Program-made: the position numbers and the translations under genes
The notes under the pieces: generated by a model
What the model was told of the DNA's origin: nothing
The model's input: only the letters and a program-made list of their open reading frames with translations
The model's database searches: none
Shown: piece after piece, positions 1-49,492 of the stretch
Layout of the letters: the number at the start of each line of letters is the position of its first letter
Numbering within the stretch: position 1 is the stretch's first letter
Origin: Mesotaenium endlicherianum
Taxonomy: Eukaryota
Direction: 5' to 3'
NCBI GenBank assembly: GCA_009602735.1
Contig: WELA01001462.1
Location: 446,921-496,412 of the forward strand
Length of the DNA: 49,492 nt

Positions 1-2422
1 GAAATAAGCATGAGCAACAGATTTCGTTGCAAGTTACTACGTGTTCAATTTCTGTTGTTACTGAATAGTAAGTAGGTATCCTCTGCACTTCTGCGTGCAT
101 GCTCAACTATTCCAGGAGCCATTTATCGGCACGCATTACTCGGAGATGGTACTATATGACTAAATCTCCTAGGTGCAACATTCATCATTGCCCTTTCAAT
201 CATTTAAAGTCATCACTGTCTGCCAATGGATTTGTAACTAGAGAGAGGTATTGAGATTTATTATGTAAAAGCACCTTTTTCATTCACGGAGAACATCCCA
301 ACAGGGAGGGGTCCAGACGAGAGATATGTTATCAAAGAAACAGGCGACAATAAAATCCATAGTAAATGCCATATTTCACGTATCTTGGATGTCAATTGGA
401 GCAACCACGTTTACTCAGTTGGCACTTATAAGAATTATCTTATGTCAAATGAACCGCGGCGTGTATGCCCTCTCATTCACTATGATAATCTGTCAATGTA
501 TATGGATGGCATCATGCTTATGGAGAAGCTAAAACTGGCCTGTCTAAGATGAATATTCGGTGGGCATATGACAGTCTCAGCATGACAGTCTCATCCTAAA
601 GAGCCCCTCAAACACTACTTGTTTCCCTGGCATAAGGTGTGCAAGGCAATCAAGAAGTACAGCAGCACAGCCAGTATGAAGGCGTGCTTGGTCGAAACTT
701 ACATATATATAATACATTCCAGGCTTTTATTCATAAGCCCTTCGTACCCCTTCCTAAGTATGTATGTATGAGTGTTCACCACCAAAGACAGATGAGACCG
801 GCTCCAGAAAAGAATTGCGTTCAGCCAATACTTGCGTCCTAAATCCAGGAGTATATTGCCTCTGCTCAATAATTTTCCAAAAATCACCAAACCCCCATCG
901 AAGGTCCTTTACCAATGATCCCCGCAGTTTGTGTCCTCTAGGCGTTGCCTCAATAACTGTACAGTGGAGGACCGCTCTTCCGACATCTCAATGAACCATG
1001 GTGAGGCGCTTCAGCGAAATCACCCTTCCTCAATGTGTCCCCCCTCAGCAGTTGTGAGGTGTGAACTTCATCACGTGAATTTGGCTTCTGTGAGAGTAAT
1101 TTCTTTCCTTCGGGGACAGTGACATGAGGGGGTAATGTACTCAAGGGATGAGTAGGTGGCTTCTGCTGACGGGCTAAAGCCCAAAGGCTCGCCATCGCCA
1201 AAGCAGAGTCGTTTGCCCTGTCCTGGACGTACAGTACGCCGGTAAAACTGTCAGCTGCAGTGCAACGATTCATATCTCGACTACCTCTTCCAGAATGTTC
1301 CCAAACAGAACCAGTTATCGGTGCTCTCTCCACAGCAATCATACTGTAGAAGTACAAGAGACTGATGTCAACTATAAATAACGACAATTGTTCAGCGTAG
1401 CAAATTTAGCACGCAACCAAGTGAGAAAAACAGGAAGAATGGACTCGAACTGCACAGTACAATGAAAGACGAGGTTGCTCTCTGGAGAGGTAAGCAACAT
1501 TTCTCTCGGTGGTCCCTAACTTTAAAGGGCCTATTCGTCATCCATAAGTTACCAATGCAACGCACCAAGGGCTGCCGAAGGGCGGTTGGATTTTGAGGTC
1601 TGCGCCGACCGCAGAAAGACAATCCCAGCTTGCATCAGGTCCATATTCTGTTTGTATGTGCCACAACTGAAGAAAGCGGGCCGCTAAAGACTCTGAAGAA
1701 GGTTTGAGTCTGTTGTCCTATTCTTTGGTTGCATTATGAAATGCGTACATTATGGAGGAGGTAAAAGTGGGTAGACATCTCCCCGGGCACAAAAGTTTCT
1801 ACCTTCTTTTAAAATGCTCCAGGAACTTAGTAGGAAAAAGTGAGGCCATGTGAGCACTTGTGACGGTCATCGATACCAACAAATCGATAAATATACCCAG
1901 AATTCTGAAATCCGATGTAAATCGAAGCAATGGTCAGAGCTGACACAAGTCCGAGAAGTTTTTGCTGCTTTTGGCTGAGATTTTACCAGTTTTGTCAATT
2001 TTAGCCAGCTTGCTCGTGTCTGCCCAATCTTTCAACTTATCGCTTAAAAACCACGTCACGCAGTCGTGGAAAGTGATTTACGAGTGATCAAGACCAATCA
2101 GGAGCATTCGGGGTGGACTCGGGGTGGGTGGTAAACAGGTAATAATAGAGGTAAACAGGTACCTACAACCCATAGAGCACGCAGGCGGCAGGAGTACGTT
2201 CCTCGAAGAACGAGAGCGGATGTGGTCGGAAATCCACATTTCACCTTGTTTCACCTGGTTTCAGTACCGAGCACTCCGCTTGTTTGTCGTTGCTTGCATC
2301 AACGCCTATCACCGTTGTACGTTCTAGTACCTGAAAAGAGGGGCTTGTCATTTTGGTACTTCATAGCGTGGTTATGACATTATATATAGCATAGCAATAT
2401 GTTTTAAACACGCCGTGGTCGT

Positions 2423-3614
2423 TGTCGCGACTGCTATCCACTTGACGGTGCCGCACGCGCAGCGCAAGTCACGGCCGCCCAGGTACGGGAAGTCAGCATT
2501 GACTCACCGACCAGAGGACTGAGTCAGCGGTCATGTTGAAGTCGTTGTCACTGTCAAAGTGGTCACGACACGTCACACCCACACCCAGGACGAGATGGGG
2601 ATGTGGACCGAGTGGTCAGCCGAAAGGCTAGGGGCATGGAACCAGCAACCAGCCAGCCTAGCGAGTGCCAAGAAAGGTACTGATCAATCGGCTATCCAAG
2701 CCAAGTACAGCAGGGATGTTGCAAAGGGCGTTGTGTGTCGCCTCGGCCAGGCTCTCAGGTGACTGGTCACGACCTGAGCGTTTATCCTAAACGCTGCCAG
2801 CCAGCCACATAGGCGTGATTGTCAGCTGGAAGGCTAAGTGGTCACGCGCAACAATCCCAATGCATGCATGCATGCCGAATGACAACTTCTAAGTTGTGTG
2901 AGAGCTGCCGGGTAAGGACGGCATGCAAGCTAAGCGCTGTGACTAAGCACTGGTACTCTCGAAAGACGACCGTGTGTGGTGCTTGTGAAAGGCACGAGTC
3001 CTGCCTGAAGCTGCCTCATCCTTGCTCGCATTGTTGTCAAAGAAAGCTGAAGAAGAAGGAGTTCCCAGGGCCGAGGTGCCACGCTTCTGCCGACGTTGGA
3101 AGATTTCTTAAGTGTCATAGAAAGGTTAGGCCTGAGGAGTTCCCAAGAGAGGATCTCGCTGGTGGAAAGTAGAGAGCTGCAGAATAGAATTTGTTAGGAG
3201 ATTAGTGCAGATTGAGGTCAAACACCGCAAGCGTGCGAGGGTTACTTAAAATGGTGAGTGCTGTGTTAGTCTCCAAGTTCTCAGAAGTCTCTATTGCCGA
3301 ATTGCTGATAGCAAGAGTAATATTAACAAGTAAAGCTCTCAGTGAAGAACTGAGTAGGCCCAGCCAAGCAGTGAAGATCTGTTAAGGCGCGGTGTTGAGC
3401 GAAGAGCTCAGACCAAGCCAGCATAGATGTGCAGTTCGAAGTTTTGTAAGCTGTGACTCGTGGAAGTTAAGCGAAAGCCTTGAAGGGCGATTTTCTCTGA
3501 ACTTGACATTGCCTGTTAAGCTGCTTCGGCGTGATTTCTGCAAACCACAAACTTGTTCATCCTGTAAACCCTCAACTTGGGCAAAAGCCTGTGTGGAAGT
3601 AAGACGCTTCTGTC
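2423..3614 (+). repeat. Terminal repeat A1 of element 1
   Basis: Near-identical to 14130-15318. The duplicated spurious ORFs 2819-3172 and 14526-14876 confirm the match. Confidence 0.95.
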
Positions 3615-3637
3615 TTGATTCTGAGAACTTCGGTTGA

Positions 3638-5340
3638 TTGGTTCAGGTGAGCAAGAATTCCCAAGTCAGTTGGGGACTGAGGCCTGTGAAGGCTGCCGGT
3701 GTTCAACTTGGAAGGGGACTCGGACAAATTCAACCGTATATGCGATTGAGGAGTGGAAGATTCTACCACTCTGTGGAGCCAGCAGAAGGTTCTGATTCTA
3801 GCCAGAGTCCACGAGAAAGTGAGACGTCTGAGTATACTGACAACCGGTGGAGTGAGCAACCGTCGAGAGACGAGTCTCGTCATAACTCCGCAAGCGGTGA
3901 GAACCCAGATAATACACGAGCCTTTGTACCTGATTTGGGCAGAGAGCAAGACGTGTGGAGAAGAGTCAGTGAGTCCTGTTCTCCGTTCGAAATGGTCGGT
4001 GATGATCGGGATGAAAATCCTAAGTTCAAGCTGTCTGCAAAGTGTTTTAGCGGACGAACCAGCGGAAATGGTCTCACTTTCGAAGAGTTTGATGAGATCT
4101 ATTGGGCAGAATTCTTTGAGACGATTCGGAAGGATTCTTCTTATACGCAATCTGTCGCATTTATAGGCTTGGTTCAGTACTTGGACAAGGATGCCCTGCT
4201 GTTATATCGCCAATTTCGGAAGGATGAGGATCTCACCCAGGACTGGGCGTTTCGAGAACAGAAAAGGGCTAGGGATTTAAAAATCCAGAAAGAGGCTGCG
4301 AAAGCCCGAATGTCTGCTTTATCTTCAGGAAGAACAATGACAACTGCACCTGTTGAGAGCATAGACTTAGTTGCACTAACACAAGAATTAACAGAGGTCA
4401 TGAGGCAACTCACTTGTCTGAAAAGATTGCTAAAGCTCAGGAACGAGTAACACGCAGAGCTACACCTCTCAATGGTCAGCAAAGCGATATTGCCACGACA
4501 GAGGCAAGCCATGCGCATGCCTTGGCTAGCTGTCGTAAGGATATGGAGGCTGGGGATGACCAGCTAGACTCCACGCATTGCCTGCGTCGTTTCTTCAAGT
4601 TGCTTGAAGCACGATTCCCAGAGGATCGCAGTCTTAAGGTGCACCGTTATGTGCATTTTGTTCGTCAAAAGAACGAGACAGTCATGGAGGTCAAATCCAG
4701 ATTGGTAGACCTCGCCAAAAATGCAAATATATACGAGCCCAGAATAGTGGCTGACAAGTTTCTGTTGTGCTTGGGCAAGGAAACAGATCATGAAGTCAGG
4801 CCACATCTGTCCGCAAAACACGAGATTGATTGGGACATCGACGAGGCGGCTGACATAGCACAAAATGTCGAAGAAGGTAAAGTATGGTATGAAGAGGCTT
4901 CCAGGACGCTTATGGCTCCTGAGAGGAGAGAGGAATTCTCTTCGCCTAAGGCCAACAGCTCTAATTTTCATTTTAAGAAAAAGAGCGGGTCTTTCAATAA
5001 GTTCGCTAAGCACGCCAACACTGCGGAGACAGCAGAGAGTTGTTGGAATTGCGGGAAATCAAGACATCAGAAGAGAGACTGTCCGTACCCAGATGCTAAG
5101 CAACTATCCGCTAGCAAAGCGCAAATATGCGCACATTGCAGTAAGAAGGGACACTCGAAAGATGAGTGCTGGTCTAAGAACCCAAATCTAAAGCCACCCT
5201 GGGCAAATGCTGCCACGAAACAGGCAGACAAAGAGAAAAAGAAAGAAAAGGGTGGCTCTGGTAATCGCAAGGGTAACCATAAGTATGAAGCTATGAGTGC
5301 AGAAATCGCGGAGTTGAAAGCACAGTTTGCGAAACTAAAT
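3638..5340 (+). pseudogene. gag: Gag with two CCHC zinc knuckles, frameshifted near 4410
   Basis: ORFs 3638-4450 and 4414-6783. Knuckles CWNCGKSRHQKRDC (~5041) and CAHCSKKGHSKDEC (~5128). Confidence 0.85.
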
Positions 5341-5759
5341 GCGTCCAATGTCTACTATGATGCAGATATTGCAGAAAAGACCGTCTGCAAAGGCGAGCAG
5401 CGGCTGCCTGAAAAGACTGTGGATGCAACGAATGCCGAGCAAGCAAATCACAACCGTCTGGTGCCAAGGAATGCTGGGAAGCTTCCTCAGACTTTTTGGA
5501 TCACTCTAGATGAGAACGAGATCTTGCAGCTACGACAAACCAGGCCCGGGTCGCGCAAGACATTTAGTTTTTCGCTGGAGAAGCTGAATGGCCTAGTGGA
5601 ACACCGGATCCAGCATGCTCCTTTGCTTTCTCTCGCTGATTTGCATATCACTTATCCATTCACGGTTGAAGAGGCCAGACATCAGTTGGATATAGCCGAG
5701 GAAGGTGCAAATAGCGCCTCATTGTCCACCAATTTTAGCACCGTGAGAGTGCAAATTAA

Positions 5760-6120
5760 GGATGGTGTATTGACCTTCAACAACTGGGCGGCTCCCAACA
5801 TTCTGTTGGATACGGGCGCACAGCCAGTCATTTTGGAAAAACGAGCTGTGAAAGCTCTAGGTTCGACGACAAGGGACCTGAAAGAGAGTCTTTTTCAGTT
5901 GAGAACTGCCTCAGGACAAGTCTCAAAGTCTTGTGGGATTACCCGCAAGCCTGTGACAATCACAGTAAATCCAAGGAAACTTGAAGAGGCGTCACTATGC
6001 ATGGAGTGCACAGTGACGGAAGCTGAGAACTATGATGTTCTCTTGGGAACAGAAGCACTGATTCCCTTGGGTATAGTCATTGATTTGCGAAAACAGAGAG
6101 TGACTTACCAGTCAACAGAT
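5760..6120 (+). CDS. Retroviral-type aspartic protease domain, within ORF 4414-6783
   Basis: ILLDTGAQ active site and YDVLLGTEAL C-terminal motif. Confidence 0.9.
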
Positions 6121-6439
6121 AGGCAGCCGGCAGGAGAAATTCTTGTAAAATTGATTTACGTAGGAGAAGCAAACTATGGACTGCTAGACTGCTGCGTTAA
6201 TGACTGGTACCCAGAAGCCAGCGACAACCTCATGAAGCAAGAAGAGGAAGGCTATACAAGCATCAACATGCCAACACCCTTGGTATGGCAACCCCGGATT
6301 ATGAAGCAACTGGAAACTGTGAGTAGTAGGGACCACGGCCCGCAAGAGCTGCTGCCAGTACCCTTCCCAGTTACTTCCTCTGCAAATCTGATGCCCGGAG
6401 TGGAGCCGTTGCCGCAAGGCATTGTCAGGATGGAAGATC

Positions 6440-7430
6440 CTTTTTGCAAAAGGGGAGTGGTGGTGTTGGAATTATTCGCCGGACTTGGCTCTGGGACCAT
6501 AGCATTGATCCAGCGAGGAATACAGGTGGCCAAAGTCCTGTATGTGGACAACGATGACCACGCTTTTCGAGCATTCCAAGAGGTCATGAATCAGATGCGG
6601 CAAATGCATCATTTTAAAGGGTTGGCGCCTGCATATAGCAATGTCGAGCGCATTGCCGGAGGCAACATTATGAACGTGAAGCCTGAATACCTGTATTGCT
6701 ACAGGATTGATTGGATCTTTGCTGGATTCCCTTGTCAACCATTTTCTCGAGCTGGAAACAGGAGGCGATTCAGTGACCCATGAGCACAACACTGGGGATG
6801 GATGGTGAAAATCATCAGCATGCTGCGGGAACGTCAGCACTATTACCCACCTATGTTTGTGATTGAGAACGTACATCCAGGAATGGACTACAAGCAGATG
6901 AAGCCGGGAGAACCATGGCTGATTTTTGACTCCACTTTGGGCCATCATGTGCTAATCAACGACGCCAAGCACGGGGAATTATCCCATAGGACCAGGATAT
7001 TTTGGACCAACGGCATGTCTATTGAGGTTCTGAGAGAAATGGAGGACATTACACGGCGATCACCGACAGCAGTGACAGTGGAAAGGGCACTGACGGTGCA
7101 TACTAGACCAGTGACCTGGAGGGATTCCTATCCACAGTGTGTCATCACGAACCAGGCGAGCTAAGAATAGTACTGCCTACCTTTACAGCATATCCAGGAT
7201 CTCGAGCCTTCAGAGGAGGTGGACCAGGAATGGTCAAAGACATATATAAAAGAGACGCCGTGTGGAGAGAGCCCACCGTGGTGGAAAAGGGCAAATGCCT
7301 TGGAATACCCGACACCATAGCTTGGCATATAGCCGGTGCTGTAGGATCAGATGAAGCTGCAAAGATTTTTGGCAACATGATTTGGCAGCACTCTATGACT
7401 TGGTTGGTGGAAACAATCATGACATGGCAA
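6440..7430 (+). pseudogene. DNMT3-like C5 cytosine DNA methyltransferase domain, in frame with gag-protease
   Basis: Motif I VLELFAGLGSG, IV FAGFPCQPFSRAG, VI FVIENV, VIII HRTRIFWTN, IX EKGKCLGIPD, X IFGNMI. Premature TGA at 6781 (DP*, probably DPR) and a frameshift near 7155. Confidence 0.92.
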
Positions 7431-7467
7431 CAATTGACCTTCACTGACAAGCCTATGCCTAAGACCA

Positions 7468-9675
7468 GTGACAATTGGGATCAACGTGGTGCCAACATCT
7501 GATCAGAGGGCTATCAGAATGGCACATCAGCAACAAGAAGAATACTGGGTGCAAAGAGACGCAGCGGAAGTCGCTGTAGACAGAGCATATGGGGGAGATA
7601 GGGTGGCAGAACTGATGAGATGTCAGGATCTATTGGACCTGATTGATAACTGGACCAATGAACTACAAGCACCTCTGGAAAGAGAGGATACACCCATGAG
7701 GGATCAGGCGCCTGAGCAAGCAGCACCGCCACCAGGAGTGGAAGACGATACGCATGGCACCCCATCATCTGTGAGAAACGCCACTCACAGCCAGATTTTT
7801 GGGAGCTCACCTCCCGGAGCAACGACATCAATACGTTCAGAGACCCCAGAAGAGGCCAAGTCAGGGTATGATACCTCCTTCAGCCCAAGAGCAGCTGGGC
7901 GCGAAGACTAATGGCAGGAAAGCTCAAGTAGCTGGTAAGCCAACCAAAAGTGTCTATTGTCTTCACCAAAGCGGGCATCGTTACAAGACATGTCAGAATA
8001 ATTTGAGAAGAAGGCTCCTGAGCCTACAACTGAAAATACGGGATACTGCCTAATCCAAGAACTAAGGCAAGAACGCCAGTGCAATCTTGGTGAATGGGCC
8101 GAAGAGAGTAGCCAGAACTTAGGAGATTCTGGAGGGTCTGCAAAGACCATATGTTCCGAAGTGATATTCGAAGAACGCCAGGAGGAGTTGGACAAGAAAC
8201 TGTCTACAACACCTACCTTGATAAGCCCAGAGCCGCAGGCTAAGGGGCAACAGCAGGATTCAGCTAGTCAAACAGCTGACTCCATTGCAAAACAAATCAT
8301 GGAGCAGCTGCTAGACGCAGACGCTCGATAACACAAGGAAAGGGAAGTGGCTAAGGCGGCAAGCACTCTGCAATCAGCCATCGTCAACTTGGCGAAGCTC
8401 AACACAGATAATGAAGAAGAACCGCCACCACCTGGAGTGGAGAAATCAGTTGAAGATGAGGCAGAGATGCCAGACCTTCTAGATTTCGACTTGCCGTCAG
8501 TCACCAATGAAGAGGAGATTCAGGAAGCAATTCCACGTTTTCCTACCCCAGAGCTGGACCTGTTGGAGCTGCAAGAACTCAGAACGGATGACTGGGTGAA
8601 CGACCAATTGATGATGGAAGGACCTAGCCCGGCCGATCTTTACAACGATCTAAGGTCGCCTACATCCAGCACTCCAACCGCCAGTTTGCCAGCACAAGAA
8701 GCCACCCCACATCAGCTACAACAGCCGCAGGAAGTGGCTGCCTGCACCGCTATGGTGGAACCAACACAAGGAAATCCTCATGGTCGCGCAAGCAGACCAA
8801 GAATGGTTGCCCGGGAAGGAAATGCACCTTTCAGGCGAAAGCTGATGCGTTATTTCAAGTACAGGGGAACAGCTCAGAGAGAAGGGGTTCCAAAAGGAAC
8901 CACGGCTCCTCCTCCGCAACCTATCCTAGAGATTCTGCAAAGAGAGGGAGAGGATGGCATAATTCGCAAAGTCATGACATTAGGAATTCACATTCCCATG
9001 GTGTACCCCTCATCCACTGGAACATGGGAGAAGGACAGCTCAGCTCCTAGGACACCTGCAGTGTCTGAAAGGGAACTGGTAGAGCTGAGAAGCACCATAA
9101 GCCGCTTGATAGCAGAAAATGCTGTATACGCACAACTAGCTGCGGCTCAAAGATCGCAGACTATGACACAAACATGGACGGTTACGCCACCAGCCAGGGA
9201 GGAGTTTGGCACAACCGTTGCGCGCATAGCCACCATGGAGCGCGAATGGGGTTGGACAATCGACTCCAGAGCAGATCCAGCAGGGTGGCCTTTGCCAAAC
9301 CTACCTCCACCACGTGAAGAAGGAGGAACAAGGACCAGCTGGACTGCGGCCGATGAAGAAAGATTCTTGAGGCAGCCCATCCGGAGGCGTCTAACCTACA
9401 CCACGCAACCAGAAAGGCGACGATCTATTGGAAAAGGTAAGAGGCCTAAGAAGCAGGCCATCGAGCCTGAGACAGCGGAGGAGCAAGCTGCAAAGCGTGC
9501 CACTCCACCGCCTAACAATCAGGCAGATAGCCTGAAGGCCAGGATGAGGGCGGAAAGCCCCCACCTGGACCCAAAGAGTAGCAACTACTGGATGCCTGTG
9601 TTGGGGAAAAGCAGCCAGCAACTGAGGTTTTCACCATTGGAATCATGGTCTCAGCCCAACAGAGAGCACAAGTAG
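7468..9675 (+). pseudogene. Unassigned Pro/Glu-rich polyprotein segment between DNMT and RT
   Basis: ORF pieces 7468-7911 and 8347-9675 on the element's coding strand. No recognisable motif. Confidence 0.5.
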
Positions 9676-11949
9676 AAAGGCTGCTGAAAAAGCACCGCAG
9701 AGTATTCGCTTTTACCAAGGAGGAAATTGGTAGAACCACTGCTAGTGTGTGTGAGATCACACTAACTACTGATAACCCGGTCAGACTTGAGCCGCATAAG
9801 TTCAGTCAGACCGAATGGGACTGTGTGGAGAAAACTTGCCAGGAGCTGCACAAACTCGGCATGATCGAGAAATCAACCTCCATACATGGAGCTCCTACGG
9901 TAGTAGTTGCCAAGAAGGACGAGGATGGCAATTATACAGCTACTCGTATGTGTGGGGACTACAGACGACTGAATCTTCACACGGAGCCAGACAGCTATGT
10001 GATGCCTACACCAGAGCGGATCTTTGCGATTGCTACCACTAGGAAGGTGTTCAGCATCATCGATCTACGCCAAAGCTTCAACCACATCCCTGTGAAAACA
10101 GAACATTGAGGTAAGACCGCTTTCTGGGCCCAAAGGGAACTCTGGCAATGGACGATAATGCCGTTTGGGCTGAAAAATGCCCCAGCCATCTTTGAGCGGA
10201 CTATGGATAAAGTGTGGAAGGGCCTGGATATTGCAAAACCATACATTGATGAAATAGTGGTATTCAGCAAGTCCATAGAGGAGCACCTCGAGCACTTGGA
10301 ACAAGTGTTCCAGCGCCTAGAGAAATTCCAGATGAAGCTGCATCCTGGAAACTGCAGATTCTTTGAGACACATGTGCCTTGTCGTGCGTTACGAGGTCGA
10401 GTGCGCACCATAGGCATAAGCAACACGTCATAGGCAAGCAGGCTTTGCTGCAATGGAGTCTATAATACATGTGGCGTTATAGCCAAAAAGGGAGTCAAGT
10501 TGAAAATGTTTTAATTAAGGGATGTGTACTCTCCAGAGTGAGCACCTCAAAACTGTAATCTGGTAGGAAAACAACTAATGAAGTATGGCCCAAAAGATCA
10601 CTGGAAGCACATCAGGATCTTCAGAGTAGTCCTATGGCAAGGGCTTAAGCTGTGACTTTGCTCACCACTTGTGAAGTTCTTCAAGTGACTGGAAGCCTGA
10701 AGGGCTTGCTCTTCACAAGAGAGTAACTAAGTGGTCCTGAAAACACAAGAGATAAAAGTGTAAGCTTTACTGATGATCTCTGTTACTTACACCTGGCATA
10801 ATGGACTTCTAAAAGATGTCTCTTCTAGGGACATCTCTAGTACTTATACTCCTGGAAATCCCGCAGGGTATGCGGCGGATCCAGTGCATGTAGTCACTCT
10901 AGGAGGCTCTCTTATGACCACTAATGTGTACAAGGCATGTACTAGCACTCTTATAGGCCAAGCATAACTCAAACCAATCAAAGCAAGGTGCGTAGGATAT
11001 GCTACGTGTCCCTCATTGGCCGAGCTTACCTTGGGTGATTCTACCTAGATAGCGCCTCAAAAGTGGATCTGGAAATTGAGGAAGCTTCCTCTAGGAGTAG
11101 GTGATGCAGTCACCAAGTTATAGCCTCAATGATGCATATATACTATGGAAATGCAAAGCTTATGTAGGCTAAGGGGCTCACGGATTTGTGCGCACAAAGC
11201 TTGGGGTCACGAAGAACCAACAATGTCACCTTTGGGGACATTGAGTCACAAATTGGGCCTTGGGAAAGTTTCGCTAGGGACCGGTAGGTGACGCGGACTA
11301 GATCGCACCTATCTCGCTCGATACTTGACCAAATGACGCGAAATTGGTGCCATTCGAAAGATGCTTCGACGCGCTACACGTTGGTGACTTGGAAATCTAG
11401 AAAAGGTCAACATACAAATGCGTAAAGTCAATGCAAAGTCGGCCTTCCTAGGTTGATGTTCCGCACATGTGGAGCTTGGTTTTTATATGACAACCTCGAC
11501 TCAATAAATCATGACAGCCTTACTTAGGACATGAGATTGGGAACAATGCTATGTCCCCTTAGGCTGTAAAGACTGAAGCCATTTACAAGATACTTGCACT
11601 AGCGAATGTGTCTAAGCTGAAAGCTCTGTTAGGGCTAAGCGGATACTATCGTAAATTTGTGAAGGATTATAGCAAAATTGCTAAACCCTTGACAGAACTC
11701 CTGAAAAAGGACGTACCTTTTGTGTGGACAGAAGCCCAGGAGAAGGCCTTGAACGAGCTCAAGGAGCGACTGGTAACAGCCCCAGTCTTGCGAACACCTG
11801 ACTACTCCAAGCCGTTCAATCTACACACCGACTGGAGTCGTATGGGAATTGGCGCAGTACTCACTCAGGTCGAAAGTCCTAGAGAGGAGTACGTCACTGC
11901 CTATGCCTCGCGCTCTAACAACCGAGCGGAGAGCAACTACTCGTCCTAA
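9645..11949 (+). pseudogene. pol: Reverse transcriptase and RNase H N-part, interrupted by solo repeat 10380-11516
   Basis: RMCGDYRRLN, MPFGLKNAPA, YIDE (for YIDD), ETHVP|YLGHEIG across the insertion, LGLSGYYRKFV, LHTDWS, AYASRS. Confidence 0.95.
10380..11516 (-). mobile_element. Solo A+B repeat unit of the element 2/3 family, with 4-bp TSD
   Basis: Ends TGTCGTG...CATGACA with GCCT on both sides (10376-10379, 11517-11520). Removing it restores the RT frame. 10380-10516 matches 26305-26437 and 26575-26711. 11381-11516 matches 26438-26572. Confidence 0.95.
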
Positions 11950-11964
11950 GGAGAGCTACTGGCA

Positions 11965-13788
11965 GTGATTTGGACTGTTGCACATTTCAGAGAGTATCTA
12001 TGGGGAAGACCTTTCACGTTGATCACAGTACACTCGCCATTACTCTGGCTCATGAAGAATGGAGACCTCACTGGCAAATTGGCTTGTTGGGCTCTCAAGC
12101 TCCAGGAGTACCAGATGACAGTGATACACCGAGCAGGTATACTCAACAACGACGCCGATGGACTCAGCAGGAACCCGGACCCATCCGCAGACGACAGAAC
12201 AGGAGATCAAGAAGACGAAGATCCGAGCAGCCCAGCAGAATTGGCCGCCTGCCTGGCCGAAAAGGCTAGAATGGTAGCCTCAGGAGAGGCTGAGCCTCTA
12301 TCTCTATTCAGTTCAGAGATCTGGAAAGATCAAGCGACTATGCATTGGCTGAAGACGGGAGTTCACATAGAAGGATTTTCGGCGAAAGAAAAGGACCAGG
12401 TGGGCTATCGAGCTAAAAGGTTTTGCTGGAAACGCAATAACCTATTCAAGATTGAAGACAATGGTCAGGAGAAATTAGTGCCAGAACCTACCAAAAGACA
12501 AGCTCTGGTGCAGGAAATGCGTGAGAATACTAGACACTATGGTGTCAAGAAGACATACAATCTTCTGGAGCTGTCTTATTGGTGGAGGGGCATGAAGCAG
12601 CAGTGTGAGGACATGATCAAGGCCTGTACAAGCTGCGATCGTGTTAAGGCTGGTTTAACGCAGCAACACCCACACCTGCAACCCCTGCCAATCATGGGCC
12701 TAGGCTACCGGTGGAGCTGCGATCTCGCAGGTGAGCAATCGCTGTCCAAGCGAGGTAACAAGTACATTATGGTCATGATTGAGCATTTTTCTAAGTGGAT
12801 AAAGGTGGTGCCTCTAATCGCCAAAGAAAGCTTAGGGACCGCGGAAGCGCTCCTCAATGGTGTGATTGTACGTCATGGAGCCCCAGCAGAAGTGCTGACA
12901 GACCAAGGGTCTGAGTTCCAAGGATCTTTTCAGAAACTCCTGGACAAATGCTTCATTGACCATTGCACTACGTCTAGAGGCCACCCACAAGCAGTTGGTC
13001 TGGCAGAACGGATGGTGCAAACCATTAAGTCTGCCTTACATAAATTTTGCCATGAGCATGATAAGCGTGATTGGGATCTGGCCCTGCCATGGCTGGTTAT
13101 GGGTTACAGATTTAGTAAGCAAGCTGGTTTGGCGAATTACTTGCCTTATCAGATTCTGTTTGGAAGAAGTCCAGTTGTGCCTAGCAGCATCAAGCAGGAG
13201 TTTGAGCAGGTGAAAGACCTGGACAATTACAACAACCCTGATGAACTGTTGAAGGTCATGTTGCGTTGCAAGGTGTTATTTGAGCACATGATGCCTGCTG
13301 CTCTGGACAATCTGAAAATTGCACAGAAAAGAGACACGCAGCGTTACGCAAGGACGCGAGATGGAAGCTACCGCTTGCAAATGACGCAGATCCAAGAAGG
13401 AGACTTTGTCTACCGCAAGCGCCAGACTAGGACCACCATTGACACCAGTTCAGGTCCAGTGATCTTACGCGTGAAACATGCGTTCGACAATACTGTGTTG
13501 GAACTGGAAGGTTGTGATGGAAAGACCATGAGAGATCACGTGCATAACTGTTCGCTGTGCCGTTTGCCAAACATCGACCCTACAGTTAAGACTGTGCCCG
13601 AGGAATTGGTGCCAGCCACGCCTTGTGCCAGCTGCAAAGTGCTGGATGATCAAGAAGCAATGGTAACCTGCGACAAGTGTGGTGCCCGTTGGCACACCTT
13701 CTGCATTGGTGAAGAAGAGATTATGGCAGGACAGTGGAAATGTCCTGACCGCCTTCCCAAAACTCCCAGCCACAGGGCCAGAAAATAA
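11965..13788 (+). CDS. pol: RNase H C-part, DDE integrase and C-terminal PHD finger
   Basis: ADGLSR; HYG...CTSC zinc finger; WSCDL / LTDQGSEF / GLAERMVQ catalytic core; CASC...CDKC...WHTFC...WKC PHD. Confidence 0.93.
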   Translation: MIWTVAHFREYLWGRPFTLITVHSPLLWLMKNGDLTGKLACWALKLQEYQMTVIHRAGILNNDADGLSRNPDPSADDRTGDQEDEDPSSPAELAACLAEKARMVASGEAEPLSLFSSEIWKDQATMHWLKTGVHIEGFSAKEKDQVGYRAKRFCWKRNNLFKIEDNGQEKLVPEPTKRQALVQEMRENTRHYGVKKTYNLLELSYWWRGMKQQCEDMIKACTSCDRVKAGLTQQHPHLQPLPIMGLGYRWSCDLAGEQSLSKRGNKYIMVMIEHFSKWIKVVPLIAKESLGTAEALLNGVIVRHGAPAEVLTDQGSEFQGSFQKLLDKCFIDHCTTSRGHPQAVGLAERMVQTIKSALHKFCHEHDKRDWDLALPWLVMGYRFSKQAGLANYLPYQILFGRSPVVPSSIKQEFEQVKDLDNYNNPDELLKVMLRCKVLFEHMMPAALDNLKIAQKRDTQRYARTRDGSYRLQMTQIQEGDFVYRKRQTRTTIDTSSGPVILRVKHAFDNTVLELEGCDGKTMRDHVHNCSLCRLPNIDPTVKTVPEELVPATPCASCKVLDDQEAMVTCDKCGARWHTFCIGEEEIMAGQWKCPDRLPKTPSHRARK

Positions 13789-13822
13789 AAGCTTTCAGCA
13801 GAAAGGCAGGGACGCCTCAGCT

Positions 13823-13834
13823 GAAAGGGAGGGG
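13823..13834 (+). promoter_or_regulatory. Polypurine tract of element 1
   Basis: GAAAGGGAGGGG just after the pol stop and abutting repeat B1. Confidence 0.85.
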
Positions 13835-14127
13835 TGTAAGGGAAAGTAAAGATAAGCTATCTTTTCAAAAGTTTCCGCTAAGTGTTGAATGAGAAACTGG
13901 TTGAACATGGGAAGCACTGAGTGTGGGATGCCTCACCGCATGATGCAAGTGCAGGAAGACCAGGAATGGGTCAAACCACAACCACTCTGTCACCGACACA
14001 CGTGCAAGGAACAATCAATCCGGTCGATTCCCACGTGCAGCGACGCATCGACACGTCAACAAAGTCGAAAGCACACGTGCTGAGAAGCCACGCACGCGCC
14101 AAGGGTACGACGCTGTTAGGCACGACA
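13835..14127 (+). repeat. Repeat B1 of element 1
   Basis: TGTAAGGG...CACGACA; matches 15321-15613. Confidence 0.95.
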
Positions 14128-14129
14128 GT

Positions 14130-15318
14130 TGTCGCGACTGCTATCCACTTAACGGTGCCGCACGCGCAGCGCACGTCACGGCCGCCCAGGTACGGGAAGT
14201 CAGCATTGACTCACCGACCAGAGGACTGAGGCAGCGGTCATGTTGAAGTCGTTGTCATTGTCGAAGTGGTCACGACACGTCACACCCACACCCAGGACGG
14301 GATGGGGATGTGGACCGAGTGGTCAGCCAAAAGGCTAGGGTCATGGAACCAGCAATGAGCCAGCCTAGCGAGTGCCAAGAAAGGTACTGATCAATCGGCT
14401 ATCCAAGCCAAGTACAGCAGGAATGTTGCAAAGGGCGTTGTGTGTCGCCTCGGCCAGGCTCTTAGGTGACTGGTCACGACCTGAGCGTTTATCCTAAATG
14501 CTGCCAGCCAGCCACATAGGCGTGATTGTCAGCTGGAAGGCTAAGTGGTCACGCGCAACAATCCCAATGCATGCATGCATGCCGAATGACAACTTCTAAG
14601 CTGTGTGAGAGCTGCCGGGTAAGGACGGCATGCAAGCTAAGCGCTGTGACTAAGCACTGGTACTCTCGAAAGACGACCGTGTGTGGTGCTTGTGAAAGGC
14701 ACGAGTCCTGCCTGAAGCTGCCTCATCCTTGCTCGCATTGTTGTCAAAGGAAGCTGAAGAAGAAGTTCCCAGGGCCGAGGTGCCACGCTTCTGCCGACGC
14801 TGGAAGATTTCTTAAGTGTCATAGAAAGGTTAGGCCTCAGGAGTTCCTAAGAGAGGATCTCGCTGGTGGAAAGTAGAGAGCTGCAGAATAGAATCTGTTA
14901 GGAGGTTAGTGCAGATTGAGGTCAAACACCGCAAGCGAGCGAGGGTTACTTAAAATAGTGAGTGCTGTGTTAGTCTCCAAGTTCTCAGAAGTCTCTATTG
15001 TCGAATTGCTGATAGCAAGAGTAGTACTAACAAGTAAAGCTCTCAGTGAAAGTCTGAGTAGGCCCAGCCAAGCAGTGAAGAGCTGTTAAGGCGCGGTGTT
15101 GAGCGAAGAGCTCAGACCAAGCCAGCATAGATGTGCAGTTCAGAGTTTTGTAAGCTGTGACTCGTGGAAGTTAAGTAAAAGCCTTGAAGGGCGATTTTCT
15201 CTGAACTTGACATTGCCTGTTAAGCTGCTTCGGCGTGATTTCTGCAAACTACAAACTTGTTCATTTTGTAAACCCTTAACTTGGGCGTAAGCCTGTGTGG
15301 AAGTAAGACGCTTCTGTC
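14130..15318 (+). repeat. Repeat A2 of element 1
   Basis: Matches 2423-3614; separated from B1 by 2 nt (GT). Confidence 0.95.
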
Positions 15319-15320
15319 CT

Positions 15321-15613
15321 TGTAAGGGAAATTAATGATAAGCTATCTTTTCAAAAATTTCTGCTAAGTGTAGAATGAGGAACTGGTTGAACATGGGAAG
15401 CACTGAGTGTGGGATACCTCACCGCATCATGCAAGTGCAGGAAGACCAGGAATGGGTCAAACCCGAACCAGTCTGTCACCAACACACGTGCAAGGGACGA
15501 TCAACCCGGTCGATCCCCACGTGCAGCAACGCACCGACACGTCAACCAAGTCGAAGGCACACGTGCTGAGAAGCCACGCACGCGCCAGGGGTAGAACGCT
15601 GTTAGGCACGACA
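15321..15613 (+). repeat. Repeat B2 of element 1 (right terminus)
   Basis: Matches 13835-14127; ends CACGACA. Confidence 0.95.
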
Positions 15614-15617
15614 TTGT

Positions 15618-16439
15618 CAGCTACAGGCTGCTATAGACGGGATAATGGCAGTGAGAGGCTTCCCCAATTGCGTGGGGGCCATTAATGTGTCTCACATTGA
15701 GATCCAAGTACCTAATTTGGGAGAGCCAAAAGCTTTCTGGAATACGAACCACAATTTTAGCATTTGCCTGCAAGCAGTCGTTGGTCAAAATGCCCTGTTT
15801 TACGACGTAGCAGTTGGTGCTGTTTGGTCAATGCACGACATGCGCATCCTCAAGCGCTCGTGGATAGGGAAGAAGAACATGGGTGGACGCCGGCTATTCA
15901 AGGGCCTTGCTATTATGCACAATGGTACGCGCATTCCTCCGTACATTCTCGGTGACGGAGGGTACAGCCTTGATCACTGGCTCATCTCACCATTTAGGAA
16001 CAGTATGGCACACCCTCTAACTGACGCACAAAAACGCTTCAACACGGCTGTGTCTTCCACGCGCATGGTTGTAGAGAGGGCATTTGGTATGTTAAAGTTT
16101 GTCTGGCGTATGTTTGGGGGAAGAGTTAACCACCCTTCATCACAAGGGCGCTTGGAGCGGCAGATCCGCACCTACTGTGTACTGTATAACATGCAAATAG
16201 TGCTAAATGAGGGTCCTGTAGCATATGAAGAGGGAGAAGATGGGCATAGATTGCCAGTGCTATTCGAGGTGCTAGCAGAGGATGAGGAAGCTCCGCCTGA
16301 AGACCCACATGATGTGCATGAAGGAGGCGATGACGAGGACGAGTACGAGGACGTCGATGTGGCAGTGGAGGACGAAGCTGCTGGATCAGCTATCAGGGTA
16401 GCTCTATTCGACTACCTCGGATTTAAAGCATTAGAGTAG
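15618..16439 (+). pseudogene. PIF/Harbinger DDE transposase (HARBI1-like), 5'-truncated at element 1
   Basis: GFPNCVGAINVSHI (first catalytic D appears as N), SICLQAVV, SMHDMRIL, YILGDGGY, FNTAVSSTRMVVERAFGMLK, CVLYN, acidic tail. Confidence 0.92.
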
Positions 16440-16896
16440 TACAGTAGCCCACATGGCCAGGCATTAGACCCTGCAGTGAAGTAGGCGTAGGCAGGCACTC
16501 GAGATAGCACCGTGCACAAAGTATGTATTTTTTCCAGAAAATAAATTATTTATCGTCTGCATCCCATTTGGTCCTCGACTTGCTTCTACAACCCTAATGT
16601 GCCTCCATGTGTCATCCCAACTCACGACAACATTACCTTAAACCTGCATAAGATACAGCCTTGTACTGTTTGCAAGGCCACCATCCACTGTGTGTTCACT
16701 GCAAAGGTTCTCTCGCCCCTCCATGCATCCGCTCAGCGTGCAGGTCCAGTTCCTTTTGGGAAGGTACACGTCCATTACCACCTTCAAAGTTCAACTCTGT
16801 ACGCATGCACAGGCCTCAACAATATTAATCATATATGTCTCACTTATACAACTGGATTGCATACCACTGTGTCCACTAGCTTGTAGCAGTTCAGCC

Positions 16897-18526
16897 TCAA
16901 GCCTCCTCCAACACTGCCTTGTGCAAATAGTGCCTCAAGTGCCTATTCCCCCTTACCCACTTCAAGCCTTCGGCCCCCACCAACATGTTGACGTGCTTGG
17001 TGTTGCACACGTGGACGTTGAATCCGTCCCTATCCCTGTCTGCAAGCCAAGTAGTGAACAGCTCCACTACTTGAGCACAGCCAAGCGATGTAGCATTGCA
17101 TTCTTCCTTAATCTGGTCCTCCACAAAGCTACCAAACAGCAGGGCGCGGTGTAAGGCCTTGCTAGTTCCAACCTTGTATGAATGCTCTCTCTTCTGTAGC
17201 CTCTCTAATGCACCCTACGGGATAATCCTCTGTGCTCAACAGGCGACTTTTGTCATGCTCATTACTGGCGAGCTGCCCACCTGCGGTAACGCTCAGGTTT
17301 GCCACGGCACATCCGCTGAGGTGTGACCTGCAAGCACCCAGTATGTGACCTTTGAGGCTGGTGGGAAGTCCTTGCACCTTCCGCCAGTCTTCGTCACTGC
17401 GGTCTCAATTGAACCACTTCACCAGAGCTGTTTATCCCCTCACCTGCTCTTCTGGTGTGACAATCTCTTGTGTTCCTGTCACGGCTGTTACCGTGGCGGT
17501 CTCCACGATTGTGGAGGAGGTCATAGATCGGTGCACATGTCCGGCCCCATTCTGCATCTGCCAAGCACTCTTGGGCCACTTTTTTGAAGGTTGAAATATA
17601 ATGTCTTCTTTGTTGCTGTACTTCCTCTCGTACATGTGATCCACCTGCAATGCTACCCTGTGCGCAAAACCCACAGGTATGGCATTTGCCAGAGGGAGGA
17701 GCTGCTGCCTGGGTTTGTTTATCACGCTTGTCCAACCCGTAGGAAAACCCTGCAATGTCTCAACCTAAGATACATGTAACAGTTGCAAGCAAATGCCTCG
17801 CCCTGCCTCCTCCACTACAAGCATTTTGTCGCAATTTTCGCCAGTGATAGTGGGGCAGAAGCCATAAGACTGGTGAGGATTGCTTTCATTTAAATTTGTC
17901 ACCCACACCCCTTCGTATCGTGCCCTGCCTCGAAGTCTGTGCACTGCACACCTGCACCCATTTGTGTTCTGACAGTACCCATTATGTCCTAGGATAATAT
18001 CACGTGGATCGCCAAACCTCATAGCTACGAGGATGACCCTCTCTCTGCTCCGTGGCTGACCAAAGGAGACGCATTGAACAATTCTATACGCCCAGTTGTA
18101 ACCCAAATGATGGAGTGCCGTTGTGACATCTTCGATGTAAGGCGTGCCGTCGTGTGTGTGCCTACGTAATATTCAGAGAACATTCTCTAATATGACCATG
18201 CTCACCCTCTGTTTGTCCAGCAGCCTCCACAAATGCGCTACCAAACCCGTGCGCTACAATGAGGCCGGTGCACCCATTGTGTTTGTCCGAGAGGACATGT
18301 CTTGGCATGGAAACCCCGCAAGCACTAAGTCTGTTGCTGGTGGGAATTCACTCAAACCACTCACATCCGGCAAAATCTGAATCCGTGGGTATTTCAATCT
18401 CAACACTTTGCCACACTGCACGTCGCTTTCTACCATGAGGATGACTTCGTGCCCTGCCTGCATGAATGGAATCTCAAACCCAGCAACTCCTGTAAACAAA
18501 CTACATATTTCTAGCGGTGGAGCCAT
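16897..18526 (-). pseudogene. Bacterial-type C5 cytosine DNA methyltransferase with C-terminal extension, intronless, with several in-frame stops
   Basis: One frame from ATG 18526 to 17162: I SLFTGVAGF, IV LAGFPCQDMS, VI VILENV, VII LGYNWAYRIV, VIII FGQPRSRERVILVA, IX ETLQGFPTGWT, X LANAIPV. Segment 16897-17124 is a possible frameshifted tail. Confidence 0.9.
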
Positions 18527-19448
18527 TGCGACGTTGTTAATTCTGAACAGAATAGAGTGTGTACTGAATAGCTTGTTGGAGGCTTGAGCGGTTCTCATAT
18601 CCAAATCATGGTGTGGGAAGTGCCCCTAGTCTGAGTGTGCACTTAACGACCGAAAATTGATATTTTTCAATTATAGCGCGATATATTGAAAATGAGGGGC
18701 CAAATTGTATAAGCAAGGGATTCTGGTGATCATACTTTGGGCTGATGTGGAATATGTCATGTGTTTGTGTGCTGTTTTGTGAGAAACTATGACTTCCCAA
18801 AGTATAATACTGTACTACGTACCTCCCGGATAAACAAATGTGTATCACAATAATATTATGCCTAATCTTTATGTCATCATAATATGCAAAAACACAATAG
18901 ACTGTAAGTGAGTAGTGAGCCAAAAATAGGCCGAGCAACTTCACAATTACTGTATTAAGCTACATTTCTGAAATATGCACAACGTAGCATGCCGTTCATC
19001 ACACCAATAAAATTGATTCCTAATGAGAACGACACTTATCACTGCCTGTATGTACATATAGAAACGAAAGGAAGGCAAAGAGCAGCAGCAGCAAGATGAA
19101 ATAAGCATCAAAAAGCATTATCTTGCATCACGAGCATGCATAGTGATCACCAGCATACAAGAGTTACAAAATCACAAATATACGTTTAGTACCTTTTAGA
19201 GGAGAGCTAAGGAGTACAAGGTTATGCGTGGAAACCAAGGACCATGCATAATGCGAATCGTTGCAAGTGATAGTCTGCAAGAGCGGACAAAATTCAAACG
19301 TTGCCAAACAAAAGGACAGCAGAAGATAGCAGCGCTCTCAAACAACAGACGACAACATTTTTAGGACCACAATGTGGCATGAATAAAAGGCCAAACATAT
19401 TGGGACTATTTAGGGAGCAACAAAACTAAATTACAAAAAATATTTGAC

Positions 19449-20144
19449 ATGCTTCAACAAGACAAGGCAATAAATATCAAATTTGACGAAATTAGCGCCA
19501 GTTTTTACCCCATGGTACGAATACGGGCTTTCCGTCTGGAGTCGTTTGTCGATGACTACTACTTTGCTGAAGCACACGGATGCAATTCACCAATAATCAT
19601 CGAAGTAACAATTATGCAAACCATGGCTGCCCTGCAGTCTCCCTCATGTCCACATCCAGTGTCCACCTTCCACGACTTAGAATATGTTTTTGAAATAGCC
19701 CATACTCTGTTAGAGAACGGAAAACTAGCAATAGAATCACAATTACAAACTCTCCAAGATGAGATCCTTAACTTGGAGATGGATGTGGGCGAGGTAGCAC
19801 TCACCGCCTGTCGTGCGAAAAAGGCGCGTCACGCGCTCGAGTTAGAAACTTGTTTGCAGCAGAAAAGCGCCGACCTCATTGAACGAGCTACGGCAGTGAG
19901 GAATGAAATGGCTAGTGAAACGCTCATTCATGCTGTGCTTCTACACAGCAGTCCTCACGACTCTCTTAATGCTCTCATGCTTAATACTCACAAATTCATG
20001 GCTGACAACCTGCAAGAGCATTGCAGCGCTGCTTTTGAGGCGCTCCTCTATGGGGACACATGTTCAAGTGCAGCAACCAAGTTGAGGCGTTATATTAAAG
20101 CGAGTGCAGCGCTGCTCAACCTCCCTTTGCCCCAGGATTTTTAA
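19449..20144 (+). CDS. Hypothetical helical/coiled-coil protein; true start possibly ATG ~19613
   Basis: 231-codon open frame rich in L/A/E, preceded by AT-rich non-coding DNA. No motif recognised. Confidence 0.45.
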   Translation: MLQQDKAINIKFDEISASFYPMVRIRAFRLESFVDDYYFAEAHGCNSPIIIEVTIMQTMAALQSPSCPHPVSTFHDLEYVFEIAHTLLENGKLAIESQLQTLQDEILNLEMDVGEVALTACRAKKARHALELETCLQQKSADLIERATAVRNEMASETLIHAVLLHSSPHDSLNALMLNTHKFMADNLQEHCSAAFEALLYGDTCSSAATKLRRYIKASAALLNLPLPQDF

Positions 20145-21010
20145 AACAGCACGTGCAACCTGCTGAAGGTACAAGGCCTGGTTCTGTGACCTCTTCATTC
20201 ATGCACCTACTACTTTGCATTTTCATTCACGCACCCTCTACTTTGCATCCTCAGAGTTCAAATTGCACGGGTGAATGGCCCTTGTATTAATATCCTGCGC
20301 ATCTTGCAATATGTCTGTCTCTTGCCGTTGCGTCATGATTGTGGCCTGTGTGGCCTTGTTTGAGCTGTAGCCCTGGGGACTAGCTAATCAAGTAACTGTA
20401 GTTGTCGCCAGGTGCCAGTGGCTGTTTGTGAAGGGAATTTACTCAAATAGCAACGCTCCAGTTTGCACACAAGTGTTGCAGGGCTGGAGGAGCATGTTGC
20501 AGGTCTGGAGGAGCTCGTCACTGCTCGCATTCAACGTAGATGAGCTTGTGCTACTATTTCATAAATTAGAATATATGGTTCCCTGTACAGTAGTGGTGCA
20601 TGTGGTCATTGGTCGGTGGACAATGGTGCAAGATTCGTAGATCACAAGTTTAGGATGTTGTCGTGTATCTTAGGGAGCCTCCATGGCTGTATGTGACCTT
20701 CTCCATGTGTTGGTGTTTACTTGCGGCAACACAGTCATACAGCTGCATGTTTGCAATTGCATACTCCGCAAACAGCTCACATACGTGCATTTTATTTCTG
20801 CATGTAGCATGATATATGTAATGCTTGCTGAGCCAAATAAAATTTGGAATAAAACTACACATTTGTATATGCCTACTCTACAAGTGCAACAGTACCACTA
20901 GAGCAAGGTAATAATTGCACATGACTAAGAATAGCGATGCTATGTAAACTCAACAACCTTGCAATTGCATTGCCTTTTGTCTGGTGTCCTCAAATAACAA
21001 CAGCGCATCT

Positions 21011-22580
21011 TCATTGCTGAGCCTGTAGCAGCCAATGCCTACAACATATTGGGCATGGCTTTTGAACCAAATCAAGGATCCCATGCAAGTGCAGCAAAAC
21101 GACACCGACATATATGCAGGTAAAGTAGAAAGCCCATCGATAAGCTGTAGGAGCTGACAGTGTCCGAACTGTAAATGCGGCAGTCCCAAGGGCGCATTTT
21201 TTTACATGCCATATGGGCTCTTCAGGAAGATTGTCCTCCAAAGGGGAGCGAAGACTGGCCCCATCTAGCCAATACAAGTGCAGCGTGCTTCATGAGGACA
21301 TTCAGGGCAGGGAAAACCACGCCGTCATACACACTCAGGTGCAAGATGCGCAAATTTGGAGTGAAGACAAAATAGTCTCGCTGCAGATGCTTGTTCACAA
21401 TGAGGTCCAATTCCTCTAGCGCAGGCATAAACGTCCTGGTGTGCGACAGCGTACCACCCATCGCCAACTTGCGCATGATGGCGCACAACGCGCTTGGTAG
21501 GGGACGCATGGAAGTCACATCAGGATCCCCAACCCTCCTTGTGTATGGGACCACAGATCCCACGTCGAGCGACGTCAGCTGGGTCATTCTGGACACGATG
21601 TCCATTCCCTGCATGCCCGCTTCTTTCAACTGCAAAACAAGTGCACACACAAAGCGTGCTTTGAGAAACAGCCCCGTTGCACAACCACTTCACACGCTAC
21701 GTGTAAGCTGTGAGTACAATGCTGCACTGCTTCAGGTGAGGATAAAACACACCTTTACGAGAGGCATGCGTGGCTCCTTCAGGGTGGTCATGCTGCTGAG
21801 GGACGTCACGACCTCTAGTGTTAAAGAGGGTCCAGATTTGACTTTCAGGTACACAAATGATGTCACCTGTGAGAGCTAGGCGGGTAGCGGGACCTTCGAA
21901 CCATTAGTGCAGACGCGTAGCTCCTTGAAGGAAGGCATAGAAGCAATGGACTTGCTAATGGGAAAGACATCACCTTCACCCCCGTCTGAAGACCTCAAGT
22001 ACATGCGGCGGCAGTCCCATGCCAACTTCTTCAGCTGCACCTGCGCTGTCAGGTCCATGTCTTCCAGCGCTTGCCTGAACCTCTGGCTGGCGTGGAAGTT
22101 ACCATCGCAGCCCATCGTGGTGACCTCTAGGTGCAGTTCTTCCATGCTACTACGCGTGGCCAGAAAGGGAGCAAGTGTTAGAAGAAGCTTGTCATCGCCA
22201 GTGAGATTAAGCCTGAAGGAAGTCATGCGCGGAAACTGTGTGCCTAGGGCAAGGAAGAACTCAGCCAAATCCGGTTCGTTCCCAACGACACCTATGGTCA
22301 CGTGAGTGACATTTGGCAACGTGCACAGCTCCGCAAGTGCACTCTGAATATCCCTCGCACGGTAAAAGAACAACACAACTCGCTTACAGGAGGCTTTCAG
22401 CAGCTGCCTCCAGCTACCACACACGTGGCACAGGTAAGCGAAAGTCGTCACGTCTACTACCCGTGGACGATCACCATGAGGATGGCGCCTTTTGGGATCA
22501 AAGGCCATGTGCAGAATGCGCTCCACAAGCTCATCCCCCAAGTCGCTAAATGAAGTCCTTCCTGCATTGCGGGCAGCACC
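21011..22580 (-). pseudogene. F-box plus LRR-like protein
   Basis: SFSDLGDELVERIL...LCHVCGSWRQL F-box pattern. LRR-like units LPNVTHVTI, FPRMTSFRL, SMEELHL, QLTSLDV, ALEELDL, PNLRILHL. Stop at 21876, probable intron ~21630-21755 and a frameshift ~21270. Confidence 0.7.
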
Positions 22581-23236
22581 TGTACAAAACGTAAGGACGT
22601 ACACAATGTGTGGCGTACACAACATTGCGCAGTCAGGTTAGCTATTGAGGGTGTGGGACAGGTACAGGAGCCAGTAGGTACAAGACCTGCACCGAAGCAC
22701 AACTGTGCAGCACCAGAACGCGTATAGGCAACACAAAACGATATCCACGACAGGCAAATAGAGCAATGCACGTAGAACAAGGAATTCAATAACTTGACAC
22801 ATGGACACAACGATGCATGAAGATTTTTTGTTTTTTAAGCATGGGACTCGAAATAATGGCACATAGCAAGGTGCCCTCTTCTAAAATGCTACTCACTTAG
22901 CCCTACGCAACCTACATGCATGCGAGGATGTCATCTGCTGTACCCATCAGAGCCAACAGCAAAGTAAAACATGCAGGCTCTGATAAGTAAGCTGGTGCAG
23001 GCAAACTTTAAAGCCTACGGCTCTGCTATGTCGTGCGGCGGAACTTTCCCGCATGTTGCAGAGCGGTTAGAAGGCGACTGCGGGCGACCAGCAGCGGACC
23101 CCTCGGGAGAGGGCACTGAGGCTGTAGGTGTAGTCACAGCGGCCTGAATGTTTGCCATCCTGTTGAATGCAGCAACCATGCCATTGTCCACATTTCATTG
23201 CACTGCTAATTTCTTTGACAGCATTTTCAACTGCAA

Positions 23237-24976
23237 TTATTGCTGTATCTGCCACTGCTGCATTTTCATTGCATGTTGCTCTTGGATGAACTGGAGCCTA
23301 TTCATGTTTGCAGCCTTCTGGTCAGCATCTCGTCCTCTCTGAATGACGAGCTGCCCCTGAAAGGTCGATAGCATGCACTCATGACGCTTTCCACCTACCT
23401 CAGCAGCTGCATTTAGGTCTGCCTGTGCAGCTGACTCTGCAAGGTAACGTTTCCTACGCCTCCCTATGGCAGGTGCCTTGCCCCCAGTGTTACCTGGAGA
23501 TGAAGTAATTGGGGGCGACGTCGGACGTGGCGGCGTAGGACGCGTTGGCGTGATAGCAGGACGGGGTTGCACGTGAGGGGGACTGTGAAGTGGCGAGGAT
23601 GTACCCGCTGGCCGAGGTGCTGCAGCTGCAGTTGCTGTTGCAGAGGGTGGGAGAGGAACGTCATGCGCAGCAACACCCTCATCGGCCTCGTCAGGGCTGA
23701 AGCACTCAACGTCGTCCACCTCTTCATACGCATTGGCGGCATCCGCATTATGAGCGGGAGTCGGCGACCCCTACACCGTGCTGCTGGTGCATCTGCGTGG
23801 GGGAGCGTCCACAGGTTTTGCCTCCTGAGCTGCAGAGGATGACTGCGGCATACTAGATGTGCCTGCTTCACCTGCCTCTCAAGTAGCGGCTGCTGCAGCC
23901 CTGCAAGCTGCAGCTCTCTGGCGGCGTTGCACCTCCATGAGAGCGTTGTGGTCATGCTCGCCCGGGTTGTGGTAAGCCAGTCGCCACCTCGCTGCTAGCG
24001 TCCAATGCTCGTATACTTCTCGTCTTGGGCAGTGCCCATCGGCCCACAGGCCATGGTTTTTTCTGTACGTGGCACCTAGCTCCCAAAACGAGGACTGTCC
24101 AGTGTGCGGATTGTACTCGTAGTCCCATATGGTTTTCAGGGCTTTGTGCAATTTGCTCCAGTACTTGTTGATTCCTGACCCTGACCTCTCAATGCCAGTG
24201 AGTGCCTTGAGCTCCAATGCTAAGTTATCCCACATGGCTGCTGTCGTCACGAACTTGGAGTGGACATCTTTGGTGCTTGCTTGTTTTGTTTTCAACATAG
24301 CCTCGTAGCAATCACAGAGATGACTCTTCTCAGCATCACTCCAATGGATGTTCCTCGCAGGAGCAACATCACCCCTGCCTACTCCACGCGTAATTGTGGA
24401 GGGCTGAGCAGGAGCAACAACCTGCAAGGTGCTGGCGTTAACCTGCGCGCAAAGCACATAAATATCGTGAGATTTTAACGGTAGGCAGTAGTGAAGGTTA
24501 GCACAACTCGCAGGAAGCATGATTTGAAGCAGTAGTCTGAGTTGAGAGCCACTGACCTCATTATTGTCGACGTGTTGATGCATAGTAAACAGCAATACCT
24601 CCACCCCTCTGCCAGGTGGCGCAGCCATCGTGTGCAAGTGTTGTAGGCCATTGAAATTGAATGAAAAGAGCGTGGGTGCCTGCTGTCCGAGAAGTCCTCC
24701 AGCGGTAGTAACAGGCGGATTCCAAGCCATAGCAGGGGCCTGACAATCGAGGAGAGGAACAATTGGGGTTGCACCCTGGGCTAGGTGGGCACCGGGCTGA
24801 GAGGATAGGGACGCGACATACCGTGCAGGGTGCTGAAAGTTGTGTGGGCTGAATGATCCCTGCAGCGCCAAGGTTGGCAACGAACTTGGACTTGCAGTAT
24901 AAGATATGGGAGCAGCTGATCCTGAACGAAAATTGTCAGGTGGTTGCCCTCTTGGGGCCCTACCCGGTGGATCCAT
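23237..24976 (-). pseudogene. Harbinger-associated Myb/SANT-like (trihelix) DNA-binding protein
   Basis: HWSDAEKSHL...AMWDNLALEL...RSGSGINKYWSKL three-Trp pattern. Probable in-frame intron 24443-24598 (GT..CAG, 156 nt). Same frame continues through stops to 23237 with a Pro-rich linker and Q-rich helical end. Confidence 0.8.
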
Positions 24977-25565
24977 GGCTGGTAATGGTTAAAGTGGACG
25001 CAGCACGGAAATTTATAGGCTTTCATGGAAGGGTACGCCCTCACCATTGTTCCGAAGTTGCCCCTAGGTGTTAAGTGAGATGCCTTTTCTGGGCTGTGTG
25101 TGAAAAAAAAGATAGGAGGTGCTTCATGAAGACAGCCGGTAGAAAGAGCCGGCAAGAAGCCCTTTATTTTTACTCTACTCGCTTTTGACGAGTTAAGATA
25201 TTTTCGTCACAATTTGTGAATGCGATAACGGGAGGGCGCTTCACGCATTGATTTTTGTGTCTGTTTCTGTCAGAACAAAATCTGTGTGGTGCCCGAACCA
25301 CGAGGAAAAGCGACCAATGTCGTTGGTGGTCTGCTGGGAGGCCGTGGACATAATAATACATCGATGTATTGATGCAAGTTTTCCGGCTCCAATCACTGTG
25401 GACAGTACATGGACTAGCGAAGTAGGGAGGTCGAGGCGCGCGCGAGAGAACGTTCGCAAGTCGTTGAAGTGCTCAACAGCTGGCCACCTTGGTTGTGCTA
25501 GATTCTTGACATAACATGTAGATTGTGTCACGTTTTCTTGTTTTATAGCACAATCTAAACAATTA

Positions 25566-25621
25566 CTGCGGTGTACTGCGGTGGATTGCGGTGGATCGCG
25601 ATGGCATGCGAGTGGATTGCG
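25566..25621 (+). repeat. Short ~10-bp tandem repeats (TGCGGTGGAT-like), possibly subterminal repeats
   Basis: ctgcggtgta ctgcggtgga ttgcggtgga tcgcgatggc atgcgagtgga ttgcg. Confidence 0.55.
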
Positions 25622-26304
25622 TGCTGCATAGCTTGTCCTTGTGTGCAATATCTCGTATGCATGCAAAGATGTTGCTGACGTCTTTGTCCATCACGGACTT
25701 CCGCACTCAGCCGTCGATGAAAATATCTCACTTCAAAGTCGGTTGCCGCGGTCTCCGCGGACGGGAATTACCAGGAGCTTTTTACAGAAAGCTGCTAATG
25801 GGTTATCACTGTAAGCGAAGGTGGGACTCGGGAGTCTCGTAGCCTTGTAATCCTTACTTCTAGATCCCAGGGTCCCAACCAGATATCATACATGTGCCAT
25901 TGCGCAATGTTCATAGTATGTATAGGTAGATATAGACAAATGTACTGACCTGCATATACAGATAATTCTGAGGTAAACACTAATTTGATTAACACCACGG
26001 ACTGCTAAGTGGCTGCAAAATAAAAACACTTTATTTTGTGCGAGAAGGTCGTTCCAGTGATGTCTTCGCAACCTCTACATATGCTGGGAATGGTTGAGAG
26101 GCAGTTGGTAATTTTTACATCCTTTTGAAGGGGTGTTGTGGGTTGGCCTACGCAATTTCATCAAGTCAAGGTCACAAAAACAGTGGAGAACCCAACTTCG
26201 ATCGTGAAAGCCTGACTTTCACCTTCAAAAGACGTGGAAACTTCTTTCTAAGACTATCCGCTTTTAATGGTGTGCAATCGTTTCGCGTACATGTACATAG
26301 CGGT

Positions 26305-26711
26305 TGTCGTGTGTTACGAGGTCGGGTGCGCCACACAGGTACAAGCAACACATCATAAGCAAGCAGGCTTTGCTGCAATAAAGTCTATAATACATGCGGC
26401 TTTATAGCCGAAAAGGGAGTCAAGTCTCAAATGTTTTTTGGTGACTTGGAAATCTAGAAAAGGTCAACATATAGATGCGTAAGGTAAATGCAAAGTCGGT
26501 CTTCCGAGGTTGACGGTTCGCACAAGTTAAGCTTGATTTTGTACGTCAACCCCGACTCAATAAATCATGACAGCTGTCGTGCGTTACGAGGTCGGGTGCG
26601 CCACATAGGTACAAGCAACACCTCATAAGCAAGCAGGTTTTGCTGCAATAAAGTCTATAATACATGCGGCTTTATAGCCAAAAAGGGAGTCAAGTCTCAA
26701 ATGATTTAATT
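26305..26711 (-). repeat. 3' terminal repeats of element 2: B2 (26305-26437), deleted A remnant (26438-26572), GC, B1 (26575-26711)
   Basis: Direct repeat of ~135 bp starting TGTCGTG. Junction CATGACA-GC-TGTCGTG. All parts match solo 10380-11516. Confidence 0.93.
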
Positions 26712-26724
26712 CCCCCCCCAGCTC

Positions 26725-28200
26725 TCAGCCTCTAGCTGATGAGCTGTGTACGCTGCCTAAGGCTAGAGCGAAGCAGTCAGTGCAGAACCAGTCGCCAGCT
26801 GGCACACGAGCCAGCGGCGGGTCGAGGCAGCCGATGTGGAAGCCGAGGTTGCAGCTGTCGCAGAGCAGCATCTTGGCCTTTTGGCCAGAACTGTGGCAGA
26901 TCTGACACGCCCTGTCTTTGGGCGGGCGCGCGTCGCGGGGACGAATCTGCATGTCAAAGTTAGGAAGGTGGCATGGTCCACAATTCTTTGTGTGGTCCTT
27001 GTGAAGACGGCCATCTGCGCCTTCCAGCTCCAGGACTCCTGACGCCAAGATGCGCTTGACGCGCAGGATGACCGATGAGCTGCTGATGTCGAGGGTGTTC
27101 TTTGTCTGGCGTCGCAGGTACACGAAGTCACCTGCGGAAAACCGCAACACCCGCGGACGATAGGCTCCTCCACGAGTCATGGCATACCTTAGCGTATCGC
27201 AATGCTGTGCGATGCTGAGGTTAGCCATGGCCATGGGCATCAGGCGCTGAAAGAGCTGCGCACGCTGCCTAATAAGAGCACTCCACGTCTCGGGGCTGTC
27301 CAAGTCCAAGACGATTTTGGCCACGGTCCTGCCTGCGGCGGGCAGGACTGGCTAGCGGCCGTAGAGAAGGAAGCAGGGAGAGTGAGAGGCCAAGGAGGCC
27401 TGCTTACTGAACCTGTACCCCATAGCCAACCACGGGAGGGCATCATCCCAGTGGGTGCTGTCGTGGGCAAGGCAGTACTTCCGCAACCCAAGCTTGACGG
27501 TCTACACCATACGCTCTGCAAGGTTGTCAGCCTGTGGATGATCGCGGGAGGTGGTGCGGTGGTCGATCATAGAGTGCTCCAGTAGCTTCTGAAAGCTGCC
27601 CTGGAAGTCCTTGCCTTGGTCGGTCAGTACCTCAGCGCAGCCGCCAAAACGGCTAAGGACCTGTTCAAGAAAGGCCTGAGCGATCCCCTCACTTGCCTTG
27701 CTGGGTAAAGGCACAAGTTCGATCCACTTAGACATGTGCTCAATCATCACCAAGACGTAGAGGTTGCCTCGGCAAGACTTGGGCAGCTCCCCAGCTAAGT
27801 CGAGCGACTACCTGTAGAACAGCCCCTGAATAAGAAGGGGGCTGAGAGCGACGGTGCGAGCTGTGAAGCTCGAGCGCACACGATCGCAGAGAGTGCAGCT
27901 GCTGACGACGTCGGCGACGACCTTAGTCATGCCTGACCACCAGTACTCAGCCTGAAGAAGGTTGAGCGTGCCTTTGACACCGAAGTGTCCCAGTGCCTCG
28001 TGTACCCGGCGTACCAGCTGACTGCGTATAGCAGGCTCAGGGACCACCAGGACGGACCCGTCCGCCATCAGTCGGCGCATGCATCCCTCCATGTAGACGA
28101 AGTCGCGGCTGAGCTGGAGGATGCGATCGCGCTCCCTCGTGGTAATGCCTGAGACCATCTCCCTAGAGGTAACGTACTGCAGCACTGGGGCGTCCTCCCA
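26725..28200 (-). pseudogene. pol: DDE integrase plus PHD finger (element 2)
   Basis: HEALGHFG...CTLC; LTDQGKDF; LAERMV; PHD CQICH...CDSC...FHIGC...WFCTDC. Stops at 27808 and 27502. Confidence 0.93.
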
Positions 28201-28221
28201 AACATCATCGGGCCACCGGTG

Positions 28222-29829
28222 CTAGCTGTCCTGCTCTTTTGCTGCTGCCAATGCCAAGCGCCGCATGTTGACAGTTACCATGGCCATGCTTGTGAGCCCT
28301 GCGGGCCGCACCTCGCTGTCCACGGTGAAGGCCAAGAATGCTGCCGCGTGCCACGCCACAGGCTCGTCCTCATTATGGCGTGCCACATTCAGGTCCCTCG
28401 ACGATGGAAGAGGGTTACGGCTGAGGCCGTCGGCGTCCATGTTAGTGGACCCAGGGCGGTGGTGCACGTCAAAGGTGTACTCCTGCAGAATGAGCGCCCA
28501 TTGTGCGTACTTGCCCGTCAGGCGTTCCGACGTCATGAGCCACTTGAGTGGCTGATGGTCGGTGACCAGGCGAAAGTGGGTGCCGTAGAGGTAGTGCTTG
28601 AAGTGCACAATTGCCCATATTGCCGCCAGGCACTCCCCCTTGTAAGAGCCGTAGTTGCTCTCGGCGCGGTTGTTGCTGCGGCTAGCGTAGGCCACCACGT
28701 GCTCGAAGCCCTCGTGCTCCGATACCAACACCGCGCCCAGTCTTGCCTGCGACCAGTCGGTGTGGAGGATGAAGGGCTTCTTGTAGTCGGGCCACCGCAG
28801 CACCGGTGCGCTCACCAACAGCTCCTTGAGCTTGTCAAACGCCGCCTGCTGCTCTCGCCCCCACACATAAGCAACACCCTTCCGCAACAAGTCGTTGAGC
28901 GGCTTGGCCAGCTCGCTGAACCCTGGCACGAAGCGCCGATAGTAGTTGGCGATGCCAAGGAAGGCCCTCAGCTGCCAGAGATCCGTGGGAGGCAAAATGC
29001 CCGTGATGGCTGAGATCTTGGCCAGCTGCGGCGCCAGACCGGTCAAAGAGAGCAGATGCCCGAGGTACTCCACCTCTCGAGTCCCAAACGTGCATTTGCC
29101 GGGATGGCACTTGAGCCCCGCGGCCTCCAAGCGCTCCAACACAGCAGTGATGTGGGCCACGTGCTCCTCAAACGTCTCACTGAAAACGAGCACGTCATCG
29201 ATGTAGCACCGAGCAAAGGGTAGCCCTGCCAGCCCCTTATCCATGACCCTCTGAAATGTGGCCGGCGCGTTCTTCAACCCAAAAGGCATCACCACCCATT
29301 CGTAGAGGCGCTGTGCCCCCCAGAATGTCGTCTTACGTTGATCCTTCTCGGCGATGGGAATCTGGTTGAAGCCCTGGCGCAGGACCAGCACTGAGAACCA
29401 AGTGCAGGTGCCAATGTCATCGAAGATCTCGTCTGGCGTCGGCATAGGGTACCTGTCTTGCTCAGTGACCTCGTTCAGCCGACGATAGTAACCGCACATC
29501 CTCTTCTCGGACTCGTTCCCCGCGGCATCCTTCTTGGCTGGCATGACCGTGGGCGCGGCGTAGCGAGATGACGACTCCTTCATGAGCCGACTGTCCTCCA
29601 GCTTGCCTGTCTTTGCGTCGATTAGACCATCCTCGAAGTGACTGTAATGATACCTCTTGAGGAAGATAGGCTCCTTGGACGTGAGAGGAATCCGCATGGG
29701 ATCCCCTTTGTAGCGCCCAAGGTCGTGCATGCCGCTGGCGAAGCTGACGCTGGGTCTCACATCCAGCAGTGTCGTCAACTGGGCCACCTGGGCGTCAGCG
29801 AGAGTCCCCCCCAGCTTCCATGTAGACAA
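28222..29829 (-). CDS. pol: Reverse transcriptase and RNase H (element 2)
   Basis: 535-aa ORF: MPFGLKNAPATFQR, YIDD, YLGH, LHTDWS, AYASRS, TDHQPL, ADGLSR. Confidence 0.97.
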   Translation of the reverse strand: MSTWKLGGTLADAQVAQLTTLLDVRPSVSFASGMHDLGRYKGDPMRIPLTSKEPIFLKRYHYSHFEDGLIDAKTGKLEDSRLMKESSSRYAAPTVMPAKKDAAGNESEKRMCGYYRRLNEVTEQDRYPMPTPDEIFDDIGTCTWFSVLVLRQGFNQIPIAEKDQRKTTFWGAQRLYEWVVMPFGLKNAPATFQRVMDKGLAGLPFARCYIDDVLVFSETFEEHVAHITAVLERLEAAGLKCHPGKCTFGTREVEYLGHLLSLTGLAPQLAKISAITGILPPTDLWQLRAFLGIANYYRRFVPGFSELAKPLNDLLRKGVAYVWGREQQAAFDKLKELLVSAPVLRWPDYKKPFILHTDWSQARLGAVLVSEHEGFEHVVAYASRSNNRAESNYGSYKGECLAAIWAIVHFKHYLYGTHFRLVTDHQPLKWLMTSERLTGKYAQWALILQEYTFDVHHRPGSTNMDADGLSRNPLPSSRDLNVARHNEDEPVAWHAAAFLAFTVDSEVRPAGLTSMAMVTVNMRRLALAAAKEQDS

Positions 29830-30233
29830 AGCTGGTGAGGGCGTCTGTACTGCAGCCGGCTCCTCCTGCCTTGCTGCTGGCGCCAGCGGTGGCGCGACAG
29901 GTGTCGCCTGCCCTGCAGCTATCTGTTCTCTGCTTGGGATGGATGCCTCCTCTTGTGCAGCTGCTGCCAGCTGTACTACCCCGCTTGCCTAAGGTCCTGC
30001 CTGAGGTCGCGAGCGAGGAAAAAGAAATGATGACCGGAACTCCCTCGGTCGCTGTGAGGCCTCCTCTCTCCTGCGTCCCCCCTCTAGCAAATCAGGAGCA
30101 TCACGGGCTAGCGGCGGGGACTGAGGGCGTGCGCGGGCCTGCGGGGCAGTCCCCTCGCGCTAAGAATGCCACGCGGTGCCGGGCGGGGCCTGACCGTCAC
30201 CGTTAGGGTAGTCTCGTCCATGGCATCAGGAGG

Positions 30234-31264
30234 TTAAGAGAGCTCCGGGTGGCGCGCCTCTGCGTAAAGAGGGACCAAGGCCTGTGTCTGCAGCAGGATC
30301 CATGTGAGGACGTTGGCGTCAATTGCCTGTCCCAGGAGGCGAATGCGGTTCACCTCTGTGAGACTGTCCAGCTCTGTGAGGTGTGGCGGGAAGCCCATGG
30401 CACGCTCCATCTCCGTCGGGCGGGGCCTGTCAAACATGCCAGTCTCCAGGTCAATGACCATCCCGCGCTGAGCGCCCACAAAGGCATCGCTGTCGTAGCG
30501 GCTGACAAAGGTAGGGAGCGCGCGCGTAACGGCGTGAATGTCCAAGCTGCGCCTGCGAGGGATGTGGCAGCACCGTCACGCGCTGCGCCAGCCGAGGGGC
30601 ATTGAGGATGGAGTCAACGTTGCGCGTGTGGCGCGGATGGGCGGCTGCCAAAGCCTCAAGCGTTCCTGGCATAGCCAGGTTGGTGAAGTAGGCGCGGACG
30701 CAGTGCGTGAACGAGCCAATCTGGGCAGCGTCGATGACGGCCTCACGACCAACGTAGCTGCTGCAGAGGGCAAAGTCGGCACTGACATCGGGCCGATGGT
30801 CGTGGCGGGCGGCCACGTTCTCCAGGATCCATGCAAGAGTGTGCGGCGGCTGATGGTCCTCCACCATGTTGAGGACACGGAGCAAGTGCGAGAAGAGAGC
30901 CGTGCGAGGGTCACTGAGTGCCCGACCATACCCAGCTCTGGAAAAACCCTAACACTCCAAACCTGCGATGATGAGTTCGATGGACCAAGGCAAGTGACAT
31001 GCTCGACGGTGATGTCACGAATGTCCATGGGCCAGTCGGTCTGCGCGCGGCGGAAGGCGTGCGCGGGAAGGAGGTCTGGGAACCTCTCGTGGCATAGAGC
31101 CATCTGCCGACGGGCCACCTGCTGAGCCTCAGGATCGGGGTCCACGTAGACGTAGCGGCGCACGGGAATGCCGGCCTGCAAGGTCGCGAGCAGCCCTGCG
31201 GCGATGCCGGCGAAGAGCTCAACAAGCACGATATCGCCGGGCCGCTCGTCGAGCGGGTCGGCAC
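30234..31264 (-). pseudogene. DNMT3-like C5 cytosine methyltransferase domain (element 2)
   Basis: I LVELFAGIAAG; III DIRDI; IV IIAGLEC*GFSRAG; VI WILENV; VIII VIDAAQIGSFTHCVRAYFTNL; IX-X EMERAMGFPPHLT...RIRLLGQAIDANVL. Two frameshifts. Confidence 0.92.
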
Positions 31265-32985
31265 AGATCGGTGTCAACAGCGGGCGGCACCCTATGGCAG
31301 GATCACCAAGCTGCGCGGGAGGCGGATAGGTGCGCTCGGCACTGTGCTGGTGTGGCGCCATGCGGAGCGCAACCACGGCGCGCTTGGCGTAGTCGCGCGT
31401 GAGGCCGAGAATGCGGTCTGCGATGGGCAGAGGACGCCCCTCTCGAGCGTGGGCCTGATAGGAGCGCCACCTCATGCGGGCGTCCTGCGAGGCCTCCGGC
31501 GGCAGCGCGGGCATGACGCCGGGCCATGCGAATGCACAGCTGCTGCCATTGGCCACGCTCAGCGAGATCGTCCTGGTGCGAGGCTGCGTGGGCCAACTGG
31601 TCCAAAACGGGCCGCTGAGGCAGATAGGGATGCAGATTAAAGTAGGCGCGTTGACGCTCTCGCATGGCCTCAGCGGGGCCTGTGCAGGCTGATCGCTCCG
31701 GGCTGGCAGCCACCTGCCGTGGTTGGACGAGCTGGCGGGGGGCCAACTGGACTCGCGGGCGGGGATGCCCTCGCGTAGCTGGCTCAACGCGGGGATGCCG
31801 AAGATGCGGCATGAGCACTGCTCGTGTGGTGGCCAGGAACGGGTGGCGAGGAAGCGGCTTGCCAGTAGTGCGCGCCACCTTCTGAGGAGGCGATCTCGAG
31901 GGGCCGTCGCCTGCGATGTGGCTGCGTGGGACGCCGGCGCGTCGAGCTGCAGGGTCGGGGTACAGCGCGTAATGCGCCTGTGAGGAGGAATGCGTGTTGT
32001 CGTAGTCCGGGAGAGGGCACAAAGGTGGCGTGCCTCCTCGCTCCCGAGTGTTGTTGTATGGGGGCCTGCGCTCCCTTTCATCGTATGGCGACGTAATGGA
32101 GCGGGACCGTGGCTCGCAAAGAAGAGTGACCTCTCGCGCCTCACGCAGGGACGTGAGCGACCGTGAGCGCCTCGTCTCGCGGAGAGGAGTGGTCTCTCGG
32201 GCGAGCGGAATGGTCGGCTTGGTACGGTGTGCGTATCGCGGGGTCGGATGGGCTCAGGTAGACGCGCCTGCACGCGGCAGGTCAAGGATGCTGCTCCGAG
32301 GCTTCAGCTGGCGTACCGGAGGCGTGGCAGTGCTGGAAGAACCAGGTGCCGCGCGGGCGGAGGCAAACAAGTATCTGACGCGGCACTCGTTGCTCGTGGA
32401 GCAGTCATGGGATACGGGGCGGCTGGGTCCAGCTGCGGCGGCGCGGGCCGCGGCCTTCTGCGGCAAGTTGCTGAAATCGGGCGGGCCTGTAGGCCTGCGC
32501 CGGACGTGCGTCGGGAGCGTATGTGGCCGAGGCTCCTCCAATAGCTGCGCGAGGTACTCCTCCGCAGACTCCTCGGGAAGCTGCTCCCACTGCTCCTCCT
32601 CCTCCTCGTTGCTGTCAAGATGTAGGTCGTCGGACTCGCCAGGATAGGCGCCTTGGTGCATGGCCTCCTCCTTTGATGCCGTCATGCGAGGCTAGTAGTT
32701 GCCATTGTGGTGTGATGCGCGTCGGGATGGCGGCTGAGAGTCCATACTGTACTGGGTGGCCACGCCAACGGGTACGTCGTGGCGTACGCGGACGTCTGTC
32801 CTCGCTGACGGCCCGCTGCAAGAGGGGGCAGCCGCCGCTGTGTCACAAGCAAGGACTGCGGCAGCAACGGCCGTACGGGCAACGGCGAGAGCCTTGGTGG
32901 CATCCTCCGCCATCTGCCGCATCCTGGAATGATGCGCTGCGCAGATGCGTATCTGCTCCCTGGCCAGGGCTGCCAGGACATCCAC

Positions 32986-33900
32986 CTACTCCTGAGGTGT
33001 AAGGTGGAGCTCTGCGCTAGGCAGGTCTGGCTCCTCATCCTGCGGCTCAAGCAGGTCCTCTCCCACAGACATCTCTTTGTCCTCGGGCCCTCCATTATAG
33101 GTCTGGACCACTGGCCGGCCGTCGCCCAGCCCCATGAAGCCGTAGAGAGCGGACACCGCTGGGCGGCGATCGACGATGTCGAGGGGCAAGGATGCCGTGC
33201 GCGTCCCTCTTGACTGCCAGTCATGTCGATAGAAGACCCGCTCTGCCCAGTTGTCGACCGCGGCGTCGATAGAAAAGAGCACGTCCTGCCCTAGTAGAAC
33301 GTCAAAGGACTTCGAAGGAGTGACGAGCACGTGCCGATGGATGGTCGTCTCGTCTGCAGTGCCCGGGTGGAGAGTGAACCGCAATGCCATCCTTGTGCGG
33401 CCTGTGACGGACTCGGAGGTGCCGGCCGCGGTGTTGATGCGCTTCGGCGAGTCCTCCAGGTCGGTCAAAGAGAGCCCCAGACAACGGAAGCAGCGCAGGC
33501 TGATGAGGACCGGCTGCGCGCCCGTGTCAAACATGATGCGTTGCGGCGCCTGGGTGTTGACGACCACGATCCCCTGCGAATTATCAAAAACGCGGCGTTA
33601 GGCGTGCTGATCATCCTGCGCTCATTCGCAAGACGCGCTGGTGCGGAGCGCACCGCGATTGCGGCATCGGCTGTAAGCCTGCCGATGGCAGCGCGCACAG
33701 TGTCCGCGCGCGACCGAAGCAGCAGCTGAGCGGCCTGCCTTGTCGCCTCCATGGAAACGCCGAGCTCCGGTAAGGAGACCGCCGGCATGCGGTGCAGTGC
33801 CAGCGAGATGACTTCGGCGCTGAGCTACACCGTCGTCATCGGCAAAGTGAGCACGCGTGACGCGGGCTCCGTTGGGGCTGCTGGCGTCTCCAACACGCGA
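32986..33900 (-). pseudogene. Aspartic protease and upstream conserved segment (element 2)
   Basis: MFDTGAQPVLI and FDVLLGQD. Upstream RLPRLF...HRMPAVSLPEL resembles KLPQTF...QHAPLLSLADL of element 1. Confidence 0.88.
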
Positions 33901-34079
33901 AACAAACGGGGTAGGCGCGGCGCCTCCTCCGTTCGTCGTCCCTGGTCTGGCCCGTCGCGATTCTGTGACGCCGCGGGCCGGCCGGCTGGTGCCACGAGCG
34001 TGTGCTCGCGGCCAGCGCGACCGACCGCAGGGCGGCCGGCGAGAGGCTGCGTGCGTGCGTGCGCAGGCCAAAATGGCAG

Positions 34080-34305
34080 CTGCTGGCGCAGTCGCAAGGC
34101 CCGACGCAAGGCCTATTGCATGACCTGCCGCAGGGCCTGTCGTGCTGCCTGTCGCAGAGCCTCCTCCAAGGCCTGGCAGGCAGCCTGCCGGAAGGCCTGC
34201 CGCCAAGCCTGTCGTGCGGCCTGCCGCTGAGCCTGTCGCGCGACCTGCCGCAGAGCCTCCTCCAAGGCCTGTCGCGCAGCCTGTCGTATGACCTGCCACA
34301 ATCCC
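34080..34305. repeat. Degenerate 12-bp tandem repeat (GCCTGYCGNNNN)
   Basis: Minus strand translates as RQAA-RQAL-EEAL-RQVA-RQAQ-RQAA-RQAW-RQAF. Confidence 0.8.
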
Positions 34306-35865
34306 AAGGCTAGTTGCGGCTGGCGCGTGACAATGTCATATTTGCGGATGCAGGCGCCAGCGTAGCCGCCGGAAGCGCAGCGGCTGCAGCTGCAAGCACG
34401 ACTGCAGCTATTGGCAAGCCCGCGGCTGTCGGGAGGCTGCCACGTGGCACCTCTTGGGGGCTCCTAGGGCCGAGGGGTCGCGTCGTCAGGCCGGCGTCGG
34501 CGCCAGTCTTGGCTCTCCCGTGCAAGGCTCGCGGCGCCCTCCCCCTGGTGCGTCCGCTTGCGGGAGCCCCGGCAGCGCGAAATGCGCGATCGCCGGGGTT
34601 TTGTGTGTAGCCAGGGTTTAGGCCCTGGCTGTGCGCAGTCGTGCCGGCACCGTCGAGACCCTGCAGGCTGATCTGGCCGCACAGCGACGTCGGGGTAGCC
34701 CCCCCCGACTGCGGATGGCGGTCGTGGCCGCCAGACCTGTGCTGGCTGGGCTGGGCTGTGTACGCGTGCCAAGTGGCGGCACGCGTGCGCTAGGAGTAAA
34801 ACCTTGGCTGCAAGCAGCTGCGGGCGCGCCGTCGGTGCCCTGCCCGGGAATCTGGCCGTACAGCAAAGTTGGGGTAGCCCCCCTTGTCTGGAGATGGCGG
34901 ACGCAGCCGCTAACTGGACCCGACTCCGTCATTTTTTTGGTCAGGTTGTCATAATCGACAAATTTTGAGCTTCCCACGCGCGTTTATTGGTCGGTTTTTA
35001 CGCCGACACACGTATTCAACACGTTTTACGGCCTGGGTTGACAAAATTTGTGTGTACGTATGCGTTATACGTATACTACAAAATTGTATCCCATAACAAG
35101 GTCCCTTGCGTTGCCGCGGCCTGAGTGCCCGGGATGTGCACACTTGTAGGTGGGAGGAGTGCAATGATCCGCCACGTGGCCGATTGCGGCGCGTGCAATA
35201 GGGCGCCAATCGCGACGGACTGCGATCGGAGGTGTCGGTTTAAACTGTATAAGTACAATTGGCGCGCGATCGTAGTATCTCGAACTACCTGTTCGGTCGT
35301 ATCGCTACACTCTGTGTCTTAGTTTTTTTTTCCGCTTGTTGGTTGGCTGCTCCCTTGCTTGTCCAATAAATCCTTTTTTTTGCCCTCGCAAATCTCTCCT
35401 TACGCATATCCATTTCCCGGAGGCACTTGCCTCATTTATTATAAACAAAGAAATTGACTTGAAAGCTCCTCGCACGTTGACTCGGACCCTATCGCGTCGT
35501 GCAACAGTTGAGCCGTTAAAGCCTTGTTGCCTTTCCACACACCACCCACATTGGCCATAATACGCGGATGAAGCCTTACCTCCTCCAAGCCCCCGCCTAG
35601 AGAGTCGTCCGCCTCTTTTTTTGGGGACAAAGTAGTGTTAGATACACATACTCAGCAAAAGAAATTATTGGATGCATAATTTCCATACTCGGTATAACAA
35701 AGTCAACCCATCAACTTAATTCCTTCTAAAATCATCAAAGTGGTTCATTAATAACAAATTGATAGCATCATCTTAAGATCCGCTAAGTAGCACATATCTG
35801 TTAGGGAACAATTCATTAGGTCCTAAGTATTAAAGTGGACCCCATATATGTAAATTCATAATTCA

Positions 35866-36585
35866 TGTAATGAATCAGTATCTTGGTGGATATAATATTC
35901 AATTAAATATAACAGTCAATTGGGTTCAGTCAATTGAACCTTCAAGTTTAGTAAATACTATGTCTGCTGGATATTAAGTAATAATTGTTGTACAGACTCA
36001 GCCAATGGCAGTAGGCTGAAGTCAACTTAGGTTAGCTTGCTGACACATTCTTTGACAGTCAGCTGACTGCCGTACCCGGTAGCAGTGAATTGTCTAGATA
36101 TGCATCTAAGTGTGATATGCTAGATGAATGGCAAGAGGACACCCTTGGGTGGATGGCGATTCGGGATGATGGGAGAAAGCTGTGGATTAGGTTAGTCGAG
36201 GTCCTACCAACGTGGTCAATTCTTGGATAGGCGGTGCCATCGCACTTGCCGTTGAAGAGTAAACTCATTCCATGTACATAGATTAGACATGCTCTTGAGT
36301 TCGACATTCGGGAACGAGGCCAACTATTTTGTACTGCTTCCTGAAAGGACTGAATCCAATGCGAGAAGCCATTGACACGAATTGTCTTCTAACCTTGCTT
36401 ATGTATGAGTTTACTAATGGCATAATTTATGCTCGTTAACTTGCATTTGACTTATGAATATTGGAACGCTGGTTCTGAAGTCTTTTGTCGAATACTAGGT
36501 AATCAGAAAACCCTATAAGATTACTTTTTGACTTGAAGATCTTTTATTTATTGTTAATTGTCTACTGGTAAGTTGATTCATTTCA
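35866..36585 (+). mobile_element. Solo LTR related to the chromovirus at 41335
   Basis: TGTAATGAATCA...TGATTCATTTCA termini. 5-bp TSD ATTCA (35861-35865, 36586-36590). Homologous to 41335-42055. Confidence 0.95.
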
Positions 36586-37492
36586 ATTCATCTCCACAAA
36601 TGACCATCTGCAGATGCTTCTTTGCTTATCACATCACTTTTCTTTTTTTTACTCATTCGTTCCAACTTTGCACACTCAATATAAGACACCACAATTGAGT
36701 ATATATTTGTCATGCTTTGAAAAAGATTTATCAGCATTTTAGCTTTTCATGAAATCTTTTATTTTACGCGCTTTTCAGATAGAGTATTTGAGGTTATAAC
36801 ACTCAATTTTACGATTTACTTACTTTTAGAGAAACGTCATTGAATCTTGCATTTCAATATTTCCTACGATCTTAATGAGTGTAATGAGTAATTTCATTCA
36901 AAAAACAATCATAATGAAATCTCTAAAGCTGATATAAAAATGAACTGTCACTTCCATTGTAGTGACACTAATAGATAAAGTATTGAGTAAAATAGAATAC
37001 TTTATCTGATCAAGACAAGGACCTTTGTACACAAGTGGTAGCTTCTTGAAAGAGAGATGGCTTCTCAAAAATTAATGTATTTCTGGGATTTGGCAAGTAC
37101 AAAAGTGATTCTGGAATGCCTTTTTACGTTCTAGCTCTTGTTTATATACTTGCTACATTAGTAATTTCAGGAAGGTGCATGTTGATGTGTTGGCATCCAA
37201 CACATCCCAAACCTTGCCACCTCTTTCTATAATAATGTACACATGTCCTTTTGACCTAAAATAGCATATTTGACTTTTGCCACATGGAGTTCTTCTAGGT
37301 CCTTCCTCTAACTTTGAAAATGCCATAGAAGGTTCAAGGGACACAAACCAAGTTACTAGAGTATCTATTCACACTTGAATCTACAAAAAACTACTCTAGA
37401 AGTATTCAAAAGCAATAAATTCAAACAAACTAATATGTAATAATTCATATCACATCACTCCCCCGGCAGAAAAGCCGACGTCTCGGCACGTC

Positions 37493-37620
37493 AAGTCAGG
37501 CTTTACACATGTGAAGAAGACCAGTCAATGGCTTCAAGTCAAGTGACACACATGTAAAGAAGACTAGTCAAAGGTTCCAAGTCAGTTGCTACAGATGTAA
37601 GGTAGACTAGGCAAGGTCGT
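37493..37620 (+). repeat. Three degenerate ~43-bp tandem repeats
   Basis: Unit approximately AAGTCAxxxxxxACACATGTRAAGAAGACYAGTCAAxGGyTyC. Confidence 0.7.
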
Positions 37621-37663
37621 GGGTGGCGTGACCTTAGTGGCTAGCCTACTTCTTGATGATAAA

Positions 37664-40600
37664 TGTTGTCCATTATGGGGTCGGGCGCGTCTGCTTGATA
37701 TAAGCAACACACAAGTGGGCAAGCAAGACTTGCTATGGTGAAAGCGAAAGTGCATGCGGCCTTATGGCCAAAAAGAAGTTCAGCTTTCAAATGTTTTAAT
37801 TGCTATCATGACTCTCGGGTCGAGACCGTCGCCCAAGCCGAGACACACGTGCGTCGACCAACGACCTAAGAGGGCCGACTTTGACTTTGCTTCACGCATT
37901 CATATGTTGACCTTTGCTAGCATTCCAAATCGCTAAAGTGTAGAGCGTCGCGTCACCTTCCGAACGGCATCGGTTGCGCACCATTTGGCCAAGTGTCGAG
38001 CAAGATATCCGCGATCTAGTCCGCGCCACCTACCGGCCCTTTGCAGATTTTCACCAAAGGCCACTTTGTGACTCAATGTGCCCAAACGCCACATTGTTGG
38101 CTCTTTGCGACTCCAAGGACCTTAAGCGATTAGCTCACGAATCCGCGAGCTTGATAAAGTACACTTAGCATGCATTAACATAGTATATGAGCACCATTTG
38201 AGCTATAACTTGGTGACCGCATCACTCCTTCCTCCTCCTTAAGTTTCTGATCTACTTTTGAGGCATTATTGAGGTAGCATTGGTCGAGGTAGGCTCCGCC
38301 AATAAGAGTCATGCATCCACTTCCTTGCACTATATTTGATTGGTGTGTGTTGTGCTTAACCAGTAGGAGAGCTAGTACTTGCCTTACCTCCATTTTCGTG
38401 GACCTAAGAGAGCCTCCTAGAGTGATTGTGTGCATTGAATCCGCCACCTTCAACGTCGATTTTGCAGGGAGTATGTAGCAGTAGATGCCCTTAGAATGAC
38501 ATCTTTTTAGAAGTCAATTATACCAGCTGTAAGCCGCACAGAGTTATCAATAAAGCTCACACTTTTACCTCTTGTGTTTTCAGGACCACTTAGTCTCTCT
38601 CTTGTGAGAGCGAGCCCTCCTGGCTTCCAGTCACTTGAAGAACTTCACAAGTGATGAGCAAAGTCACAGCTTAAACCCTGCCATGGAACTACTCTTGAAG
38701 ATCATGATGTACTTCCAGTGATCTTTTGGGCCAAACCTCATCAGTTGTAATCCTACCAAATTACAATCTTGAGGTGCTCACTCTGAAAAGTACACGTCTC
38801 CTGCTGTCGTACGTGATGGGGTCGGGCGCGTCTGCTTAATATAAGCAACACACAAGCGGGCAAGCAAGACTTGCTATGGTGAAAGCAAAAATGCATGCGG
38901 CCTTATGGCCAAAAAGAATGTCAACTGTCAAATATTTCAATCCCCCCCTCAGCTCTCATCCGCCAGCTGGTGAGCTAATAATGCTACTGCTAGCTAACTC
39001 AGAGCGTCACCACAGAACCAGTCTCCAGCGAGGACGCGCTCCAATGGGGGGTCGAGGTAGCCGATGTGGAAGCCAATGTTGCAGCTGTCGCAGAATATAA
39101 TACTTTATCTATTCAAGACAAGAATCTTTGAACACAAGTGGTAACTTCTTGAAAGTTAATATATTTTGGAAATTGGCAAGTACAAGAGTAATTTCCCAGG
39201 ATTGAAAGTGTCTGGTTTGCCGGGCTTGATGAGCTTCCTTGCTCTTGTAGGCTCTTGTGGAGGCGCTTGAGCCGAGGTTGGATTTTGAGCGTTGCTCGCG
39301 ATAGGGGCAACCATGGCAGCCATAGCTTCTCTTGACGCTTGCACGGTTGCTTCATAGGTGGCCAACCCCACTTGGTTGTGGACGATCATTAGGAAGGCTG
39401 CCCACTCATTTGCGGGACCTCCTTGTGGTTGCATCTTAGCCCTTTGCTAGGGCTGTGGCAGATCTGGCATGCCCAGTTCTTGGGCGGCCGCGCGTCGCGG
39501 GGATGAAACTGCACATCAAGGCAAGGAAGGTGGCATGGACCACAATTTTTTGTGTGGTCCTTGTGAAGACGGCCATCTGCGCCTTCCAACTCGAGTACTC
39601 CGGATGCCAATGCATGCTTGACGCGCAGGATGACCGGCGAGCTGGTGGTGTCGAGTGTGTTCTTCGTCTGGCGTCGCAGGTACACGAAGTCACTTGCAAA
39701 AAACTGCAACACCCAAGGACAATGGGCTCCTCCACGAGTCATTGCATACCTCAGCGTGTCGCGGTGCTGGGCAATACTGAGGTTGTCCATGGCCATGGGC
39801 ATTAGGCGCTGGAAAAGCTGTGCTCAAAGCCTTCGTGCTCCTGCACCAACACTGCTCCCAGCCTTGCCTGCGACCAGTCGATGTGGAGGATGAAAGGCTT
39901 GGTGTGGTCGAGCCGCCGCAACAGTGGAGCGCTCACTAGCAACTCCTTGAGCTTGACAAACGCAACCTGCTGCTCTGTCCCCCATACATAGGCCACCCCC
40001 TTCCGCAGCAAGTCATTGAGTGGCTTAGCGAGCTTGCTGAAGCCAGGCACAAAGCGGCTGTAGTTGTAGGCGATCCCTAGGAAGGCCCTCAACTGCAAGA
40101 TGTTGGTTGGCGGCGGGATGCCTGTAATGGCCGAGATCTTGGCCAGCTGCGGTGCCAAGCCGCTGGAGGAGAGGAGATGCCCAAGGTACTCCACCTTTCG
40201 GGTCCCGAAGGTGCACTTCCATGAATGGCACTTGAGCCCAACGGCCTCCAAGCGGTCCAGGACGGCGGTGATGTGCGCCACGTGCTCCTTGAACGTTTCA
40301 CTAAAGACGAGCACGTCAATATACCACCGGGCAAAGGATAGCCCTGCCAGCTCCTTATCCATGACCCGATGGAAGGTAGCTAGAGCGTAGTTCAGCCCGA
40401 AGGGCATCACCCTCCACTCGTAGAGGCGCTGTGCCCCCCAAAACGCCGTCTTGTGCTGGTCCTTCACCGCTATAGGTATCTGGTTGAAGCCCTGCCTCAA
40501 GTCCAGCACCGAAAACCATGTGCACGTGCCAATGTCATCAAAGATCTCGTCAGGGGTAGGCATAGGATATCTGTCCTGCTCAATAACCTCGTTCAGCTTA

Positions 40601-41334
40601 CGATAGTCACCTCACATCCTCTTCTCAGTCCAGTTTCCCAAGGCATCCTTCTTCGCCGGCATGATCGTAGGGGCCGCGTAGCTACTAGGTAGAGCAGGAC
40701 TCCCAAATAAGCTGGTTGTCCTCCAACTTGCCAGTCTGCGTGTTGATCAAGCCGTTCTCGAAGTGACTGGAGCAGTATTGCTTTAGGAAGATGGGCACGT
40801 CGGACGTGAGGCGGAGCCTCATGGGGTCACCAGTGTAGCACCCCAAGTCATGCATGTCGCTGGCAAAGCAGGCACTGCGTCGGGCATCGAGCATCCCCGT
40901 CAGCTACGCTGCCTGCTCCGTGGTAAGGGGCCCCCCTAGATTCCATGTGGAGGTTGGTGGGGGTGGTGCGTACTCTGCACCAGTCACCTCCTGTGCTGTT
41001 GTTGCAGAGCTCTGCCCCCCTGCTGGCGTCGCCTGTTTGCTGGCAAAGAGCGGCTGCCTTGCACCTGCTCTTGCTGGCTCCTGGCCTGCGGATGCCAGTT
41101 GACCTGTAGGAGCGGCCTGCTAGCGTGCAGGATAAAAAAGAAAGGGGGAGAGATGCGGCTCCTTGGACCGTTGTGCCTCCTCCCACCGCCGACCCCCCCC
41201 CAGCGGGCCAGAGTCGGAGCCGGATGCAGGCGGCGGCTGGTACGGCTGACAAGGAGGTGCCTGGGGGGTGGGCCCTTCTCGCTGGGACCGCCAACGGATG
41301 CCGGGTCTATGGTCGGGCTCGTCTAGATGGCGGG
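37664..41334 (-). mobile_element. Element 3: internally deleted relative of element 2, interrupted by the chromovirus
   Basis: B 37664-37801, inverted A 37804-38802, B 38805-38941, PPT 38942-38950, then PHD/IN tail and RT-RH highly similar to element 2. Confidence 0.9.
38956..40950 (-). pseudogene. pol: RT-RNase H fused by deletion to the integrase C-terminus/PHD (element 3)
   Basis: ORFs 39802-40563 (RT/RH, YID-V) and 39389-39802 (IN tail). The integrase core is absent and the PHD is split by insertion 39095-39430. Confidence 0.9.
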
Positions 41335-42055
41335 TGTAATGAATTAGTATATTAGTGGATATAATATTCATTTAAATATAATAGTTAACTAAGTTCAGCC
41401 TGCTAAAATTTAGTTAATAGTCAATCTGCTGGACTTTACATAATTATCAGTTTAATGACTCAGTCAAAAGCAGCAGGCTGAAAGTCCATGTAAGTCAGCT
41501 TGCTGACACATTCTTTGACAGCAAGCTGACTTCCGTACTCGGTAGCAGCGAACTGCCTTGATATGCATCTAAGTGCAATATGCTAGATGAATGGCCAGAT
41601 GACATCCCTAGGATGGATGGCTATTCGGGATGATGGAAGATGGCGGTGGATTTGGTTAACCGAGGTCCTACCAACGTGGTTAACTCCCGGGTAGACGGTG
41701 CCATCGCACTGACCGTTGAACAGTAAACTCATTCCATGTACATATGCTAGGCATTGCCCTCGAGTTCGGCATTCGGAAACGAGGCCAACTCTCCTGTACA
41801 GCTTACTGAGAGAGATCTGAATCCAAGGCGAGAAGCCATTGATACGCACTGTCTTCTAACCTTGCTTATGTATGAGTTTACTAATTCGCATCATTAATGC
41901 TAGTATACTCGCATTTGACTTACGAGTATTATTCACTGCTAGTGTATTGTCCTTCGCCGTTTCACCAGTTAACGGAAATTACCATAAAGATTACTTGCTG
42001 ATATAAAGATCTTTATTAATTGTTAATCGCCTATTTGGTAAGTTGATTCATTTCA
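41335..42055 (+). repeat. 5' LTR of chromovirus
   Basis: TGTAATGAAT...ATTCATTTCA; matches 49116-49492 and 35866-36585. Confidence 0.96.
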
Positions 42056-42056
42056 G

Positions 42057-42068
42057 TGGTATCGGAGC
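42057..42068 (+). promoter_or_regulatory. Primer binding site (tRNA-iMet type)
   Basis: TGGTATCGGAGC, 1 nt after the LTR; one mismatch to canonical TGGTATCAGAGC. Confidence 0.9.
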
Positions 42069-42089
42069 AGTTATCACGGTCTTCTTTGT

Positions 42090-43304
42090 ATGGTAAGGAC
42101 AAGGTCTCAAACTAGCAACTCCCGAGACGTGGAGAACCAGGATAACGAGAATGTCAAAAACCAGGCGGAAAGCCATGTAGCGGGAACCCGTACCTATTCT
42201 GAAGCGGTAGCAGATACTGCAGCTAGGGAGGCTGCAGATGAGGCAGCTGCTATTGCCTCAGTCGCAGCTCAGCAAACTAACGGGGAGATAGCCAGACTAG
42301 AAGCTGAACAAGTAGCAAAGGCCGCTGAAGATACAGAAAGGAGGGAAGGACAGCCAGCTGACGAGCGCACTGTTGAAGAACTTATGGCATCAAGGGCCAA
42401 TGTTCTGAACCCACCTCCTGTCGTACAACTCAATGTACCCCTAGGTCAAATACGTGACCGGCTGAATGCGGCAGGAATTGCTGCTGCAAGAGCAGGAGGG
42501 ATTGTTGAGGACACTACTCAGCGAGTAGATGCCAATGCTGCTGCTGCATTTGCTAATCTACCACCCCAAAATGTAGACTTGGGAGCATTGTTCGTTCAGA
42601 TGCAGTCGCAAATGGCGACCATGTATCAGTCCCAGCAGGAGGACAAAAGAATCATAATGTCCCTACTCCGGGACAGAGACCAACTGGGGTCTCACACCAC
42701 TAGTGGTGGTGGCCGAGGGCCTAGTAAGCCCAAGCCGAAACCTCCCCAGGACTATGATCCTGAGGGAAACAGAAAATATTACCTGATCAAGTTTCTCGCG
42801 GATGTTGAGCAGTGGCTGGAGAACTACCCAGAACTGCAAGATTACGAGAAGGTCAGGCACACCGGTGCGCTACTGAAAGGCAGTGCCGCAGACTGGTGGC
42901 TTTACTGGAAGGGAGAGCGTAAGGCTCGGCAACTCGGTGGCCCTACGTAGGGAAATTTGTCGAGAAGTTGCATGAGAAGATTGATGTCATCAACCAGCAG
43001 GAGAAAGCTATCTATGCGATGATCTCCCCGACACTGAGCAGACCACTTCAGTTGCTGAGTTCGCTCAAAAGTTCCAAGAGAACATGATGAAGCAGCCGGA
43101 TTTGCCAGAACGGTATAGGATAGCATACTTCAGGTATGGCTTGAAATCCGAGGTCTCTGGTCATTTTGCTGAGAAAAAGTATGAGAAACTGGCTGACTTG
43201 ATCCAGGATGCTGACGCCTGGGATCAGCAGCAGTTCAATCACAAGCGCCAGAGTAACGCTTTGGTGTCTAAGATTGTCAAAAAGCCCCACGGTTCCTACA
43301 ATGC
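42090..43304 (+). pseudogene. gag: Chromovirus Gag (stop at 42948, runs into assembly gap)
   Basis: MVRTRSQ start, KPKPPQDYD, LLKGSAADWW, YFRYGLKSEV. Confidence 0.85.
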
Positions 43305-44006
43305 NNNNNNNNNNNNNNNNNNNNNNNNNNNNNNNNNNNNNNNNNNNNNNNNNNNNNNNNNNNNNNNNNNNNNNNNNNNNNNNNNNNNNNNNNNNNNNNN
43401 NNNNNNNNNNNNNNNNNNNNNNNNNNNNNNNNNNNNNNNNNNNNNNNNNNNNNNNNNNNNNNNNNNNNNNNNNNNNNNNNNNNNNNNNNNNNNNNNNNNN
43501 NNNNNNNNNNNNNNNNNNNNNNNNNNNNNNNNNNNNNNNNNNNNNNNNNNNNNNNNNNNNNNNNNNNNNNNNNNNNNNNNNNNNNNNNNNNNNNNNNNNN
43601 NNNNNNNNNNNNNNNNNNNNNNNNNNNNNNNNNNNNNNNNNNNNNNNNNNNNNNNNNNNNNNNNNNNNNNNNNNNNNNNNNNNNNNNNNNNNNNNNNNNN
43701 NNNNNNNNNNNNNNNNNNNNNNNNNNNNNNNNNNNNNNNNNNNNNNNNNNNNNNNNNNNNNNNNNNNNNNNNNNNNNNNNNNNNNNNNNNNNNNNNNNNN
43801 NNNNNNNNNNNNNNNNNNNNNNNNNNNNNNNNNNNNNNNNNNNNNNNNNNNNNNNNNNNNNNNNNNNNNNNNNNNNNNNNNNNNNNNNNNNNNNNNNNNN
43901 NNNNNNNNNNNNNNNNNNNNNNNNNNNNNNNNNNNNNNNNNNNNNNNNNNNNNNNNNNNNNNNNNNNNNNNNNNNNNNNNNNNNNNNNNNNNNNNNNNNN
44001 NNNNNN
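43305..44006. other. Assembly gap, probably covering the gag end and protease
   Basis: Run of N. Confidence 1.
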
Positions 44007-47000
44007 AGAGGTACCTCCTCAACCTGAAGAAGTGGTTGAGAAAAAGGTACACCCTCCGGAACACCCTACTGCTGCAAACATTGTTGCTCAGTACACGGAT
44101 GTGTTTAATATGCCTCCAGGACTACCCCTTAAGCGGGAAGTAGATCATAGGATTGATTTATTACCTGGTAGCCAGCCACCCTGGCAACGCACGTATGGCT
44201 TGTCTTATTTGGAGGGTGAGGAGTTGAAAACGGGATTGGAGAGCTGGAGGAAAATGGTTACATTTCTCCCAGTAAATCACCGTACGGCGCACCTATCCTA
44301 TTTGTTAAGAAAAAGGATGGCAGTATGCGGATGTGTGTGGATTACAGAGCCCTGAACAGAATTACAGTAAAGAACAAGTATGCGTTACCAAGGATCGAAG
44401 ACTTGCTTGATACTTTGTCTGGCGCTAAGGTGTTCAGTAAGATAGATCTCAAGAGTGGTTATCATCAAATCAGAATTGCTGAGGGGGATGAACACAAGAC
44501 TGCTTTCCGCACACGTTATGGACACTATGAGTTCAACGTGATGCCATTTGGACTGACTAATGCTCCTGCTACCTTTATGGGTGCTATGAATGACATTTTC
44601 AGACCTTATTTGGATAAGTTTGTGCAAGTTTTCCTGGATGATATTTTAATTTTCTCTAAAGATGAAGCTCAGCACGCTGAACACTTAAAGAAAGTGCAGG
44701 ACACTATGCGAAAAAATCACTTGTATGCTAAAATGAGCAAGTGTGATTTCTTTAAGGAAAGTATTGAATTCTTAGGCCACGTTGTCAGTAAAGAGGGCAT
44801 CAGTGTGGATCCTAAGAAAGTCCAGACCATAAGGGACTGGCCAGTACCACAGTCTGTCTCTGAAGTTAGATCCTTCCTCGGGTTGGCTAACTACTATAGG
44901 AGATTCATTGAGAATTATTCCACAAAGGACAGTAAACTGACTGACCTTACTAAGAAAGACATCGGGTATGTGTGGGGGGAAGAGCAGCAGGCTGCCTTCC
45001 AGGCCCTTAAAGATGCCCTTTGNCTGTTCTGCCCCAGNNNNNNNNNNNNNNNNNNNNNNNNNNNNNNNNNNNNNNNNNNNNNNNNNNNNNNNNNNNNNNN
45101 NNNNNNNNNNNNNNNNNNNNNNNNNNNNNNNNNNNNNNNNNNNNNNNNNNNNNNNNNNNNNNNNNNNNNNNNNNNNNNNNNCGTGGCATCCTGTGTTGTA
45201 TNATCAGTCTATGAAATTTAATCCAGCGGAGATTAATTACTCAGTGCATGATAAAGAGCTGCTAGCTATCATTCATGTACTCAAACAGTGGAGAGCATAC
45301 TTACATGGTAAAGCTTTTAAGGTGATTACAGATCATCTAGCTCTAACCCACTTTCAGAAGAAGTCCAAGCTGTCGAGGAGGGAGAACCGCTGGAGCCAGA
45401 TGCAAGAGCAGTTCCAAGTCCAGATCGACTACAAACCAGGGAAGTTGAATCTTGCTGATGCACTCTCTAGAAGACCTGACTTGCAAGAAAGGAACTTTAG
45501 TCAGCATGCTGTAGATAAAGTCCTGTGTGCACTCACTTCACTAAAGGTGAAAAAGTCCTTCCTTGAACAACTTAGGAAAGCCTACCTTTCTGACCCAACA
45601 TTTGAGCCCAGCCCCACTACTGGTATGTGTCGTGCTACTGCACTCGGGTATAAGCTCAAGGGAGGGGTCTGGGTGACTGAAACCACTTCAGGCAGGCTGA
45701 AGCTGGTCATTCCTAATAATTTGGAAATAAGGTCTCTCTTACTGAGTCAAGCTCATGACAGTCTCCTGGGTGGACATTTGGGGCAGGCCAAAACTGTTGG
45801 CAAACTGGCAAAACATTATCATTGGGAGGGGTTACCCCGGGAGGTCTTGAAATATGTCAAGTCCTGTGACCAGTGTCAGAGAAATAAGTCTCGGCACACA
45901 CCACCCGGAGGTCTCTTGCAACCGCTACCCATCCCAGCGGGACGCTGGGAAACTATATCCATGGACTGGGTGGTCTCACTACCAAGAACTGCCAACGGGC
46001 ATGATTCAATACTGGTAGTCGTGGATAAACTGACAAAAATGGTCATTTTTATCCCCACAACTGTCAAAGTGACTGCACTCGAAACAGCGAGACAGTTTTA
46101 CAACCATGTAGTATGCCAACATGGGCTCCCTTCTAATATCATCTCAGACAGAGACTCAAAATTCACCTCTAAGTTCTGGAGAGCTTTAATGGGGTTAATG
46201 GGAGTCAAACAGCTGCTCAGCACAGCAAACCACCCTCAGACTGATGGGCAGACTGAAAGAACTAACCGAGTTCTGCAGGAGGTGCTGAGAGCATATATTA
46301 ACCAAAAACAAGATAATTGGGATGACCTGTTGCCTCAAATTCAGTTTGCGGTCAACAGTGCGGTGCACGCGTCAACGGGCAAAACTCCTTTTGAACTCAG
46401 CCTGGGTAGAGTCCCTAAGTCTCCTCTAGATGTGCTAGGGGAATCTTTAACTCACCCTGAAGGGATTGACAACCCGGTCTCCCTCCAGTTAACTCAGGAG
46501 TTTGCTGACACCCTGTCAGAAGTCCAACGAAACTTGCACACGGCCCAAGAAAACCAACAAAAATACGCTAATCAACACCGTCGGGAACTGACATTTTCCA
46601 AGGGGGATTTAGTCAAACTGCATTCTCAGCACCTGTACCTCCCTGGTGTGGTCAAGAAAAAGCTTGGCCCTGTCTGGGTCGGTCCATATTCGGTGGTCCG
46701 TCGTGTCGGTCAGAATGCTTACAAACTGAACATGTCAGCTGAATACAAGGGGCACCCGGTCTTTAATGTCTCCTTCCTGGAACCGTACATCAAAGGTGAT
46801 ACACTGTTCACAGGTCGGTTCCCTGTCCAACCGGGACCGGTCCCCGCTGTCCGGGACGGCGACCCTGAGGAATATGAGGTCGATGAGATTTTAGACGCTC
46901 GCTCGGTCCGTCGATCGTCTAAATATGTCATGAAATACCTCATTCGATGGAAGGGTTACGATGCCTCTGGGGACACTTGGGAGTTTAAGGACCACTTGAC

Positions 47001-47058
47001 CAATGCCAAAGGGGCGTTGACACGGTTCCACCTTCGGGCCGCTGGAGTCCCTCCATAA
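44007..47058 (+). pseudogene. pol: Chromovirus Pol: RT, RNase H, integrase, chromodomain
   Basis: [68 protein letters not shown]...YLIRWKGYDASGDTWE. Frameshift ~44250 and a gap at 45038-45181. Confidence 0.96.
45038..45181. other. Assembly gap within RNase H
   Basis: Run of N. Confidence 1.
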
Positions 47059-47325
47059 CTGTCATTTCAGTTGACACGGGAAGGTGACAGGCGGTCCTGT
47101 CTCCATTTAAGTTGGAGGGGAAAATATATGACAGTTAGTGAGCGAGAGCGATAAAAACACACTCATACGTTTATGTGTAGCGCATCGCAACTACGTCAAC
47201 TTTTAGCAATCATCCTGTAAGGTAAACAGCAGCGAAGCCACTATACTAAATACTAACATACTTCCTGCAATCCCTATGACAAAGGTCCATATCCTACTAA
47301 CTTGTGCCCTGGTTACATGTGCAGG

Positions 47326-49002
47326 ATGGCGCCCACCACACAAAAGGAGGACAGAAAGCGCAAGGCAGAAGAAGCCAGGAGGACAATGGAGCAATACCAG
47401 AAGGAGCTGGCGGCGACGTCCCTCACCAGGAGAGAACAAGAAAGGGTCCGCAAACAACAAGAGGCGGCAGAAGAGGCACAGAGGAAGAAGGATCAGGAAG
47501 CGGAAAACCTCAGGAAGGCTGAGGAGGAGAGACAGAAGAAACAGCAAGAAGAAGCGGCAGCGGCAGAAGAGGAGAAAAGAAAAAAGATTGAAGCGGACAG
47601 ACAGAAGAGCTTGGCCACTTACAGGTATACTGTGGTGGGTGGCCAAAACTTCGATAACCTGAAGGAAGCATTGCTGGCAGCCCAGGAGATCAACAGGCTG
47701 GAACAGACAACACTGCTACAGAAGGAAGGAGCTACAGCACTGGACAGGTACATCGAGACACACACCGGCGTGGTCCTTTACGAAGATTATGCTAAGATGG
47801 TGGGCTATACAGCAGAGCAGGCCCGGTATCTCGCAGATGATTCAGAGGACAAGCCGGTCCCCATACCGGGAATAGTGGGAGATCAGAGACTCATCCGGAT
47901 GGTGAGCATGCGGCCCGATAGCTTTAAGGATACGGTATTCTACCTCACACTCCTGCCAGCTTACAATGAAGTTGAGAGAAGGAGCTGGGAGTACTTGGCC
48001 AGGGAAGCAGGACAGCAGATGTTCTCTCCCCACTGGTTCCCGTGTAAACTGAGGAAGGCTGAGCACGGACCCCAGTACTACCAGCAGCCAACAGACTGGA
48101 GGTGGATGACCGTCACAAATAAGAAGCAGGAGTGTGACCGAGCCCAACCGGATGACTTCCACTATGGCCTAGACGGCTATCTCATCCTACCACCTCACAT
48201 TGCCCCTTGGGACCCCAGGCTGAATGGATGCCTGAGCAATATGAATGCAGAGACCAAGGAACATAGGAGGAGGGGAAGAGAGTACTTCTCTAAGGGAAAG
48301 CATGCCTTTGTCAAATGGGCAAAGAATGCAGGCCGGATAGATATCAGTAGGCTGAAGGCCAAGCAACCTCCAGCGCGCCCTAAGAAAGGGAGGTCGGTAG
48401 ACTACTCCATGTCTACTAGGGAGCAGGACGACTTAGTGGACGAGACCCCTACTCTCTCCGAGGAGGAGGATGAGGAGGATGAGGAAGAAGAACAAGGCAG
48501 AGGAGAAGCATCAGCAGCAGGTACTCAGGATACCCAGGGACAGGCAGTGGCACTTCCTAAAGAACCACGATCAGGTGTGTGGAATGTGATCCCCGTTATG
48601 GCGACAACTGGACCCCGCGCTCGCTCCCCCAGCCCACCTGCCCAAGCAGGGGAAGAAGCTGATCTGACTGTACTGGGCAGCAGACACAGACAGAAATCCC
48701 CAGAGGACAGGGGTGCCAAAAGAGGGACACGCGGGTGGGCCAGAGGTATGCCAGCCTCCCCCTCCGCTCAGGGGCATGTACCTCTAGCCAATGTATTTCA
48801 GCATCCTACTGGAATGCCTGTCTATGTGGGAATCAACACCCATGTGGTTGAAGAGCAGGCCACCATCCTCCGTTCTCCTCGAGGGCCAACTTTAGAGCAA
48901 ACAGGGTTCTTTAGAAGGCCAGCTGACAGATCTAGAGGGCTATCCAGATCTAGGTCCAGAACTCCGTCTCCTGACCCTGAAGCCCCAGGAACAACCCCTT
49001 AA
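47326..49002 (+). CDS. Additional ORF of unknown function between pol and the 3' LTR
   Basis: Uninterrupted ~558 codons from ATG 47326: charged coiled-coil N-terminus, W/Y/C/H-rich central region, acidic run, SR/P-rich tail. Confidence 0.8.
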   Translation: MAPTTQKEDRKRKAEEARRTMEQYQKELAATSLTRREQERVRKQQEAAEEAQRKKDQEAENLRKAEEERQKKQQEEAAAAEEEKRKKIEADRQKSLATYRYTVVGGQNFDNLKEALLAAQEINRLEQTTLLQKEGATALDRYIETHTGVVLYEDYAKMVGYTAEQARYLADDSEDKPVPIPGIVGDQRLIRMVSMRPDSFKDTVFYLTLLPAYNEVERRSWEYLAREAGQQMFSPHWFPCKLRKAEHGPQYYQQPTDWRWMTVTNKKQECDRAQPDDFHYGLDGYLILPPHIAPWDPRLNGCLSNMNAETKEHRRRGREYFSKGKHAFVKWAKNAGRIDISRLKAKQPPARPKKGRSVDYSMSTREQDDLVDETPTLSEEEDEEDEEEEQGRGEASAAGTQDTQGQAVALPKEPRSGVWNVIPVMATTGPRARSPSPPAQAGEEADLTVLGSRHRQKSPEDRGAKRGTRGWARGMPASPSAQGHVPLANVFQHPTGMPVYVGINTHVVEEQATILRSPRGPTLEQTGFFRRPADRSRGLSRSRSRTPSPDPEAPGTTP

Positions 49003-49102
49003 GGCGACACACTGAAGAGGCAGTCAGTAAGGGAGGCTGGTCAGGTTCAGTTCCCTTATTTAAAATTTCTGCAGTTTAATGTTGTCGAGGCGACAACAAG
49101 TT

Positions 49103-49115
49103 AAGTTGGAGGGAT
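49103..49115 (+). promoter_or_regulatory. Polypurine tract of chromovirus
   Basis: AAGTTGGAGGGAT immediately before TGTAAT of the 3' LTR. Confidence 0.8.
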
Positions 49116-49492
49116 TGTAATGAATCAGTATATTAGTGGATATAATATTCATTTAAATATAATAGTTAATTAAGTTCAGCCTGCTGAACTTTAGCTAATA
49201 GTCAGTCTGCTGGACTTTACATGATTATCAGTTTAATGACTCAGTCGAAAGCAGCAGGCTGAAAGTCCATGTAAGTCAGCTTGCTGACACATTCTTTGAC
49301 AACAAGCTGACTTCCGTACTCGGTAGCAGCGAACTGCCTTGATATGCATCTAAGTGAAATATGCTAGATGAATGGCCAGATGACATCCCTAGAATGGATG
49401 GCTATTCGGGATGATGGGAGATGCCGGTGGATTTGGTTAACCGAGGTCCTACCAACGTGGTTAACTCCCGGGTAGGCGGTGCCATCGCACTG
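49116..49492 (+). repeat. 3' LTR of chromovirus (partial)
   Basis: Highly similar to 41335 onward. Confidence 0.96.

Follow-up and report, generated by a model that had tools for sequence, protein, structure and literature searches.

How can a retrotransposon that encodes a DDE integrase carry the split direct repeats of elements that use a tyrosine recombinase? The question is raised by a single decayed Ty3/Gypsy copy at positions 2423 to 15613 of a 49,492-nucleotide stretch of Mesotaenium endlicherianum DNA (contig WELA01001462.1; here, the window), in which the order of parts is A-coding-PPT-B-GT-A-B, where A and B are the repeats and PPT is the polypurine tract. Its observed and predicted features are as follows.

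2419-2422, + strand: left target site duplication (TSD), TCGT, partner of TTGT at 15614-15617
2423-3614, + strand: repeat A1, with a TGTC palindrome half at its start and the predicted promoter, R, and U5 inside
3243-3252, + strand: TATA-like box (inferred), about 23 nt upstream of the predicted transcript start
3275-3286, + strand: predicted RNA 5' end and likely self-primer, complementary at 12/12 positions to 3619-3630
3619-3630, + strand: predicted self-priming primer-binding site, without tRNA complement
3638-7161, + strand: broken gag (zinc knuckle), aspartyl protease, and C5 cytosine methyltransferase (Pfam, translation)
9582-12111, + strand: reverse transcriptase (RT) and RNase H (Pfam), broken by a solo insertion and stops
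10380-11516, - strand: solo A-B unit of a second family (A about 1000 bp, B 137 bp), with an exact TSD, GCCT
12487-13788, + strand: DDE integrase (H2C2, rve, D..E spacing of 34) with a C-terminal PHD finger
13823-13834, + strand: PPT, GAAAGGGAGGGG, directly adjoining B1
13835-14127, + strand: repeat B1, with CACGACA at its end
14121-14136, no strand: palindromic B|A joint CACGACA-GT-TGTCGCG, the predicted integrase cleavage site
14130-15320, + strand: repeat A2 and A|B joint (A2 proper, 14130-15318; predicted end-joining scar, 15319-15321)
15321-15613, + strand: repeat B2, with a GACA palindrome half at its end
15614-15617, + strand: right TSD, TTGT, partner of TCGT at 2419-2422

All four repeat coordinates given in a preliminary description hold, as do the outer ends TGTCG..CGACA. 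A1 and A2 are 96.7% identical (39 mismatches in 1189 columns), and B1 and B2 are 92.2% identical (23 mismatches in 293). B1/B2 divergence in this copy (7.8%) exceeds A1/A2 divergence (3.3%; Fisher P = 0.0016); eight full loci elsewhere, with A divergence of 10.9% and B divergence of 9.6%, have no such B excess. The flanks form a 4-bp TSD with a 3/4 match, the single difference being C>T at a CpG, and once joined they give one continuous frame of a Harbinger-type transposase. A 5-bp TSD was considered and rejected. The PPT-defined repeat is B+A, as had been proposed, and no B-like sequence was found before A1 (word-7 blastn). B alone was ruled out as the LTR (the 5' end has no B, and no PPT precedes B2), as was an ordinary LTR composed of A+B (the PPT adjoins B). 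Contigs from two independent runs, X1 and X2, bridge the B1|A2 joint (14021-14211), with no record covering the entire 3' end; in each run, 52 contigs with dissimilar flanks stop exactly at the start of A, and A|B joint variants ACT or ATT are present. An RNA run (X21; 16 reads, <95% alike) was left out of the analysis, and no relatives were found in a viral contig collection.

By descent the element is Gypsy; by structure it is atypical. The domain order protease-RT-RNase H-integrase, the TG..CA ends, the short TSD, and the PPT are all those of Ty3/Gypsy elements, and the nearest solved-structure matches are Ty3 RT (1e-74, queried with copy 2, a second-family copy in the window) and Ty3 Gag-Pol (4e-19). 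What departs from the group is the repeats, which are split instead of forming two whole LTRs with the 3' one directly after the PPT. No tyrosine recombinase was detected in any of the 96 open reading frames of the window (at least 55 amino acids, both strands), which, with the Pfam domains and Ty3-type matches, bears out the initial reading of a DDE-integrase Gypsy element without such a recombinase. A chromodomain is absent after the integrase, its place being taken by the PHD finger, and in a quick RT tree the clade of this element is separate from the chromodomain-bearing rows. The integrase falls in a clade of 21 rows that includes Klebsormidium nitens elements (support of 99, FastTree only). 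The methyltransferase domain (about 6463 to 7161; PF00145, E = 3e-9) has the motifs FxGxG, GxPCQ, and ENV, and such a domain in Gypsy pol was also found in loci L001, L003, and L063; the search for it returned two unnamed hits. The preliminary description had overlooked this domain, the B|A palindrome, the self-priming pair, and the solo A-B unit inside the RT.

The layout recurs across the lineage, as had been suggested from the window. The PPT-B-A-B end was found in 31 of 80 related loci, most of which represent one family from related assemblies and for this reason are not independent lineages. Of the 13 loci in which both ends are visible, 9 read A..B-A-B and 4 read A..B; none had two whole LTRs, a B before A1, or the order A-B-A..B. 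Around the nine full A..B-A-B loci, whose ends lie at halves of the B|A palindrome, the 4-bp TSD was exact in seven, a 3/4 match in one, and missing in one. The 2-nt B-A spacer occurs at 26 distinct sites, another 16 stop after B1, perhaps through later deletion, and solo A-B units with TSDs exist alongside the A..B forms. Tandem repeats at locus L026 were inspected and dropped as unrelated.

A second family in the window, with unrelated repeats, has the same PPT-B-A-B end on the minus strand, in agreement with the preliminary description.

26305-26719, - strand: 3' end of copy 2, comprising the PPT, B1 (26575-26711), GC, a 135-bp A remnant (26438-26572), and B2 (26305-26437)
26725-33600, - strand: coding region of copy 2 (protease, RT, RNase H, integrase, PHD finger)
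37664-38948, - strand: 3' end of copy 3, comprising the PPT (38942-38948), B1 (38805-38941), GC, an inverted A (37804-38802), GC, and B2 (37664-37801)

The 5' A repeat of copy 2 falls outside the window. The deletion that left its A remnant begins at the A|B joint, and its B2 has lost the first 4 nt. In copy 3, all four breakpoints lie exactly at predicted free ends and the GC is duplicated; an inverted A bordered by GC at each end is the pattern that would be expected of a staggered cut, fill-in, and religation. The inverted A is known from this one copy.

The two joints differ in kind: B|A is a conserved palindrome, GACA-GC-TGTC, whereas A|B is ragged. The exact palindrome core occurs twice in the window (0.22 expected). 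The palindrome is common to eight families with otherwise unrelated repeats (both window families, two locus families, and L001, L003, L027, and L037), and the bases directly after the PPT vary between families, with no fixed TG. In 24 of 24 copies the B|A spacer is 2 nt long (AC in 8, GT in 8, GC in 5, and AT in 3). The A|B joint takes nine forms among the same 24 copies, one of them common to 9/24, including an additional G from the PPT, additional bases of the leader, loss at microhomology, and large deletions; the last run from the joint in L072, L075, and copy 2, and the same forms are found again in both subfamilies. In L066 and L070, the A end is joined to an inverted internal piece from its own family. 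Across 20 elements, B1 and B2 are 8.8% apart within an element and 12.4% apart across elements (0 of 10,000 permutations), and a single column differs between the B1 and B2 classes; B1 and B2 are homogenized per element.

In the viewed part of the Chlamydomonas repeat library, CA-GC-TGT follows the PPT in 10 of 14 numbered Gypsy families, in most cases judged by entry ends. Intasome footprints are larger than the 8-bp B of Gypsy-7a, and for this reason such a B could hardly hold an integrase before being joined. This length agrees with the Fig. 6 legend of PMC9940879, where the left LTR of Gypsy-7a_cRei is missing its last 8 bp.

No TGG-type tRNA site was found after A1, as had been noted earlier, and Tf1-type self-priming is the likely replacement. 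None of 500 shuffles matched the 12/12 complementarity between 3275-3286 and 3619-3630, and the two segments are paired in the minimum free energy fold. Exact pairs, unlike in sequence, are present in the window (12 nt), L018 (12 nt), L025 (11 nt), and L063 (16 nt), and L033, L044, and L048 have pairs with at most two mismatches at the corresponding site; at that site the pair is absent in L030 and L069, L030 having an 11-nt match about 23 nt further on. L075 was left out of this comparison. Other loci have TATA boxes at a similar distance from the predicted start. Tf1/Sushi and Tcn1 likewise have no tRNA site, the RNA 5' end complementing the primer-binding site (PMC6317226), but these are chromoviruses with two whole LTRs, from which the present clade is separate in trees. 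Absence of a tRNA site is not general, since Chlamydomonas Gypsy-7, -8, and -9 carry TGG sites in the library entries.

We think it probable, from the arrangement of the repeats, that the DDE integrase cuts the palindrome inside the repeat and that host end joining links the ends left by reverse transcription, probably as a two-LTR circle. The RNA would start in A1 near 3275 and prime itself at 3619-3630. By standard LTR reverse transcription and the position of the PPT, the cDNA would then be B-GC-A-coding-PPT-B-GC-A. The A end would be ligated to the start of B with a variable scar, probably as the first event and in the form of a two-LTR circle, and integrase would cut each strand of the left palindrome behind its CA, so that GC is dropped and the two halves are inserted. 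What is observed is A-coding-PPT-B-GC-A-B flanked by a 4-bp TSD, alongside A..B forms and solo A-B units. On timing, we lean modestly toward joining before integration over break repair after it. The earlier proposal of a two-LTR circle opened at B|A thus stands in part: opening there fits the conserved palindrome and a prior circle is likely, but random opening predicts A-B-A..B, which none of the 13 loci has. Observations that count against the mechanism include the single product type (a circle has two palindromes, yet only the left-palindrome product is seen), the B1/B2 excess divergence of the window copy, and the ragged A|B joints, which could also arise by an RT template jump.

Such a jump, in which RT makes an extra end-to-end transfer that copies B onto the A end and integrase trims the palindrome halves of linear cDNA, requires neither host ligation nor a circle. 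It accounts for the one-way outcome, the joint microhomology, and the very short B pieces, but does not readily produce an inverted A with GC on each side or the large deletions from the joint, and we regard it as unlikely. The excess divergence of B1 and B2 in the window copy, together with the single joint form shared by 9/24 copies, would also fit a B-A-B block that is transcribed and inherited as such, as proposed for Ngaro and PAT, B1 and B2 having separate histories. We give this little credence, as B1 and B2 carry the same subfamily marks within an element, with no class-fixed differences, and joint forms recur across subfamilies.

Nesting, for instance of a solo A-B unit at the 3' end of an A..B element, or a tandem arrangement would build on forms that do exist, namely A..B (4/13) and TSD-flanked solo units; this explanation, already disfavored, is very improbable given that one TSD encloses the entire unit in 8 of 9 loci and given a fixed 2-nt spacer between B and A, not a TSD, at all 26 sites. 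Mobilization in trans by a tyrosine recombinase supplied by an element of DIRS order is scarcely credible: PAT, Ngaro, and SymbioDIRS share the repeat layout, but none of the 96 reading frames belongs to a recombinase family, the DDE integrase is conserved, the ends are TG..CA, and the TSDs are 4 bp long. Repeat misassembly could be suspected from N gaps elsewhere in the window and from the lack of a long read behind 13800-15700; against it, the copies are 3 to 8% different, the junctions are bridged in X1 and X2, and a curated library and further assemblies have the layout as well, making misassembly equally far-fetched.

Several known systems resemble this element in part. Ngaro, PAT, TOC1, and SymbioDIRS have the same A-coding-B-A-B split direct repeats but use a tyrosine recombinase, in contrast to the DDE integrase, PPT, and 4-bp TSD found here. 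The combination was initially thought to be undescribed, which does not hold: repeats of DIRS type had been reported for KnitGypsy-Dnmt3 of K. nitens by de Mendoza et al. (2018), who gave no mechanism (PMC5890265, Fig. 4c legend). Compared by description, that element also has Gypsy domains and a C5 methyltransferase in pol, whereas the TSD, palindrome, priming, and mechanism are not given in the available description (PMC5890265). The top match, an integrase-PHD protein of K. nitens, falls within the integrase clade described above and may not be KnitGypsy-Dnmt3 itself. Gypsy-7a_cRei and other Chlamydomonas Gypsy elements resemble the present one in their PHD finger, PPT-B-GC-A, and a second B at the right end, but their B is 6 to 8 bp or about 50 bp, versus 293 bp here; Gypsy-7 has a TGG tRNA site, and the families are filed as ordinary LTR/internal pairs (PMC9940879, in the sections available). 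In the accessible literature, the layout is stated only in PMC5890265 and hinted at in PMC9940879, with the mechanism nowhere given, and an earlier description elsewhere is possible; the available parts of 10.64898/2026.05.21.726589 and PMC8226300 contributed nothing further. What we add is the conserved B|A palindrome, the inverted-A copy 3, likely self-priming, and the same layout in Gypsy-7a with an 8-bp B.

In LTR elements, the integration precursor is held to be linear cDNA, two-LTR circles being mostly dead ends (PMC1180852, PMC4372172). Retroviral integrases do cut palindromic circle junctions (PMC1905944, PMC4372172); in HIV-1 and foamy virus these consist of two joined attachment sites (PMC1905944, PMC4372172, PMC1180852, in the parts available). 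There, however, it is the joining of the cDNA ends that creates the palindrome, and its cutting is a side route, whereas the present lineage has its palindrome templated within the repeat, and cutting it would be the sole route. Tentatively, with rather less than even confidence, we propose that a Ty3/Gypsy clade across green algae and non-seed plants, with one member active in laboratory Chlamydomonas, has the end-joined two-LTR circle as an obligatory precursor, the DDE integrase opening a templated internal palindrome. A lineage that separates integrase sites from reverse-transcription ends would be a natural exception to the linear-cDNA rule, and since Gypsy-7a_cRei is active, one laboratory strain having gained 86 insertions of it (Craig et al. 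2023, PMC9940879), the mechanism can already be tested. LTR finders requiring two complete LTRs (as in PMC6317226) would miss or misdate members with a long B, and the whole clade may therefore be underannotated. Solo and A..B copies may be products of integration instead of recombination scars.

A self-comparison of the window reproduced the split direct repeats of the element at 2423 to 15613 (family 1), which reads A, coding region, polypurine tract (PPT), B, A, and B, with the PPT directly 5' of B1.

Features of the window
2423-3614, A1; 39 mismatches with A2 in 1,189 columns
13835-14127, B1; 23 mismatches with B2 in 293
14130-15318, A2
15321-15613, B2
2200-2422 and 15614-16439, the two parts, on either side of the element, of a decayed transposase gene of Harbinger type
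10380-11516 (minus), solo A-B unit of family 2 inside the RT gene of the element, with an exact GCCT target-site duplication (TSD)
17000-25700, several ORFs, no Pfam match
26305-33600 (minus), family 2 copy 2 (3' end and coding region)
30500-31300 (minus), copy 2, apparent decayed methyltransferase by eye, no Pfam match
34093-34297, short tandem repeats within copy 2
about 34326, near-palindrome GTGACA-A-TGTCAT at an apparent truncation of the 5' part of copy 2
37664-38948 (minus), 3' end of family 2 copy 3
41335-49492, conventional chromovirus within copy 3 (LTR 41335-42055, TGGTATC site, RT, integrase, SH3, chromodomain)
35866-36585, a related solo LTR

The element starts with TGTCG and finishes with CGACA, its B1|A2 spacer is GT within CACGACA-GT-TGTCGCG, and no copy of B was found 5' of A1. 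Flanked by TCGT (left) and TTGT (right), it splits the transposase, whose reading frame resumes across the joined flanks. Contigs of the independent sequencing runs X1 and X2 bridge the B1|A2 joint (this joint, not the whole 3' end), 52 contigs per run, unlike in their flanks, stop exactly at the start of A, and variants of the A|B joint are present among the contigs of these runs. B1/B2 divergence exceeds A1/A2 divergence in this element (P = 0.0016) but not in eight full loci; the B difference is more than twice that of A, with transversions more frequent. The excess may stem from conversion of A or from a B2 derived from a second cDNA.

The PPT-B-A-B end was seen again in the second family, as the preliminary description had proposed, with A shortened in copy 2 and inverted in copy 3. 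Copy 2 ends in PPT-B-GC-A-B, with a deletion in A running from the A|B joint and with four bases missing from the start of B. Copy 3 ends in PPT-B-GC-(A inverted)-GC-B, its inverted A having the same bases at both termini as A of the family 2 solo and GC on each side. The four breakpoints coincide with the two halves of the B|A palindrome (core GACA-GC-TGTC) and with both predicted ends of the cDNA. Exactly this arrangement, seen in one copy, would follow from a cut staggered by 2 nt, then fill-in and religation.

Among 80 related metagenome loci, which are largely one family and therefore not independent lineages, the PPT-B-A-B end recurred in 31 (26 distinct sites). Another 21 (16 sites) end at B, and in two (one site) the A end is joined to an internal piece of the same family in inverted orientation. 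Four from other families have the palindrome after the PPT, with B2 lying outside the visible sequence, two from a further family finish in a long B, and 20 are interrupted or incomplete. Both ends are visible in 13 loci, none with B 5' of A1. Of these 13, nine have the form A..B-A-B (4-bp TSD exact in seven, 3/4 in one, none in one) and four have A..B (exact in one, 3/4 in two, none in one). The B|A spacer is two bases in 24/24 copies (AC, GT, GC, or AT), the variants AC, GT, and AT being as would be expected from methylation decay of GC; nine forms of the A|B joint occur in the same copies. Across 20 elements, B1 and B2 differ by 8.8% within an element versus 12.4% across elements (0/10,000 permutations), and an element's own B2 is the closest sequence in eight. 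The B terminus consists of 15-bp tandem units, each finishing in CACGACA, in L025, L061, and L052 (B2) and in L009 and L048 (B1); one unit is missing from some copies, and in two of these an exact TSD follows immediately. In L052 (2286-3000) and L053, the B of a separate family is about 700 bp long and finishes in GCGACA; similar ends border several other loci.

Pfam domains follow the order zinc knuckle, aspartyl protease, C5 methyltransferase, RT, RNase H, integrase, and PHD finger, and the coding region of the window element is interrupted by stops and one insertion. In a profile check for a tyrosine recombinase, 0/96 ORFs on both strands matched. Ty3 RT and Ty3 Gag-Pol are the closest solved proteins; the genera with named relatives are Klebsormidium, Closterium, Calypogeia, Riccia, Marchantia, Chlamydomonas, Pleodorina, Volvox, Haematococcus, and Tetraselmis. 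The host is probably a non-seed plant or a streptophyte alga. The relatives form one clade separate from chromodomain elements in both a quick RT tree (30/47 rows, support 99) and a FastTree integrase tree (21/31 rows, support 99). Integrase D..E spacing is 34 in all 18 clade rows caught by the pattern and 35 in the sole outside row caught. In the near-intact members L001 (4661-4663) and L003 (5083-5085), a single in-frame stop, possibly read through, separates long protease-methyltransferase and RT-integrase frames. Next to the PHD clade, the RT tree places P0206, a polyprotein that resembles Gypsy and carries PF05869 (adenine methylase family).

The combination, of which the preliminary description knew no account, is already in print: the Fig. 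4c legend of PMC5890265 already gives KnitGypsy-Dnmt3, a Klebsormidium nitens Gypsy element, DIRS-element repeat structure and Gypsy domains. According to PMC9940879, the PHD-bearing Chlamydomonas Gypsy-7a_cRei made 86 new insertions, and the last 8 bp are missing from its left LTR; in the repeat library, the Gypsy-7a internal entry terminates with a PPT, those 8 bases, and GC. Gypsy-14a there ends in PPT-B-GC-A-B, and 9/11 matches to the palindrome core lie some 45 to 55 nt from a G-run. CA-GC-TGT stands behind the PPT in 10 of the 14 numbered Gypsy families examined (2, 3, 5-11, and 14, with family 5 reversed), counted irrespective of PHD-clade membership, and is absent in families 1, 4, 12, and 13.

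Bases 3' of A1 complement a site inside A, about 23 to 30 nt beyond a TATA-like box, over 12/12 positions in the window element (0/500 shuffles). Exact complements of 12, 11, and 16 bases occur in L018, L025, and L063 (0, 1, and 0 of 500 shuffles), complements with at most two mismatches in L033, L044, and L048, and none at the corresponding site in L030 and L069; the paired sequences are unlike among three families. Judged by sequence, the pairing is the pattern of Tf1-type self-priming (PMC6317226), with a predicted transcript start.

From this predicted primer site and the PPT, standard LTR reverse transcription would give B-GC-A-coding-PPT-B-GC-A, a cDNA whose termini would have neither a conserved TG nor a conserved CA. 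The integrase-type ends that are conserved lie internally, back to back. Joining of the cDNA ends, then cutting at the left palindrome and insertion, would produce the integrated form; retroviral integrases are able to cut such palindromes (PMC1905944, PMC4372172, and PMC1180852). The main rival is an extra RT jump that would produce the layout. End joining with an integrase cut at the left palindrome fits the ragged joints, homogenized B copies, inverted copy, and 8-bp B, and we consider it the probable origin. Against it stand the missing A-B-A..B form, which implies that the cut would not be random, and the greater divergence of B1/B2 than of A1/A2 in the window element. The layout itself is real and lineage-wide, and it is in print once, with no mechanism given in the sections of PMC5890265 concerned.

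Follow-up and report, generated by a model that had tools for sequence, protein, structure and literature searches.

Gene content of the locus

The window analysed here, a stretch of 49,492 nucleotides from the Mesotaenium endlicherianum assembly GCA_009602735.1 (contig WELA01001462.1, positions 446,921 to 496,412), contains at 15.6-25.8 kb a 5'-truncated PIF/Harbinger transposase gene, a C5 cytosine methyltransferase (MTase) gene, ORF3, an LRR-like gene and a weakly Myb/SANT-like gene. The original prediction had placed all five genes at these positions, and this was confirmed. The features are as follows.

15321..15618, + strand: repeat B of the neighbouring Gypsy-Dnmt3 retroelement, outside the Harbinger unit (92% to 13835-14133)
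15616..16439, + strand: PIF/Harbinger DDE transposase, N-terminal part missing (HARBI1/DDE_Tnp_4 type; DDE_Tnp_4, E 5.8e-22, above cut-off)
16897..17214, - strand: open frame of 105 codons following the MTase, read in a different frame (tail frame; from the ORF list)
17201..18526, - strand: C5 cytosine MTase lacking PWWP, of the green-algal ChloroDNMT-like clade; single-frame core, 3' end uncertain
19383..20144, + strand: ORF3, 253 codons between its flanking stops and 231 counted from its first ATG, no internal stops
21222..22637, - strand: LRR-like gene, F-box-like start by eye only (LRR_14, E 0.023)
23100..24976, - strand: Myb/SANT-like second Harbinger ORF, four stops, convergent with the transposase
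25244..25776, no strand: non-coding stretch common to several copies, about 3-4 times flank depth (bins of 281.9 and 152.3 versus 69.1)

The closest matches of the transposase are four M. endlicherianum proteins (46-57%). Its first catalytic Asp is Asn in the window and Asp at the same codon in a near copy (see below). Repeat B of the Gypsy-Dnmt3 element truncates the gene at about 15616, a feature absent from the original prediction. Positions 1-2421 were considered as a location of the 5' half and rejected, as tblastn with 13 relatives gave no match there at E up to 5. Translations across two retroelement junctions have a short likeness, seen by eye.

The convergent second gene is present as predicted, but the name Myb/SANT is weaker than had been supposed: the Pfam matches (E 0.017-0.027; Myb_DNA-bind_5 at 0.017, Myb_DNA-bind_4 at 0.024) are beneath the cut-offs, and no PDB match was obtained. 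The gene likely contains one in-frame intron near 24555-24445. Similarly, the designation "F-box/LRR gene" is weaker than had been supposed: for the LRR part there is only the LRR_14 match, and for the F-box no model matched; this gene also lacks a PDB match. By eye, its three stops lie inside intron-like stretches (GT..AG, pyrimidine tracts), and two introns are likely on this reading of the sequence. ORF3 has no Pfam or Atlas match. The view that most of the genes are similarly decayed applies to the MTase (five stops), the Myb/SANT-like gene (four) and the LRR-like gene (three), but not to the transposase and ORF3, which have none.

Repetition of the block and linkage of its genes

Other copies were read through contigs of DNA runs only, and all the DNA runs with the block come from one sample. 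Depths of contigs were summed, and the sum is not equal to copy number. In 29 of 30 bins across 15605-25957, depth is 1.6-4.1 times that of the last bin (69.1). The whole block is repeated, with separate DNA contigs about 97% and about 80% alike, and its right flank is single: single-copy DNA begins at 25777 or soon after, and a difference-free contig starts at 25747 (three runs, one sample). The shared non-coding stretch at 25244..25776 is likely the right subterminal region of an element. No inverted repeat of >10 bases was found between 1-2430 and 25500-26350, the left end being missing from the window, and no terminal inverted repeat (TIR) was present among the 25 longest inverted repeats listed for the window. 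Likewise, no target site duplication (TSD) of the 3-base TAA/TTA type was found; the left end of the element was lost at the Gypsy-Dnmt3 junction. The CpG ratio is 0.59-0.81 in the element versus 0.55-0.91 in nearby Gypsy elements, a depletion that is no stronger and is uninformative.

The near copy is 97% alike over the transposase (18 differences in 608) and extends 1059 bases further upstream. Its transposase differences N to D, Y to C and Y to H return to the letters of relatives. The 40 differences listed include sense codons in place of MTase stops 118 and 254, restoring the ENVPG of the family; this copy is comparable at these two of the five MTase stops and is less decayed there.

Diverged contigs, matched at an 80% likeness setting that is prone to repeats, link the genes further. 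A 1808-base contig (depth 215.6, three times the flank; about 80% alike), also present in run X4, joins transposase segments 15752-15878 and 16037-16201 to tail-frame segments 16979-17060 and 17152-17178. A second contig passes from the tail frame to the MTase core (joint 17127 to 17589), resting on 38 letters. A third has two joints within the MTase (17719 to 18216 and 18276 to 18345, 30-61 letters only) and then a joint from 18509 to 21388, linking MTase pieces with the LRR-like gene and omitting ORF3. Further pieces match around 24025-24161 in the Myb/SANT-like gene. No single contig among the diverged ones runs from the transposase through the catalytic core. Contigs from another sample (run X14) gave two pieces of the Myb region only, at depth 3.

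The repetition and these links suggest that the MTase is likely cargo of a repeated Harbinger-type unit, as had been proposed. A single-copy syntenic host gene, the case that would speak against this, was not seen in the DNA contigs. Conceivably, a segmental duplication or a repeat-rich block contains instead a Harbinger remnant adjacent to host genes or to foreign DNA, with the MTase as a mere neighbour. The missing left end and the lack of TIR and TSD would fit such an arrangement, as would the Myb match under cut-off and the single DNA sample, and the 97% copy might represent a duplicate or the other allele of a diploid. However, the MTase lies between two convergent Harbinger genes, the contig of threefold depth joins the transposase to the tail frame of the MTase, and sharing ends just past the promoter of the Myb/SANT-like gene, where depth rises and then falls to single. 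Mere adjacency is thus quite improbable.

The methyltransferase and its tail frame

The MTase, of about 440 aa, matches PF00145 (E 7e-30), and its AlphaFold model (pLDDT 77.5) matches M.HaeIII/M.HhaI at E 1e-14. The C5-MTase hallmarks FxGxG, PC, ENV and RxR are present together with the fold, as are the motifs quoted in the original prediction: catalytic FPC, ENV and RxR are kept, motif I is FTGVAG, and motif X has ANA for GNA. The core contains no frameshift, and this copy has in-frame stops at codons 91, 118, 254, 365 and 374. In a Pfam search, neither the MTase frame nor the tail frame contains a PWWP, consistent with a derivative rather than a full-length member of the ChloroDNMT family. 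The MTase is a stand-alone gene and not a Dnmt3-type domain within Gypsy Pol; in agreement with its predicted unlikeness to the nearby DNMT3-like domains, the best tblastn match to the Gypsy MTase of the window has E 0.07.

The 105-codon tail frame, which the original prediction did not include, is conserved in the diverged contigs at the two segments described above. It likely represents the C-terminal domain of the MTase, joined by a splice or a frameshift. It has no Pfam or PDB match; Atlas matches are unnamed and below the recognition threshold, and the structure model is of low confidence (pLDDT 52). A weak likeness to the tail of P0310, in a region chosen by eye, was equalled or exceeded by 16 of 2000 shuffles.

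RNA reads were searched in three runs with the same species label from other samples (6, 13 and 24% read). None fell on the MTase. On the block, 76, 11 and 43 reads were found, of which 74, 11 and 43 were partial; nearly all lay at the acidic stretch 16328-16377, with unrelated ends. No RNA run is among the runs listed as containing the block. As the samples are other than that of the block, this result says little about expression of the element.

The stops raise the possibility that a Harbinger took up host fragments (the MTase core, the LRR-like gene and ORF3) in a Pack-like manner, without benefit to the element. In line with such passenger capture, the MTase of this copy has five stops, one diverged contig skips ORF3, and transfer of TET/JBP genes among transposons is described by Kojima, in the accessible text, as frequent but passive (PMC12730594). 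On the other hand, the MTase core is complete and its catalytic motifs are kept despite only about 33-36% identity to a Klebsormidium gene, the closest one identified in a charophyte host, and contigs diverged to about 80% still match pieces of the MTase and its tail, which suggests long retention. A purely passive cargo is therefore rather unlikely.

Origin of the methyltransferase

The original prediction assigned the MTase to bacterial Dcm or restriction-modification enzymes and proposed a horizontal origin. This appears mostly wrong, because the motifs on which it was based are common to a bacterial family and to green-algal PWWP-bearing DNMTs, and the MTase groups with the algal proteins. 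In three trees, of which the first and third are quick trees, the MTase has a long branch (1.6-1.7) and lies among green-algal PWWP-bearing DNMTs, not within the sister family of bacteria. SH-aLRT support for its grouping with the algal rows is 97 in the first tree and 95/92 in the second; in the third, bacteria form a clade without the MTase at 99, and the algal group has only 55. The algal clade would correspond to ChloroDNMT, judging from its PWWP and from a species list matching that in the accessible text of PMC12344493, where ChloroDNMT genes in charophytes are counted as one in Mesotaenium, three in Spirogloea and one in Klebsormidium.

Sequence features derived here, rather than from PMC12344493, point in the same direction. 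A Cys-rich insert after DPR is present in all 18 named algae that could be scored (20 were tried; two lack the anchor motif) and in 0 of 10 named bacteria, whereas YWxEG is found in 0 of 18 algae and 10 of 10 bacteria; the window MTase has the insert and lacks YWxEG. Its score is 258 bits with an algal profile versus 222 with a bacterial one, or 216 versus 189 with named sequences only; for residues 173-335, the named-only profiles are level (24.2 versus 25.0). Top phmmer matches among 1.84 billion representatives include PWWP-bearing proteins from Cymbomonas, Ostreococcus, Trebouxia and Bathycoccus clusters. A database label ties the algal matches to BsuMI YdiP. In a word-based search, the named matches listed were all prokaryotic, at about 30% identity.

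The MTase could also have come directly from a bacterium or phage, namely out of the sister family of the algal DNMTs. Its core without introns, its lack of PWWP, and its 30-33% identity and shared C-terminal WPxxAW region with bacterial enzymes would suit this origin. AU tests did not reject placing the MTase next to the bacteria as a whole, as their sister (p 0.314), or immediately within them (p 0.149), but did reject a sister position to the best bacterial matches (p 0.0006). As only the latter is rejected, the tests are only partly decisive. Against a bacterial or phage source stand this rejection, the algal combination of Cys-rich insert and missing YWxEG, and the viral data: alignment scans yielded 160 viral loci, none of algal type and none with a Harbinger transposase, and none of their 216 MTase-like frames scored >20 bits better with the algal profile. 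Other scans gave 27 metagenome stretches with the window MTase and 119 with P0310 (0 confirmed in either set), no viral match with the window MTase, no viral locus with P0310, and one locus in bacterial genomes. A partner endonuclease was not recognised by Pfam among the neighbouring genes. A direct bacterial or phage source thus seems quite improbable. The sequence comparisons make the gene family of the alga itself the likely source of the MTase, rather than a fresh acquisition from bacteria.

Comparison with known systems

Harbingers encode a transposase and a Myb/SANT protein and move by cut and paste, and the window has a DDE_Tnp_4 transposase and a second ORF that is weakly Myb/SANT-like, with matches below cut-off. 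That Harbingers normally encode these two proteins only, as had been assumed, is an overstatement: HarbingerS of oomycetes carries a SET histone methyltransferase, and PHISTA of rust fungi carries a TET/JBP enzyme (PMC12730594). Unlike in these elements, the cargo here is a C5-MTase with an LRR-like gene and ORF3, the host is likely a charophyte, and the ends are not established; PHISTA also differs, in the accessible text, by having no Myb/SANT protein (PMC12730594).

Intronless, transposon-borne cytosine MTases of host-type families are described in algae for KnitGypsy-Dnmt3, SymbioDIRS-Dnmt3 and SymbioLINE-Dnmt, which are retrotransposons with Dnmt3 or orphan enzymes (PMC5890265). The Gypsy element adjoining the Harbinger is of the known KnitGypsy-Dnmt3 kind, whereas the Harbinger-type unit would be a cut-and-paste DNA transposon with a ChloroDNMT-like enzyme as a separate gene. 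Mariner-1_OLpv is likewise a DDE DNA transposon encoding a C5 DNA methylase, but it belongs to the genome of a virus and is partnered by a restriction-type endonuclease (PMC3627910).

Compared without the sequences of PMC12344493 itself, the MTase resembles ChloroDNMT in its catalytic core, Cys-rich insert and green-algal tree position. It differs in the absence of PWWP or Tudor, in its tail and long branch, and in its location in a repeated element; the PWWP is described as "often" present and is not strictly defining (PMC12344493). The bacterial PF00145 YWxEG family (Acinetobacter, Nostoc and Rhizobium; some members Vsr-fused) is sister, at about 30% identity with WAYR, DPR and WPxxAW in common, but has no Cys-rich insert and forms a clade without the window MTase in all three trees. 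Neither a C5-MTase in a Harbinger nor a transposon-borne ChloroDNMT was found in the literature covered, which leaves Repbase Reports and most subscription journals outside.

A model for the element

The best explanation of the block, with a probability of roughly 0.6, is that it is the decayed remainder, truncated at the left, of one copy of a repeated Harbinger-type transposon, which likely captured the catalytic part of a host ChloroDNMT-like enzyme and probably bore it as a functional gene. An ancestor would have acquired the MTase without PWWP and with an intronless core, perhaps via cDNA, and a small new tail domain may have taken the place of the PWWP. As in other Harbingers, the transposase and the Myb/SANT protein would have moved the unit by cut and paste. 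The LRR-like gene would be a second long-held cargo, with ORF3 optional. Lacking the chromatin reader of the host, the enzyme would most likely methylate cytosines in the element's own DNA or at its insertion sites and so alter silencing of the element by the host. This step is the least supported and is only tentatively proposed. A fuller scenario is similarly speculative: a charophyte Harbinger lineage would have captured a host ChloroDNMT, exchanged the PWWP reader for a new DNA-binding tail, retained the enzyme by selection in diverged families, one of them young and with several near-identical copies, and used it to methylate its own DNA.

Implications

Transposons are silenced mainly by cytosine methylation, and intact copies of this element would be predicted to write this very mark themselves. 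Since cut-and-paste transposition in the nucleus does not pass through cDNA, an explanation proposed for retrotransposons, methylation of fresh cDNA, would not apply to a Harbinger; the question of why transposons carry DNMTs thereby becomes testable in a second setting. Captured cytosine MTases are reported in retrotransposons, for which self-methylation was proposed by the authors (PMC5890265), and in one viral Mariner (PMC3627910). ChloroDNMT-like enzymes look bacterial in length-limited searches, and such a resemblance is no ground for calling them horizontal transfers. If the fuller scenario is true, a single alga would harbour two neighbouring transposon classes, each independently armed with a methyltransferase. 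An intact copy would encode a small ChloroDNMT without PWWP that lends itself to assay, and would give a compact form in which to test an enzyme family for which no activity is reported in the literature found.

Gene Content of the Harbinger-Like Block

The block at ~15.6–25.8 kb of the window is likely a Harbinger element that has captured a DNA methyltransferase of algal type; its ends are putative, and the copy in the window is dead. Six-frame translation confirmed the five genes that the original prediction had placed in a Harbinger-like block, all between 15.6 and 25.0 kb; the list adds the tail frame to them:

15616–16439, + strand: transposase (DDE_Tnp_4, E 5.8e-22)
17214–16897, − strand: tail frame behind the methyltransferase, open over 105 codons, in a different frame from it
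18526–17201, − strand: C5 cytosine methyltransferase (MTase; PF00145, E 7e-30), a single frame with five stops
19383–20144, + strand: ORF3, with no match in the searches
LRR-like gene: LRR_14, E 0.023, under the Pfam cut-off
Myb/SANT-like gene: Myb/SANT models, E 0.017–0.024, under the Pfam cut-offs

For the predicted F-box/LRR gene, the LRR part is retained weakly, at that sub-threshold score, and the F-box part found no match. The closest relatives of the transposase are four Mesotaenium endlicherianum proteins (46–57% identity), followed by fern proteins (34%; 14 matches in total), which makes a charophyte alga the likely host. The predicted fold of the MTase resembles M.HaeIII/M.HhaI (model pLDDT 77.5; E 1e-14). 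Between ORF3 and the LRR-like gene lies a partly coiled-coil-like coding piece on the + strand (20254–20556), with no Pfam match in the one frame scanned.

Left Junction and Neighboring Retroelements

The transposase begins mid-protein, immediately 3′ of repeat B of a very high-copy retroelement (2421–15618) with the layout A-coding-B-A-B:

2421–3614 and 14128–15318: repeat A
13835–14133 and 15321–15618: repeat B

Positions 1–2421 do not contain the absent transposase half either, so the Harbinger unit is regarded as having lost its left end. The retroelement polyprotein combines Gypsy domains with a Dnmt3-like C5-MTase domain, and in both this and its repeat layout it matches KnitGypsy-Dnmt3 (PMC5890265), differing in that the host is likely another charophyte. 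The A repeats are 96.5% identical versus 92% for the B repeats; the Gypsy unit may be a recombinant, and such recombination could explain the absent Harbinger left end.

Other repeats crowd the window. A second Gypsy (~26700–34900, − strand) is GC-rich (64%), belongs to a different family from the first, and has its own frameshifted Dnmt3-like domain near 31250–30300 and a PHD-like finger 3′ of its integrase. A further high-copy family has copies at 10379–11518, 26304–26711, and 37664–38941, partly inverted (10521–11471 versus 38798–37844, 77%); one of its copies is inserted within the first Gypsy and another lies just right of the Harbinger unit. A further LTR element occupies 35866–49492 (LTRs ~41325–42055 and 49104–end; third LTR copy 35866–36585), with assembly gaps at 43305–44006 and 45038–45181.

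Repetition and Linkage of the Block

Copies were assessed by mapping public contigs and reads to the window rather than in the whole genome; four DNA runs, all of one sample, hold ~80% of the words of the block. In run X1, depth in 29 of 30 bins across 15605–25957 is 1.6–4.1x that in the last bin. A single contig without differences, starting at 25747 (identical start in runs X2 and X4), covers this last bin. Summed depth does not measure copy number, so the case for repetition relies mainly on the separate contigs. Depth rises to ~3–4x in non-coding 25244–25776 and then falls to one, as expected for a transposon end. No TIR or TSD was found for the unit, whose left end is absent from the window. 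The shared right-end region, the expected place for subterminal binding sites, contains short GCGGTG-like tandem repeats and a direct/palindromic CCGCGG pair (25560–25615 and 25746–25760).

A near copy of the block (~97%) differs from the window transposase at 18 of 608 bases and extends 1059 bases upstream, where the window has the retroelement. The listing gave 40 differences, with a further 613 beyond it, and the 24 of the 40 that fall in the transposase, MTase, and Myb frames were translated. Among them, the near copy has Asp at the first catalytic codon of the transposase, and where the window MTase has stops 118 and 254 it has sense codons; the remaining three stops lie outside the listed rows. 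The near copy may be allelic or a duplicate, but flank depth equals that of the copy-specific contigs, which fits a haploid better. Vegetative cells of charophytes are haploid.

Diverged contigs (~80%) preserve the linkage piecewise. In one (1808 bases, depth 215.6), two pieces of the transposase are connected with tail-frame segments 16979–17060 and 17152–17178; another (depth 51.6) joins tail position 17127 to core position 17589, on 38 letters; a third (depth 65.9) carries three MTase pieces and then passes from 18509 to 21388 in the LRR-like gene (116 letters), skipping ORF3. No single diverged contig running from the transposase through to the catalytic core was seen.

Origin of the MTase

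In a search limited to 243–774 aa, the named matches were prokaryotic, the top ones ~30% identical (best 120 of 568), which accounts for the bacterial impression in the original prediction. Without the length limit, longer proteins rank first, many of them PWWP-bearing (best 150 of 14331), and the clusters of the top matches include Cymbomonas, Ostreococcus, Trebouxia, and Bathycoccus; profile search added Micractinium, Coccomyxa, Chlorella, Dunaliella, Haematococcus, and Klebsormidium. ChloroDNMT, a chlorophyte and charophyte lineage often with PWWP, is present in Mesotaenium, Spirogloea, and Klebsormidium (PMC12344493); the algal clade here is identified with that lineage from its architecture and matching species rather than by sequence comparison.

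Trees were built on selected subsets of matches. The MTase falls within the algal group in a 68-row quick tree (SH-aLRT 97), paired with the long-branched metagenome protein P0310, and in a careful 39-row tree omitting P0310 (LG+G4; 95/92). In a 38-row quick tree, support for the algal group is only 55, and a bacterial clade without the MTase has 99. AU tests reject the MTase as sister to the two best bacterial-type matches (p 0.0006), but not a position next to bacteria (p 0.314) or just inside them (p 0.149). Labels given to unnamed rows from architecture and motifs are partly circular, so the feature counts were repeated with named proteins alone. In this set, the Cys-rich insert occurs in 18/18 scorable algae (20 tried) and 0/10 bacteria, and YWxEG in 0/18 algae and 10/10 bacteria; the MTase shows the algal state for both. 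Profile scores for the algal versus bacterial family are 258 versus 222, or 216 versus 189 on named sets, with no algal advantage over residues 173–335 (24 versus 25, named-set profiles). The 160 viral loci examined yielded 216 MTase-like frames, none of them of algal type.

These results suggest a host-type ChloroDNMT as the likely source of the MTase; the ChloroDNMT family in turn has a bacterial sister family. Capture by a Harbinger-type element remains likely; the insert, the lack of YWxEG, and the tree placement argue against a fresh bacterial origin. The MTase is also unrelated to those of the Gypsy elements in the window, as had been proposed from its difference from the nearby Dnmt3-like enzymes.

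Comparison With Known Systems and Possible Role

Described systems include retrotransposons with DNMTs (PMC5890265), a viral Mariner-1_OLpv with a C5 methylase (PMC3627910), and HarbingerS with a SET enzyme and PHISTA with a TET/JBP enzyme (PMC12730594). The literature searched, mostly at listing level and exclusive of Repbase and subscription journals, contained no C5-MTase in Harbinger and no transposon-borne ChloroDNMT.

Harbinger transposase and the Myb/SANT protein cooperate in cut-and-paste transposition. The anatomy, repetition, decay, and family features of the element were observed directly. In the proposed history, an ancestral element would have taken up a PWWP-free MTase core, to which another tail was then added, and the gene would have been retained as element families diverged. 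Joining the tail to the core would require a splice, for which a candidate GT..AG is present, or a frameshift. The structure model of the tail had low confidence (pLDDT 52) and no PDB match. RNA runs of other samples gave no reads on the MTase, which is not counted as evidence.

Most likely, the MTase, free of the host chromatin reader, would methylate the element's own DNA or insertion sites, a putative role whose main rival is that the gene is carried passively. Some bacterial relatives are fused to Vsr, which would fit DNA as the substrate of the wider MTase family. P0310, P0155, and P0309, three near-identical metagenome proteins on contigs of 2.8–9.5 kb, share the plan of the window enzyme: a ChloroDNMT-like core that lacks PWWP, here with altered motifs, and a tail of weak similarity to the window tail frame. 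They possibly come from a comparable element of another alga. A single ChloroDNMT copy is the rule for the algae listed in Table S1 of PMC12344493, but Spirogloea muscicola and Micromonas have three each; these extra copies could be transposon-borne.
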